Positions 1-64,000 of a stretch of 64,000 nt of DNA are shown here, piece after piece. The position numbers and the translations under genes are program-made. The notes under the pieces are model-generated. The model was not told the origin of the DNA. It did not search any database and saw nothing but the letters and a program-made list of their open reading frames with translations. This DNA comes from Hormiphora californensis. Lineage: Eukaryota > Animalia > Ctenophora. Position 1 is the stretch's first letter. Each line of letters opens with the position of its first letter. The stretch is taken from NCBI GenBank assembly GCA_020137815.1, contig CM035362.1, positions 4,712,001-4,776,000 of the forward strand. The letters are read 5' to 3'.

Positions 1-267
1 ATGATACTTTTTATTTCAGTCAGATTTGCTAAGTGTTTTCTTAAGTTTTACAATCTGGTTCACCAATTTATATGTGAATTGCAAGTTACATAAATTGCTC
101 ATTTTTATTAATCTCCCAAAGTTAACTAATCCCTTATTAATTTCAATTCTCTTCGCTAAATTTACTAATCACTAATTAATTACAAATTTTTTTTATATTT
201 ACTAATCACTAACCACTAATTAATTTCCTATAGCAAGTTTCAAGTTTCCAATCCCATCAACACCATC

Positions 268-1000
268 ATGCCTATGAAGAGAGTTGTCTGTGTGTTCCTT
301 CTCATCGCCACAGTTATGCATTTCTCAAACGCCAAAAGGTGAATAGTTATCTATTTAATTGTTTAATCAATTATTCAATTAACCAATATTTTGCAATCAG
401 TTAATTATATAACTAATTATTCTCTATCCAAACACATACCTAATATCACGTACCTTTCCAGTGTGTTGACAGCAGAAGATGATATGGTAGTTGAGAGGTC
501 TGCAGAGGAAATGATCAACACAGCAGAAGACAACATGCACCTGGAAGAAGAGGAATTGATAGGTAATTAAATAATCAGATAATTAGTTAATAATTAAATA
601 ATTAGATTAAACAGCTGGTGCAGCTGCATGCATGGATGGTCAGCAAAATTAAAATTTTAATTTCAAACCCAGACACACCCACACCAGCAGTCTCTAACCA
701 AAGCCCCTTAACTAACCCATGTCTATTTTTAACCAGTTAGAAGGGTTAGGACCGCATCCGAGCTGCATCTCGTTTCTGCCAACTAGTGTTTTTATTTTTA
801 ACCATTTTCTCTCTAGGTTCCCATGGTAACCCGACTATTTCTCTCTAGGTTCCCATGGTAACCCTTCTATTTCTCTCTCTAGGTTCCCATGGTAACCCGA
901 CTATTTCTCTCTAGGTTCCCATGGTAACCCTTCTATTTCTCTCCTAGGTTCTGATATCAAGATGAGCCCAAACGAAAACATGTGGGCCGGACGAAAGTAA
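268..1000 (+). CDS. Secreted amidated peptide (neuropeptide-like) precursor, 3 exons (268-338, 462-562, 948-1000), 74 aa
   Basis: Phase-consistent GT-AG splicing gives MPMKRVVCVFLLIATVMHFSNA-KSVLTAEDDMVVERSAEEMINTAEDNMHLEEEELIGSDIKMSPNENMWAGRK*: hydrophobic signal peptide, acidic spacer, C-terminal Gly-Arg-Lys amidation/cleavage signal directly before the stop. Confidence 0.85.
805..947 (+). repeat. Tandem ~32-bp repeat (4 units) duplicating the 3' splice acceptor of peptide-gene exon 3
   Basis: (ttctctctag gttcccatggtaaccc gact/ttct at) x4, followed by ctcctag|gttctg, the acceptor that keeps the frame. Confidence 0.9.
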
Positions 1001-1190
1001 AGACTCCACTCCTGTTACTTTTAGTATTAGCCCCCCTCCTTCTGATCATCTCCTCCAGTTGAATACTTACTCAACAAAGTATAACCGATATCAAGAGCTC
1101 GATTAGTTCCCCACACACTCTCTCAGTAAAATGCGACTATCATAATATGAGCAAAAACATGTATCTGATCTCTTTCTCTTTGATCATAGT

Positions 1191-1298
1191 CAGAAACCGA
1201 CCGAATCAGGAAATACTGGTCCCTGATTGGCTGATAACCAGTCACGTGACCTAAATAACGAATCTGATTGGTTGTTTACTTGTTTCGGTCGGTTCCTG
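1191..1298. mobile_element. ~108-bp hAT-type MITE (family A), copy 1
   Basis: TIRs cag(g/a)aaccgaccgaa...ttcggtcggttcctg; perfect 8-bp TSD atcatagt (1183-1190 / 1299-1306); three copies in window. Confidence 0.9.
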
Positions 1299-2557
1299 AT
1301 CATAGTATAGTTGGTTTCTGAGCTAGTTTTTGATCGGCTGAGCGATCTTCCAGCTGTGTCACACACATTAGAGTTAAAAAAGACATTTTCTTTCTGATAT
1401 ATGAATATATCTAGGGTTCATTTTAGAGGTGCGATGACATCTGGCATCACACATTGAAAGCCAATATATATAGCTGATCTATATAGATTTTCTTTCATCT
1501 GCCCCTAATTCTCTAACTGGCGCCAAAATGTTTTTGTGAAGTTGTGTCACATTTTAAGTTTTTAACCCCTATATACACATGATGAGCGTGTTAACATGGT
1601 TACCATGGTTACCACAGGTTACCATGGTTCCCCACTATAACATATGAACACAGGCCCCAGAACAAAAGGCTTTTTACAGCGTGCAATGATATAGTGTGTG
1701 TGATGTGTGTGCTTTTTTCTGTAAATTGTCCCCCTCTAAGTTATAATGGTGTTAGAATTGTGATTTTTTGCCTATATATATTACTCAATTAGTAACTCTC
1801 TTTTTTGAACAACTATTACACGTGTTTGCCAACGTGCAATATATGTATGTTAGTATATTTGAATATATATTTGATCTTGTATAATGTTATTCATCACGTG
1901 ATCTGATCTGTGTGAGTTAATACCATCTGTCTGGGACAGTTTGGCCCGCACATGATAAGAGATACTATATGGCCCATGATATCTAGTTTTCCTAATATAA
2001 CAAGAGTATATTCTAGTTGCAATAGTGCGTATAGCTTCCATCAGACACTCATCCATGCGGTGTTTTATTCAGAACTATGGCACGAGAATTGAACGGTGGA
2101 ATAGTAGCGGTTAAATGCAAATAATTCTATACCATTTCTCTCTCTCGTCCCCCTCTTCTCTAAAGGATAAAATACTACCCTGCGATGATTCGGAGAGGGA
2201 TGATCAGAGACAATGATATGAGTGGTATTGCACTTTCATCTCACAAATATAATACCTGTGGTACTACAATAATATCTCTGTGCATTTATCAGTGGTACTA
2301 CAATAATATCTCTCTGTTCATTTATCAGTGGATTGGATTCCGTAGAAGAAGACCACTATTATATATCTGTGTTTTGAGTGACAAAAAGTTCTGAATTTAT
2401 GTCCGCGCTCTAAGCTTCTAGTTTAATACTATGCCACATTCTTTATTCTCTATATATATATAATTGACACAGTATTATTGGTCCCAAGATATTGTTTCTT
2501 GTTCACTTGTTTTATCATTCTTTCTTTTACAACGGCAAATATGTGACTTTTTTTCGT

Positions 2558-2666
2558 CAGGAACCGACCGAATCAGGAAATACTGGTCCCTGATTGGCTG
2601 ATAACCAGTCACGTGACCTAAATAACGAGTTCTGATTGGTTGTTTACTTGTTTCGGTCGGTTCCTG
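2558..2666. mobile_element. hAT-type MITE family A, copy 2
   Basis: Same TIRs and internal sequence as 1191-1298; 8-bp TSD with 1 mismatch (tttttcgt/gttttcgt). Confidence 0.9.
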
Positions 2667-3038
2667 GTTTTCGTTTAATATAATTGACACTGTCAATGAC
2701 AGAAAATAAACTGCTGCCATGCCTGCTGAGCAGCCACACGGTGAAAAAACAGGTAAGGTCTGTGAGTGTGACGTTGTTGCATGATGTCACATGTAAATTA
2801 CAAGGCAGATAAGTTTAGTTGCGTGTGACGTTTTCGTTTAACGATGATCAGAAAATAATCTGCTGAACAGCAGCTTCCTAGCCATGGCTTGCGTGCACGC
2901 GGTGAATAGGAAATCAGGTACCCGGTGATATGTGACGTATAAGTAAAATTAAAAAGCAGTTTAGCTGCATGTGACGTGTAATACCTAGCTGTATACTAGT
3001 GACTGACGGACTGATCGAAGGTAGCGCCCAATCTTTAA

Positions 3039-3920
3039 CCCTTTGGAGACGATTGGGTCACAGGTGACCCAGTACTTTGAACCCATTTAGCGTCTTTATA
3101 GATCATGTTTGAAAGTTTTAAGTTGTTTCCAGGGTTGAAACATACATTTTTCTACCATTTTGAGGTCGTTTTGAGCCTCTGAAGTTGTCGACTTCGGAAA
3201 ACAGGTCTAAAACAGTGCATTTGGTAGGCAAAATGGGTAGTTTAATGGCCATATCTCAAAATTGGTACGAGTATGCTTAAAATGGACTTGGAAAATGCAA
3301 GAAAAGTGTGTATTTTACCCCGGGGTAAAGTTTCAGGGTGATATTACAAATTTTGTGCCTCTCAGAGGCCTTCAAAGTGCTGGGTCACCTGTGACCCAAT
3401 CGTCCCCTAACGCTAAAACAGAAATTTGCATTTTACGAGCATTTCTAAAGGAAAGGCTGTCGATAAATGTCTAAAACGGCATTTTTTAAACAGGTGCTAG
3501 CGACTAACCGACTCCATTATTGTTATCTCAACATCATAGGGAGTCCATGAAAAATTTTTTGAGATCCGTGCTCCTTCATAAAATTTTTCATCTCGGCCAA
3601 TTTTGAAATTCTAAAATCGGCTACAGATGAGATAGAGAGGTCCATAGGGTGTGCAAAATGTGCAGAATGGCCGGGTTTATATGAGTGTTATGAAGAAACA
3701 TAGGGCCTAAAATGAGCGGTTTTCGAGTTATGGGGCAAAATAGCTGCGAAATCTCAATTCCTGTTTTAGCGTTAGGGGACGATTGGGTCACAGGTGACCC
3801 AATAGAAATACAGGTGGTAGAACCAAAATTCCTTTTCCTGCGTTCAAGTAGGTTCAAAGTAATTGTCTCCAGGAAGTTTTAGAGAATTCTGTCGATAGGG
3901 GGCTTATCGTCCCCAAAGGG
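3039..3920. mobile_element. Non-autonomous piggyBac-type element (882 bp)
   Basis: TTAA on both sides; TIR ccctttggagacgat / atcgtccccaaaggg; internal repeat gacgattgggtcacaggtgaccca at ~3048, ~3381 (inverted) and ~3778; no transposase ORF. Confidence 0.9.
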
Positions 3921-5974
3921 TTAATAGAGGCATATATAGAGGTAGGCGGGTTGTTCAGAAAACCGACTTATAATATAGGCCGGTATGTGACTTATCGATA
4001 AAAAAGTTACTTCAGTTGGATTCATCGCAAAGAGCACTTCCAGTAAAAGTCTTTACATCATTTATATTGGCCATATACCTAGCTATCAAATTGACAGTAT
4101 GGGACCCGCAGTGTGAATGGCACACACCAAGATCAGTCACATGATATTTAGTTAGTGCAGTGGAATATAGCACGATTCGTACATTGCACGTGTTGTTATG
4201 TTCTAACCCTCCCTTTACATTTGTAAAGGTAGGTGTTTCGAGTGCGGGGCGCCCGAAACACAGTCTAGCCAGGCAATGCACGTGGATCGCATGCGGTATA
4301 TGCCTCCTTAATGACAATGCAAGATTTTGTGATAATATCCTATTCGGATTTCGGATTTGTATTGTCTTATTCTTTTGTAACTCAACAGCTATTCTTCGAT
4401 TTGGGAACGATGGGATTCAACAAAATCCCAGCTCCATGCACTTGCCTTGCTAAAAAGGATTTGAAACAAAACAAACCCACACCAAATGTGAGGGACTTGT
4501 AGAATATGAGAACTTGAAGTTAGACTTGGACTTGTCTTCTAATTTTCAACTATGTATATGTACTATACCTCATACCCTTGTTAAATCAATTGTTGGTCCA
4601 TTCGGCAGTCAAGACGAGTCGAGGTGTCCCCTAAACAATTATTATGTATGCCTTCGACATTCGAGTTTATTATATACGAAACATAATACTGCCCTATTAT
4701 ATATATACTGCGCTGTATCCGGGATCATATACCCATGTTTACCAACAATTCGCCCAATGCAAGCTTTCTCACGTTTCCCAACCTATATAAAAACACGACC
4801 TCGCGATACAATAAGCCTTGTACCGTTCATCGAATATTCCAATGCAACAACAATGGAAACGCTGCTACGCCCAATGATGCTGCTCCTTTATCAAACTATT
4901 TATGCGAATAAAAGCTAGCTCTTTTAACAACCAACAAAGGGGCTTTGTTCGTTTACGTTTCCGCATATCCACTCAGGACCGACGGTGCAACGTCAACTAT
5001 AAAGAGCCGCCCCGCCCCCTCCCACCCACCAGTGCCTTTCCAAACAATAAATGAGTTGTCTAATACCCAACAATAAATGAGCCTTTATGAACAATGAATT
5101 GTCTCCTTGGTTTCTGCTTTGTGCCAGGTCTTTGCTTGTCCCATGGGCGTTTTGAAGTCGTTTATAGATCGTCGTGACGTGTGGAATGGGGCGGTGTGAC
5201 ATGTCTATTGGCAGAGCTATTGAGACAGAAGCTATGAATCTAGGTTTCTACAGTATGCTGCGCTATATTATCTTTGCATTCTTGCGAATTTTGAATATTT
5301 CAATCCTCAGAAACCAGGATGACAAAGGACTAATTTTAAAGCTCTCTATCAATCTATTTTCCTGATAGACAAAGCCATTTAAATTGCAGATCCTATAATT
5401 CACCCTTTGTTATTTTGACCACAGCAAAAATTAGTCAGCCATGGCTTCACAGTTCAACAATCTGAACAATAAGATTTGGTGGTGACCGCGGTTTCTATTT
5501 AATCACTGTTATTATAGTGCCGAGAACCAACCAATCGCGTTGCATGAGTGAATTTCTCTTTTTCTTCTTGTCCAGCTATATCTCATCAAATTCATATCGA
5601 CGTATCACTCTCAGTTCTCTCGTTGCACAACTACTTTTGACAACAACATTTCTATTCCTTTAACACCTATACAACCAGTATAATATTATTAATAGTTTGC
5701 ATAGGTGCTACAACATCTTAGTTAATTATTTAGTGCACTAACTGACACACTGAAGTGACGGTACAGATCTAGACACCTACTTCTTAAATTAATGACGTGG
5801 CGTAATTAGCATCTACTTTAACCCCTTTCCACGTCCTCCCCCTCTCTATCCAGGGTCCAGCTGGTCCCAGCTCCCTCTCCCAATTTACGACATATAGAGC
5901 TCCTATAGGTTAATTGTGGAATATTGTCCCTAGTCTACCAAACTATCCCTCCTAGGTTGTAAAGTTCTCCATCT

Positions 5975-5986
5975 TCTATCTCTATC

Positions 5987-6065
<79 letters not shown>
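5975..6065. repeat. (CT)n microsatellite
   Basis: Direct inspection. Confidence 0.95.
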
Positions 6066-6068
<3 letters not shown>

Positions 6069-6705
6069 CCTTCTTTCAACCCATCTTAATTAGATCCCGT
6101 CCTCTCAAAGGTCATGGATGATAATTGACTGCCTAATTATCTAGTGCTGCAGGGAGCATGTTCCCCCTTTAAAAACACCGTACAGTTCAGTGCAGTTCCA
6201 TACAACAGAGGACAAACTATCCTCTGAGCTCTTGTTGGGGTAGTTGCATTATTCCTCTGAGAGCTGCCTTTGTCCCCCTTTATCTTGGGAGGGAAACTTT
6301 GCCCATTCATGTCGGCCCCCCTAAAAGTTCTCTATACAATGCCCTCTGCAGAATAAATAGAATAAACCACTGTGCTCTGATAGGAGACCCTGGCCAATTA
6401 GATCCAGTTTAAAAACCTACAAAAGGACTGCTATTCAAGAGTCATTTCACTTTTTTGCTATACTAGTTGCAGCCTTGCCGACGTTTCAGTTGTTCGTCCA
6501 AGTCCCTCCACTTGCCTTTCTCTGATAAGGTTTTAAAAACATCGCAACCCTCTTCTAACTTGCCTTGCTCGACCCTGTTCCACCGTGCCCCGGGTTAGAA
6601 CTAATTAAATATATCAGCTAATACATAATTAGGAATAAGAAGGCCAAGTGGTAAAAGACAGCTGTTCGCGGATTTCAACACTTCTCTCAAGATGACCTGT
6701 CCGCC

Positions 6706-9700
6706 ATGACAAGCTCTAGCCTGCTCCTCTTAGCCCTCACGGTAAGTGACACACATATATAATGCCAGGGATTTCCCAAACTCTCTCACAGTTAGTCACA
6801 AGAGGAAAGAACAATCAGAAATCATTCCTGAAAGATTTTCAAACTATTTGCCAAAGAGTCCTTCGCTGTCCAAGAAAAGGACCTGTTTATTCATGATCTA
6901 AATTGGCATTACAATATGCTACAGGCCCCTCTGTATGCAGCGATCAGTGCGATATTCATCGCTCTTCATTGAAGAGTCTTCTTCAATGATCTGAGTGAAC
7001 ACGTGCTGACAATTAAATGTTCCACTAGGTTTCGTCTCTATAATAACACGTGCTCACAATATTCCACTAGGTATCGTCCGTGATGTCTGGTGACATACAG
7101 GGATCAGTTAACTGGGTAAATGAGAACATGTCCCCTGTTGATGATCAGTGGAGCTGTGGATCCTGTTATGGCTTTGCCATGGTGAGTTTTTCTGTTTGTC
7201 ACTAAACCACGGCTTTGCCATGGTGAGTAAAATAAAACTAGAATCCTGTTACGGCTTTGCCTACAAGTCATGAGACTCGCATATTTACCGAACGTTTGAT
7301 GGTCTGGGGGTTAGGGTTTTTGGTCTTTCCAGTTCCAATTTCTCAACCGTCTCTATAATGGTCAACCTTCCCTAAATAAAGAACTAATAGAAACTAACAC
7401 ATCTATCTATCTCCCTCTAAGTCGGCTCTCATAGAGTGGAAGGCATCAAATGTAACGGGTAAACTCAACAAACTATCCAGGCAGTTCATCGTGGACTGTA
7501 TGGGATATGATGGGTGTGCTGGAGGCACTTCTTCTGACGGTAATAATTGCAATCACACACTTTACTACTTTTTACTACTTTGCGATGTTTTGTAGATTCC
7601 TTTCTCTATTGGACCCCTTTTAGAATCTCTCCTTTTTTGGACATCTTTTAGAATCCTTTCTCTTTTGGAAATCTTATAGAATCTCTCCTCTTTTGGACAC
7701 CTTTTTAGATTCCTTTACAACACTTTAGCCAATACAAGATCCCTTTTCCACAACACATCTCTCTCAATTCACAACACATCTCCCTCTCATTTACAGGGTT
7801 CAAGTATCTGATGGCAAACCAATACCAACCCTACGCTGCTGACTACGAATACCTCGGATTTTGTAAGTGGCATGTTGATGAATTCTACACTGTGTAACTG
7901 TGTTTAAACACACAAAACATGTTTCAAATTCTAATAATAAGATCATTAATTGGTTTCTTCAATTAATTATGATTTTTGTTATTATCACCTATTTACAGAT
8001 GATGCGGATCACTGCGCTGAATACGGAGCTGAAGATAAGTCGCTGAGGAATGCTCTATCAGACGTTTGGATCTTGAACTACGATCGAGTTTCTAACATGG
8101 ACTGTAAGTCGACTAAACAAGCCCATATATGTGTGACCTAGGTACCACTCGCTCTACTAAAAGTTTAATGGTTCATCATGGGGGTTGGGGCATGTTCTTT
8201 TTTTGGAGGCATTGGGCACGCATGATTACCACCAATAATAATAACAGATATATCTCAAACTGAGCAATGACCCCCACCTGATCTCTAGGGAGTTCTATAC
8301 ATGGTTACTACCTATATAACATAACACATATTAACACATATATCTCGCTAGGGAGTGGAACAGAAGAAGCGCTGATGCAAGAAGGTCCCGTGGTTGTCAC
8401 TGGCTACATCTCTAAAACATTTATGAGTTATTACGCGCCTACCGGTATGTGGATTCGATAAACTTAACTAATCCTTCATAAAACTTACCATTGCACTAAA
8501 CTACTCCTTAATAATTAAAACTAAAAATTACAGTCAATACACTTAAATCCATTTTAGGATACAATTTATAGCTTCAAGCTTTCTTGATGCAGATCTTCTT
8601 ATTGAAATAACAACATCCAACAGATGGTACGGATCCGTACACAGATGACACATGCACAACAGATCCCAACAGTCACGTGATGCTACTGACGGGATACAAC
8701 TACAATAACGGTAATTGAAATAAAGAACATTACTCCTTGAGAAAACATTCCACTCTGATCAAACTGCTCCTTCATAAAACTAAACATCACACACATTCTG
8801 CAGGTGATCCATACATTACAATAAGGAACAGTTACAGCGAGTATTGGGGAGATGAAGGGTACATCAACTATGCTACGAACGATGCAAACTTCGATTGCAG
8901 ATTCGCTAACAACGCCTACACTGTTCACCTTGCCAAGAGAAAAGGTGAAAAATCAAAACTACTAATAACGTTAAACGTTGCCTGACACTGCATGTGTGAA
9001 CAATTCAAGTTGACATTTCGGGAACTAACATTTCAAACATTTCTACAGAACTTGAGTACAAGATTGGAACTGGAAGATTGAACTACTACGATGCCCAGGC
9101 TTACTGTCAAGGTTTTGATGAAACAACTGGACGAACAGGTATTGATATCCCCATAGCCGGCCCAGAAGACACATTTTGAGTTTGAAATATAAAACAAACA
9201 CTTATTCAAAGTTGACCCTTTTTAACCCTTTTTAATCCTTTTTAACCCTTTTTTAACCAGGATGGGATTTGGCCATTGTTCCCACGCGAATGCACAACAT
9301 GGAGGTATTTGATATGTTTACAGATAAGTATGGTACTGACAAGAAAGGAAACGATCTCTTCAACTATTTCTGGATCGGAATTGAGTAAGTTTTATGAAGG
9401 AGCACCATGGTGATCACCGAGTTTTAACAAGAATCATAAACTGATCAGTATATTCGAATCGGAGTAATGCATAGCTTGCTTCGAGAGATTGATTAACCCC
9501 GTATTTCACTATTCAGTACCGCCAAGTCCAGTTTTACCTGGGTTGATGGATCCGATATAATCTTTGATAATTGGGACTACGCCCAAAAATTCAACTACAA
9601 GTTCGCCGCCATGTACAAGTTCAACACTGATTATGAGATTGAGGAGGCTCGGGGCAAGTGGACTACACTGGCGAAATCGAAGGAGTTGAGGTTTATGTGC

Positions 9701-12700
9701 AGTCGATACCGATACGGTGAGTGCAGTTACCATGACAACAACCATTACAGTGTTACCATGACAACAAAAAGCAGTTTAATTTTGATTTAGAGGTTCATTT
9801 GTTGTAGAATATAGAACTTTGGCTGTTCCAACTCAACTATAACCGGAACTTTTGTGTCAACCTATCATGAAGCTTCAAGTATAAAACTTCCTTCTTTTTC
9901 TGCAGAGACGTGCGAGAGGATATCCCAGACTCAGATTGATAACGCCTTCAGCTTTACCATGTACAACTCATCCAATGAGGAAACCTTGGAAATCGAGGAG
10001 GGAACTGTCGGGGTCTTCACCTGTATGGATGGGTAGGTGCAAGTAGAAAATAGAAACCTCTCTGTCAGAGAACGAGAACAGTGGTCAGAGCATTTGCCTG
10101 ACATAAACCTAGCTTTTATCTAATCATCAAAGTGCTCAATCTGAAAGCAATTCAGTCATTGTTTGAAACCTCAAATCGAAACCTCAAATTGAAACCTCAA
10201 ATTGAACCCTCAAATATCGAAACCTCAAATAATTAAACTTCAAATGGAAACCTCGAATTGAAATTTCAAATATCGAAATTCGAAACCTAAAATCAAAAAC
10301 CCTCATATATCGAAACCTCAAATCAAAAACCTACTGCAGGTATACTCTCTATGGTGATTCTGTGACATGTACGAACGGACAGTGGAGCGCCATGCCTACT
10401 TGCGCCATCGGTAAGTGACCTTCAAACTTGATTTAATTGGATCAATTATGAATTAGCTAATTATCAATTAATTGGATCATATATATTGCACGAGATATTA
10501 TACTCATGGGGCATGAAGAATCACAAACTCAATTTGAAATAGCTGCTTTATTCTACCAGTGTGTGTCAGCCGATTTTGATTTAGCTTTTGCTGTGGATTT
10601 GAAATCTTGAACCAGAAAAAAAGTTTGCTTTGAATCAAAGAAGTGCCCAATTTGTTTTTGCTGACAGCCTATCAAAATGAAATATCAAAGAGCTTGGCAG
10701 TTTTTAAATAAATTATGAAGTCCTCGCTGCCTGTGCATAAATTTCGCTGCACCCCTCACGGGGTGGCTGGGGACCCTGGAATCTCGGGACATGTGGGACA
10801 CGCAGCACCTGGCACAATATCGATGATTCGAGCTGAGACGCTGCAAGTTTGCCCCCAACTTACAAAACTCCTGTTGTAGCCGCGTAACCGTGGAGACAGA
10901 GGGTACTGCAGTGGAGTATTTGAGAGACACTATGGAGAGAAGGAAGATGAGTCAACTATCTGAATCAGAGGAACAAGGACTGGATTGATCGATAAAAGTT
11001 TTGATATCAGTGAAAAATGACACTCAATTCGGAGGATAGTTTGTTTTATGAAGGAGTATTTTACAGAGCCTTCACGTGTTTTTTGTTCCTTGTTTACCCC
11101 ACATTTTTGGAGGCATCCAATTTCCGCAAGCCAATAAAATCCGTGTTTTATTCGTAGCACACCAACACAAACATATAGCATGCCCCCTTTTCTTATCACA
11201 AAACTTCAAATACCCCTTGGCCTTGTCTAACGTCTAACAAAACACAATCTTACCCCATCTAACACACCATGGCCATCTAACGTCTAACTTCTAACACATG
11301 CAGCTCCACCAACGTGCTACATGATGGACAAGAGTGAGATTGAAAACAGCAAAAAACTAAACTACAACTCTGATGATATCGATGAGAATGGGGAACTAGT
11401 GGATGGTGCCGAGGTCCGAATCGTTTGTGCGAGCACGTAAGTTAACTAAACATCATTTATCTCACTTTCATTTTCCATTTCCCATCAGTCCCCTCAGTCC
11501 CCTAACTTCCTCTCTTAACACCCCCTTCCCCCTCCCCCGTCCAGGTATTGGGTAACCTATTGGGAATCAAGCTACAAGCGAATGATCTGCTCGAATGGAA
11601 ATTGGACCAACATCCCCACCTGTGAACAGGGTAAAGTTGAGGAAGTTTAGGTATCACGTGATGTGCCCATATATGGAAGTTTAGGTATCACGTGATGCCC
11701 ATATATGGAAGTTTAGGAAGAATTGTATCACGTGATATATGTCCATATATGGCATGGTTGTTGAAGGTATCACGCAAATTAATTCCTTTACCGAGTGTCG
11801 TGCTCGATGCCAGAGCAAAAGCACAATTAGTTTTTTTTGAAATGTATTATGTTAGAAATGCAGTGGGAATATTTCGGCTGTTGTGTGTTGATGAAAAGTA
11901 AAGTTTGTTGGTGAAAATTTTTTGGTGGCGCATGGTTGTTCAAAGTATTTTCGGTGAAGTATTTTCGGTGAAGTGGCGCATGGTCACGTGATGCCCATAT
12001 ATGGCATCGTTATTCGTTGTTCAAAGCATTTTTGGTGATGAGTGTGATAGGAGTGGCGAAGAAGGTTTTCGACCAGAGTGATCTATTGCACGGTTTTTTG
12101 TGTGATTCTACGAGATAGATAAGCCCATACTTGCTATAAGAATGCATTTGCTGCCATTTAAGGAGGAGCGGAAGTCCCTTTCTCTCATGTAAATATACTC
12201 TTGCTGCCTGATAGTAAAGCACCTTTTCGAGAAGAGGAGACAAAATAATTGAATTTGTTTTAAACCAAACCGCATCTACGAAAATGAAATAACTGCGTTT
12301 TAAACTTGTAAAGGGGTCTTGGAACTTGTCAGCTTGCTCAAAAGTGTTTTGTGTTCTAAATTTATCGCTAGGATAATGTTTAGTTGCCAATCTACCAACA
12401 AAACAGGACCCGACCGAATCAGGAAATACTGCACTGGTCCCCGATTGGCTCATAACCAGTCACGTGACCTAAATAACGAGTTCTGATTGGTTGTTTACTT
12501 GTGTCGGTCGGTTCCTGCAACAAACCAGAGCAAATTGTATTTCGGATGAAGAGAGTTCGTTGAATTTTCTGACTGTCATGGTCTGAAAACCTTGGTTTTA
12601 TGGCGCTTGCCTTTTCAGTTCATGCGTCAAACGCCCTCGAAGGTGACAAAAGTACAGTAGATACACAATTGTTACTGCCTTGGGGTGGCGTCTGGCCTGT

Positions 12701-13100
12701 CTTTTATTTGAGAATAAAATCGGGCAGACAACGCCTGGATATGTCGCAGAGTAATCTGTACTAAAAAGACAGTTGCTGAAACGCCATAGAAACACATATC
12801 AAAACCACGACGTCTGCAGCTTTATCCGAGTCGCTTTGCTAATTTCATGGGTTGTCTTATTATTCTTCTTAGATACTTAGAATCAGTATGACCTGAATCA
12901 ATTAGTTGACCAATCGGCTGTTTTAAACTTTCCCTAACTGTTTGTAGTTAGATCTAGGTGCCCTCTGTCTGGCGCTGCGAACCCATCTGAGAATCTAATC
13001 GGGGTCTGACGCCGCCAAAAAGGATGTGATGGCCTTCTTGATGTGCCATGAATTCTGGCATCTATGCCTGTGGAAAATAACCTCAAATCTGTCAGAACCT

Positions 13101-13164
<64 letters not shown>

Positions 13165-13166
13165 TA

Positions 13167-13237
<71 letters not shown>

Positions 13238-13809
13238 CATCTCTCTCTCTCTCTCTCTCTACTCCTCTCTCTCATCTCTCTCTCTCTCTCTCTCTCTCCT
13301 CTCTCCTCTCTTCTCTCTCTCTCTCTCTCAATCCTTTCCCCTCACTCGCAGCCTGTTCGAAGTTCTCATTGTCGTCAATCCCGAACGCCAGACGGGTAGC
13401 TTATTCCAACGAAGATATCGATACAAATGGAAGGGTTGTTATCGGAGCTCAGGCCAAGGTTTACTGTAGCACAACGTAAGTAAAAATCCCTGTCACGTGA
13501 TCCCAAACAGCTGCAGTACAAACAAATAAAAAGACGCCCCGAATTAGAAGATCTCAGGAGATATACCGAGTGTACGAAATCCCTTGACAGATCTCCTGAT
13601 GTCAGCGTCTGATGGCCACAGTGGGGGGTCCGATCCAAACTTTTTATTGAAGGGCATGTGGATCATGATATGCCCGAAAAAAATTAAATTTTCTCTCCAC
13701 ACATTCCAGGTATTACGTGACGTATGACGATGATGCTACCGTGAAAGCGATAATTTGTGGACCTGGAGGAACCTGGCTGAACATCCCAACATGTGAACAA
13801 AGACTCTAA
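6706..13809 (+). CDS. Secreted papain-family (C1A) cysteine protease fused to a C-type lectin domain and three Sushi/CCP domains, 17 exons, ~603 aa
   Basis: Exons 6706-6741, 7071-7181, 7422-7539, 7797-7862, 7999-8103, 8352-8444, 8624-8710, 8804-8944, 9049-9138, 9261-9384, 9517-9716, 9906-10032, 10340-10410, 11304-11436, 11545-11630, 13352-13475, 13710-13809; all phases join (1812 nt). Motifs: signal MTSSSLLLLALTVSSVMSG; DQWSCGSCYGF (Cys 7164-7166), LSRQFIVDC, GCAGG, GPVVV, NSHVMLLTGY (His 8674-8676), RNSYSEYWGDEGY (Asn 8827-8829); CTLD DAQAYC..FWIGI..FTWVDGS..NW..FMC; three CCP repeats ending CTNGQWSAMPTC, CSNGNWTNIPTC, CGPGGTWLNIPTC. Confidence 0.92.
10166..10332. repeat. Intronic degenerate tandem repeat (gaaacctcaaat)n
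   Basis: About a dozen imperfect 12-14-bp units ending at the exon-13 acceptor. Confidence 0.85.
11642..11752. repeat. Short interspersed/tandem repeat tcacgtgatgcccatatatgg (also ~11983, 14710-14792, ~22165)
   Basis: Same ~21-bp CACGTG-containing motif recurs singly or in tandem in several introns. Confidence 0.8.
12404..12517. mobile_element. hAT-type MITE family A, copy 3 (intron 15 of protease gene)
   Basis: Same TIRs; 8-bp TSD caacaaaa/caacaaac. Confidence 0.88.
13104..13329. repeat. (CT)n microsatellite upstream of exon 16 acceptor
   Basis: Direct inspection; source of spurious SL/ER ORFs. Confidence 0.95.
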
Positions 13810-14420
13810 AGGGTGTTATTTTTTTGAAGGATCGTGTTTTGATTTTTGATTTTGAGAGTTGCAATGTCCATGATGATGATGCCCTATTTGAGGGCTGTCA
13901 TAAAACGTGCATGTTTTTGATACCACGCATTCACGAAATAATATATCTTTTGTTTGGTTGCAGTTTTAAAACATTTTATCTCATGCTCACACAATTGGCA
14001 GCGGATATTTTTGGGTAGATCCTGTCAGGCTCATCACCAACACACTAATACATTTCACACCAAAAATGTCACACAAAAGCAAAATGTCACACTCAGTCTC
14101 ATGTCATGATTGTCAAACTCATGTTACAAGCAGGTCACACACTCAAATTCTTATCCTTTTATCCTATAGATCGTATTCCTATTATGGCGGCGAATCTGTG
14201 AAAAGATAAGATTGATTCAAGAACCAATTCTATGATAAAATTCTAAGTTACTAACCCAACATATCTATATAAATAAAAAGAATACTACGAGTAAACCCCC
14301 TCTCCCAGCTCCCCTTCTGTAATATCAGAATCCCCCTCCTTCTATCTTCATCATTCACAGCTTCAGTAAATACCATCCAAACTAGGTACCACAAGCAGCT
14401 ATTTCCCAGGGTACAACAAC

Positions 14421-14537
14421 AAACAATCCCCCTAGATCACGTACAAAAATAAACAATTCCCCCTAGATCACGTACAATGATAAATAATTCCCCCTAGATC
14501 ACGTACAAATATAACCAATTCCCCCTAGATCACGTAC
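14421..14537 (-). repeat. Tandem ~31-bp repeat (x4) containing a minus-strand splice-donor-like GTACGT
   Basis: aattccccctagatcacgtac x4; on the minus strand the first GTACGT lies 3 nt after the orphan gene stop codon. Confidence 0.85.
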
Positions 14538-14540
14538 CGG

Positions 14541-17500
14541 TTAGTTTTTGTAGTAGTTGATGGTGGTAGCCCGGGATTTGAGTCGCTGTGCAAAATGATG
14601 GTTATCTCCAGAGTGCTCCAGGACCTTGAATTGTAAACCTGTGGGGGGGGGGGTTGTTGTTGTTCAACTCTGTTACTATAGTCATTCAGCAATACACGCT
14701 GCGACGTTCTCGTGATGTCCATATATGGCGTGTCACGTGATGCACATATAAATGGTGTGTCACGTGATGCCCATATATGGTGTGTCACGTGATATACCTA
14801 TGAAGTGACGGGAAGGAAGATAGTTTCCCTCGATAGAAGCAGTCCTAGTGTCCATCCTGCAACTATACCTCTCATTTCCCATCGGCCAAGTCTGTAGGAA
14901 AGGGAATTTGGTTGTTAAAATTATTCAGGACATGAAGAGAGCATTATTGCTATGCTGCAGTACAAAGTTTGGTTAAATCAGCCCACTACTTTACTTTTTG
15001 CATCACTGCTATTAATCTCGATATCTCGTTTTCCTATCTCCCTCCCTCCACTAATAAAACAATACCCACCCCACGAAAAAACTACCGTCGTACTCACCAG
15101 TAAAACTACCATTGAACCTTCACTCTGACTCACCAGGTCGGTAGTGGTAAGGACTCCGTCTTTTCCTGCTCCTTCATCAACAACTTCAAAGCAGGTCAAG
15201 GCCTCTCCAAGTTTTAGGGACCTGGCTGGGGAGCTTTCAGGGACGGAACATACTGCCAACTTGAACCTGAAAGGGAGTTATTTAGATTCCATGTCTGAAA
15301 TGGTTGAAATTTCCTAGTTAGAATTAGAGTTTTACTGAACCAAACATATATGTCATACCCAACTCCACCCAAATTAACCCAAATATACACAAATACTTCA
15401 ACACATCACACCTGCACATGAGGATGTTTTTAACGAAGCTAAGGGTAGAAGACCCAGATATAGCCATCCCATCTATAAATATCGCCTCAATGTCCGTAGT
15501 GGGAGAGCCGGGAAAGTTGGTCTTGTAAAAATCATACACCTGACTTCCTGAAATGGGGGGTTAGGAGAGGTCATGGGGGTAGTAGACACGGCTAGGGGTA
15601 TGTTCTGTTAAATGGGTCACATGAAGTAACAGCGACCAGTGTTATACTCAGCTCTTCTTCAATTCTCTCGGAAACGGAGAAGGGTAAGGTGTAGAAAATT
15701 CCATAACACGGTAAAGCTGGAATCTAGTTTACACCAGTGACCAATATATCACTTCAGATAGAATTGAAAAGTTCACCCATGTAATGGTTGATGACGCGTG
15801 TATGTAGGGTGTAAAGTGTATGTCATGAGCTGTGTGTCATGAGATTGAGTGTATTGTTCTGTGGGACACACTGTCGCAGTTGTTACCGCCTACCGGACGT
15901 AACGCGCGAACTGATCATTAGTATGTGACACTTTTGTGCACGCACTTGAAATGCACCTTTCAAGTGCGCGCACGTGCTTTTTGTGAAGATGAACGAGTTT
16001 TAAGCTGACAAGCACTTTGTCAGATTCCCAATATCGAACTACCTTAACGTTGTACTACCTGATCCGTCTATTTTGTTAACCACCCGTTATCTACCGTGTT
16101 TCCATTCGTCCACCTTCCCAAAATCATATTGACAGTGGTAGCAGTGAAGCTGACGACATTATGCCATCCGACATTCATGCCCCGGTCTTTGATAACAAAA
16201 CGAACTTTGAGACTTATCGCCGTGAGGTCGACATCTGGCTGTTAGGTACTGGCTGCCCCAAGGAGAAACAGGCGGCCCGGTTAGCTCTCCAAATGAAGGG
16301 AAGAGCTAAGGAAGTAGCCCTAGGCGTACCCACCGAGCAGCTCAAGTCTGAGAACGGTGTTAAAATCCTCCTCGATGCCATCGAGAAAGTGTTCGGCAGA
16401 GACAAAACTGTTTCACTCTTTTCCGCCATTGAAGCTTTTGAGAACTTTATCAGACCAGCTAATCAGAACATGTCAGATTTTATATCAGAGTTTTCCACCT
16501 CTATGGATCACAAGTGTTAGCCTACAGACTTTTGGAACAATCTAACATCTCCGATGAACAGAAACGACTCCTCAGAACAACCTGTGTTGAAATCAGTCTG
16601 GAATGCATGATCACACAGATGAAGAGGGCGTATGGGGAGACCCTACCCTCAGCTGCTGAAACCGATCAAACCTCTGAAACATTGACTCTAGTTGTCTGTT
16701 ACAATTGTAAGAAGACTGGTCACATTGCCTCTGAGTGTTACAATCGGCGTGGTGCCGTACGGGGAAAACGTGGTGGAGGACGTGGTCAGCGTGGATCTGG
16801 CGGTCGACGAGGTCAGAGTGGCGATGCCACAGGAGTGTACAAGATGAGCGTTGAAACGGACTATGTCTTGTCATTATCTGAGCAAGTGGGACTTCGTGCG
16901 TTGCTGGATACTGGCGCCGCTAAGAGTGTGTGTGGCAGTGATTGGTTGAAGAATTTTGAGAAAGAGTCGTGTATTCGAGTGAGAAGAGAATCATGTGAAC
17001 AGAGAAGATTTACATTTGGTGATTTATCAGGAGTTAACTCTACTATGATTGCTTATATCCCAACTGATATTTTTGGTGTGAAGTTTACTGAGTTTGCGGT
17101 ATATGTTCTTGATATTAACATTCCCCTTCTCCTATCCAGGCACTTATTGAGTCAGATGGGTGCAGTGATTGACTTTGAGAGGGATCAACTCCGTGTCTCG
17201 GGTAAGACAACTACATTACATCTTACTGACACTGGACATGTGACAATTGACCTTAATAAGAAGCTTTCACCCACTACTTTGTTAACAAATTCTTGTTCAG
17301 GGATCTCTCCTCCAGCAATTGCCAAGAAACTCCACAAATACTTTGCTCATGGTTCAGTCTCCAAGATCCAGGATATTGTTAAATCCTCGGATCACCCTCG
17401 AAAGTCTGAGATTTGTCAAGAACTCACCAGGGTCACACAAGAATGTGAAAACTGTCTCGAACACAGTGCATCCAAACCACGGAGGAAAGTAGCTCTACCT

Positions 17501-20500
17501 CTCAGTAAAACATTCAACGAATGTCTCGCTATGGATCTCAAGATGCTGAAGTTCAAGTCTGGAGAATCATGCTGGGTACTTCACATCATTGACACACTGA
17601 CCAGATACAGTGTAATGGTCCCCGTGAAATCAAAAACTGGAACTGAGATCACCCAGAAGTTCTTCACCAGCTGGATTAGCATTTTTGGACGTCCACAGAG
17701 AATTCTCAGCGACAACGGTGGCGAGTTCATCAATGATACCCTACTTGAGATGGCGAGCAGACTTGGAATCGAATTAAAGTCTACTCCAGCAGAAAGTCCT
17801 TGGTGCAATGGGATCTGTGAGAGACATAACAGTATTCTTGGAAAGATGGTTGAGAAGACCAAAGATGACACGAAGTGCAGTATAACTGTAGCTTGTGCTT
17901 GGGCTTCCAATGCGAAGAACCAGTTGACTAACCAGATGGGATTCTCACCACACCAACTCGTGTTTGGGAGCAATCCTACCTTCCCCAGTGTACTGAACGA
18001 TGATTGTTTACCTGCCCATGGAGACCAGAAGAGTGAGGACCAAGTGATTTCAGACAATATCAAAGCCATGAAGACCGCCAGGGAGAAATTCATCCAGCTC
18101 GAGAATGCAAGCAGATTAAAGAGAGCTCTAGCAAGTTCGGGACCAACACAGGATCAGACCACCTACGTCCAGGGAGATAAGGTGTATTATAAACGTGAGC
18201 AACACAAGACCTGGTTGGGACCTGCAACTGTAGTTGGAATGACTGAGAACCAAGTACTGATTAAACACGGCGGACAACTACTAAGAGCACACCCATGCAA
18301 AGTGAGACTGGTACAACAAAGACAAGAACCCCCAGAGGACCAACAACGGAAAGAGGAGTACAAACGAAACGAGGAATCAAGTTCCAAGAGACACGTCCCC
18401 GAGATGCAGACTGCACCGGAAGTGACGACTGATGAAGATGTCCCGGAACCGATAGAGAAATCTAAATTGCAGCCACCGAAGGCTAGCAGAGTCAGACGTC
18501 CAAAGAAGACAGTCCGTGAACCGACCAGAAAATACAATCTTCGGCACAACCGACGACAAACCCCCCCACCAGAGCATCCTGCAGATGAATTACTCATCCC
18601 TAGTGAAACAGATCCCGAAGAGGACACTCCACAAGATGGACACAGTGAGAGTAACATTGAAGAAGTTCCCAGAGAACCTACTTATGCAGAGATAGCCGTC
18701 CCAACCGAGGACCAGCAGGAGGATGAGGCCACAACAAGTGGACCTGTTGTTGTGAGAGTTCCTGAAAGTGAAACCAGCCCGGATACTGAGGATACACCTG
18801 GTCAGAGAGACATAGAGCCAGATCCCACAGAGGACAGCGCCAGACACAATGAGGAAAAGACTGACTCCAATGAGGACACGTCAGCGCCAAAAGAGGATGT
18901 TGCAGAGCCCGCAGAGGCTGCAGCAAAGACCCCAGATCAAGACACAGAGGACTCAGATCCTGATTCTGATGCTGAGGAGATCATTCTTCTTGCCGCATCT
19001 AAACTGGGCAAGGAAGAAGTGCAGACAGCACGAAATAGGGAGATTGACAAACTCCGTGAATTCAATGTTTTCGAGGAAGTACCCGATACAGGACAACAAC
19101 CAGTCACCACCAGATGGGTGATGACTCGGAAAGATGATGGCACAGTGAAAGCCAGGCTGGTGGCCCGAGGATTTGAGGAAAAACTCGAGGACCCAACTAA
19201 CTCACCGACTGTTACTAAACACGCAGTGAGGATCTTGCTAAGTTTGGCAACTACCAGTAACTGGACCCTGAAAAGTGTTGATGTAACCAGTGCCTACCTG
19301 CAGTCAGATAAGATGACAAGAGATGTGTTCATCAAACCCCCAACTTACCTCAAGAGGAAGGATGTACTGTGGAAACTAAATAAACCACTGTACGGTCTTG
19401 GTGACGCGGGAAGAAGATGGTACATGTCACTCACCGCAACTTTGAAAAACACTCTCCAGATGTCAAGAATTGACAAGAATGTATTTTTCACCACTGGAGA
19501 TGACGGGAAACTACAAGGATTACTAGTAATTCATGTGGATGATATTCTTATTACTGGTGATCACAACTTCTACAAGAAAGTTAAACCCGCTCTTGACAAC
19601 TACAAGATAGGAAGAGTTGAAACAACTGAATTCAACTACCTGGGATGGCAGTTGAAACAGCAAGGAATTGATATTTGTGTAACCCAGGAACAGTATTGTA
19701 AGTTTGTCAGAGAGGATATCCTGGACAAGATGAAAGCTGTTAAACCGGTACCACAGAATCAAGAAGAGGTTGATGAGAATCTTCAATCCTATATGAGAAC
19801 GGTGATCGGAAAGTTGAATTGGCTGGCTACCCAAAGTATGCCACAGATCAGTTTCAGTCTCCTTGACATTACGACGAAATCACCCTGGACCGGCAAAGAG
19901 TTCAAAGAACTGAAGAAGATTGTGACCAACCTTTCTCCATCAACGATAACCTTTTCCCCTTTTAACCCTACCTCAGCTGAGATAATTGTTTACACTGATG
20001 CCAGTCTCGGCAACCTTGCTGACAGAAAGAGCGGAGCAGGAGTTGTAGTTTTCTGGGGAGACAGCTCTGATTTCAATTTGATCGCCTACTCGTGTGGCAA
20101 GGTAAAACGTGTAGTGAAGAGCGTCTTTGCCGCAGAATTGTATGCTGTATCTGAAGGATTGGGATATGGAGTGATGATTAAAGCCCTCCTCCAGGAACTA
20201 TCTTTTGACCCTCCCATCAGACTTTTCACAGACTCCGCACAAGTTGTGAGTTTGGCAAACTCCGTCTCAGCCGTACCAACTGATAAGGGAAGCATCTTGG
20301 AGCTACGTGAAGTTCAAGAGAAGGTCGAAAAGGGAGAAGCATCCATCAACTGGGTGGAGTCGAAGTCTAACCCCGCTGATGTACTCACAAAGCGAGGAGT
20401 GAGTCCCAGAGTGATCGAGAGGATGATCTAGTGTGTTTTTCAACCTACTTGTATTTTTTTTAAACTTTATTTCTCCCGTTTAAATATTTTATCGGACAAC

Positions 20501-21498
20501 TGACTTTGTTTTTCTATTCCAGACAAAGACAACATGTACCTTTTCGTATCTCAGTATTTCCACATTGTTAGTTTTTCCCAGTTATCTCTCACTTGTATTG
20601 CTACGACATTGACAAATGACAGTTTTAGCCTTGACACGGTTTGGAACCCTCTCGGCGTCCATTGCCTCATCGGTCTCGAGTTCGGTAAGTCCTTTTGAGA
20701 AAGAAATAGAGGGGAGTGTCATGAGCTGTGTGTCATGAGATTGAGTGTATTGTTCTGTGGGACACACTGTCGCAGTTGTTACCGCCTACCGGACGTAACG
20801 CGCGAACTGATCATTAGTATGTGACACTTTTGTGCACGCACTTGAAATGCACCTTTCAAGTGCGCGCACGTGCTTTTTGTGAAGATGAACGAGTTTTAAG
20901 CTGACAAGCACTTTGTCAGATTCCCAATATCGAACTACCTTAACGTTGTACCACCTGATCCGTCTATTTTGTTAACCACCCGTTATCTACCGTGTTTCCA
21001 TTCGTCCACCTTCCCAAAATCATATTGACAGTGTAAACCCATATGGGCAAAAGAAAGAGGTCCACTTACCCATATAGTTGATGAAGGGTTTCAGGTTAGC
21101 CTGGATAATAGTCCCAATAATGTTCAAGTTGATAGCAACAGGTCCTGGTGAGTTAGGACAGCTCAACTCCATGGTTTGTACCCCCTCACGGGGTGACCCT
21201 GTTCCTTCACCGTTAACCTGATGGGAGGGAAACAACTGCAGAATTATCAAAAAACTTCTCACAGACAACCCGGTAAATTGATGTCCAACTGTAATTATCT
21301 GAGCCACCCCCCGAGAATAGGTTGCAATGCAAATGGAGCCAACCCCCCCCCCGGACTGTTTATACAGATCACTGTTCAACAACTAACCTGAACACATATT
21401 TCGTCATCATAGGAAATCTCCGCAACAATTTTAAACCGGGTTGTACCAGTGAAGAAGGAATCGGCTCGCTCCAATCTGTTCTCGGCCATATTTATCTG
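14541..21498 (-). CDS. Uncharacterised protein (>=262 aa; 5' exons not resolved), one intron holds the Copia element
   Basis: Exons 21498-21388, 21217-21070, 15716-15648, 15547-15412, 15266-15134, 14891-14798, 14638-14541 join in phase: ...QINMAENRLERADSFFTGTTRFKIVAEISYDDEICVQ...PFINYMALPCYGIFYTLPF...EELRSQVYDFYK...RATTINYYKN*. No family recognised. Confidence 0.75.
16161..16520 (+). CDS. Copia gag, N-terminal part (out of frame with the rest)
   Basis: APVFD..FETYRREVDIW..KQAARLALQMKGRAKEVA..FENFIR..MSDFISEF resembles Copia gag. Confidence 0.8.
   Translation: MPSDIHAPVFDNKTNFETYRREVDIWLLGTGCPKEKQAARLALQMKGRAKEVALGVPTEQLKSENGVKILLDAIEKVFGRDKTVSLFSAIEAFENFIRPANQNMSDFISEFSTSMDHKC
16514..20431 (+). 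CDS. Copia gag(C-terminal)-pol polyprotein
   Basis: Zn knuckle CYNCKKTGHIASEC; protease LLDTGA; integrase H..H..C..C, MDL, SDNGGEF, CERHN; RT KARLVARGF, LYGL, HVDD; RNase H YTDAS..AAEL..TDS..NPADVLTK. Confidence 0.95.
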   Translation: MLAYRLLEQSNISDEQKRLLRTTCVEISLECMITQMKRAYGETLPSAAETDQTSETLTLVVCYNCKKTGHIASECYNRRGAVRGKRGGGRGQRGSGGRRGQSGDATGVYKMSVETDYVLSLSEQVGLRALLDTGAAKSVCGSDWLKNFEKESCIRVRRESCEQRRFTFGDLSGVNSTMIAYIPTDIFGVKFTEFAVYVLDINIPLLLSRHLLSQMGAVIDFERDQLRVSGKTTTLHLTDTGHVTIDLNKKLSPTTLLTNSCSGISPPAIAKKLHKYFAHGSVSKIQDIVKSSDHPRKSEICQELTRVTQECENCLEHSASKPRRKVALPLSKTFNECLAMDLKMLKFKSGESCWVLHIIDTLTRYSVMVPVKSKTGTEITQKFFTSWISIFGRPQRILSDNGGEFINDTLLEMASRLGIELKSTPAESPWCNGICERHNSILGKMVEKTKDDTKCSITVACAWASNAKNQLTNQMGFSPHQLVFGSNPTFPSVLNDDCLPAHGDQKSEDQVISDNIKAMKTAREKFIQLENASRLKRALASSGPTQDQTTYVQGDKVYYKREQHKTWLGPATVVGMTENQVLIKHGGQLLRAHPCKVRLVQQRQEPPEDQQRKEEYKRNEESSSKRHVPEMQTAPEVTTDEDVPEPIEKSKLQPPKASRVRRPKKTVREPTRKYNLRHNRRQTPPPEHPADELLIPSETDPEEDTPQDGHSESNIEEVPREPTYAEIAVPTEDQQEDEATTSGPVVVRVPESETSPDTEDTPGQRDIEPDPTEDSARHNEEKTDSNEDTSAPKEDVAEPAEAAAKTPDQDTEDSDPDSDAEEIILLAASKLGKEEVQTARNREIDKLREFNVFEEVPDTGQQPVTTRWVMTRKDDGTVKARLVARGFEEKLEDPTNSPTVTKHAVRILLSLATTSNWTLKSVDVTSAYLQSDKMTRDVFIKPPTYLKRKDVLWKLNKPLYGLGDAGRRWYMSLTATLKNTLQMSRIDKNVFFTTGDDGKLQGLLVIHVDDILITGDHNFYKKVKPALDNYKIGRVETTEFNYLGWQLKQQGIDICVTQEQYCKFVREDILDKMKAVKPVPQNQEEVDENLQSYMRTVIGKLNWLATQSMPQISFSLLDITTKSPWTGKEFKELKKIVTNLSPSTITFSPFNPTSAEIIVYTDASLGNLADRKSGAGVVVFWGDSSDFNLIAYSCGKVKRVVKSVFAAELYAVSEGLGYGVMIKALLQELSFDPPIRLFTDSAQVVSLANSVSAVPTDKGSILELREVQEKVEKGEASINWVESKSNPADVLTKRGVSPRVIERMI

Positions 21499-21502
21499 CT
21501 GT

Positions 21503-21932
21503 TGGGGTGTTACTGGGGGTGTTACTATTGGGGTGTTACTATGGGGGTTGTTGCTGTGGTGCTGCGATTCGGACTATGCAGAGCATATCGCCTGAAACGC
21601 TCCAAGGAGTCTAACTCCCGGCCTAACCAAGTAAAACTTGGGAATTCCCTATCCTACTATGGGGGTGTTACTATGGGGGTGTTACTCTGGGGGTGTTACT
21701 ATGGGGGTGTTACTCTGGGGGTGTTACTATGCCCTATGGGGGTGTTACTATGGGGGTGTTACTATGGGGGTGTTACTATGGGGGTGTTACTATGGGGGTG
21801 TTACTATGGGGGTGTTACTATATGGGGGTGTTACTATGGGGGTGTTACTATGGGGGTGTTACTGGGGGTGTTACTATGGGGGTGTTACTGGGGGGTGTTA
21901 CTATATGGGGGTGTTACTATGGATGTGTTACT
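21503..21932. repeat. Minisatellite (ggggtgttactat)n in two blocks
   Basis: More than 20 copies of a ~13-bp unit; source of the GCYYG/GVTMG ORFs. Confidence 0.92.
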
Positions 21933-22373
21933 CTATAAACTATATCTCCCCCCCCCCCAAATCTCTCGTTTGTTTCTCTCAACCTCCCCTCCTCAAAAAT
22001 AGTATTATCACTCATCATGAAATTGAAACTAAAACCAACCCAAACGTTCAAGACAGGAAAATGCAGCAATAACGCTGCACAGGAGTTACTAATTTCAGTA
22101 ATCTCTCTCTTCTCTATCTCAGTCCAGGGTACCATGATCAGACCCCTTTGGGAGTCCATGGTGTGTCACGTGATGCCCATATATGGGCATAATGGGATAC
22201 CACTTTGCATAATTGCATTCATAACGACAGTGGGGATAATGTGTGAGGATCAGGCAGAGAGAGAGATGAATCTGATGATTATTCCTTCCCATATATATAT
22301 TCCTCTCTCACCAACGGGGAAAATGGAGAGAAAATTATTCCAAATAATTACAGTTGGAACAAGCTAACTATAA

Positions 22374-22492
22374 CAGTCGGACCCCGATTGACGGGGCCCC
22401 GATTTACGGTATTTCACCCCGATATTACGGGCACCCCGATTTACCGGGCAAAACCCTTTCTCCGAGCATCCCGGTAAATCGGTGTCCGACTG
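22374..22492. mobile_element. Tc1/pogo-type MITE family B (cagtcggaccccgattt...)
   Basis: TIR cagtcggac(c/a)ccgat, internal ccccgattta repeats; relatives at ~26819, ~32320-32403, 47522, 47741. Confidence 0.8.
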
Positions 22493-22538
22493 TATTATGA
22501 TTGGTTAGGTTCCATAAATCATAAAATATATCGAGCTA

Positions 22539-22659
22539 TGATCACCTGTATGGCGGTGCCATACCCCATTTTATATATTTGATTCTAAAATTGGGAGATT
22601 CCCTAATCTGAGCGTGCGACAGTGCGCTCAGATAGGTCGCGGCGCCAGACAGATGATCA
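22539..22659. mobile_element. Small TIR element (relatives at ~12960-13020 and ~31137-31210)
   Basis: tgatcacctgtatggcg...cgccagacagatgatca inverted termini; shared core ctgtctggcgccgcgac. Confidence 0.6.
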
Positions 22660-23139
22660 CTGCATGCAGAATTCCTTAATCAATATACTGTGATCCTGAC
22701 ATAATGTAATATTCTAGTATTCCCAAGAACGGTTATTCCTGCAGCACCGCCATATTATAATTCAGCTCTCTCTGTTGAATATGTCATCAAATCAATGCCG
22801 GGGATGCGTGTGTACCGAGCACATTCAAGCAAAATAAATGAAAGGGAGATACTGATAGAGATCAGGGAGAGACAGAGATATATGAAGAAAAAGAGAGGGA
22901 GAGAAAGAGAGGGAGAAAAAGAGAGGGAGATAGAGAAAAGGCTGACGGGTCACAGATAGTTTTCATTTGTGACAAGTCTATCGTGTAGATGACATATCTA
23001 CATGGACAATACATTTTGTACTGGGTATCTTTTGATTCTCTCTCCCTACCTATACTTTTAGTCTCTCTCTACCCTGTATTTTTTATCCTGACCTCAAACA
23101 CAGCCTTGCCACAATTTGACCTGTTTTGGGAAAATCGTA

Positions 23140-23179
23140 TGAGGGAAAGATGGAGAGGGAGAGAGGGAGAGAGGGAGAG

Positions 23180-23242
<63 letters not shown>

Positions 23243-23387
23243 TATGAGAGAGAGGGGGGGAGGGGATGGTTGAGGGTTCCTTTCTTTGCTCTCTCTCTTT
23301 CTTTCTCTATCCTCTCCTCTCCCTCTCTCCCTCTCTCTCTTCTCTCTCTCCTCTCCCTCTCTCGTCTCGTCTCTCGTCTCTCTCTCT

Positions 23388-23425
<38 letters not shown>

Positions 23426-23540
23426 CTGCTCGTCCCTCTCTGCTCTATCTCTCTTCTTCTCTCTTCGCCCTGTTCCCCCCCCTCCCCCCCCCATCGCCCT
23501 CTTTTCCCTCTCCCTTCCTTCTCTTTCTCTTCTTTCCCTT
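23140..23540. repeat. (GA)n followed by (CT)n low-complexity tracts
   Basis: Direct inspection; further CT/GA tracts at 25430-25770, 26313-26520, 37849-37950, 44094-44175, 63105-63180. Confidence 0.9.
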
Positions 23541-24573
23541 TTACGCGCTCCCTTCCCTAGCCTGCTTCTTTTTAATATCCCTTTCCCTTCCTCCCTTTCC
23601 CTCGAAGCAGTGGTAACTGCTTTTTTTTATCCCTTCCTCCCTCCACTGCTCCCTCACTACCCCCATCCTCTTTGATTGTGTATTTCTTTACTCCTTCCCT
23701 TCCTCTCCCTCTCCACCCAGTGAGTCACTGCTTTTTATTTTATATCCCTTCCCAACAAAATATAAGCTTTTGAGTGCAGATCTTGCGTGATATTAGACAT
23801 GAAATCTTGATTTGCAGTGCACAATTGTGAACATTTTGGGACCAATAAAATTGAAAAGTTCTTGAAAAAAGACCACCCACCTAGTTTTAATAACAAAATA
23901 TCAACTTTATTGCTCTATAAAATTGCTCTAAAACCCAATAAACCTAGGTACATCTCGATATATTCAGAGTTTTAACACGTGTAAGTTTCAACACATGTAA
24001 GTTTCCTAATATATATAAATAAATATTGGTGTCTTTTTGATATGACACGCCGGGATGTTGGCGGCCACGGCCACCCATCCCCTCCGTTTTCGCTAATGCA
24101 CTTGCAGCTCTAAGAGGAAACTCTATTCTAAGGGTCCTAAGCTCCAGTCCTTGGTAACGCAGTTCCCCCTACATTGCGGGCACGCTAAAACGTGCCTTAC
24201 TATCGCAATGCCCTATGACAGAGGGGTAACTTCGTTACCAACTCCAGTCCCCGGTGATGCCCCCTTGCTCTAAATCCCATTGTCTAATTTCCAATGTGCG
24301 GTGCGTGTCGGAAGTTAGGAGAACAGAGGCTATATATACAATATATAGACTCCATTACATGATGTCTCTCTATCTTTTTCCGTCCTTCTTTCTCTCTCTC
24401 TCTACATGTCTCTCTATCTCTATCTGTTAATCTTTCAGTTGATCTGTCCCTCTCTTTATATTATATCTCTTGCTCTAGCTGCACACAGTCGTGTGCGGAC
24501 CTATAGACTATTAGTTGTCTGTTGTAATACCACATAGTTGAAGTTCTATCTCGCTCTAACTGGGTAACTGATG

Positions 24574-25266
24574 CAGTGGTGGCCCCAGCCTGGGGTGGTG
24601 GGGGGGTGGCCACCCCCCCAAAACTTTTCAAACAGGTTTTGTTGGTGGTGGTAAAATAACTGCTTTAAAATGTGTTATAATTTGCGTTAATTGATCAAAA
24701 TTTAAAATTTTCCGGGGGCTTGTTTTCTCCCCCAAACCACCACACCGCACCAAGTGGCTGAAATTCGTTAAGAAATAAAAATTGTTCTGAATTGCTTAGA
24801 ATTGATCAAAAACTAAACTTTTCCCGGGGACTTTGTTTCGCCCCTTACTACGCCCCCCACACCAGGGGCTGACAATCATTAAAGTTTTCTAAAAGGCTGA
24901 AACTTGCCCCACCAAGGGCTGAAAATCGATAAAATATGGTTCGAAATGCTTTAATTCAGTAAAATTTCCGGGGCTTCGCCCCTTGTGACTGAACCGTTGA
25001 CAAAAAAGTTTTCTTAAAAGTGCTGAAATGTTTAAAAAAGTGGTCTAAATTGCTTATAAAAATTCATCAAACTAAAATTTTCGGGGGCCTCCGCCCCTAG
25101 CCCCCCAAGGGCTCTGCCCCTGGACCCGTTTGGGGCTGCGCCCCCAAACCCCCTGCCGCACTCCCTCGCGCCGTCTTCGCGGCACCTCGGTCGCTAGGTT
25201 TTGGAGTTGAAGTGTGGCCTTCGGCCACACCACCCCCCCAAAAAATCCGGGCTGGGGCCACCCCTG
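24574..25266. mobile_element. Non-autonomous hAT element (693 bp)
   Basis: TIR cag(t/g)ggtggccccagcc; perfect 8-bp TSD aactgatg (24566-24573 / 25267-25274). Confidence 0.92.
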
Positions 25267-26310
25267 AACTGATGTGTGTAATTTCACTTTCGTGAGCCCT
25301 GACTCTTCTAGCTAGTCGTAGCGGCCCGTAGCTACTAGCTAAGCTCTTAGCTAGCGGCTGCGAGTTAGTAAGTGTTGATCAAAACAGAGTCTGGCACTGC
25401 TAGAAAAGTGTTGAGACTTTGTAAATATTTTTCTCTCACTCTCACTCTCCTCTCATCTCTCTCTCTCATCCCTCTCTCTCTCTCATCCACCCCCCTTCTC
25501 ACTCTCTAATCGGTCTCCCTCTCTCTCTCTCCCTCCCCCTCTATCTCCTCCTCTCTCTCTCTCTCTCTCATTCTCTCCCCTCGTCTTTCTCTTTTTCCTT
25601 TCTTTTCCTTCCCTTCTCTCCATCTTCTTCCTCTCTCTTCCTCTCTCTCCGCCGTCGCTCTCTCACTTCGCCGGTCTTCGCGTAAACAGGGTAAATCTCT
25701 CTCTCTTTCTCTCTCTCTCTCTCATCGTCTCTCTCTCCTCTTCTCTCGTCCTCTCTCTCTCTCTTCTCTCCCTCTTCTGTGTCCTTTCCTTCAGTCGAGT
25801 TAACGTTAACAGTACATTATTAATTGTGTCTGCAATTGTGTGGTGCGTGTATTGTCTTCAATAGCTTTATTTGCGTGGCTTCTTCTAGCCCCAGCTACAG
25901 ATGTGGTACCTACGACACGTTGAACACATGAGACAAATTTGTTATGATAATGAATGATTGCCAATTCCAATGTAATACTGTACAACTTTAGTACACAACT
26001 AAACTGTGAACAGAGACACGTGCAGTTGCCTGTAAACCACAGCACTGAATACAGTTTTATAGTGCCGTGGTTCATGGGTTGAACCACATGTAATTACCAC
26101 ATGAATTCATTACATGTGGTTTGGGTTGAACCACAAGTGTAATGAATTGACTCTTTCAGCTCTGATCGGTTTACAGTTTGAGTTTCCAGTTTTGTATTCT
26201 GATTTCTAAATAAGTTTTGTATTCTAAACAGTGAACAACTTTAATATACCATGCTGGGTATCGCTGGCCGTTATATGGGGAACATTTATACCTCTTTTGG
26301 GCATCATCAT

Positions 26311-26356
<46 letters not shown>

Positions 26357-26457
26357 GAGAGAGATACTAAGCGGGGAGAGAGCATAGATGATAGAGAGAT
26401 ATATACTTGCTCGCTAGATCTAGAGAAGTTTACGAGAGAGCTTCTCTCTCTGATCTA

Positions 26458-26511
<54 letters not shown>

Positions 26512-26891
26512 TTCTCTCTCTTTTTCTCCCTCAGTTGATATGTGTTATTGCTCTTTTCCCACCACAGGTGCCGTTTTTGTTTCTATTGTGTGTTTCTATT
26601 GTGTGTCTCTATTGTAACTGTTCCTTTATGCATCTTTTATGCTCCATGCATCTGCTGCATTTCTGATTCACATGTGCTCCCCCCCTATAGTCTATACATT
26701 TTGTTACTTTTGAGTCGAGTCGCCTGAAACTGTAAAAGTGTGAAAAATTCAACTGCACACACACATGGATCCAGTTCTTCTTAGCACAGAACCAGATATG
26801 TACTACTGCTGAGTGCTGCAGTCCGACCCCAATTTACCGGGCACCCTGATTTACCGGGCGAAACCCTTCCCCCGAGCATCCCAGTAAATCG

Positions 26892-27269
26892 GGGTCAGCA
26901 CACTCCAACGTTAAAATTAAAATCAAAATTTGACGTTTTTTGTCATAACTCTGCCATTTCTTGGCAAAACTGATTCATTTTAGGCTTTTTGGAAAGAGGG
27001 CATCGAGCCCGTTTTGAAGAGCTCAAGAAACTTAAAATCGGCGCAAAGTGTGCGGCGTTAAGGCGAATAATGCGTGTGTTAAAATTTTAAAATTTTAACG
27101 CACACATTTTGCACTGTAACGCCACGCACTTTGACCGGATTTCAAGTTTCTTAGGCTGTTCAGAACGGGCTCGATGCCCAACATGAAGCAATTTTGCCAA
27201 GAAATGGCAGAGTTATGACCAAAAACGTCAAATTTTAATTTTAATTTTAACGTTGGTGTGTGCTGACCC
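26892..27269. mobile_element. Palindromic MITE (GGG...CCC termini) fused on the left to a truncated family-B MITE
   Basis: gggtcagcacac..caacgttaaaattaaaat...attttaacgttggtgtgtgctgaccc; the arms are long inverted repeats; left junction shares ggggtc with family B. Confidence 0.8.
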
Positions 27270-27315
27270 TTAGTTTCACGGATAGTATCTCCTTATCTAG
27301 ATAGAAACACGTGAC

Positions 27316-29322
27316 ATGATTCGAATAAAGGATAGGGCACACTTCAAGAAAATCCTGACGACCATAAGGTGAGAACTATGCATATGTACTAAAATTAAAT
27401 AATGTATGTACTAGATAATGTACCGCGCCGTGTGTTTACCAATAATCGTTGACCAATGTATTACGGTGGCAGATTCCGGCCAACTGTTTTTTTAGTCAAG
27501 TGAAATATTTTTGCTTGAAGTTTTATAAAAATTTTATTTCAAAATAAAAATAAACATGTCCTTAAAATTATTGGCCGGAATCTGCCACGCGAGTGGCAGA
27601 TCTCGGCCAAGATTCTAAAAAAACCTTGGCCAGAATCTGCCAACCACGTGGCAGATTCCGGCCAACAAACTGAAACTTACTTATATCAAAGCGAAAACCG
27701 CTGTACCCGACTAATTTTGATACGCTGAATCACGTAAGCAACTTTTCCAATCCCTCAGAGGTCGGGAAAGTGTCCTAATTGAGCATAATAGGGTCTAATT
27801 GACCCCACTTACAACTTTTCACCTGGAAACGATAGACGCTTATGTGAAGGCACTTTTCCGACTAATTTTGATAAGCTGAATCACGTAAGCTATTTTTCAA
27901 AGCCCCCCGAGGTCGGAAAAGTGCCCTAATTGAGCAATTAAGGCCAATTAGACCTAATTATACTTAATTAAGCCAAATTCCCGACCTCGGAGGGCTTGGA
28001 AAAGTTGCTTACGTGATTCAGCGTATCAAAATTAGTCGGAAAAGTGCCTTCACATAAGCGTCTATCGTTTCCAGGTGAAAAGTTGTAAGTGGGGTCAATT
28101 AGACCCTATTATGCTCAATTAGGACACTTTCCCGACCTCTGAGGGATTGGAAAAGTTGCTTACGTGATTCAGCGTATCAAAATTAGTCGGGTACAGCGGT
28201 TTTCGCTTTGATATAAGTAAGTTTCAGTTTGTTGGCCGGAATCTGCCACGTGGTTGGCAGATTCTGGCCAAGGTTTTTTTTAGAATTTTGGCCGAGATCT
28301 GCCACTCGCGTGGCAGATTCCGGCCAATAATTTTAACGACATGTTTATTTTTATTTTGAAATAAAATTTTTATAAAACTTCAAACAAAAATATTTCACTT
28401 GATTGAAAAAACTCTTGGCCGGAATCTGCCACCGTAATGTATATCATTCATCAAAATACCCTAATTTCATAATATCTAACTGTGTTTATGTTTATAAAAT
28501 TCTAATTGAATGTGCCCTAAACTATCCCTCTTCATTTGCAGTTTTGAACGAGTATTGATTGTAAAGTTTAGCAGTGACTGGTGCGGCCCGTGTAAGAGTA
28601 TTGGTGGTTTCTATAACAAACTCGAGAAACGATTTCCAATGATCACTTTCGCTGTGGTAAATACAATTTGAGAGCTTCCCTTGCTCAACATGCAATGACA
28701 GGCCACTGATCTGAATCTTATTAAAATTAGAATGGGGTCAAGCTAATGCTCCGACAACCGCTCAACTGTTCTCAAGGCGCCCGTCCGGTGTAAAATCAAA
28801 AATAGCCCTCACTCAGGTTTTGTGAAATCTCGCATTACTCTACCTCGTGACGAGAGGCTTGAAGCAGAGATACCTAAAATCTATAAATATTTTCAGTGCG
28901 ATGTGGACATAGCTCCGATAGTAGCTGAAGATGAAGGTATCACATGTCTACCTACTATTGCTGGTAAGCCGTAAGGGGGAATTGGGCGTCGGCTATAAAG
29001 AATTGGGGGAAAAAGGGCATCGGAAGTCTCATAACAAGGGCTGTAGCTGTGATAAAGGCCGGGGAGAAGCATTATTTGTTACTGAAAGTGATCCCCTCCC
29101 CTACATCATTTCAAATTACTCCTTCTACCAGGCTACATGATTTGTATCCCCGAGTATCATCCCCCTCCAATACTGTTAGTCACCCTCTGTAAAGTATTCC
29201 CCTTCCTCCTACCAGGCTACAAGGATGGAAAGAAGGACGACAGTTTCATGGGTTCCAGCAAGGAGAAACTCCTGGAATTCTGCGTGAAAATGTCCGAGAC
29301 GGAGGGGACCGTGAATGCGTAA
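27316..29322 (+). CDS. TXN: Thioredoxin, 4 exons (27316-27368, 28542-28656, 28897-28963, 29216-29322), ~113 aa
   Basis: MIRIKDRAHFKKIL..VLIVKFSSDWCGPCKSI..CDVD..GITCLPT..YKDGKK..FMGSSKEKL; canonical WCGPC and cis-Pro motif; phases consistent; start codon inferred. Confidence 0.9.
27462..28436. mobile_element. 975-bp foldback (near-perfect palindrome), IS3EU-like non-autonomous element, in thioredoxin intron 1
   Basis: TACGG...CCGTA termini, 6-bp TSD ATGTAT (27456-27461 / 28437-28442); ~460-bp arms almost exactly complementary. Confidence 0.88.
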
Positions 29323-29893
29323 CAGATGTACACAATTTACACACTACAAGGTTAACACAGGTTAACGTCAGGTTATCATCATGTTTAATACAAGGCCGTT
29401 AACGTCAGGAAAACGTGAAATGTGGAGGGTTATATTTGGTATCACTATCACTGATATTCGTGAGGCAAGATCATAGGAGATCTATGAAAAAGATCTAGTT
29501 CTCCCACCTGCGGATCAGAGACTATAAATGTAAAGCGTCATCCGTCCAATTCAGGGTCTTGCTCTTTGTGTATTCAATGTATAGGATGGGTAGAAAGACA
29601 ATGCGGGTGGCTAGGCTCAGTGATGTTGATATATGTTCAAACCCTGTCAGGCCAATGCTCTGACCACACACAGTTCTCGTGCTCAAATTTGAGAGAAACG
29701 AAAATGGGTCAGGCCAATGCTCTGACAGTTCAAACCCTCCTTAACAATATTTGTGCCGTGAGAGAGAGAGGTCACAATGGAAGCTCAAAGCTGTCATAAC
29801 AGTGGACCAATTATCATTTGTTGTATTATTTGTTGTAATTTGATTGTTGGAAGATTGAGGAGGAGAAAAGAATTCACCCCTGTTATATATGTG

Positions 29894-30324
29894 TACTGTA
29901 AAACTAGATATTTTCGAGGCAATTAATTTTCGCGATTCGATCAAAATTTACTATTTTCGCGATTTTAATTTTCGCTAATCCCACTGCTACCCCCATTTCA
30001 CGGTCCTAGTCTATTGTCTAATTACGCCAAGAGTGCAGTCATCATTGCCATGAGACACCAGACCTGCTTGGCGTAGACCAATGAAATGTGAGCATTTTCT
30101 CATTGCTGATTGGCTCTAAGAGATAGCCAATCAGGGATGAGACAGAAAAGGCTCACATCTCATTGGCTTACAACTCCTACTGAATCCCTTGCCACGTATA
30201 AGAGCAGTGGTCATTCTGTAAAAAATCGTCCAAAATATTTTCGCGGAATTAATTTTCGCGGATTTTCCAGCCAAAAATAAAGAGCGAAAATAAAAATCTC
30301 ACGAAAATTTCTAGTTTTACAGTA
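29894..30324. mobile_element. Non-autonomous TIR element (431 bp)
   Basis: tactgtaaaactaga...tctagttttacagta; flanked by tgtg on both sides (4-bp TSD, or alternatively a TA TSD); subterminal aattttcgc repeats. Confidence 0.82.
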
Positions 30325-30652
30325 TGTGCCAATTGTTGACCAATGAATTGATTTCATCAACGTATTTGTTAATTGACTTCTTTAATTGTTTCACACCCCC
30401 TGCCATACGGTTCTTACCAAGCTAAAAAGCAGTTATTTTAATACGGATAACAATTTGGTGAGAGATACAGTCACAAAAGCACAGCGCTATAAACCACCTA
30501 TTTCAGCACAAACACACAAACACACAAACAAACATTATAATAAATCCCAATACTGTTTAATATATTTATGTCGTTTAATTATACTAATAGTTCTGTCCCA
30601 GTCTAATTTAAGCTGGAGCCAAGCATAATGTATGTTAATTTCTTGACCAATA

Positions 30653-31757
30653 TCAAGACCCAGTTTTTAATCTCTTTGAAGCATTCTCTTCACGTCCATC
30701 TACCTCTTGTTCTGGGCGTTTGTTATCTGTCTCCTTATCTGTCTCCTTATCTGTCTTATCTGTCTCCTTATCTGTCTTATCTATCTTGTCTGTCTTATTT
30801 GTCTTATCTGTCTTGTCTGTCTCTTTGTCCGTTTCTTTGTTAGTTTGTCCATGATCTATTTGTCCGTTTTCACCCGATTTAGTTCCCTCCTCCTCCTTCT
30901 CACTCTCTCCAGCATTGGAATCCTCCTCCTCTCCAGACTCTTCCTCATCCTGGTCGGAACCATCACTACTGGACCCAATGTCCTCATTATCTGGTGGAAT
31001 ATGGTTAGTGTTTAGTGGTTGTAGTTAGTGTTTAGTGGCTGTCAGTAGTTAGTGTTTGGTTTAGTCTTGGAAATGTATGGACTGTAGCAGAAACAACAAG
31101 TCGATGAATTATTGAAATAACAGATATTTATTCAGTGTGATCTGTCTGGCGCCGCGACCCGATCTGAGCGCACTGAGAATCAAATGGGGTATGGCGCCGC
31201 CATACAGAGTGTGAGCAGATTCAACAATTACCCAATAATTACCCAATTATGACCAAATAATTACCCAATAACTAGCTAATAATTACCCACTAATTACCCA
31301 CCTTCCAGATTCTCACTCGCTCCAGCAGTTTCATCGGTACTGACTTTAACCACCTTGGCTTTACACTTAAAATCCTGGGAGGGGGGGTGGTTAAAACTTC
31401 AAGAGATGTCAGATGTGACTGAAGTTTTATCGAGAATGGGGGAGGATTGTTTTGTTCAAACCCGGGGAGGGAGGGTCGAACAAGGCAAGGGGGAGGGGGG
31501 TAAAATGAAGTGTGGTGAAGTGTGAACACATGAACTCCGTTCACAAATTGCCCATTCTAAAGAATGTCTCTCAATATTCAATACCGTATCATCTTTCTTT
31601 TTGGATCGTCCCCGTGCTACCTACTGCATACCTTATCATCTGCTTCGTCGTAGAATCCTCCATAAAGAGAAGCAAAGAAAGGGTCATCCTCCCCCTTCTC
31701 CATAACCTCCTTCATCCTGCACCCCGCATTAGCTCGCCTTGATCTTGATGCAGCCAT
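30653..31757 (-). CDS. YL1/VPS72 N-terminal-domain-only protein with acidic DKT/DKET-repeat tail, 3 exons (31757-31632, 31374-31302, 30990-30653), 178 aa
   Basis: MAASRSRRANAGCRMKEVMEKGEDDPFFASLYGGFYDEADDKDF matches the VPS72 N-terminal pattern (R..R..AG.R....E....FY...YGGF.E...D.EY); then acidic low complexity, KRLK and stop. No YL1-C domain. Confidence 0.82.
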
Positions 31758-32775
31758 TATGCGCTATAGGAACAAGGTGTTTATGTTAGAGAAATATGAG
31801 ATTCAATTAGCTGGTGAGGACTGAGGCGCCTGAAAGGGGTGATCAATTCAAATTGATTGATGGTCTCAAACCCCCCGTGCGCGCGCCACAAAGCTGAAGA
31901 GGGTGGGAGCGCGAGGAGGGTCAGTTTGAAGACACCGCGCGTTACAACATAGTCCAGAAAAAGAACTTAGCTGCTACAATGATATTTGTTCATCGTGCCG
32001 ATGAAGTCTTCAGAGGATAGAGTTCATCACAGACCTTTCATGCGAAAGAAAAAGTGGCAAGATCAGCTTTTGAATCTTAATATTTGGACCTTTCAAATTT
32101 CAAGCCTCCTTGTGCCCCAGGAAGTGTATTTTATGCATATTCAGGAAGGAGAGGGTGAGAGAGGGAAACTTTTTTCAACCCAAAGACAAGGGAAACTGGG
32201 TGAAAGTTGAAACAAGTTCATTGTTAGCTCGTGGCAGTTGCCCTGTATGTTACTATGTTCCCCGGCATATCGGGGTGCTCGGGGTCAAATACCTAGCTGG
32301 TTATTTTTTTCAACTTCGGGAACCGGGGGAAGATCTTCCCGGCCCAGTTCCCGGTAAATCGGGGTTCCGGTAAACTGGGACCCGGTAAATTAGGGTCTAA
32401 CTGTATACCATTGAAACCTCGCGACGGTTGTTTAACCAAATGCTGATTTCTAAACCCTGCTATTTGTAATTTGATCTTTTAGTTCGTGGGTGGTAAAGTT
32501 CAAATCTGGAAAAAAAGAATTTTGTGCTAGAGGTCTAAAACCTATCATAGAGATAGTTAACCAACGGTAGTCTAGGGGGGGGGGGGGGTCAGACTCCGGT
32601 CGGCGAGTGGGCGGGACGGGAGGGGGGTATTGGTCCGACTGAAGTACACCACTTGTCATCCATTTAAACTTTAAACCAAAATGAAAAGTATAGTCTACTG
32701 AATCAGTATATAAGTAAGTATAATAGACCCTTTCAAAGACCCAGTAAAATGGAAATTATTGGTACACACTACACA

Positions 32776-34058
32776 TCACCGTATTCCAGAACAACATTCC
32801 TCGTGAAGATTTCTGGGTTTTCGGCTTGTAAATTTTTCCCCGCATATACTGCAAGGAAAAGGTTTCTCCCCAGTGTGTGTCATCATGTGCCGCTTCAAGT
32901 GACTCGTTTGGGTAAACGCCCTTCCACAGACCTCACATTTGAATCGACGCTCACCAGTATGAATCCTTTTGTGTCTTTTATAATTACTGATACGAGTAAA
33001 AGTCTTCTCACACACCTCACATTTAAAAGGTTTGATTCCACTATGTACCCGCTGGTGTAGATTCAGTTCCCTCCTTGTGTTGAAACTCATAGGACAAATA
33101 TCACACTGGAACTCCTTTTTTGGGTGTGCATTTTCAATGTGCTCGTACAACTCTGATTTAGGTAGTCTGACTCCACAATTTTTGACACGGCATGAAGTAA
33201 CAGTTTTTCTATGAACAAAGAATTGATGTTTATCTAAATTGTATTTCTGGAGAAAAGTTTTTCCACACCCCTTACATTCGTGTGGTTCGTATTCACTGTG
33301 ACCCAAATGGTGTTGAGTAAGATGCGAATCATACTTGAAAGCCATGGGACAAACATCACAGAAGTGTTTCCTATCAGGATGGTCGTCTCGAATGTGCTGA
33401 TACAAGTCCTTATCTGATGACTTCCAAACTGAGCAACTCCTGATTTTACACTGGAATAGTTTAGCACGTTTGATACACAGGATCATCCTCGTAGGTTTTA
33501 GTCTGGTTTTAAAAGTAGCCGGATCTTTAGGAAGGGATTGTTGGGAAGGAACTCGTTGTCGCTGGGAAAGAGGTGGATTTGCAGTGGTTGACTCAATTTC
33601 TTCACTAGAATCCTGTTTATTGAATTTATCTCCACCAGTTTGGATCGGAACACCTGTAGGATAGATGTGATAATCATTATTGGAAACCAACAAGGCTTTA
33701 TATATTAAACAATGATTTGATCAACTCTATCCACGTTAACTGTTGATAATGAAAATCTTTCTGATGAAAGGACTACTGAAGACTTGAAGATGTTGTAAAA
33801 TCTTCTAGTCATTAGTAGTGCACAGTTCGAATACCACCTGTATAAACATCACGCACAAAACTCACCATGATCTGAGGAAACCACATGTGATGGAGCATCA
33901 GATATTGGGCAGGGAGTAAACATCACAGGTTTGATGTCACTTTCCACATATATTGGTTCAGTTTTCAGAAGGGGAGGAATTTCAAACTGTTTACCAGTTT
34001 TCGTAGCAGGTTCTTCTGAACTACCAGTTCTAGATTTACCAGGTTTTCTTTTTGCCAT
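32776..34058 (-). CDS. C2H2 ZNF array gene (unit 12, MAK-type), exons 34058-33866, 33653-32776, ~356 aa, 8 fingers
   Basis: Shared exon FEIPPLLKTEPIYVESDIKP; TGEKP-type linkers; phase-1 intron. Confidence 0.9.
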
Positions 34059-34296
34059 TATATATCCTGTATGAAAATGGGAAAGTTTTGTTTTTAACAC
34101 TGTTTTAATAATGTTAAAACAGTGTCCCTGTCTTACAATATCTTTTATCAAGATTGGTATCAAGAATAACTGCATTATGTTCCATAATGCTATGTTTCCC
34201 TGCTCACCTTTATTTTCTAATGTGAAGGCGGGACAGATATTTTCGATCATTCATATTTCACTCAAATAGTATTTTGCTACTATGTAATAGAACAAA

Positions 34297-34757
34297 AGAG
34301 TGGACAGAATCAGAATTGAACAAGTTTGTTGGAGGCCGTAGAGATTAGTTCTACGAGCATTTTGAATTTTTGCCACTCAAAATCGACCCATCCATCACTG
34401 ATATATTTTTGTTACTCTCGGGCAATTCCTGCTGGGTCAATATTTATCAAACAGGATAGAAAAAATCCTTGTGTTTTACTAACAACTTCTATAAACTTTT
34501 AATATGCTGAATTGCATTGCTCTGCTTCTGTGTTTGGGCATGTCAAACTCACTGTTTATATTCAGAATGTGTTAGTAAAACACGACGATTGTTTCTATCC
34601 TGTTTGTTAAATACTGATTAAACAGGAATTCACCGAGAGTAACAAAAATATATCAGTGATGGATGGGTCGATTTTGAGCCAGAAAAAGGCAAAACGCCCC
34701 TAAAACTAATCTCTACAACCTTCAACAAACTTGTCCAATTCTGATTCTGTCCACTCT
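34297..34757. mobile_element. ~460-bp foldback MITE
   Basis: agagtggacagaatcagaatt...aattctgattctgtccactct with long inverted arms; no clear TSD. Confidence 0.8.
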
Positions 34758-34960
34758 CACTAAATTCACGCCACATCGCGGAATTGTGTGCCACACATTT
34801 TCTGAAAACATGCTAGTAAAATGGTTTATGAAAGAGCAGGTTGTTGATGCCCTTCGCAACCTGAAACGGGACATTGTAGGCGTACTTGCAACACATGGTC
34901 ACTATGTCCGTTACAGATTTTTAAACCACTATGCCTTTTTGCAAAAGGCATACGTGTGAC

Positions 34961-35177
34961 GGTGTGCGGACTCTAGTGCTAAAATAACGAAAAGAGAACC
35001 CGGGATTTTTCCCGTTTGGCCGGAAACGAGAGTTTGATGTGCCTCTATACTCGTTTAGAAGTGTTAGGGCCGTTATTTAAGCACGAGGTTAGGGTTTAGG
35101 GTAAAGGTTAGGGTTAGATATAGAGTCCTCCTTGGGTTTAGATATATAGAGTCCATTAGCACTAGAGTCCGCCTACC
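34961..35177. mobile_element. Small TIR element containing degenerate TTAGGG-like repeats
   Basis: TIR gcggactctagtgcta / tagcactagagtccgc; ggttagggtttaggggtaaaggttagggttag inside. Confidence 0.7.
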
Positions 35178-35355
35178 ACGTGTCGGGCGGGGAGAAATGG
35201 AAAAAGAAACCGGAGAAAACAAATAAATGAATAGTAAATTAATTACAAAGAAACTATGTGTTCATTTAACATACATAATTTAACGACACCGTTCTCTGAA
35301 AAGTTATTTTTGCAATTAAAATCAATTCATACAAAAAATGTCCATCGCTACTAAA

Positions 35356-37046
35356 TCATGAGTGTTTTTCTGAACATGTTGCTTCGTGAAGTAGCCTAGA
35401 ATCAGAACGAGGAAATGTTTTCCCACACTTACTGCAAGGAAATGGCTTCTCCCCAGTGTGAATTCGCATATGACTCTTCATGTTGCTTTTTAGAGTACAC
35501 GTCTTTCCACAGACCTCACATTTGAATGGACGCTCACCAGTATGAACCAGTTTGTGTCTTTTATGATTACTGAATTTAGTAAACGTCATTTCACACACCT
35601 CACATTTATAAGGCTTAATTCCACTATGTACCCGCTGGTGTTGAATCAGATCGCCGTTTCTTTTGAAACTCATCGGACAAATATCACACTGGAACTCCTT
35701 TTTTGGGTGTGCAGTTTCAATGTGCTCGTACAACTCTGGTTTAGTTAATCTTACTCCACAGTTTTTGACAGGGCACGAAACAATATTACCATGAAAAAGG
35801 ATCTGATGTCGATTTAAATTAATTTTACGGAAAAAGCTTTTTTCACACTCCTTACATTTGTGTGGTTTGTGTCCACTGTGGGCCAAATGGTGTTGAGTAA
35901 GATGCGAAACATGTGAAAAAAGCCATAGGACAAATATCACAGAAAAGTTTTCTATCAGGATGGTCTTCTCAAATGTGCTGATACAAGTCCTTCTCTGATG
36001 ACTTCCAAACTGAACAACCCCTGATTTTGCACTGGATGGCCGAATTTTGATCATTTCCTTCGACAAATCCCATAGAAATCAGTTTCCCTCGTTGATTACA
36101 TTCACCGCCAGGATGTTTTAGCTGAAAATCAATTTGACTTGAAGACTCGCCGAGATAAGCTTCTGGAACTTGATTCATTTCAGCTCCTTCGACGTTTTGG
36201 ATCTTCCCTGTAGATTTCATGCAGGGTTCTGTATTGTTGGGAGTGCTTTGCTGTTGAAGAATTTCTTGTTGCTGGTAAAGAGGGGGATCTGTTGACTCGT
36301 CTCCATCGAATTTAGAAATCGTATTATCTGAAAGAAAAGGGAGGATTAGATTTTCACTGACTATAAAATTATAATGAGATGAATGACAAAATTAGTAGTA
36401 GAATCTAAATATCACAATCTGAGTCAAAGTAAATTGACGGGGTGGTGCTGACGAACTCACCTTTATCAAAGAAAAGAGTCTCAACTGGTGGAACAGCGGA
36501 AATATCAGAAACTGAGTCATAGTAGAACGGATCAGCATCCACTGTCATTTCATGATCATCCAAACATCCATCCTCCAATTCAATAATTTCAGGAGCCTCT
36601 GATGGTGGATCAGTTGAAATGGGATGAACCGAGTCATAGTAAACAGGATCTATACTCTCTATCTTTACAGGATCCACTGCCATTTCATCACCCAAACATC
36701 CAACCTCAGATCCCAGTGTACTAGAACTTTCTGCTTGAATCTCGGGGACACTTGACCCAGTTTGAGTTCCAACTTCCACCAACTTGTCTGTTTTAACAAT
36801 TCTATACCCTGGATCTAGAAGACCACTACCTGATTTTCCACAACCATCACATGTGAATAAAATTAGATCATCATCTGTTCCTGAAACTGTTAAAATCTTG
36901 GAGACTGGACAGGGAGTGAAAATCGCAGGTTTGATGTCACTTTCCATGTATATTGGTTCGGTTTTCAGAAGGGGAGGAAGTTCAAACTTTCTACCAGTTG
37001 TCAATGAGACTGAATTACCAGATTCACCAGGTTTTTGGTATGCCAT
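35356..37046 (-). pseudogene. ZNF array gene (unit 11, long first exon) with a +1 frameshift in finger 2 (or an assembly error)
   Basis: Exons 37046-36461, 36327-35356; frame breaks at a T6 run (~35916-35921); removing one T restores CPMAFSHVSHL. Confidence 0.75.
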
Positions 37047-37150
37047 GATTTAACCTGCGAGAAAAGAAAACTTTAAAACAGTGGTAATTCCCTACACATA
37101 ATAGTTAGAAGGGATGGGAGGGAGGGAGGAAATAGTTAATAAACATAAAG

Positions 37151-37223
37151 TTTGGTGGCGCCGTCATTCAGGCCGTTTTGGCGCGCTACGCTCGTGAGTT
37201 GTAAGGGTGACTGCGTCACCAAA
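37151..37223. mobile_element. 73-bp MITE; deleted copy at ~43420-43470
   Basis: tttggtg..caccaaa termini, 7-bp direct repeat cataaag; present at the homologous position of both duplicated blocks. Confidence 0.7.
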
Positions 37224-37583
37224 CATAAAGTCAATGAATAGCACATTAAAAAAGGTCAAGTAAAGTCTAGTGCTTGACATTTAACCATGAACACTTTCTT
37301 TACTAATTCAATTCCACACTTATAATAGAGATTGTAGTCAATAATGTTCATAATACATATAATATCGCCATATAATTGTATTCAATACAATCCTGGGCAG
37401 GGTAACTCATGAAGACAGCGCTCTCCTCAGTAAACAAAGGGAAAGAGGGCAGCGCTGCTAGGATATATCCTTCGTTTTTAGTTAGTAAAAACACTTTATC
37501 GTCATTGAATGAGAGGATGTCTTTTCCTTCTCACTTGGGTGTCTTATTCACATGGCACACAGAGAGAAGATACAACGGTGCCC

Positions 37584-38469
<886 letters not shown>

Positions 38470-38711
38470 GATTTAACCTGCGAGTAGAGAGAACTTTAAA
38501 ACAGTGGTAATTCCCTACACATAATAGTTAGAAGGGATGGGAGGGAGAAATTAAACACAAAGTCAACAGACGGTACATAAAACAAGTGATAGTTTAGTAC
38601 TTGACATTTAACTGTTAAACGACCACCATAAAAACTTTCTTTGCTCATTCAGTCTTACAATTAAAAGTAAATTCCTGTCAAATGTTAAAAATCATATCGT
38701 GATAGACAATA

Positions 38712-39879
38712 CTACTTTCCTGAACATTTAGCCTCGTGAAGACGTCTATAAGAAGCCTGACTAAATGTTTTCATACACTTACTGCAAGGAAATGGTTTCT
38801 CTCCAGTGTGTGTCATCATGTGCCGCTTCAAGGAACTTGTTTGAGTAAATGCTTTTCCACAGACCTCACATTTGAATGGACGCTCACCAGTATGAACCAG
38901 TTTGTGCCTTTTATAATTACTTGACATAGCGAATGTCTTGCCACACTCCTCACATTTAAAAGATTTTATTCCACTATGAACATGTTGGTGTTTTACCAAG
39001 CTGTCATTCGCCATGAAACTCATAGGACAAATGTCACATTGGAACTCCTTTTTTTGGTGTGCAGTTTCAATGTGCTCGTACAATTCTGATTTCGGTAGTC
39101 TAACTCCACAATTTTTAACACGGCACAAAACGATATTGCCATGAACAAGGATCTGATGATGATTTAAACTATATTCAAAGGCAAAGCTGATTCCACACTC
39201 CTTACATTTGTGTGGTTTGTATCCACTGTGGGCCAGGTGGTGTCGAGTAAGATCCGAAGTTTGTAAAAAAGCCATGGGACAAACATCACAGAAGTGTTTC
39301 CTATCAGAATGGTCTTCTCGAATGTGCTGATACAAGTCCTTCTCTGATGACTTCCAAACTGAACAACGCCTGATTTTACACTGGAATAGTTTAGCACGTT
39401 TGATACACAGAATCATCCTGGTAGATTTTAGTTCGGTTTGAAAAGTAGCAGATTCTTTAGGAAGGGATTGTTGGGAAGGAACTCGTTGTCGCTGGGAAAG
39501 AGGTGGATTTGTAGTGGCTGACTCTCCTTCTTCACTAGAATCCTGTTTATTGAATTTCTCACCTCCAGTTTGGATCGGAACACCTGCAGGATATATTTAC
39601 AATGATTAGATGCAATAATTAGTATTAAAAGAAAAACCAAACGGGTTATTGATTATTAGATCAACTTCCACAATTGGCAAACTCACCATAATCTGAGGAA
39701 ACCACATTTGATGGGACATCAGAAATTGGGCAGGAAGTAAACATCTCAACTTTGATGTCATTTTCCACGTATATTGGTTCGGTTTTCAGAAGGGGAGGAA
39801 TTTCAAATTGTGGTTCAGATTTTACGACAGGTTGTTCTGAACTACCAGTTCTTGTTCTACCAGGTTTTCTTTTTGCCAT
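38712..39879 (-). CDS. ZNF array gene (unit 9, MAK-type), exons 39879-39687, 39583-38712, ~354 aa
   Basis: Shared first exon plus 8 fingers; frame intact. Confidence 0.9.
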
Positions 39880-40091
39880 TGTATGTCCTGCATGAAAAAA
39901 TGGGAGTGTTGACAAAAAAGTGTTACTGACTCACAATATCTTTTATCAACATGAGTGAAAGTGATAGGGGAGCGGAGAAATAGACGCAGAGTGAATGATA
40001 AAAATTATTATGATTTATAAAAAGTGCATCAAACACGTTAATATCACTCTCACAGTCACTCTATGGGTCAGTTCAGCTGTCTTCGCTCATG

Positions 40092-41566
40092 TCATCTGAA
40101 TCGGGAATCACAATCAGAGTCTGACAGCCAATCATTTTCCCATTCACCATCAGAGTTCTCAACATCAGCACAAACCATTCCTTCATCATCACTGGGGCAG
40201 GGGGAAGAGTCGAGAGCCGGTGGCTCGGGTGTTTGGTTTGCAGCAGGATGATCAGGTAAAGGAGGAAGAACTCGGGAGGGTGCTGGTCGCCGCGAAATGA
40301 GAGATCCTCCTGTTGCCAAGGGGTCTCGAAAGTGGCCAGTGACTGGATCGGTATTGGGAAGAGCATGGATATCCTTCCTGAATACGAGACGACTTTTGCC
40401 GGCAATCTCAGGATTAGACACTTTGGAAACACTCTGCTCAGTGAACACACCCAAGAAGAAATGATCAGTACACACACGGGCTGCTGGGCCAGGTACCCAC
40501 TTGTCTCTCTTCAAACGTAAAGCCCATCTCTTTTTCTGATTAACGTCTCGGGGGAAAGGCATGTACCGTAGGAAGGTTCGCCCAGTGATCTTGCTGCAAT
40601 TGTCGGTAGCTGACCTATTGTTACAACCATATGCAACACAACAAGAGCCACCCTTTTTTGGGTGTGAAGTTTCAATGTGCTTGAACAACTCTATTTTAGG
40701 TAATTTAACTCCACAATTTTTAACACGGCACAAAATGATATTGCATTTAACAAGGATCTGATGTTGGTGTAAAAGACATTTAAATGCAAAGTTTTGTCCA
40801 CACTCCTTACATTTGTGTGGTTTGTATCCACTGTGACCCAAATGGTGTTGAGTAAGATGCGAAACATGCTTGAAAGCCATTGGACAAACATCACAGAAGT
40901 GTTTCCTATCAGGATGGTCGTCTCGAATGTGCTGATACAATTCCTTATCTGATGACTTCCAAACTGAACAACTCCTGATTTTACATTGGAATATTTTAGC
41001 ACGTTTCCGGTTTAGTCCATCACAGTCCAGTGTAGTAGCCGTTTCTTTAGGAAGAGATTGTTGGGAAGGAACTCGTTGTCGCTGGGAAAGAGGTGGATTT
41101 GCAGTGGTTAACTCAATTTCTTCACTAGAATCTTGTTTATTGAATATCTCTCCTTCAGTTTTGATCGAAACACCTGTAGGATAGATGCGATAATCATTAT
41201 TGGAAATTAAACCAACAAGGCTTCAAATCAATGATTTGATCATGAACAAATGAATACAACTATTCACAATTCTTGATACTATATTATCTAATTCTTATAC
41301 AGAACTACTGAAGACTCAAAGATGTTATAACGTCTTCCAGTCTCTAGTATTCCATACCAGGCATGAATATCACCTCAAAACTCACCATAATCTGAGGAAA
41401 CCACATTTGATGGAGCATCAGATATTGGACAGGGAATAAACATAACAGGTTTGATGTCACTTTCCATATATATTGGTTCGGTTTTCAGAAGGGGAGGAAT
41501 TTCAAACTTTCTACCAGTTGCCAATGAGACTGAATTACCAGATTCACCAGGTTTTTGATCTGCCAT
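40092..41566 (-). CDS. Chimeric ZNF-THAP gene (unit 8): shared exon, fingers 1-4, in-frame THAP domain; exons 41566-41386, 41173-40092, ~420 aa
   Basis: After finger 4 (..HIETSHPKK) the sequence switches at ~40651 to GGSCCVAYGC..PFP..RW..W.P...VCTDHF..ALPN, a THAP C2CH signature. Confidence 0.85.
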
Positions 41567-41799
41567 AATTTAACCTGCGAGAAGAGAAAACTTTAAAACA
41601 GTGGTAATTGCCTATGCATAATAACTAGAAGGGAGGGGGAAGTAGAAAATAAACAAAAAGTCAATGGACAGAACATTAAATAAGTGAAAGTTAAGTACTT
41701 GGCATTTCACCACCATAAACACTTTCTTTATCCCTTCTATTTCACCTTTTAAAATTAAATTGCTGTCAAATGTTCATAAAAAACATATCATGGAAATCA

Positions 41800-43349
41800 T
41801 TACTCCTTTCCTGAACATTTAACCTCATGAAGACGTCTTAAAGAAGCCCGTGTATATTGTTTCCCACACTTACTGCAAGGAAATGGTTTCTCACCAGTGT
41901 GAGTGCTCATGTGACGCTTCAAGGAACTTGTTTGGGTAAATGCTTTTCCACAGACCCCACATTTGAATGGACGCTCACCAGTATGAACCAGTTTGTGTGT
42001 TTTATAATTAGATATTTGAGTAAACGACTTCTCACACACCTCACAAGCAAAAGGTTTGATTCCATTATGTATCCGCTGGTGTTGATTCAATTCCTTGTTT
42101 GTGTTGAAACTCATCGGACAAATATCACACTGGAACTCCTTTTTTGGGTGTGCAGTTTCAATGTGCTCGTATAAATCTTCCTTAGGTAATCTAACTCGAC
42201 AGTTTTTCACACGGCACATAACAATACTGCTATGAACAAGGATCTGATGTTGATGTAAATCAGATTTATGCAGAAAGCTTTTTCCACACTCCTTACATTT
42301 ATGTGGTTTGTATCCACTGTGACCAAGATGATGTTGAGTAAGATCCGAAACTTTCTTGAAAGCCATAGGACAAACGTCACAAAAGTGCTTCCTATCAGGA
42401 TGGTCTTCTCGAATGTGCTGATACAAGTCCTTCTCTGATGACTTCCAAACTGAACAACCCTTGATTTTACACTGGATGGCTGAATTTTGATCATTTCCTT
42501 CGACAAATCCCATAGAAATCAGTTTCCCTCGTTGATTACATTCACCGCGAGGATGTTTTAGCTGAATATCAATTTGACTTGAAGACTCGCCGAGATAAGC
42601 TTCTGGTACTTGATTCATTTCAGCTCCTTCGACGTTTTGGATCTTCCCAGTAGATTTCATGCAGGGTACTGGATAGTTGGGAGTGCATTGCTGTTGAAGA
42701 ATTTGTTGTTGCTGGTGATGAGGGGGATATGTTGACTCGTCTCCATCGAATTTAGAAATCGTATTATCTGAAAGAAGAGGGAGGATTAGATTTTCACTGA
42801 CTATAAAATAATGATGAGATGAATGACAAAATCAGTAGTAGAATCTAAATATCACAATCTGAGTATTGACGGGGTGGTGCTGACGAACTCACCTTTATCA
42901 AAGAAAAGAGTCTCAACTGGTGGAACAGCGGAAATATCAGAAACTGAGTCATAGTAGAAGGGATCAGCATCCATCTTTACAGGATCCACTGCCATTTCAT
43001 CACCCAAACATCCAACCTCAGATCCCAGTGTACTAGAACTTTCTGCTTGAATCTCAGTATCACGTGACCCAGTTTGAGTTCCAACTTCCACCAACTTGTC
43101 TGTTTTAACAATTCTATACCCTGGATCTAGACGACCACTACCTGATTTTCCACAACCATCACATGTGAATAAAATTAGATTATCCTCTGTCCCTGAAATC
43201 TTGGAGACTGGACAGGGAGTGAAAATCGCAGGTTTGATGTCATCTTCCATGTAGATTGGTTCGGTTTTCAGAAGGGGAGGAATTTCAAACTTTCTATCAG
43301 CTGTCAATGAGACTGAATTACCAGGTTCACCAGGTTTTTGGTCTGCCAT
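41800..43349 (-). CDS. ZNF array gene (unit 7, long first exon), exons 43349-42893, 42767-41800, ~474 aa
   Basis: Shared motif plus extension (FTCDGCG..VEVGTQT) plus 8 fingers; frame intact. Confidence 0.88.
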
Positions 43350-43821
43350 GATTTAACCTTCAAGAATAGAGAATTTTAAAATTGTGGTAATTGACTACAC
43401 ATATATATTTAGAAGGGAGTTTGGTGGCGCCGTCACTCAGGCCGTTTTGGCCCGCTACGCTCGTCACCAAACATAATTCATAAAGTCAATGAATAGCACA
43501 TAAAAAAGGTCAAGTAAAAGTCTAGTGCTTGACATTTAACCATGAACACTTTCTTTACTAATTTAATTCCGCACTTATAATAAATTATAGTCAATAATGT
43601 TCATAATACATATCGCCATAATATTATTATATCAATACAATCCTTGGTTAATGAAGACAGCGCTCTTCTCAATAAACAAAGGGAAAGAGGGAAGCGCTGC
43701 TAAAGGATATATCCTTCGATATTAGTTAGTAAAAACACTTTATCGTCATTGAATGAGAGGATGTCTTTTCCTTCTTTCTTGGGTGTCTTATGGCACACAG
43801 AGAGAAGATACAACAGTGCTC

Positions 43822-44090
43822 CTAACATTCTTCTTTCTTTCCTTTCGCCTGTGAAAAGTTAACGGCAAGGTTTTCATCTGGGTTACAAGAAGGACCGCCG
43901 GACTAAGGTCCAAGATGTGAGATGCGGAGGGTGGTAGATTGATAGAAACAAAAAAAAAAGAAGAAGAACAATTCGAGAAAATAAAACTTACTTCAAGGAA
44001 GGCTATACGCTTTTTCAATCTCTGAATCTCTTCCTCCTTCGTCTCTTGTCGGTCCTCTTCCGCTTGTCGGTCTCTCAACCGCTGTCGCTG

Positions 44091-44177
<87 letters not shown>

Positions 44178-44694
44178 CAAAATACCTTTAATTTGGCCTG
44201 GAACATCTCATTTATTATTTCCATTGTTTCCCCCATCTTCTCCGCACACACCTCATCTAGGGATTTCCCCTCTCTCTTTGCCTTAGATCTTGCTAAGGCC
44301 ATCACTGTCGCCACGAAAGTCTCGGTCTCTTTACAAGCTTTCGCCTTTTCTGAATGGAGATGAAAGAGGAGACTATACGAAAAGAAAGAAATAATTCTGA
44401 GAAGATAGATTCTAATTAAGGAATACTGAAGACTTGAAGAAGTCTTCAGCAGTCCTTAATTAACTTTATTTGTAACATCAAGTAGTTGGGTTTTTGAACA
44501 GCTCAAAACTCACCATAATCTGAGGAAACCACATATGATGGAGCATCAGATCTTTGACAGGGAGTAAACATTACAGGTTTGATGTCATCTTCCATGTATA
44601 TTGGTTCGGTTTTCAGAAGGGGAGGAATTTCAAACTTTCTACCAGTTGGCAATGAGACTGAATTACCAGATTCACCAGGTTTTTGGTATGCCAT
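43822..44694 (-). CDS. Finger-less array member (unit 6): shared exon plus helical/coiled-coil module
   Basis: Paralog of 37584-38469 with the same splice sites; ends AKGKKEEC*. Confidence 0.78.
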
Positions 44695-44961
44695 GAATTA
44701 ACCTGCAAGTAGAGAGAACTTTGAAATAGTGGTAATTCCCTACATATAATAGTTAGAAGGGAGGGGAGGGAGGAAATAAACACAAAGTCAATAGACAGCA
44801 CATAAAACAATTAGTGAAAGTTAAGAACTTGACATTTAACTTATGTTTAAAGAGTCTTTTAAAAAGACCATCATAAACACTTTCTTTGCTCATTCAGTTT
44901 TACAATTAAAATTAAATTGCTGTCAAATGTTTATATGAATCATATATCGTGATAGTCAATG

Positions 44962-46205
44962 CTAGTTTCCTGAACAATTAAACTCATGAACACGTCTATA
45001 AGAAGCCTGACTAAATGTTTTCATACACTTACTGCAAGGAAATGGTTTTTCCCCAGTGTGTGTCCTCATGTGCCGCTTCAAGCTACAATTTAGAGTAAAT
45101 GATTTTTCACAGACATCACATTTGTAAGGACGCTCACCAGTATGAACCAGTTTGTGTCTTTTATAAGTACTGATACGAGTAAACGACTTATCACACACCT
45201 CACATTTAACAGGTTTAATTCCAGTATGTATCCGTTGGTGTTGAATCAGATGGTAGTTTGTTTTGAAACTCATAGGACAAATATCACACTGGAACTCCTT
45301 TTTTGGGTGTGCACTTTCAATGTGCTTGTACAACTCTGGCTTAGGTAGTCTTACTCCACAATTTTTAACACTGCACAAAATGATATTGCATTTAACAAGG
45401 ATCTGATGTTGGTGTAAATCATAATTAAGACCAAAACTTTTTCCACACTCCTTACATTTGTGTGGTTTGTATCCACTGTGACCAAGATGATGTTGAGTAA
45501 GATGCGAAACTTGCTTGAAAGCCATGGGACAAACATCACAGAAGTGTTTCCTATCAGGATGGTCTTCTCGAATGTGCTGATACAAGTCCTTCTCTGATGA
45601 CTTCCAAACTGAACAACTCCTGACTTTACACTGGAACAGTTTAGCACGTTTCCGGTTTAGTCCATCACTGTCCTGTCCAGTAGCCGTTTCTTTAGGAAGG
45701 GATTGTTGGGGAATAACTCGTTGTCGCTGGGAAAGAGGTGGATTTGCAGTGGTTGACTCAATTTCTTCACTAGAATCCTGTTTAATGTTTATTGGATATA
45801 TCTCTCCTTCAGTTTTGATCGGAACACCTGTTGGATAGATGTGATGATTATTATTGGAAATGAAACCAACAAGGCTTCAAAACAATGAATTGATAATGAA
45901 CAAATGAATACAACTATTCACAATTCTTGATACTAATATATTATCTAATTGTTATACAGGACAACAAAGATGTTAGTAGCCCATAGTTAAAATACCAGGT
46001 ATGAATATCACGCTCAAAACTCACCATAATCTGAGAAAACCACATTTGATGGAGCATCAGATATTGGGCAGGGAGTAAACATTACAGGTTTGATGTCATC
46101 TTCCAAGTATATTGGTTCGGTTTTCAGAAGGGGAGGAATTTCAAACTTTCTACCAGTTGGCAATGAGACTGAATTACCAGATTCACCAGATTTTTGGTAT
46201 GCCAT
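44962..46205 (-). CDS. ZNF array gene (unit 5), exons 46205-46025, 45827-44962, ~348 aa
   Basis: Shared first exon plus 8 fingers. Confidence 0.9.
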
Positions 46206-46595
46206 GAATTAACCTGCAAGTAGAGAGAACTTTAAAACAGAGATAATTGCTTACACATATAATTAGAAGGGAGGGGAAGGAGGAAGTAAACACATAGTCA
46301 AAAGACAACTCATATAACAAGTGAAAGTTAAGTACTTGACATTAAACTTATGTTAAAAGACCACTACAAACACTTTCTTTGCCCATTAATTTAAAATTAA
46401 AAGGAAATTGCTGTCAAATATTCATTAAAAATACATATCGTGATAGTCAATACTACTCTCCCGAGAATTAACTTCAATACTTTATTGTCGATTGGGCACG
46501 ATCGAGCTCAATCGAACCAAGAGCAGCAACAAAGTGAAACAAGTTCCACTCAACAGATCTTTGTGATCGAAACATTTGTTTGGAACTAACTTGTT

Positions 46596-49499
46596 TCACT
46601 TTGTTTGTTGTTGTGAACAAAATTTAACTTCATGAAGAAATCTATCAGAAGCCAGTTTATAATTTTTTCCACATTTAATGCAAGGAAATTGTTTTTCCCC
46701 AGTGTGTGTCCTCATGTGATTCCTCAAAATATTTGTTCGAGCAAATAGTTTTCCACAGACCTCACATTTGAATGGACGCTCACCAGTATGGATTCTTTTG
46801 TGTTTGCTTAAATTAGTCGATGCTGCAAACTTCTTACCACATTCCTCACAAGTGTAAGGTTTAACTCCACTATGGGTCCTCCGATGGACATTTAAAGTGG
46901 CGATTTTTTTGAAACTCATAGGACAAATATCACACTGGAACTTCTTTTTTGGGTGTACATTTTCAATATGCTCGTATAACTCTGATTTTGGTAGTAAAAC
47001 TCCACAGTTTTGGAAACGGCAGGAAATAATGATATCGCTACAATGAATTCGCAGATGTCGATTCAGATCATTTTTACAGACATAGCTTTTTTCACATTCC
47101 TTACATTTGTGTGGTTTGTATCCACTGTGACCAAGATGATGTTGAGTAAGATGCGAAACTTTCTTGAAAGCCATGGGACAAACATCACAGAAGTGTTTCC
47201 TATCAGGATGGTCTTCTCGAATGTGCTGATACAAGTCCTTCTCTGATGACTTCCAAACTGAACAACTCCTGATTTTACAGTGGAATAGTTTAGCACGTTT
47301 CCGGTTTAGTCCATCACAGTCCAGTGAAGTAGCTGATTCTTTAGGGAGGGATTGTTGGGAAGGAACTAGTTGTCTCTGGGAAAGAGGTGGATTTGCAGTG
47401 GCTGACTCAATTTCTTCACTAGAATCTTGTTTATTGGATATCTCTCCTTCAGTTTTGATCGGAACACCTGTAGGATAGATGCGATGATTATTATACAACT
47501 AAGTATTCACAATTCTTGATACAGTCGGACCCCGATTTAGGGCCCCCCGATTTAGTGGCACCCCGATTTAGGGACAGGATTTTTTTCCCCCGATATAGGA
47601 AATTAACCTTATTTGACCCCGATTTAGTGGACACCCCGATTTAGTGGACAAGAGCCTTCCCCCGAGGGTGTCCCTAAATCGGGGTCCAACTGTACTATAT
47701 CTAATTCTTATACAGAACTAATGAAGACTCAAAGATGTTACAGTCGGACCCCGATTTAACGGCCCCCGATTTAGCGGCACCCCGATTTAACGGCAGGATA
47801 AATTTCCCCCAAAATTTTTTCCTTGCCCGGGTGAATGCCGAAGGCATTCACACGGATGATCTTTTTAGCACACACGTGCTAAAAAGATCATTCAGGGTTT
47901 AGAAATCAGCAGATCGTGGAGTTAACTAAAAGTGTCCGTCCGTCCGTCCGTCCACCGTTACAAATAGTAACAAAGTCTGCTCCTTCATAAAACTTTCAGC
48001 TCACACTTTGTTGATGCAACAAGGAAATGATTAACACGCACTGTGGCGCGCAAATACTCACTCGTATCACTTCCTACTTTCACCTGAAATCACTTTGGGT
48101 ACCCTACAGCCGTACCATGACGTGGTAGCAAGTCTTTGAAGCATGAAACTACTATCATACAATAATTGTAAGTGACTGGAGTTAAGATGAGTGTACAGTT
48201 GAAGCACTTGGTAACCAACTAGGGTCTCCTAAGCAACTCTCTTGGTTATCATCGCAACTACCTTGGTTACCATAGCAACTGCTTTGATTACCATAGCAAC
48301 CACCCTGGATACCATAGCAACTAACATCGTATCAGCCAAAAATTGCTCTTTGAGTGCAAAATCCATCGGAAAATCCCGTTTTGAAGCTTAGTCATCAATT
48401 TTACACCCATCTGGGGCAGGAAAACACCGCATTATGAATACATAATGCAATAATTCTTGTTTGAAATTTTTTTTGAAATTTTTTTTTGAAATTTTTTTTA
48501 TGAAATTTTTTTTGAAATTTTTTTTGAAAAACCGGGTCCGAATCGTGTTTCGAATCGGTGCATCTTATTGCATGCCTTGCCGGTAAGACGGTTCGAAACG
48601 AACAGATATGTGATCCCCATGAGGCCCATCGAATCGCAATTTTATGACGCTTGTTAAACTGGCCTCATGGGGATCAGGTATCGGTTCGTTTCGAACCGTC
48701 TTATTAGCAACAGGACGTGCGATAAGATGCACTGATTCGAAACACGATTCGGACGTGGTTGATATACCTTTGAAAAATTTCCATAACTTTTTTTGCAAAA
48801 TTTTACAGAATGATTGTCAACACTTTGCTCGGTGCTCCCCATGAATTTTCAGAGAAAAATATATTTTGAAATTCAAATTCTTCCTCACCCCGCTTAAAGT
48901 GCCCCGATTCGGCATGGTATCACGTATCGGTTCGTCTAATTAGCAGCAAGACATGCGATAAGATGCACTGATTCGATAAACGATTCGGACGTGGTTGATA
49001 TAGTACCTTAGAAAATTTTTATAACTTATTTTGAAATTATTTTGAAATTACTTTCTTTTTCTAATCAGAAATGATCATGTAATCAATACATGGACATTGC
49101 ATTTAACACTTAGAGGTGTTTTAGTATAGCATTTTGGACAAAAATAGGGTTTTATGGGCCAAATATGCTCTACCCCGATTTAACGGACACCCCGATTTAA
49201 CGGACAAAACCCTTTCCCCCGAGGGTGCCGTTAAATCGGGGTCCGACTGTATAACGTCTTCCAGTCTCTAGTAGTCCATAGTTAAAATACCAGGCATGAA
49301 TATTACCTCAAAACTCACCATAATCTGAGGAAACCACATTTGATGGAGCATCAGATATTGGGCAGGGAATAAACATAACAGGTTTGATGTCACTTTCCAT
49401 ATATATTGGTTCGGTTTTCAGAAGGGGAGGAATTTCAAACTTTCTACCAGTTGTCAATGAGACTGAATTACCAGATTCAACAGGTTTTTGGTATGCCAT
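46596..49499 (-). CDS. ZNF array gene (unit 4), exons 49499-49319, 47467-46596; intron expanded by two TA-target insertions
   Basis: Shared first exon plus 8 fingers; intron homologous to paralog introns once the insertions are removed. Confidence 0.88.
47522..47692. mobile_element. Tc1/pogo-type MITE family B
   Basis: TA duplication confirmed against the empty paralogous site aattcttga-TA-ctat (e.g. ~50701). Confidence 0.92.
47741..49249. mobile_element. Family-B MITE carrying ~1.25 kb internal cargo (Helentron/DINE-like features)
   Basis: TIRs cagtcggaccccgatttaacgg; TA TSD confirmed by the empty paralog site aaagatgt-TA-taacg; cargo begins with two perfect hairpins (47831-47851, 47857-47890) and (GTCC)n at 47934-47953. 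Confidence 0.85.
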
Positions 49500-49732
49500 G
49501 AATAAACCTACGAGAATAGAAAACTTTAAAAAAGTGGTAATTGCCTGTGCATAATAACTAGAAGGGAGGGGGAAGTAGAAAATAAACAAAAAGTCAATGG
49601 ACAGAACATTAAATAAGTGAAAGTTAAGTACTTGGCATTTCACCACCATAAACACTTTCTTTATCCCTTCTATTTCACCTTTTAAAATTAAATTGCTGTC
49701 AAATGTTCATAAAAAACATATCATGGAAATCA

Positions 49733-51009
49733 TTACTCCTTTCCTGAACAATTAGCCTCGTGAAGACGTCTATAAGAAGCCTGACTAAATGTTTTCATAC
49801 ACTTACTGCAAGGAAATGGTTTCTCTCCAGTGTGGGTCCACATGTGCCAATTCAAGGCAACTTTTTGGGTAAATGCTTTTCCACATACCTCACATTTGAA
49901 TGGACGCTCACCAGTATGAATCCTTTTGTGTACACTACACTCAGCTGATGTTTTAAACGTCTTACCACATATTCCACAAGTGAAAGGTTTAACTCCACTA
50001 TGTACTCTCCGATGGACACTTAAATTGTATTTTGATTTGAATGATTTAGGGCAAATATCACACAGGAACTCCTTTTTTGGGTGTGCAGTTTCAATGTGCT
50101 TATACAACTCTGTTTTAGGTAATCTAACTCCACAATTTTTGACACGGCACGAAACGATATTGCTATGAACAAGGATCTGATGTTTATGTAAATTAGATTT
50201 CTGGAGAAAACTTTTTCCACACTCCTTACATTTGTGCGGTTTGTATCCACTGTGACCCAGATGGTGTTTAGTAAGATGCCAGACTTGCTTGAAAGCTATG
50301 GGACAAACATCACAGAAGTGTTTTCTATCTGTGTGGTCGTCTCGAATGTGCTGATACAAGTCCTTATCTGATGACTTCCAAACTGAACACCCCTTAATTT
50401 TACACTGAAATAGTTTAGCACGTTTGATACACAATATCATCCTGGTAGGTTTTAGTCTGGTTTTAAAAGTAGCCGGATCTTTAGGAAGGGATTGCTGGGA
50501 AGGAACTCGTTGTCGCTGGGAAAGAGGTGGATTTGTAGTGGCTGACTCAATTTCTTCACTAGAATCCTGTTTATTGGATATCTCTCCTCCAGACTGGATC
50601 GGAACACCTGTAGGATAGATGTGATAATCATTATAAGAAACCAACAAAGCTTCAAATTAATGATTTGATCATGAACAAATGTATATAACTACCTATTCAC
50701 AATTCTTGATACTATATTATCTAATTCTTATACAGAACTAATGAAGACTCAAAGATGTTATAACGTCTTCCAGTCTCTAGTAGTCCATAGTTAAAATACC
50801 AGGCATGAATATCACCCTCAAAACTCACCATAATCTGAGGAAACCACATTTGATGAAGCATCAGATATTGGGCAGGGAATAAACATAACAGGTTTGATGT
50901 CACTTTCCACATAGATTGGTTCGGGTTTTAGAAGGGGAGGAATTTCAAACTGTCCACCAGTTCTCAATGAGACTGAATTACCACATTCACCAGGTTTTTG
51001 GTCTGCCAT
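49733..51009 (-). CDS. ZNF array gene (unit 3), exons 51009-50829, 50607-49733
   Basis: Shared first exon plus 8 fingers. Confidence 0.9.
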
Positions 51010-51272
51010 GAATTAACCTGCGAGAAAAGAGAAATTTAAAATATTGGTAATTGCCTACGCCCTACACATCATAATATAATAAGAGTGGAGGGGGGACGAG
51101 GAAATAAACAAAAAGTCAGTATACAGTACATATGTAATAACAAGTAATAGTTTAGTACTTGACATTTAACTGATGTTAAAACACCACCATAAAAACTTTC
51201 TTTGTCCATTCAGTTTAACAATTAAAATAAAATTGCTGTTATGTTCATAAAATCATATAATCATGTAATTCA

Positions 51273-52538
51273 TTACTCCTTTCCTGAACAATTAACCTCA
51301 TGAAGACGTCTTACAGAAGCCCGTATATATTGTTTCTCACACTTACTACAAGAAAATGGTTTCTCCCCAGTGTGGGTCCTCATGTGATGCTTCAAGGAAC
51401 TTGTTTGAGTAAATGCTTTTCCACAGATCTCACATTTGAATGGACGCTCACCAGTATGAATCCTTTTGTGTTTTCTACAGTCAGACGATGATGCAAACTT
51501 TTTACCACATATTCCACAAGTAAAAGGTTTAAGTCCACTATGTATCCGCTGGTGTTGAATAAGATTGTAGTTTGATTTGAAACTCATAGGACAAATATCA
51601 CACTGGAACTCCTTTTTTGGGTGTGCAGTTTCAATGTGCTCGTACAACTCTGGTTTAGGTAATCTAACTCCACAATTTTTAACAGGGCACGCACACGAAA
51701 CAATATTGCTATGAACGAGGATCTGATGTTGATTTAAATGAATTTTACGAAGAAAACTTTTTTCACACTTATTACATTTGTGTGGTTTGTATTCACTGTG
51801 GGCAAAATGGTGTTTAGTAAGATCCGAAACTTGCTTGAAAGCCATGGGACAAACATCACAGAAGTGTTTTCTATCAGGATGGTCGTCTCGAATGTGCTGA
51901 TACAAGTCCTTATCTGATGACTTCCAAACTGAACAACTCCTGATTTTACAGTGGAATAGTTTAGCACGTTTCCGGTTTAGTCCATCACAGTCCAGTGTAG
52001 TAGCTGATTCTTTAGGAAGGGATTGTTGGGAAGGAACTCGTTGTCGCTGGGAAAGAGGTGGATTTTTAGTAGTTGAATATTCACTTGAATACTGTTTATT
52101 AAATATCTCTCCTTCAGTTTTGATCGGAACACCTGTAGGATAGATGCGATAATCATTATAAGAAATTAAACCAACAAGGCTTCAAATTAATGATTTGATC
52201 ATGAACAAATGTATACAACTACCTATTCACAATTCTTGATACTATGTTATCTAATTCTTATACAGAACTAATGAAGACTCAAAGATGTTATAACGTCGTC
52301 CAGACTCTAGTAGTCCATAGTTAAAATACCAGGCATGAATATTACCTCAAAACTCACCATAATCTGAGGAAACCACATTTGATGGAGCATCAGATATTGG
52401 GCAGGGAATAAACATAACAGGTTTTATGTCACTTTCCACATATATTGGTTCGGTTTTTAGAAGGTGAGGAATGTCAAACTTTCTACCAGTTGTCAATGAG
52501 ACTGAATTACCAGGTTCACTAGGTTTTTGGTCTGCCAT
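51273..52538 (-). CDS. ZNF array gene (unit 2), exons 52538-52358, 52132-51273
   Basis: Shared first exon plus 8 fingers. Confidence 0.9.
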
Positions 52539-52784
52539 GATTTAACCTGCGAGAATAGAAAACTTTAAAACAGTGGTAATTTCAGATTACACATATAATT
52601 AAAAGGGAGGGGAGGGAGAAAATAAAAACTAAGTCAATATTAGACAACAAATAAAACAAATGAAAGTTAAGTACCTGACATTTAACTTATGTTAAAAGAA
52701 CATCATAAACACTTTTTTGCTCATTCAGTTTTACAATTAATATTAAATTGCTGTCTAAGGCTAATAAAAACCATATAGTGATAG

Positions 52785-54865
52785 TCAATACTTATTTCCT
52801 GAACAATTAACCTCGTGCAGACGTCTAACAGAATTCTTACTAAATGATTTCACACACTTACTGCATGGAAATGGTTTCTCCCCGGTATGTGTCCTCATAT
52901 GACTTTTTAAACTACTTTTTTCAGTAAATGTTTTTCCACAAACCTCACATTTGAATGGACGCTCACCAGTATGAATCTTTTTGTGTCTGCTGCAGTCAGA
53001 TGATGTTTTAAATGTCTTACCACATTTATCACAAGTGAAAGGTTTTACTCCACTATGTATTCTCCGATGGTCATTCAAATGTTGATTCGTGTTGAAACTC
53101 AAGGGACAAATATCACATTGGTACTCCTTTTTTGGGTGTGCACTTTCAATGTGCTTGTACAACTCTGCCTTAGGTAATCTAACTCCACAACTTTTGACAC
53201 GGCATGAAATAATATTGCTATGAACAAGGATCTGATGTTGATTTAAATGAATTTTACGAAGAAAATTTTTTCCACACTCCTTACATTTGTGTGGTTTGTA
53301 TCCACTGTGACCAAGATGATGTTGAGTAAGATCCGAATCTTGCCATGGGACAAACATCACAGACAAACATCACAGAAGTGTTTCCTATCAGGATGGTCGT
53401 CTCGAATGTGCTGATACAATTTTTCCTCTGATGACTTCCAAAGTGAGCAACCCCTGATCTTACACTGCAGTTTATGGGAGCTTGGATTAGCGTCATTTTT
53501 ATCGATCATGATAGCCATAGAAGTATGTTCTCTTTCTTGATTGACCCTGCTACCAGAAGATTTTTGTTGTAAAACTGTTTGTTTCTGAATTGAAGGTTCA
53601 ACGAAAGTAGACTTTGGATCTGGATAAAGTCTGGCTCGTTTGCTAGTGGATGAAGTTGTAGCTCTAGAATATGATTTTTCAGAAAGCTGGGGAAGAATTT
53701 GTTGTTGCTGGGGAAAAAGAGGCAGAATTGGTAATTTAGAAATAGCTTCCTCTCCATCTGAGTCTGAATTTCTATCGCCATCTGAAAATGAAATGGAGGA
53801 TAAGAATCGAATATGTATTGATCAGACAAAGCAAGCTTTGATTAAAATTGAATAATCGGATCTGAAATGAAACATCAAACATGAGTAGTATGCTCCCTCT
53901 CAAACTTACCCTTATCTAAAGAACCATCACCCAATGGTGGATCAGTTGAAATGGGAGGAACTGAGTCATAGTAAAACGGATCAGCATCCATCTTTACAGG
54001 ATCCACTGTCATTTCATGCTCCAAACATTCAACCTCAGATCCCAGAGTACTAGAAGTTTCTACTTGAATCTCGGCATCACGTGACCCAGTTTGAGTTCCA
54101 ACTTCCACCAACTTGTCTGTTTTAACAATTCTATACCCTGGATCTAGACGACCACTACCTGATTTTCCACAACCATCACATGTGAATAAAATCAGATTAT
54201 CCTCTGTCCCTGAAACTGTTAAAATCTTGGAGACTGGACAGGGAGTGAAAATCGCTGGTTTAATTTCATCTTCCATGTAGATTGGTTCGGTTTTCAGAAG
54301 GGGAGAAATTTCAAACTTGCTTCCAGCTGTCGTGACATGCTGTTCTGAACTATCAGTTCTGGTCGTTCCAGGTTTACTTTTTGCCATTGTATTTCCTGTA
54401 TGGAATAAAGAAATTGAATTGTGCGGAGCACGGTCAGAGTGTCAGGCGCCTCAATACATATGAATAGAATTCGAATGTGAGATTCCAACTATTACCCGGT
54501 GTATCTGGAGGGTCTTGTTGAGTTGGTGTGATGGAGAGGGTCGATGGGGCATCACTGTGAGGCGTTGGTGTAACACCGACAATGCCAAGGTCTCCATACA
54601 GAAGGTCTGGAATGGCCCCCTTGACCAACTTCAACGTTGCACAATCTGTTAAAAGAGTTTTTAGTAAACAAAATTCCTTATGTATGATTTTTCCTTGACA
54701 AAATAGCAAGAAAGCCAACTGACCTGAAAAATTTCTAGCAGAGAAATGCTCAGAACATATCTTGCTAGACTTTGTGACAGGACCCGGCAGCTTGGGTAAC
54801 CAATCCGCCCGCATACCAAATAAGGTGGCGCACACTGTGGTCCTTCCACAAATAAAACATGGCAT
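52785..54865 (-). pseudogene. Array head gene (unit 1): THAP exons (54865-54724, 54645-54496), shared exon (54395-53910), ZNF exon (53781-52785) frameshifted in finger 2
   Basis: MPCFICG..LFGM..W..P..KICSEHF../..LVKGAIP is a THAP domain; phase-1 splice runs in frame into GNTMAKSKP; a 13-bp duplication plus small deletion at ~53340-53372 breaks the frame. Confidence 0.72.
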
Positions 54866-55031
54866 TTCCTGTGTGTTACGCAAATCAATGAATTTGATTT
54901 TAATGTCAGAATTATGTCAGAATCACAAAGAAACGATCTCCTACAATACGTGGTGATAGGTTATTTAGTGCCTTGAACTTGGTTATGTAACGGGTGGGCG
55001 CGATTATAATCTGGGTGCCTTGCAGCGTGTT

Positions 55032-55188
55032 TATAAAGTCCATTTTTATTCAACTGTTCACCCCTCAACTCGTGTGCGTGCGATATTTTAATTTACGCTG
55101 TGCGCACTACACGTTAACATGTGATAAACACGCAAACAAATTCCGTGCACGACTTTGGGGGGTGAACAGTTGAAAAAAATGGAGTATA
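55032..55188. mobile_element. Palindromic MITE
   Basis: tccatttttattcaactgttcacccc...ggggtgaacagttgaaaaaaatgga. Confidence 0.7.
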
Positions 55189-55297
55189 GGTGCGCGCTGT
55201 GCACCTAAAACCACTTAAACCGACTTTTTTGAAACGGCTATAGCCGCGGAACCATCTTGTAATCTTGTAATCTTGTAAATGTCTTCGTACAGATGCT

Positions 55298-55454
55298 GTA
55301 AAGTCGGATTTTTTGAAGTTGTCACCCCCCTTTTCGTGCGCGGAATGTTTTTGCGCGTCACATCACATGTTAACGTGTGGTGTGCGCGTCAAAATTGATA
55401 AATTTCACATGCGCGGTCATTTTGGGGTGACAACTTCAAAAAATCCGACTTTAC
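55298..55454. mobile_element. Palindromic MITE
   Basis: gtaaagtcggattt..gaagttgtcacccc...ggggtgacaacttcaaaaaatccgactttac. Confidence 0.75.
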
Positions 55455-56395
55455 CGGTGTCAGCTCCTCACAGAGCCTCCCCCTCCCTGGATACAAGGAG
55501 TATCCAGTCCAGAATTGAGTTGTTATTTTGTCTGGTATATCCAGGAACCGGGGGTCTGTCCGGCATCCTCTTCAAGCCGATTTGAATAAACTAAACGGTA
55601 TTTGATAGAGAATCGATAGCTCTAACCGATAATCCCAAACAAAACCCTAAACCGACCCTAACAACAGCCCTAACCCGTCTCGATCGCCAAAATAATAATA
55701 ATAATAATAATATCTAATATTTATATCCCGCTATCATGCGTTAAATATGCTAGTTCACTACTCGTTTAAACTAGAACTTAAAGATATACTTAAAGAACAC
55801 CGAGATTATCGTTAAAACTAACACCGCGTCTATAGCGGCCTTCTCATAGCCAGAGGAATGCCATTCAAGCTAATTTTGATCAAGAAATAATAATAAAGAG
55901 AGAAGATTTAGTCCGAGGAAAAAAGTATAAAAAATACGTTATGGTATAAAAAAGAAGAAAGATAGATGATTGTGATTTGAATATTGTTAACTAGTAAGAA
56001 TTAGGGTGGAGTCATGATTGAAATAGTGTGCAGGGAGTGAAATAAGTTGAAAAAGTTCATCGAAGTGGATGATGTGGAAAGGCAGTGACTAAGGTTGGAC
56101 AAAATTGATACAAAAAAAAGAAAGAAAAGTGAGTGATAACAGCTGGGTAGCTTGAGTCAGATTGAATAATACAGATTACTTTTGATTAAAAATAATAAGT
56201 TAATTGGGTGATTAAAATAATAAATTAGTGGATTAAGAATATTTTTATCATAAAAATAAATTATAATAAGTTGTAGTAAAATAAAGTGATGTGCTGTGAT
56301 TAAATTGTGTGTGTGTGGGCTTGTCTTTACGGATCTTGTCTTGTCTTTTCTTTAGCTAAAAGTTAGTCAACTCAGGACCCATAGACAAAGATGTA

Positions 56396-59300
56396 TTATC
56401 GGCAGGATGGCTTTAAAATCTTGGCCTTCGCTTTACGTGGTTGAGTCATTGTGTTCGTACCACTGTTACTATCTGGATAAGCGACGGTGTAAAGATGAGT
56501 TTTCAACATTTGCTTGAAAGTTTCAAGAGATGATGCTTCTCTTAGGCTTTTAGGTAGTTTGTTCCAAATCTTAGGTCCGCATACACTGAACGCTTTCTGA
56601 GTGGTAAGATATTTTGTATCATGGCGTTTTTCCACTAGGGTTAGGTCATCATCAAGACGAACTTTTCTGGCCTTCGGCTGTCTGCGTATAATCATGTCTG
56701 ACAGATACTCAGGCACAAGTCCATGTATACATTTATAGACCAGGAGGCAGACTTTGAAAACGATTCTTTGCTCGACCGGAAGGAAATGAAGTTTCTTCCT
56801 CATTTCAGTAACTCCTCGCTTTCCTTTCGATCCATAGATAAATCTAGTGGCACTGTTTTGCACTTTTTGTAGTCGTTGCAAATCCCGTTTTGAAAGTCCA
56901 ACGAGTAGTCCGTTACCAAAATCTAGCCTTGAGTGAACAAGTTGATGTACAAGTTGAGTCTTTAGCTGTACAGTGAGTCCTTTCCTGATCCTCCATAGAT
57001 TTGCCAGCTGGCTCCAACACGACTGGATAACTCGGGACACATGGGATGACATTGAGAAGGTTTGGTCAAACCAGACACCTAAATTTCGAGCTTCTGTGGA
57101 TGGTTCAGTCGGGATTTTGTCACTCTTTTGCAGGAAGATCGATGTCGGATTAGGTGACTTGTCTGCTTTATTGTTGATCACGACAATTTCGGTTTTACCT
57201 GAATTTAGCTTTAGATAGTTAGCTTTCATCCACCATTTGATGTGTTGAAGGCAGTCTTGGATTTTCTCAAAAATGATGTCCTCATTGGCTGGATCAAAGC
57301 TGATATACAACTGGGTATCATCTGCATACATGTGCACGTGTAGCCCATAGATACCTGCAATGTCTTGAATCTCTCGTGTATACATAATAAAGAGGATGGG
57401 ACCCAAGATTGATCCTTGAGGGACACCTATCTCGATTTCGATTGAAGGAGACATTTCATCTCCTGTATCAACCGAAGACGTTCTACCAATCAAGTAGGAT
57501 TTGAACCACTTTAAGGCCGTCTGCTTGATGCCATAGTAATTATACAGCTTGTCTAACAGAGTGGTATGTTTAACAGTATCGAAAGCTGCGCTTAAATCAA
57601 GCAACAGTAGAATCACTTTTGATTTGCTATCCATCAACAGAAGAATGTCATTGAAGATCTTAAGTGTCGCTGTCTCACAGGAATGATACTTCCGGTAGGC
57701 CGATTGCTTGGTGGGCAAGAGCTTGTTTGCTTCGAGGTATTCAATCAGTTGTAATGAAGCGCATTTTTCAACAACTTTTGAGACAAAGCTAAGGTTGCTT
57801 ATCGGCCTATAACTGTTTAGTTCCTCAGAATCCAGATCCTTACCTTTAAACGACGGACGGATGATGGCTTCTTTGAAGGCTTTTGGAAATACACCTTTTG
57901 TTAAACTGTCGTTAACAATCCGTGATAACACAGGTATAAGCTCAGGAAGTGCGTCACTGACCATGCTGGAAGGCATTGGATCTAGAGAACAATGCTTCTT
58001 GTTCATATCACGAATAGTTCTGGCCAGTTCCTCATCGGTCACAGGTCTAAACTTAGTAAGCGATGATGTACAGGTTATTGGTTCAGGTTGAGTTGTTGGG
58101 GTTGGAACATCCTCAGCCTCAATCACAGAGTATATTTTTGTTACTTTAGCTTTGAAGAACTCGTTAAATCTGGTTGCTAGTGGAGTTGCTTCCTTTTTCG
58201 ATGGCAGTGTTGAAGGTGTTTTTTCCTTTCCAAGCAAACTGTTGACCACTCTGTGTGTAGATTTCGGGTTTCCTTTTACTCCTTCTAGTTTTTTACTGAC
58301 AAAACTAGCTTTGGCATTACCAAGAACTTTGGATGCGAACTTGCTGGTGCTTTTCCAACAGTGGTATTTTGAGACAAGTTTCTTAGGATTTGTCTTCTTT
58401 AGACGAGCACGTCTCCAGCGTCGTTCGGCTCCTCTACGTATTCGACGAGCATTTTGGCAAGTAGGCGTTCTTATCCATTGGGGTTGGTCTGGGTGCTTTA
58501 TCCTCTTTTCTTCTTCAGGGGCAACTTTGTCTGTGATGGACTGGAGGGTTGTGTTGTATAGCTGAACACATTCTTCTTGGTCGGCTGGAAGCGCTTCAGA
58601 AAGTTTGGAGTTTCTAATGAGTTCACGAAGATTCGCTGGGTCAACTTCTTTGAAATTTCTGCATTTTTTCAATACTTCGTCGTCCTTCATCTTTAGTGGT
58701 ATTCCTGCTGTGCACTTTACTAAATAGTGGTCTGGGGCAGGAGGCACAGGGTATGACTCTATTTCAGTTACTTCGATTCCATCTGGCATTCCATGAAATA
58801 AATGTGGAATGTGTTCTTCATTTATTTCATCAAGTTTGCTGCTGCAGAACGGGGCACCAATGGTGTCAGAGAGTGGGGCAATATCCTGGGTAAGGATAAG
58901 ATCCAGTGTGCCTCCTTTGATGTGGGTCGGTCCAGTTACTTTATTTCTCCAACCAAACTGGTTCAGAAGTTCATTGAATTTTCGAGTTTGGGGATCTAGG
59001 TTGTCCTCGACATGAATATTGAAGTCTCCACATATCAAACAGCGCTCTTTCCTCTCTGCTAATTTCAGAAAAAGATCCTCTAGTTCATCTAGAAACGCAG
59101 TAAACTGGCCTGAGGTGCCAGGCCGGTACACTACAACTATCCTGGTATTAGTAGGTTCTTTGAGGAGAACCTCAAGGCATTCAAATTGCTTAAACTTGTG
59201 ACAATACTTACTTGTTTTCGTCCTCCTTCTGGTAACTAAAGCTACACCACCTCCTCTACCTACACGTGGATGTGATACTATGTTGAAACCTGCTTCTTTG

Positions 59301-59494
59301 AAAAGAGCACAGAGAGCACCATCGTCCTTTTTCATCCATGTTTCTGTTAGTGCAAAGGCATCTAAGTCTTCATCTACTGCAAGTTCCAGGATATCGATTG
59401 CTTTGTTCCGCAGAGAAAAGCAGTTAAGGAGCCCAAACCTCAGCCTTCTGGACACAGTTAGTTTTTTGACAGGTACTGGAGACGGATGGGGCAT
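56396..59494 (-). CDS. LINE ORF2: APE endonuclease plus reverse transcriptase, 1032 aa
   Basis: LTETW, CGDFN, TLDL, DH; YRPISNL, LDLSAAFDTV, GVPQGSILGP, YADD; L2-type C-terminus LHFLPVEQRI. Confidence 0.96.
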   Translation of the reverse strand: MPHPSPVPVKKLTVSRRLRFGLLNCFSLRNKAIDILELAVDEDLDAFALTETWMKKDDGALCALFKEAGFNIVSHPRVGRGGGVALVTRRRTKTSKYCHKFKQFECLEVLLKEPTNTRIVVVYRPGTSGQFTAFLDELEDLFLKLAERKERCLICGDFNIHVEDNLDPQTRKFNELLNQFGWRNKVTGPTHIKGGTLDLILTQDIAPLSDTIGAPFCSSKLDEINEEHIPHLFHGMPDGIEVTEIESYPVPPAPDHYLVKCTAGIPLKMKDDEVLKKCRNFKEVDPANLRELIRNSKLSEALPADQEECVQLYNTTLQSITDKVAPEEEKRIKHPDQPQWIRTPTCQNARRIRRGAERRWRRARLKKTNPKKLVSKYHCWKSTSKFASKVLGNAKASFVSKKLEGVKGNPKSTHRVVNSLLGKEKTPSTLPSKKEATPLATRFNEFFKAKVTKIYSVIEAEDVPTPTTQPEPITCTSSLTKFRPVTDEELARTIRDMNKKHCSLDPMPSSMVSDALPELIPVLSRIVNDSLTKGVFPKAFKEAIIRPSFKGKDLDSEELNSYRPISNLSFVSKVVEKCASLQLIEYLEANKLLPTKQSAYRKYHSCETATLKIFNDILLLMDSKSKVILLLLDLSAAFDTVKHTTLLDKLYNYYGIKQTALKWFKSYLIGRTSSVDTGDEMSPSIEIEIGVPQGSILGPILFIMYTREIQDIAGIYGLHVHMYADDTQLYISFDPANEDIIFEKIQDCLQHIKWWMKANYLKLNSGKTEIVVINNKADKSPNPTSIFLQKSDKIPTEPSTEARNLGVWFDQTFSMSSHVSRVIQSCWSQLANLWRIRKGLTVQLKTQLVHQLVHSRLDFGNGLLVGLSKRDLQRLQKVQNSATRFIYGSKGKRGVTEMRKKLHFLPVEQRIVFKVCLLVYKCIHGLVPEYLSDMIIRRQPKARKVRLDDDLTLVEKRHDTKYLTTQKAFSVCGPKIWNKLPKSLREASSLETFKQMLKTHLYTVAYPDSNSGTNTMTQPRKAKAKILKPSCR

Positions 59495-60825
59495 TGTGGA
59501 TCAGCTGCATTGTGAGTATGAGCAAATGATTGAATGGATGGGTTACGTGATTTAGAACAATTAGAACATTTAAAGGCAGACCAATTTTTCTTGTTAGGGC
59601 ATTCTCTGGCAGAGTGCTTCTCAGAGCAACGGAAGCATGTTGGATCCTTCGCTTTACAATCACTCGCATAATGACCGAAATTTTGACACTTAAAACATTG
59701 TTTTACAAATACTCGCTCTTCTACAAAACAGTTATAATTGCCAACATGAATAGAACCACTGCTGAGAATCAGATCACCAACAGGTTTGCTGACCTTCAAC
59801 CCAATAGTGGCTTCATTCTCATTTCGACTGTACCTCTGAAACGACACAACAGACATCTTCTCTCCTCTTTCCAACAATTCAGCAACTCTTGGGTTAAGCT
59901 CACAAATAGAATCTAAAATCATCGTATCTGTCTCATCCCTGTCAGTAATGTGCTTAGCAATAAAAGAAACATCAGCACCTCGAATAGATAGTTTAGGCTC
60001 ATGTACAAATTTTCTCATATCAACATTCACATTTTGAGATGCGACTTTAGTCACTGCCTCGTTCATTTCGTCAGCACTTTTGAACCAGTATTGTACTGAT
60101 CCGTCTTTCTTGTTCTTCTTATACTCAGTAGGAATCTTGGCAAGTACATCATTAGCACTGTTGATATCATTAGCTTCTCCGGATATAACTAGCCGTGCAC
60201 TGCCCAAATGAGCTTCAGAATAAGGCACAGAATAGGGCACATTTGCTTGTCCATCAGCGGCTGCAATTGGCTCTTTTTGTTTAGCAACTTCGGTAGACAC
60301 GGTTGATGTTATAGCAGCAGCGATTTGTTCCTCAAATTTCCCTAGCATAGATTGCTCAAATGTTGCCAGTTTATCCTCAAGAATCCTCTGGGTTAAAGGG
60401 GAAGGCTCATCTTCGTCCTTGTTGTTACAGGTAGGACAGAACCAAGCTAGACCCTCGTTCTGATTTATGAGGGCACACATTCTATCATCATCCAGTGTCT
60501 TAGAGCATGACTTGTTTCGGCACGTTATTGTATTGTCTCCGGTTAGAGTTGATGGGGCATTGGAGGACGCATCAGTTTGAGCCTCTACTAGATCTTTGGA
60601 CAGTTTAAACGACTGCTTCAGTAGCTTCAGAAGGACTGCACGAGACGGATTGTCGGCCGGGGGTTTGTTGGTACCTTTTAGGATATAGGTTAGTAGTCCT
60701 TTTGCCTCTAGTTCATTCCCCAAGCTTATCACCTTATCGCTCAGCTTTATCATCTGCTCCTTGTTTATCATGACTATCGATGTCGGTTTTCGTGTTATCT
60801 GCCCTTCGGGGCGGTCACATAGCAT
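59458..60825 (-). CDS. LINE ORF1: PHD-like remnant plus three CCHC zinc knuckles
   Basis: WFCPTC; CFKCQNFGHYASDC, CFRCSEKHSAREC, CSNC..HNAADPQC; overlaps ORF2 by 37 nt. Confidence 0.9.
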   Translation of the reverse strand: MLCDRPEGQITRKPTSIVMINKEQMIKLSDKVISLGNELEAKGLLTYILKGTNKPPADNPSRAVLLKLLKQSFKLSKDLVEAQTDASSNAPSTLTGDNTITCRNKSCSKTLDDDRMCALINQNEGLAWFCPTCNNKDEDEPSPLTQRILEDKLATFEQSMLGKFEEQIAAAITSTVSTEVAKQKEPIAAADGQANVPYSVPYSEAHLGSARLVISGEANDINSANDVLAKIPTEYKKNKKDGSVQYWFKSADEMNEAVTKVASQNVNVDMRKFVHEPKLSIRGADVSFIAKHITDRDETDTMILDSICELNPRVAELLERGEKMSVVSFQRYSRNENEATIGLKVSKPVGDLILSSGSIHVGNYNCFVEERVFVKQCFKCQNFGHYASDCKAKDPTCFRCSEKHSARECPNKKNWSAFKCSNCSKSRNPSIQSFAHTHNAADPQCPIRLQYLSKN

Positions 60826-61365
60826 TCATCTTCCTGCTCAAATTAATTTGTTTAAAGTAGTGTTGAAAAGTTTGAAATCGATGAATTGTTTGCAATGAAA
60901 GGCACCCAGATTTTAACGTTTTCCAGTTTCCTCGAGTTTCTTCTCGATTTTGAAAAGCTTGAAATCAGACTTAAAAAATCAGCACAATAAATTATAATAA
61001 ATTACCCACACACCGTCATACTCTCATACTCCCTCTCTCTGCTCACTTGTCTCGAAAGTCTACATCTTCCACACTGACTGGGACAACCCTTCTCTTGGTT
61101 CCCCGAAGCGCAACAAGAGTTGATCTTAACAAACTGAATCGTGTCTTTTCTCGGATGAAGGACATGGTTTCAGCGTAACTCTCCTTGTGCCTGTCACAGA
61201 TCTTCCCATTTTCTTCTCTGTTTTTTCCGTCAAAGTGTCAAATGACAAAGAATTTGTTGCGCGGCTTTATAATGCATCGCATAAAATATTTTTGTTGCCG
61301 CTGGTGTAAATCGCTGCGTATCATTTATTGATTTTTAGCGCCGCGCTGAGCTTTATTGGAATTGA

Positions 61366-61587
61366 TAGTGGAAGCTCTTACGGTATTTCCCACGCCCCGT
61401 GGGAAAGTTTTTGACCGTGGGAAAGTTTTCAAACCGTGGGAAAAGAGAGATACATACAATAACTTGAAAAAAATAATTATTTTTTGTATGTTATTGTATG
61501 TATCTCTCTTTTCCCACGGTTTGAAAACTTTCCCACGGTCAAAAACTTTCCCACGGGGCGTGGGAAATACCGTAAGAGCTTCCACTA
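61366..61587. mobile_element. 222-bp hairpin MITE (TAG...CTA termini, 3-bp TSD TGA; Academ-like)
   Basis: tagtggaagctcttacggtatttcccacg...cgtgggaaataccgtaagagcttccacta; almost fully palindromic. Confidence 0.85.
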
Positions 61588-61740
61588 TGAGTTTCGATCC
61601 GATACGAAAAATTTTGGCAAGACCGACGATCCAAAAATTTCCAGTTTACCGAACACGGCCTTTTACTTTTTACGTCGTATTCTTGGTTTCTTTTCACTTT
61701 TACTCGTCTCCCGGCTGGCCGTGTAGACGATGTACACCTG

Positions 61741-62714
61741 ATGCACCCGTCCTCAAGATCTATCAAGGGGAACCGCGTACCAGTCACGCCCAATCAGGTT
61801 GTAAGAGACTCGTGATCTCGGCCCAAACTGACCTCAGATTACCATTCCAGGTTTCAACATACGATCACTCGGGGACGTTGTACCCACAAAGGAAAGTGTA
61901 CGGTGTCGGATCACTTGCATTCAGTAACAAGAGCTTCCCAAACTTCGTTGAATCCCGCCCCTCCAGTCGATCGACTCTCAACACCACGCCCACACAAACG
62001 TGCATCAATGCAGTCCCCCAGTCGCACAGTACAGGCATCGTGAATCAGGGAGATCAAAATGGGGAAGAAAAAAGTGGCTGTTTGCCCGGTGATAGGGTCG
62101 TATTTGCGGAGTCCCCCTCAGCTCCAGGTGTCCCAATCGTCTACAGACTACCCGAGGAAAAAGCTGCTAACCCCGACCGGTTGAATCTTGACCGGAGACG
62201 TTTGACAATTTGTCCCATTCTTGAGGGAGAGGAGAACTTGAGGTTACTTAACTTTCAGCACAACTCAATAACTCGAATCCAGCATCTGTCGTCTCTGAGA
62301 CGACTGATATTCCTCGATCTTTATGACAATCGAATCGAGGAAATTTCAGGACTCAGTACATTATCCTCACTTCGTGTTCTCATGCTGGGGAAGAACCGAA
62401 TATCGAAAATCGAAAATCTCAATAACCTTCTAAAACTTGATGTCCTTGATCTTCACGGTAACCAAATAAAGGAACTCGAAAACCTCAACCACCTCTCAGA
62501 ATTACGTGTCCTAAATCTGGCGGGAAACCAGCTGACAAAAGCCTGTAACTTCCTCGGTATGTCATCTCTGACGGAGTTAAATTTACGAAGGAACAAGATT
62601 CAGTATGTAGGAGAGCTGGATCATCTTCCCAAACTTCTCCGCCTGTTTCTGAGCTACAATGATGTTCGGAGTTTTGAAAGCATTCGGTGTCTCGGGGGTA
62701 GTCAGAGCTTACAG
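61741..62714 (+). CDS. LRRC49: Leucine-rich repeat protein 49, 5' part (probable exon 61741-61797; exon 61851-62714); later exons not located
   Basis: RLNLDRRRLTICPILEGEENLRLLNFQHNSITRIQHL..LDLYDNRIEEISGLSTL..LRVLMLGKNRI..LDVLDLHGNQI matches LRRC49; acceptor ttccag at 61850, donor gtaaag at 62715. Confidence 0.88.
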
Positions 62715-63100
62715 GTAAAGACATTTTCAGTTTAGGTTCATTTACGAACAATTACTTAATTCCACGTGTATATAACTGGTCCACATAATTGGTACGATTA
62801 GAGCACTGTGTTTCCATGTGTGCTAAATTAATTCTGCACAACAAATGTAATGTACCTGCTATGTGTCACTTTCCGACCGCTCCACTGCATGTGTGTGTGC
62901 GAAATACGTGCATGTGCATGTGTATGCATTTGTGAGGGTGCAGAGAGAGAGAGGGAGAGAAAGAGAGAAGGCGGGAGATAGTGTTGATGAAGAGAAGGCG
63001 GGAGATAAAAAAGAGACCTAACTAGGCTTCTGTGTTTGCGTAGACGCTGTGAGTTCAACGTGTCACTAGCTAGGAAGTACCCTAGCCGCTCGTTATGTTA

Positions 63101-63153
<53 letters not shown>

Positions 63154-64000
63154 TTCTCTTTCTCCCCTCTCTCTCTCCCTATCTCTCCAACTCCATCATT
63201 CTCTACTATCTCCCTTCTATGTCGCACATAGTACTACAGTTCGTTACACACCATCGTATTTGCTGTGTTTCCTGAATACTGTTATAACCTGGGTAAAGGC
63301 CCACACTCGCCCCAACAAATTCTTCTTCCTACACCTTCTTACTCAGTGTTCACATTTTCAGAACTTTCCCAAATCTCTTTCTCTTGGACTAATTATGTTT
63401 TGAATAATCCACTAGAACATAAAATATCCGGTGTAAAGATAATGTACTGCATGCATGTAAGTTGAGGAATGCCGACAAAGCGGAGAGAGAGGGGGGGGCG
63501 TTGTCTACAACAGATCAATGATCTCAGTACGTGTCTTGGGTGGCCCTGACGGTGTATGGTAATTTGTGGCTAGAGAGTATCGGTTTGGGATTTATAGACA
63601 TGATTCATTACCAGAAACTAGAAACTTCCACACCCTACTTATAATAGTGCGTGACGGTGCCTCTAAGGTGTCGTCACATGCTATGGTTGACTACATTATA
63701 TTTGTACCTCTTTGGGATTTATAGACATGATCCATGTTGATATGGGGAGTCCAGAAGTTACTGTGTGTAATGTTACTTCTGATCTTGTGCTTACACACAC
63801 TATGCAGTGTCACTTTTCAGCCTCTATCATGTTAGATGCACAATTACACATTATATATCCGGCATTGCTGATTCAATTAATCCCGAAATAAATAGCATGG
63901 AATATATTCATAAGATTGGGTTTTCACGGAGAATGGGTTGCAAACGTGTTTGTTAACTTGATCTCAATGTGTTGTGGTCAAGAAAATTCTCATGCAGATT

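Follow-up and report, generated by a model that had tools for sequence, protein, structure and literature searches.

A single gene on the plus strand of the pleurobrachiid ctenophore Hormiphora californensis encodes a papain-like (C1A) protease domain that runs directly into a C-type-lectin-like domain (CTLD) and CCP (Sushi) modules, and both the gene and its transcription are confirmed. It occupies positions 6706-13809 (+) of the window, here meaning the whole 64,000-nt stretch of DNA that was analysed. Its product is probably a secreted mosaic cysteine peptidase of the architecture C1A-CTLD-CCP, made with alternative last exons and employed in targeted extracellular proteolysis. Papain-like proteases rank among the most thoroughly studied enzymes, and for the secreted and lysosomal ones an N-terminal prodomain required for folding and latency and a single catalytic domain are taken as near-universal. 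The ctenophore family to which the gene belongs breaks both rules, having no prodomain and carrying a fixed C-terminal CTLD and a variable number of CCPs.

Gene structure

Exon joining across 6706-13809 gave 17 exons with consistent phases and 16 introns that are all of the GT..AG type, and the joined exons amount to 1812 nt, that is 603 codons and TAA. The first-pass annotation had claimed 17 phase-consistent exons and a secreted C1A-CTLD-three-CCP protein from one gene; the exons fall exactly within the span claimed, and the anatomy agrees with the exon model and the domain matches. Similarity and structure searches employed single exons or database orthologs as queries. The two orthologs used most are P0002, a transcript-derived protein, and P0001, a Pleurobrachia bachei gene model that is collinear with exons 7-16.

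All exons lie on the plus strand. Exon 1 (6706..6741) supplies the ATG and residues 1-12 of the signal peptide, and the N-terminus of P0002 is laid out alike. Exon 2 (7071..7181) completes the signal peptide and opens the mature C1A domain with the oxyanion Gln and the catalytic Cys (QWSCGSCYGF); because its reading frame is closed immediately 5′ of the exon, it needs exon 1. The C1A domain continues through exon 3 (7422..7539), which is 97.5% identical to P0002, exon 4 (7797..7862), exon 5 (7999..8103) and exon 6 (8352..8444), the last collinear with P0002, to exon 7 (8624..8710) with the catalytic His (NSHVMLLTGY) and exon 8 (8804..8944) with the C-terminus and Asn175 (IRNSYSEYWGDEGY). At its 3′ end exon 8 encodes KRK, a conserved dibasic sequence where protease and CTLD meet. 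The CTLD starts in exon 9 (9049..9138) with ELEY, helix 1 and the first Cys, has its middle part in exon 10 (9261..9384; GWDLAIVPTRMH...FWIGI, a motif invariant across the family) and its C-terminal half in exon 11 (9517..9716; WVDGS..FDNW...GKWTT...RFMCSRYRY). None of the CTLD exons has a start codon of its own.

The first CCP is divided between exon 12 (9906..10032) and exon 13 (10340..10410; GY.L.G...C..G.WS..P.C), and the Sushi profile of Pfam matches the same stretch of P0002. An alternative terminal exon, 13b (10880..11138), adds Ala-Ala, a TAA at 10885-10887 and a 3′ UTR with AATAAA at 11133-11138; its end at 11138 is the position of this signal and not a mapped 3′ limit. The long isoform would instead use exon 14 (11304..11436), the first half of CCP2 and collinear with P0001, exon 15 (11545..11630), the second half of CCP2, exon 16 (13352..13475), the first half of CCP3, and exon 17 (13710..13809), the second half of CCP3 with TAA. 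The frame of exon 14 has no upstream ATG and exon 14 therefore cannot be a first exon. Exon 16 is 62% identical to residues 342-383 of P0001 and keeps the Cys pattern; exon 17 is paralogous to exon 15 (16 of 32 residues identical), and no homolog spans the joint 16>17.

A ctenophore family

For the family, membership was defined by a signal peptide leading directly into mature C1A, the junction motif K/R-R-x-E-[LI]-E-Y, the CTLD motifs GW.LA.IPT.MH and RF[MV]CSR, and at least one CCP. All family-defining motifs are present in exons 8-13 of the window and in 22 aligned clusters. The architecture recurs in at least 22 sequence clusters, none of them with a propeptide, and the family is found in at least four ctenophore genera. 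The named members are all from ctenophores (Mnemiopsis, Bolinopsis and Pleurobrachia) and include KAL5246840.1 and KAL5246846.1 of Mnemiopsis leidyi and XP_063693195.1 of Bolinopsis microptera. The 459-aa ortholog P0002 occurs in three assemblies on transcript-sized contigs of 1.5-1.7 kb, with the layout signal peptide, mature C1, CTLD, CCP1 and AA-stop. The Hormiphora californensis genome contains three paralogs of the gene, and at least 16 CCPs were counted in a paralog. A search of the ESM Atlas returned no usable match.

No description of a C1A-CTLD-CCP architecture was found in the literature, and the database labels of the named relatives read only 'hypothetical' or 'uncharacterised', in line with the earlier statement that no such architecture was known. 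The idea of a one-off convergent assembly that accompanied this statement does not hold for a family of at least 22 clusters with paralogs in the same genome. Two intronless ORFs of about 600 aa (C12 and C3), which match PF00112 weakly over their full length, were considered as members and set aside, since they belong to another family with a different C-terminal domain.

The protease domain

Three exons of the window match the Peptidase_C1 profile PF00112 collinearly: exon 2 (profile 4-30, 19.4 bits), exon 3 (profile 40-71, 18.6 bits) and exon 8 (profile 182-218, 23.7 bits, above the cut-off of 20.7). The ortholog P0002 matches Peptidase_C1 with 117.6 bits (E 1.1e-33), and the family profile matches cathepsins K, L, S and V in the PDB at about 1e-41 and about 28% identity. 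When the exons were aligned one by one to a canonical cathepsin L from this genome, in which there are more than 150 PF00112 matches and many intronless canonical cathepsin L genes, Gln19, Cys25, His159 and Asn175 were all in place, as had been read from the DNA at first pass. Trp26 and Trp177 are both replaced by Tyr.

The signal peptide of about 18 residues is followed directly by the mature C1A N-terminus, in the window gene as in all full-length relatives. Positions 1-7100 of the window contain nothing that matches the propeptide portion of cathepsin L, and the I29 propeptide profile of Pfam had no match in any scanned family member. C1A enzymes normally need the prodomain for folding, and the activity of the window enzyme is for this reason not to be taken for granted. 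Non-catalytic C1A scaffolds are exemplified by the cathepsin-like proteins of the TINAG type, and the window protein could likewise be a binding or adhesion molecule with a non- or barely catalytic protease domain. Such a reading would account for the absence of a prodomain otherwise needed for folding and latency and for the two Trp to Tyr replacements, and fits with the loss of Asn175 in 7 of 21 relatives (kept in 14/21) and with one relative, P0033, that lacks both Gln and Cys. It is nevertheless unlikely, as the window gene itself keeps all four residues. Across the family Gln is conserved in 18/19, Cys in 18/19 and His in 20/20, and the retention of Cys and His indicates selection for catalysis. 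The structural models also argue against a mere scaffold. These are predictions for the orthologs P0001 and P0002, which are 86-97% identical in exon 11, and not for the joined protein of the window; the AlphaFold model of P0002 has a pLDDT of 85.9 and a pTM of 0.85 with an ordered protease-CTLD junction, and its confidently predicted protease domain superposes on the active cathepsins K and S with TM 0.83-0.86 and rmsd 2.5-3.0 Å. The protease is predicted to be catalytically active and extracellular.

The CTLD and CCP modules

Neither Lectin_C (PF00059) nor Sushi was matched by Pfam on the exon pieces of the window, because these pieces are too short, and orthologous database proteins were therefore used instead. 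In P0002 the Lectin_C match reaches 20.6 bits (E 7.6e-4), below the cut-off of 22.6, and the precomputed Pfam lists of relatives hold PF00112 and PF00084 and no lectin entry. Since the CTLD lies below the Pfam threshold, domain censuses and architecture searches see only 'Peptidase_C1 + Sushi', and censuses of the ctenophore 'immune' repertoire will miss the CTLD of the family. The presence of this domain, as claimed from the sequence at first, is borne out by other matches. Exon 11 alone matches multi-CTLD proteins with E 4e-6 to 1e-3 (phmmer, 1.84e9 proteins), and 17 of its 19 matches in the PDB are CTLDs, the mannose receptor being the best (E 0.0024). Residues 56-197 of the P0001 model match about 50 different solved CTLDs (Z 12-16.8), with CL-K1 as the best fold match (Z 16.8, rmsd 1.9 Å, 114 residues).

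The CTLD is divergent: its fold is kept, but the motifs for Ca2+/sugar binding and one of the core disulfides are gone. The WIGL motif is present as FWIGI, and the outer Cys pair is retained (the helix-1 Cys and 'FMC'); in sequence, the inner Cys pair is absent from the window gene and family-wide. At the place of 'GEPNNY' in mannose-receptor CRD4 stands 'AQKFNY', without EPN or QPD, and 'KWTT' takes the expected position of WND; the family shows conservation at neither of the two. In a CTLD that lacks these motifs glycan binding has no support, and the lectin-type recognition put forward at first pass is likewise unsupported here.

A CCP module typically has about 60 residues, four Cys paired 1-3 and 2-4, a Trp ahead of Cys4, and Gly and Pro landmarks. 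All three CCP modules encoded by the gene follow the pattern C...C..GY/Y...C..G.W...P.C in translation, with four Cys and a Trp before Cys4, and the module boundaries are in phase 1. The family profile matches the CCPs of complement factor H at 1.3e-66 and also the FXIII B chain. Among the relatives, P0010 matches PF00084 with 52.5 bits and P0009 with 39.2 bits, and P0002 has a Sushi match with E 1.7e-3. The CCP repeats announced earlier are confirmed by the Cys/Trp pattern together with the factor H match.

A protease with CTLD and CCPs recalls Factor C and MASP, and the protein could be a pattern-recognition effector, a cysteine counterpart of the lectin-complement and Factor C proteases in which the CTLD recognises microbial glycans. 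The fold search, which places the CTLD-CCP part of P0001 near CD93 (CTLD and Sushi) and E-selectin (lectin and SCRs) with Z 13.5-13.9, is consistent with this, as is the treatment of CTLD and CCP genes as immune candidates in ctenophores (PMC11797021). The missing sugar-site motifs and second disulfide make it improbable, as do modules placed C-terminal to the protease, the lack of a zymogen activation site or prodomain and the lack of a known downstream substrate.

Transcripts and isoforms

The RNA contigs stem from run X1, an environmental metatranscriptome that is 90-99% alike to the window and does not come from the sequenced animal; the species-labelled run X2 gave no contig matching the locus. 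Eight splice joints were seen in the X1 contigs, namely 4>5, 5>6 (8103>8352, GT..AG), 8>9, 9>10 (9138>9261), 10>11, 11>12 (9716>9906), 12>13 (10032>10340) and 13>10880. The loose RNA end before 7999 is the last 30 nt of exon 4, the one before 9047 is the 3′ end of exon 8, and the one behind 9384 is the start of exon 11. The joints 9716>9906 and 10032>10340 occur together in one 460-nt contig. As joints 8>9 through 12>13 were seen, protease, CTLD and CCP1 belong to one transcript.

The joint 10410>10880 (GT..AG) leads from exon 13 to exon 13b, translated AA*, and yields a 458-aa C1A-CTLD-CCP1 isoform with one CCP. This isoform is made from the gene, and P0002 is likewise a one-CCP form, ending in ...PTCAIAA. 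The three CCPs of the original reading are all encoded, whereas the transcript seen in RNA ends after CCP1 by way of the alternative last exon. A 603-aa isoform with three CCPs would be produced in addition, judging from the P0001 gene model, the coding conservation and the RNA over exons 15 and 17, giving at least two isoforms, and it is less well supported than the one-CCP form.

Should only the short form be made, exons 14-17 would be decaying duplicates or part of another transcript. The sole exon-13 joint in the RNA, the like ending of orthologous transcripts (P0002 and its cluster) and the many family members that stop after one CCP agree with this. None of the long-isoform joints 13>14, 14>15, 15>16 and 16>17 was seen in the X1 contigs, which do not cover exons 14 and 16, although gaps in contig cover prove nothing. 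P0001 was the only protein with CCP2-CCP3 found, in a length-filtered search of which a blank says little. Against this, exons 14-17 keep open frames, phases, GT..AG and all Cys and Trp of two CCPs, are conserved in P0001, and possess neither an in-frame ATG nor a signal peptide. Exon 17 is covered together with 63 nt of 3′ UTR by a contig at 13728-13872 with 0 differences, in poly(A)-selected RNA and at a depth (20) like that of the rest of the gene, exon 15 by a contig over 11550-11684 (depth 2, unspliced on its 3′ side), and other family members have two CCPs on single transcript contigs. It is unlikely that the short form is the only product. That two separate genes, one for a protease and one for a CTLD-CCP protein, were merged in reading the DNA is scarcely credible: with no evidence for it beyond the point of principle that per-exon Pfam matches are confined to the protease part, it is refuted by RNA joints 8>9 and 11>12 and by orthologs and paralog-type relatives with all domains in one ORF on single transcript contigs, and the junction motif invariant across 22 clusters and the lack of a start codon in the CTLD exons likewise speak for the one gene claimed at the outset.

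Separately, a spot at 12396-12517 with a depth of 2122 was considered as a small RNA and rejected, having no Rfam match and being a dispersed repeat of about 120 bp. This repeat has at least 930 candidate copies.

Possible role

Most likely the mosaic peptidase would serve in targeted extracellular proteolysis, for digestion or for defence. A short conserved junction leads from the last protease strand straight into the CTLD, and CTLD and CCPs, as protein- or surface-binding modules, may hold the protease on its substrate or matrix, with the choice of isoform altering reach or valency. The setting could be acidic extracellular digestion of prey in pharynx or gut, or defence at surfaces. The pharyngeal juice of ctenophores is acidic, and a cathepsin-like activity whose enzymes are unidentified was reported in Pleurobrachia (PMC6733828). 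The family provides named candidates for this long-unidentified activity of the digestive juice (PMC6733828).

A rigidly attached CTLD would also be the obvious candidate to take over the folding or latency role of the missing prodomain. That the CTLD replaced the N-terminal prodomain as folding scaffold, as latency control or as both, and that isoforms of different CCP number set the anchoring of the enzyme, is a tentative proposal and unlikely as it stands; if true, these would be the first C1A endopeptidases to mature without a propeptide. The bearing of the family is on molecular evolution and enzymology, and no major picture is changed unless the prodomain-replacement idea holds.

Comparison with known proteins

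The Mnemiopsis and Bolinopsis proteins and Pleurobrachia bachei sb/3465621 of EukProt, the ortholog 97% identical in exon 11, share the architecture, the lack of a propeptide, the junction and the CTLD motifs. The ctenophore relatives, all of them unnamed and without a described function or publication, have one or two CCPs and often a Lys-rich tail, whereas the long isoform encoded in the window comprises three CCPs and lacks a basic tail. With cathepsins L, K, S and V (MEROPS C1, C1A) the window protein shares the papain fold, the catalytic residues and a signal peptide. It differs from canonical cathepsin L-like enzymes in lacking I29, in its added C-terminal CTLD and CCPs, in Tyr for Trp26 and Trp177, and in a multi-exon gene where many cathepsin L genes of the same genome are intronless. 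C-terminal extensions are also known in the C1A peptidases of the plant RD21 type, with a granulin domain, and of the trypanosomatid cruzipain type. In these too a Cys-rich module lies C-terminal to the papain-like catalytic domain, but an N-terminal prodomain is retained and the added parts bear no relation to CTLD or CCP.

The order of CTLD and then CCP/Sushi modules is that of the selectins and of CD93 and thrombomodulin with their group-14 CTLD, and in the P0001 model both domains can be aligned with CD93 (Z 13.5-13.6, 177-189 residues) and E-selectin (Z 13.9). These are membrane receptors without a protease, whereas the window protein has no transmembrane segment. In selectins, moreover, an EGF module separates CTLD and CCPs and the Ca2+/sugar site is functional; the window protein lacks the motifs of that site. 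Factor C, MASP, C1r and C1s are secreted proteases joined to CCPs, Factor C also to a CTLD, and share with the window protein the design idea of binding modules that direct a catalytic domain. They carry a C-terminal trypsin-like (S1) serine protease domain, activated by zymogen cleavage, with the modules N-terminal to it, whereas here the catalytic domain is a cysteine protease of C1A type, itself N-terminal and without a pro-region, and the window protein has no zymogen activation peptide and no known cascade partners. The likeness in design that the first-pass annotation had drawn to Factor C and MASP stands, and because catalytic class, module order and zymogen pro-piece all differ it is an analogy and not homology of the whole protein.

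A propeptide-less papain-like protease joined to lectin-like and Sushi modules

The gene at window 6706-13809 (+ strand) is real and transcribed as one unit, and its architecture is real and unusual. Reading of window 6400-14200 and a script check of the model recovered the 17 phase-consistent exons of the first-pass annotation, with 16 of 16 introns being GT..AG, phases in agreement throughout and a coding sum of 1812 nt, which equals 603 codons plus a TAA at 13807-13809. Searches of the window were made exon by exon, and whole-protein tests employed database proteins, namely the Pleurobrachia bachei ortholog P0001, the orthologous transcript protein P0002 and close relatives. In per-exon Pfam searches the Peptidase_C1 matches were collinear, exon 2 covering profile positions 4-30 (19.4 bits), exon 3 positions 40-71 (18.6 bits) and exon 8 positions 182-218 (23.7 bits, above the cut-off of 20.7). 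The protease reference was a canonical cathepsin L gene without introns, taken from elsewhere in this genome (C2:4622668-4623297), and the exon-by-exon alignment placed the oxyanion Gln and the catalytic Cys in DDQWSCGSCYGF, the catalytic His in NSHVMLLTGY and the catalytic-domain Asn in IRNSYSEYWGDEGY, confirming that all four residues are intact as first proposed. The propeptide part of this cathepsin L had no match anywhere in window 1-7100. The signal peptide is typical, reading MTSSSLLLLALTVSSVMS up to the cleavage point and GD after it with small residues at -3 and -1, and the mature N-terminus …SVNWVNENMSPVDDQ… follows directly. The precursor is shown to be of secreted type, with an intact C1A active site and without a prodomain. 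Intron 2 holds a partial copy of the end of exon 2 (7195-7262) with a 'SCYGFA' coding stretch and a GTGAGT donor, a small local duplication leftover outside the reading frame of the model.

One gene with alternative last exons

RNA evidence came from one run, X1, an oligo-dT aquatic metatranscriptome with contigs 90-99% alike to the window, which were aligned on window 7950-13949 minus the ~240-bp (CT)n microsatellite in intron 15 (13095-13339) directly ahead of exon 16. Joints were seen directly at 8103>8352, 9138>9261, 9716>9906 and 10032>10340, and loose contig ends are identical in sequence to the 3' ends of exon 4 and exon 8 and to the beginning of exon 11. Taken as a set, these data confirm the exon joints 4>5, 5>6, 8>9, 9>10, 10>11, 11>12 and 12>13 exactly as modelled and thereby place the protease, the C-type-lectin-like domain (CTLD) and the first Sushi module (CCP1) on one RNA, which refutes the reading of two separate genes. 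Intron 12 carries a ~12-bp minisatellite of gaaacctcaaat-like units (10165-10335).

The 460-nt X1 contig that carries 9716>9906 and 10032>10340 contains a further GT..AG joint, 10410>10880, and exon 14 is not used there. Read in frame this joint adds Ala-Ala-TAA, with AATAAA at 11133, and gives a product of 458 aa. P0002, with 459 aa, was found in three assemblies on 1.5-1.7-kb contigs (Logan and JGI) and has the C-terminus …PTCAIAA, the same ending as the short form of the window, showing that the one-CCP form is conserved and not a truncation. There is thus one gene with at least two isoforms in which the choice of last exon sets the number of CCPs, as shown for the one-CCP form.

A product with all three Sushi modules, as originally described, is likely to be made as well. 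P0001 is collinear with exons 7-16, and the long-form exons keep their frames, their splice sites and their pattern of Cys and Trp between species, but the X1 RNA joins exon 13 to 10880. No splice joint of the three-CCP form was found in X1 over 7950-13949, where exons 14 and 16 are uncovered, exon 15 has a depth of 2 with its 3' side unspliced, and exon 17 with 63 nt of 3' UTR is covered without any difference at a depth of 20. Exons 14 and 16 lack an in-frame ATG of their own, and a search for other proteins with CCP2-CCP3 returned only P0001. Intron 15 also contains, at 12396-12517, a dispersed ~120-bp repeat that has inverted ends and accounts for an X1 depth spike of 2122. A first look across the genome gave at least 930 candidate copies at 87-94% identity, and Rfam gave no match. 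Shortly beyond the 3' end of the gene, window 16161-20431 (+) holds an ORF of 119 aa and then one of 1305 aa, which encode a zinc knuckle, a protease, an integrase, a reverse transcriptase and an RNase H arranged as in Ty1/copia, apparently an intact LTR-type retrotransposon.

Identity of the CTLD and CCP modules

Since the single exon pieces of the CTLD and CCPs are too short for Pfam, other tests were used. Exon 11 (66 aa) gave 14 phmmer matches among 1.84 billion representatives, of which five were family relatives and the remaining scanned ones genuine multi-CTLD proteins (Lectin_C E 1e-38 to 1e-250); the best database match was a Pleurobrachia bachei gene model with 97% identity. Against PDB sequences 17 of 19 matches were CTLDs, including mannose receptor CRD4 (E 0.0024), aggrecan, CEL-I, CD23, PLA2R and collectin. 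The AlphaFold model of P0001 (pLDDT 75.5 overall, mostly 80-95 in the CTLD and CCP1-2) was compared structurally with 48,161 solved chains, and its residues 56-197 matched about 50 different solved CTLDs with Z 12-16.8, CL-K1 being the best (Z 16.8, rmsd 1.9 Å, 114 residues). The proposed CTLD is hence upheld as a fold. The Pfam Lectin_C score in P0002 is 20.6 bits, below the cut-off of 22.6, the inner disulfide is absent, and 'AQKF' and 'WTT' stand at the places expected for EPN/QPD (PDB sequence alignment) and WND, respectively. The middle domain is an atypical C-type-lectin-like fold; by these features it does not qualify as a Ca2+-dependent lectin and is no demonstrable lectin. A recent census of CTLD architectures in Mnemiopsis does not list a peptidase C1 partner (PMC11797021), which fits the sub-threshold Lectin_C score.

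The CCP modules are ordinary. The family profile matches several CCPs of complement factor H (1.3e-66) and also the factor XIII B chain. CCP1, CCP2 and CCP3 are all encoded as predicted, each with the four Cys, the Trp and the Gly/Pro landmarks, and each begins in phase 1 and occupies two exons split at the same place. With 14/43 and 16/32 identical residues in the two exon halves, CCP3 is an old duplicate of CCP2.

A ctenophore family and its paralogs

A profile search with the first relatives gave 22 clusters at E <= 1e-40, including Mnemiopsis leidyi KAL5246840.1 and KAL5246846.1 ('hypothetical protein') and, via cluster membership, Bolinopsis microptera XP_063693195.1 ('uncharacterized protein'). 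The family occurs in at least four ctenophore genera, the source included, and is represented in public databases only by unnamed proteins, many of them on transcript-sized contigs of 1.5-2.2 kb. In all full-length members aligned the mature domain comes right after the signal peptide, and the inhibitory I29 propeptide is absent from every one; three family members have a short acidic/His-rich insert. The catalytic residues are conserved to differing degrees (Gln 18/19, Cys 18/19, His 20/20, Asn 14/21). Little or no variation is seen in K/R-R-x-E-[LI]-E-Y, the sequence where protease and CTLD meet, or in the CTLD motifs GW.LA.IPT.MH and RF[MV]CSR. Family proteins have one or two CCPs, the two-CCP forms often ending in a Lys-rich tail. 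Nearest to the protease domain are cathepsins K/S/L (TM 0.83-0.86, ~28% identity).

The gene is single-copy in the source genome, where three paralogs were located. A multi-exon paralog with C1A, family-type CTLD and CCP lies on C2 at ~6.667-6.671 Mb (+; ~4000-7600 of G000:C2:6663000-6672999), and another with C1A and family-type CTLD on C1 at ~7.567-7.569 Mb (-; ~2530-4155 of G000:C1:7565000-7573000). The third (G000:C1:7552943-7560382, -) keeps Gln, Cys and His, has Gly for Asn175 and carries the CTLD motif GWDLAVIPTLYHN. After these come at least 16 CCP-like repeats in tandem, almost identical to one another (…TCSTGFTLSGNKDVTCTNGVLSTLPTC) and with Leu where a CCP has Trp, which gives the appearance of a protease carried by a long stalk of CCPs. 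In the 110.7-Mb genome PF00112 matches number more than 150. Dozens of them are complete cathepsin-L-type ORFs free of introns, several of which lie in tandem clusters (e.g. C11:6.29-6.30 Mb and C6:6.79-6.88 Mb), and this is a large cysteine-cathepsin expansion. Two intronless ORFs of 582 and 620 aa, at 1381-3129 (-) of locus L001 on C12 and 1937-3799 (+) of locus L002 on C3, are a separate papain-derived family. Each has a signal peptide and a papain-like domain that has diverged strongly (47-50 bits to PF00112 along its entire length, with GCPSCS as the Cys motif), and the two share a C-terminal domain of ~300 residues with no assigned family.

Possible function

The gene would encode an active extracellular cysteine endopeptidase that its CTLD and CCP modules may hold on a protein or surface ligand. 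In ctenophores the juice of the pharynx has an acidic pH of 5-6.3, and Pleurobrachia is reported to show cathepsin-like activity from enzymes never identified (PMC6733828); together with the many PF00112 matches this makes extracellular digestion the favoured first guess, a role in defence or adhesion being possible.

The greatest interest lies in how, lacking a prodomain, such an enzyme folds and does no damage along the secretory pathway. Candidates are the fixed CTLD, which would be of greater interest if it truly replaces the prodomain, and cleavage at the dibasic junction. At this junction (window 8936-8944 / 9049-9060) KRK immediately precedes the invariant E-[LI]-E-Y, and K/R-R-K/R/H is found in 22/22 relatives. 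By its motif the junction could be a proprotein-convertase-type cleavage site. It could also be simply structural, since the P0002 model (pLDDT 85.9, pTM 0.85) predicts an ordered, tight turn with the last protease strand running straight into the first CTLD strand.

Comparison with known systems

Full-text literature searches gave no description of a C1A-CTLD-CCP architecture, in line with the first-pass annotation, which knew of none. The suggested comparison with Factor C, MASP, C1r and C1s stands as an analogy of design but not as membership, because the gene product departs from that group in catalytic class, in the order of its modules and in zymogen activation. The CTLD-CCP tandem is structurally like that of CD93 and the selectins, the P0001 model matching CD93 CTLD+Sushi and E-selectin lectin+SCRs across domains, and differs in having no membrane anchor. 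By sequence, catalytic residues and fold the gene belongs to the C1A peptidases, whose typical I29 propeptide it lacks, and it is a mosaic papain-like protease.

Follow-up and report, generated by a model that had tools for sequence, protein, structure and literature searches.

The window analysed here, a 64,000-nt stretch of DNA from the ctenophore Hormiphora californensis, contains twelve copies of a short protein motif, all of them on the minus strand and none on the plus strand. Each copy lies in a homologous exon that starts with an ATG, encodes F-E-I-P-P-L-L-K-T-E-P-I-Y, and ends at a phase-1 donor. This exon opens each of twelve units (u1 to u12), and neighbouring genes are spaced by 212-472 nt. 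An AG acceptor is found 8 nt upstream of every ATG. In the first coding exons, all given on the minus strand, the higher coordinate marks the ATG. Nine of them are of a short type with 181 or 193 nt and end with ..GAT TAT G|GTGAGT (phase 1), namely those of u2 (52358-52538, 181 nt), u3 (50829-51009), u4 (49319-49499), u5 (46025-46205), u6 (44514-44694), u8 (41386-41566), u9 (39687-39879, 193 nt, MAK start), u10 (38289-38469), and u12 (33866-34058, MAK start). Long first exons of 152-195 codons, with about 90-150 additional residues, are found in u1 (53910-54387; MAK start, blocks A, B, and C), u7 (42893-43349, 152 codons), and u11 (36461-37046), the latter being a copy of u7 that carries an additional acidic repeat. 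They stop at a homologous phase-1 donor (..DK|G GTGAAT). ATG positions, donors, and profile matches confirm the proposal of the initial annotation that twelve minus-strand units share one exon followed by a phase-1 intron.

The general gene model consists of two coding exons, which encode an N-terminal region (N-region) and, after the phase-1 intron, a linker with a fixed array of eight fingers. A finger exon follows the first exon in ten units and small helical exons follow it in the other two. This split into C2H2 and helical units had been described before and holds, but two finger exons are broken and one encodes a chimera of four fingers and a THAP domain. The seven intact finger exons, each with six canonical and two atypical C-x4-C fingers, belong to u2 (51273-52132), u3 (49733-50607), u4 (46596-47467, after an intron 1 of 1.85 kb), u5 (44962-45827), u7 (41800-42767, acceptor ..cttctttcag|AT), u9 (38712-39583), and u12 (32776-33653). 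In u1 (52785-53781), finger 2 is disrupted by a TGA (53357-53359) and a frameshift, and in u11 (35356-36327) an in-frame TGA (35969-35971) interrupts finger 1, again with a frameshift. Since the acceptor ..tatcctacag|GTGTTCCGATC is common to seven short units, the split codon encodes Gly, and V-P-I-K/Q-T comes next. The exon joins were drawn from the splice-site consensus, from the conserved phase, and from a single gene model of Pleurobrachia bachei (P0020).

Exon 2 of u8 (40092-41173) encodes the linker and fingers 1-4, followed downstream of about position 40652 by the in-frame THAP domain (Pfam E = 2.7e-8). In the finger-less units u6 and u10, the first exon is followed by three small ones, which span 54, 32, and 8 codons and have canonical splice sites. 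These are located at 44186-44349, 43992-44087, and 43822-43848 (with the stop) in u6, where a (TC)n intron separates the first two, and at 37961-38124, 37744-37839, and 37584-37610 in u10. The blocks of u6 and u10 are about 93% identical. As this identity extends through the non-coding DNA, both units result from one recent segmental duplication. The notion of interchangeable modules is thus not borne out: the window shows duplication of whole genes in tandem, one deletion-fusion with THAP, and the single capture of a helical fragment, which was duplicated later. The family has grown by tandem and segmental duplication, while copies were lost, as the two broken ones show, and chimeras with THAP and helical sequences were made. 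Just upstream of u1, within the span of the initial annotation but separate from the twelve units, lies a degenerate THAP-like ORF on the minus strand (54434-54883), whose THAP match (E = 0.11) is below the cut-off.

A profile of the shared exon has 52 or more matches in the genome, which are clustered as had been expected, with E-values down to 1e-39; chance similarity of the exon is thereby excluded. A family-specific probe for fingers 1-2 yields about 55 full-length matches. No match to the N-region was found in Pfam, among PDB sequences, in the Atlas, or with Foldseek at E <= 0.001, in agreement with the earlier view that the exon encodes no known domain. Searches of 1.84e9 representatives gave 20 matches, and of the ten looked up, five were P. 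bachei models and five marine ENA contigs. Among 5.8e9 proteins, 10 matches were obtained, 9 of them from P. bachei. The suspected restriction to one lineage is supported by these results, in which only P. bachei and marine contigs match, and the motif and the N-region, judged by these comparisons, appear not to have been described before. P. bachei keeps the same architecture, and in a protein tree its members are interleaved among the subfamilies without a species-specific burst.

In the family as a whole, the common form of the N-region is long, with the same phase-1 donor and the conserved blocks A, which is the motif, and B, a small CxxC β-module. The short exon of the window is a deletion derivative of this longer region and not, as initially assumed, the defining unit of the family. 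The motif has an invariant core of 16 residues, [KR]-F-x-I-P-x-L-L-K-T-E-[QP]-I-x-V-E. This core persists in the short type, from which block B is missing, so that nature has provided a deletion test of the core's autonomy. An AF2 model shows no secondary structure in the core, as expected for a linear motif.

Selection acts differently on the parts of these genes. DNA-contact codons of the fingers have a dN/dS of 2.19, compared to 0.32 for non-contact codons and 0.20 for the atypical finger 4. In four independent sister pairs, nonsynonymous and synonymous changes amount to 99:13 at contact sites versus 216:134 elsewhere (Fisher p = 2.8e-8), and the contact pN of 0.44 exceeds the regional pS of 0.30 (p = 1e-5). 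Four pairs from other clusters point in the same direction (82:22 versus 222:138, p = 0.001). Thus, positive selection diversifies the residues by which the six canonical fingers contact bases, and these residues outpace synonymous sites. Purifying selection acts on the motif core (dN/dS 0.30), which lies between near-neutral flanks (1.25 and 0.90); together, exon 1 flanks and linker range from 0.74 to 1.25. In the 5' half, dS is 0.09-0.27 and the intron 1 distance 0.22, while dS is about 0.5 in the fingers, and nearest neighbours by 5' module are not those by finger array. Recombination or gene conversion homogenises these 5' halves between the genes.

Judged from its residues, the core fits two short motifs linked to repression, the SUMO acceptor site psi-K-x-E and the eh1/Groucho-type sequence F-x-I-x-x-L-L. 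The SUMO consensus that had been pointed out is present as residues: L-K-T-E occurs in eleven of the twelve units (u3 has L-K-P-E), I-K-T-E at the start of exon 2 in u2, u4, u5, and u8, and V-K-I-E in u11. Up to three psi-K-x-E positions, including that of the core, are conserved in the N-region and are occupied in 25/25, 14/25, and 9/25 aligned sequences. Altogether, 49 sites were counted in these 25 N-regions versus 4.2 expected from shuffles, although a psi-K-x-E match carries little information and the N-regions, being relatives, do not provide independent counts. In the units of the window, the second site is lost (I-K-P-V/A) and the third weakened (V-K-M-D). The explanation that we favour, with roughly even credence, is that the array is a cluster of a ctenophore C2H2 transcription-factor family, so far found in Pleurobrachiidae only, and that the core is a putative repressive motif acting most likely via SUMO. 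The core would be an autonomous short linear motif that turns these proteins into repressors. Most likely, SUMO would be attached at the psi-K-x-E lysine, and SUMO-dependent co-repressors could then be recruited to whichever sequence the fingers read. Synergy-control motifs with the consensus P-x0-4-[IV]-K-x-E-x0-3-P, reportedly described by Iniguez-Lluhi and Pearce in 2000 as SUMO-dependent and tied to repression, resemble the window units in their proline-flanked psi-K-x-E (P-P-L-L-K-T-E-P) and in having several copies per regulatory region. In contrast to these, psi is Leu and not Ile or Val in the ctenophore motif, half of the family has Gln in place of the trailing Pro, and SUMO modification is putative.

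A shared N-terminal motif combined with fast-changing DNA-reading residues is a pattern known from KRAB zinc-finger proteins of tetrapods and from FiNZ genes of carp-family fish. With the KRAB family, the ctenophore genes share effector exon(s) followed by a single finger exon, tandem clusters with birth-and-death evolution, and rapid change at finger positions -1, 2, 3, and 6. However, Pfam detects no KRAB domain in the ctenophore family, its candidate effector is a linear motif instead of a folded KRAB-A box, finger number is fixed at eight whereas it varies in KRAB proteins, and no counterpart of the TRIM28 partnership is assigned. The initial comparison to a KRAB-like effector family is therefore upheld for layout, clustering, and selection on contact residues, but not for the fixed finger number and the lack of a species-specific burst; for the same two reasons, the data do not demonstrate an arms race with transposons. 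In cyprinid fish, FiNZ genes number about 700 in zebrafish, and their knock-down derepresses transposons (Wells et al. 2023, PMC10547256). Both families have a short lineage-specific N-terminal sequence without similarity to known domains, encoded in one exon before a single finger-array exon, and both are large and clustered with positive selection in the fingers. The lineages are unrelated and the likeness, by description, is one of architecture and evolution. The ctenophore family is smaller (about 50-70 genes), its finger number is fixed, and its N-region, in the ancestral form, has a greater length of 117-175 residues and contains the CxxC β-module. ZAD proteins of insects are likewise clustered C2H2 genes with a lineage-specific N-terminal module. 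Block B has a CxxC pair like that in half of a ZAD, but a ZAD has two and the ctenophore N-region only one that is conserved; block B is missing altogether from the short type, and zf-AD (PF07776) gave no Pfam match in the family.

Around its lysine, the core also conserves F, I, P, T, and I, none of which is needed for a minimal SUMO site, and this points to a docking surface. The resemblance to eh1 had not been considered in the initial annotation. Possibly, then, though this is on balance rather doubtful, F-x-I-x-x-L-L docks in the WD40 pore of a ctenophore Groucho/TLE protein and represses, with the lysine being incidental or a docking switch. In 61 distinct instances of the family, F is found in 58, I and L/F-L in all 61, and the full pattern in 56, with I and L-L belonging to the anchor by which the instances were collected. 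From residue frequencies, chance occurrence of the pattern is estimated to be about 15 times rarer than that of psi-K-x-E. On the other hand, the resemblance to this already known motif was spotted post hoc, position 2 is E, D, or V and never the usual S/T, and Pro occupies position 4 in 59 of 61 instances and often position 5 too. In the TLE1-eh1 complex, reportedly solved by Jennings et al. in 2006, this site is a short helix, whereas the AF2 model has no helix at the core. The published consensus is FS[VI]xx[IL][LM] with F or Y first, and Groucho candidates have been reported for Mnemiopsis and P. bachei (PMC4943189). A search of the genome for TLE_N gave no match, but neither did the search controls. 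C2H2 repressors of bilaterians such as ces-1 and Odd/Bowl also have F-x-I-x-x-[IL]-[LM] outside the fingers, in ces-1 near the N-terminus as in the ctenophore family (Copley 2005, PMC1310626). Those are single conserved developmental genes and not an expanded cluster, and the ctenophore motif differs by its Pro at position 4 and its fusion to a psi-K-x-E site. No association of eh1 with C2H2 was found in non-bilaterians (Copley 2016, PMC4943189).

Compared to a SUMO-linked repressor family, it is unlikely that these are ordinary lineage-specific transcription factors without a link to transposons, in which the motif would have a role in nuclear import, turnover, or partner binding and the contact residues would have diverged by ordinary subfunctionalisation of duplicates. 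The fixed eight-finger scaffold with its two conserved atypical fingers would agree with this, as would subfamilies that are older than the split from P. bachei and include at least one pair that looks like 1:1 orthologues (L040_3984/P0025, support 97/99). The basic start M-A-K-R-K resembles a nuclear localisation signal, but the short type has replaced it by M-A-D/Y-Q-K-P and kept the core. Moreover, dN exceeds dS at the contact sites of young pairs, beyond relaxed constraint, and the 52 or more clustered copies, pseudogenes among them, match the picture of birth-and-death families.

That the array is mostly decaying, unexpressed duplicate DNA with non-functional gene models is very improbable. 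Two of ten finger exons are broken, two units are finger-less, the exon 1 flanks and the linker evolve near-neutrally, and the sole listed RNA run contained next to none of the stretch. Against this, open eight-finger frames are kept in seven units, non-contact finger codons, finger 4, and the core are constrained, conserved splice sites and phase recur in every unit as well as in other clusters, and P. bachei retains the architecture. Least credible of all is a lola-like locus in which a single constant 5' exon would be joined, by cis- or trans-splicing, to a choice of many finger exons: cross-unit joins would remain in frame because all donors and acceptors are phase 1, but a shared constant exon is unnecessary because an ATG exon with a separate upstream acceptor lies 100-1850 nt upstream of each finger exon, and both u6 and u10 end in terminal exons of their own that contain the stop.

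The twelve minus-strand units u1 to u12 (window 32776-54387, numbered from the high-coordinate end) belong to a real, previously undescribed, and lineage-restricted family of effector-zinc-finger (effector-ZNF) genes with KRAB/FiNZ-like evolutionary behaviour, whose proposed mechanism and targets are inferences. Effector plus zinc-finger families are represented by KRAB in tetrapods, ZAD in insects, and FiNZ in carp-family fish, and the ctenophore family bears on the question whether the effector-ZNF design arises wherever poly-zinc-finger genes expand. Its modest size, about 50-70 genes, and its setting in a non-bilaterian genome of 110 Mb make it a small and uncluttered case.

The initial annotation had placed a shared motif exon at the head of all 12 units, and this was borne out by a six-frame scan of the window for P-P-L-L-K-T-E-P-I-Y with up to three substitutions, which returned exactly 12 copies, all on the minus strand, one per unit and none elsewhere. 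All copies lie inside ATG-initiated exons, and an AG acceptor is found 8 nt before each ATG. Nine of the 12 first exons are of a short type (181 or 193 nt) and end in phase 1 with ..GAT TAT G followed by the donor GTGAGT. The long first exons of u1, u7, and u11 (152-195 codons) part from the short type after D-I-K-P; here ..F-F-D-K or ..S-L-D-K precedes a donor of identical phase, and the phase-1 intron described earlier is predicted for both types. Seven short units have in common the acceptor ..tatcctacag followed by GTGTTCC, with Gly as the junction residue and V-P-I-K/Q-T behind it. Searches, alignments, and dN/dS counts all treated each exon separately.

The earlier count of ten units continuing into a C2H2 exon and two into a helical module holds, but the ten are not equivalent. 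Intact minus-strand 8-finger exons are present in seven units (u2, u3, u4, u5, u7, u9, and u12); their scaffold consists of six canonical and two atypical C-x4-C fingers, and the exon of u12 matches the C2H2 families PF13465 (E = 2.2e-38) and PF00096 (E = 1.6e-24). In u8, four fingers are fused in frame to a THAP domain (PF05485, E = 2.7e-8, 34.9 bits vs a cut-off of 23.9), and the finger exons of u1 (stop and frameshift in finger 2) and u11 (stop in finger 1 and a frameshift) are broken. The finger-less units u6 and u10 carry three small K/E/R-rich exons of 54, 32, and 8 codons. The THAP domain of u8 directly follows finger 4 (window 40092-40652, minus), and a degenerate THAP-like ORF (54434-54883, minus, E = 0.11) lies just upstream of u1; each is located immediately upstream of a unit whose first exon has an M-A-K start. 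From stop to next ATG, nine of ten gaps within window 32776-54387 measure 212-472 nt, and AATAAA/ATTAAA is missing from seven of these nine. Such close spacing of units recalls an operon and would be compatible with trans-splicing of a spliced leader. One RNA run from 2015 yielded only matches of 24-35 nt, all on conserved finger-linker DNA.

The u6-u7 block and the u10-u11 block share about 93% identity, which extends through introns and spacers, and u6 and u10 are therefore regarded as the product of one recent segmental duplication and not as independently preserved finger-less paralogs. Because an 85%-identical copy of the first helical exon is found on contig C12, this exon looks like a captured fragment. 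The intron between two helical exons is filled by a long (TC)n microsatellite (window 43350-44520 and 37047-38295), and the two copies of the block disagree by 23 nt in its length.

The family extends well beyond the window. A profile built from the 12 first exons (A1) detected at least 52 places in the 110.7-Mb, 45-contig assembly, with clusters at 4.13, 4.75, 5.09, 5.17, and 6.04 Mb of contig C13, which contains the window (C13:4712001-4776000), and at 1.04 and 2.05 Mb of C7, and with singletons on seven other contigs. Among the loci examined, which represent part of the family and cover several clusters in part, the first exon is usually long, with 117-175 codons. The long N-region encoded by it begins with a basic M-A-K-R-K start, followed by block A ([KR]-F-x-I-P-x-L-L-K-T-E-[QP]-I-x-V-E .. 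I-K-P-E-I .. P-C), block B (N-x-I-x-F-x-C-x-G-C-G-x-S-G ... G-Y-R-L-V-K-T-A-x-L-V-E-V-G-T-Q-T-G) and, in some members, block C (D-P-V-K-M-E .. D-P-F-Y-Y-D-S-V-P), and it ends with ..V-V-S-S-D-N before the same phase-1 donor. As block A and the last dozen residues are kept and blocks B and C are missing, the short exon of the window is regarded as a deletion derivative. Pleurobrachia bachei, too, has pieces of the short type, in protein P0011 and in the G-V-P-V-Q-T-E-G linker of protein P0025.

A family-specific probe for fingers 1-2 gave about 55 full-length matches in the genome and also matched more distant clusters without a detected N-exon, at C13:1.316-1.321 Mb, C7:2.025-2.031 Mb, and C3:5.666-5.674 Mb (39-51% identity to the finger 1-2 signature). 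These either have more diverged N-regions or are relatives without an N-region. In most finger exons, a second match to the probe was observed about 250 nt downstream (36-42% identity), for example at window 49976-50152 and 50228-50410, which suggests that the scaffold of eight fingers arose when a unit of an atypical C-x4-C finger plus canonical fingers was duplicated internally.

The effector motif had been described as unnamed, and database searches agree with this. Neither short nor long first exons matched any Pfam family at E <= 1, KRAB (PF01352) and zf-AD (PF07776) included, and the N-region had no match among PDB sequences or in Atlas. An AF2 model of the long N-region is poor overall (mean pLDDT 58.9); it contains a small five-strand beta region formed by block B (residues ~48-90, pLDDT 72-79), and block A is extended and unstructured. 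Foldseek returned nothing from the PDB at E <= 0.001 for this model, and weak zinc-ribbon-like rows above that value were discounted as evidence. When A1 was searched with hmmsearch against 1.84 billion representatives, 20 matches were obtained, ten of which were looked up; P. bachei models and ENA contigs of 545-895 nt account for five each. When the N-region of P. bachei protein P0020 was compared with 5.8 billion proteins in a word-indexed search, 10 matches were obtained, 9 of them from P. bachei. The sole named relatives of the studied proteins are P. bachei models, in keeping with the lineage restriction proposed before. These models are fused or truncated, and the A1 profile can help to improve gene annotation in ctenophores. 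A ctenophore effector-ZNF family was not found described in the literature, and ctenophores are unmentioned by Wells et al. 2023 (PMC10547256).

A conserved, apparently unstructured core of 16 residues persists without block B and is attached to finger arrays with diversifying specificity residues. This core, [KR]-F-x-I-P-x-L-L-K-T-E-[QP]-I-x-V-E of block A, would act as a repression motif, and two known motif classes fit it. The first is the SUMO consensus psi-K-x-E, which the initial annotation had noted within the motif as LKTE. A candidate site 1 is present as L-K-[TS]-E in 25/25 long N-regions and as L-K-T-E in 11/12 window units, u3 having L-K-P-E. In the window units it is flanked by prolines, as in synergy-control motifs. 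Site 2, [IV]-K-x-E, follows 11 residues after site 1 in 14/25 long N-regions, and site 3, V-K-M-E in block C, is found in 9/25. In total, these 25 N-regions contain 49 psi-K-x-E motifs vs 4.2 expected from shuffles.

According to the second reading, the core is an eh1-type Groucho-binding motif, defined as FS[VI]xx[IL][LM] with F or Y as first residue (PMC4943189). The pattern F-x-[VI]-x-x-[IL]-[LM] is kept in 56/61 distinct family instances, in the form F-x-I-x-x-L-L, and the extra conservation around the lysine keeps this reading alive, but position 2 is never S/T and position 4 is a near-invariant Pro. Groucho candidates have been reported in ctenophores (PMC4943189); in this genome a search for TLE_N came up empty, but so did its controls. 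SUMO is ranked over eh1 because three separate conserved sites agree. Since the two motifs overlap, one can conceive of a docking motif that is switched by modification of its lysine. No eh1-C2H2 association was reported in non-bilaterians by Copley 2016 (PMC4943189), and a true eh1-type core would be the first. In the model, block B has one conserved CxxC, placed in a beta hairpin, through which, as a guess, a zinc-mediated dimer might form. The invariant 16-residue motif is amenable to tethering and point mutants, and long and short N-regions provide a natural deletion series.

Selection was assessed by pooled Nei-Gojobori counts for seven window paralogs. The DNA-contact positions -1, 2, 3, and 6 of the six canonical fingers have a dN/dS of 2.19, compared with 0.32 at other positions of these fingers, 0.20 in atypical finger 4, and 0.54 in atypical finger 1, where dS is only 0.09. 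In four phylogenetically independent sister pairs, nonsynonymous to synonymous differences amount to 99:13 in contact codons, compared with 216:134 in the remainder (Fisher p = 2.8e-8), and contact pN exceeds regional pS (0.44 vs 0.30, binomial p = 1e-5). The direction is the same in four pairs taken from other clusters (82:22 vs 222:138, p = 0.001). The family has thus expanded in clusters within its lineage, and its DNA-contact residues are under positive selection, as in KRAB/FiNZ families. Neutral evolution of the first exon (dN/dS about 1), considered in the earlier reading as evidence against an effector, is approached by its flanks (N-terminal part 1.25, tail 0.90) but not by the 26-codon core (0.30); the linker has 0.74.

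In exon 1 and linker, dS is 0.21-0.27, close to the intron 1 distance of 0.22, compared with about 0.5 in the fingers. This lower 5' dS, together with nearest neighbours that are not the same for 5' module and finger array and the presence of the short-type start M-A-D-Q-K-P in the long-type u7, indicates that paralogs have swapped or homogenised their 5' halves, with a boundary at the nearly invariant finger 1. In a protein tree of finger arrays, sequences from a fragmentary P. bachei sample interleave among subfamilies, one cross-species pair is well supported, and the window paralogs form a polytomy. The proposed likeness to KRAB-ZFPs therefore stands as to clustering, lineage restriction, and selected contact residues, but a recent species-specific burst, sought in this tree, was not shown.

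Membership of the KRAB or ZAD families is ruled out because both domains are absent. KRAB-ZFPs are characterized by the KRAB domain, TRIM28/KAP1 recruitment, and H3K9me3 transposon silencing, and ZAD-ZNF proteins have two CxxC pairs in contrast to the single conserved CxxC of block B. FiNZ-ZNF proteins feature a 28-residue sequence (PMC10547256); the comparison with them covers the gene layout, which matches. Because every finger exon comes with an ATG exon of its own, a lola-type alternative-exon locus is rejected, and mere junk is excluded by seven open frames and purifying selection at scaffold positions. Nothing was seen for a transposon-borne origin of the units, which are plain head-to-tail tandem repeats.

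That Pleurobrachiidae independently evolved an effector-ZNF family for genome defence appears rather unlikely as a complete proposal. In it, a compound linear motif, in which a Groucho dock of eh1 type and a SUMO-acceptor lysine overlap, would be a switchable repression module, and positive selection would let the eight-finger arrays keep up with transposons. If true, the KRAB/FiNZ strategy would have arisen convergently a third or fourth time, here in what may be the sister lineage of all other animals.

Exon 2 of long-type members outside the window (for example at L034:5870-, L042:5446-, and L039:6988-) opens with a highly conserved acidic stretch, ..S-S-S-E-D-D-M-M-L-G-L-T-D-E..S-D-S-S-E-E-E, which is missing from all window units and resembles a phospho-regulated SUMO-interaction motif. 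At locus L045 (C10:3938001-3948000, minus, 1876-5393), a divergent N-region exon (4869-5393) precedes at least five ORFs/exons repeating a ~60-residue C-x2-C ... H-x4-5-H module, and three of these ORFs end like the N-exon with ..E/D-D-G before the donor. The module has 0 Pfam matches, one ENA relative, and only weak leads in Atlas (zf-BED / zf-C2H2_12). From this arrangement, the N-region may also pair with a non-C2H2 finger type. At locus L044 (C11:256001-266000, minus, 3920-4969), a singleton N-region exon has three psi-K-x-E sites and no finger exon within 4.4 kb downstream; the 154-residue ORF after it adds I-K-E-E and I-K-T-E motifs.

Neither the copia-like nor the LINE elements beside the array reveal anything about finger targets. 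On the plus strand at window 16161-20431, two neighbouring ORFs (119 and 1305 residues) have the appearance of an intact gag-pol from a copia-type LTR retrotransposon, with a CCHC knuckle, integrase-like and RT-like stretches, and a ..H-V-D-D-I-L.. motif. On the minus strand at 56396-60825, a LINE-like pair comprises an upstream ORF of 455 residues with CCHC knuckles, overlapped by a 1032-residue ORF2 with the look of an endonuclease and reverse transcriptase.
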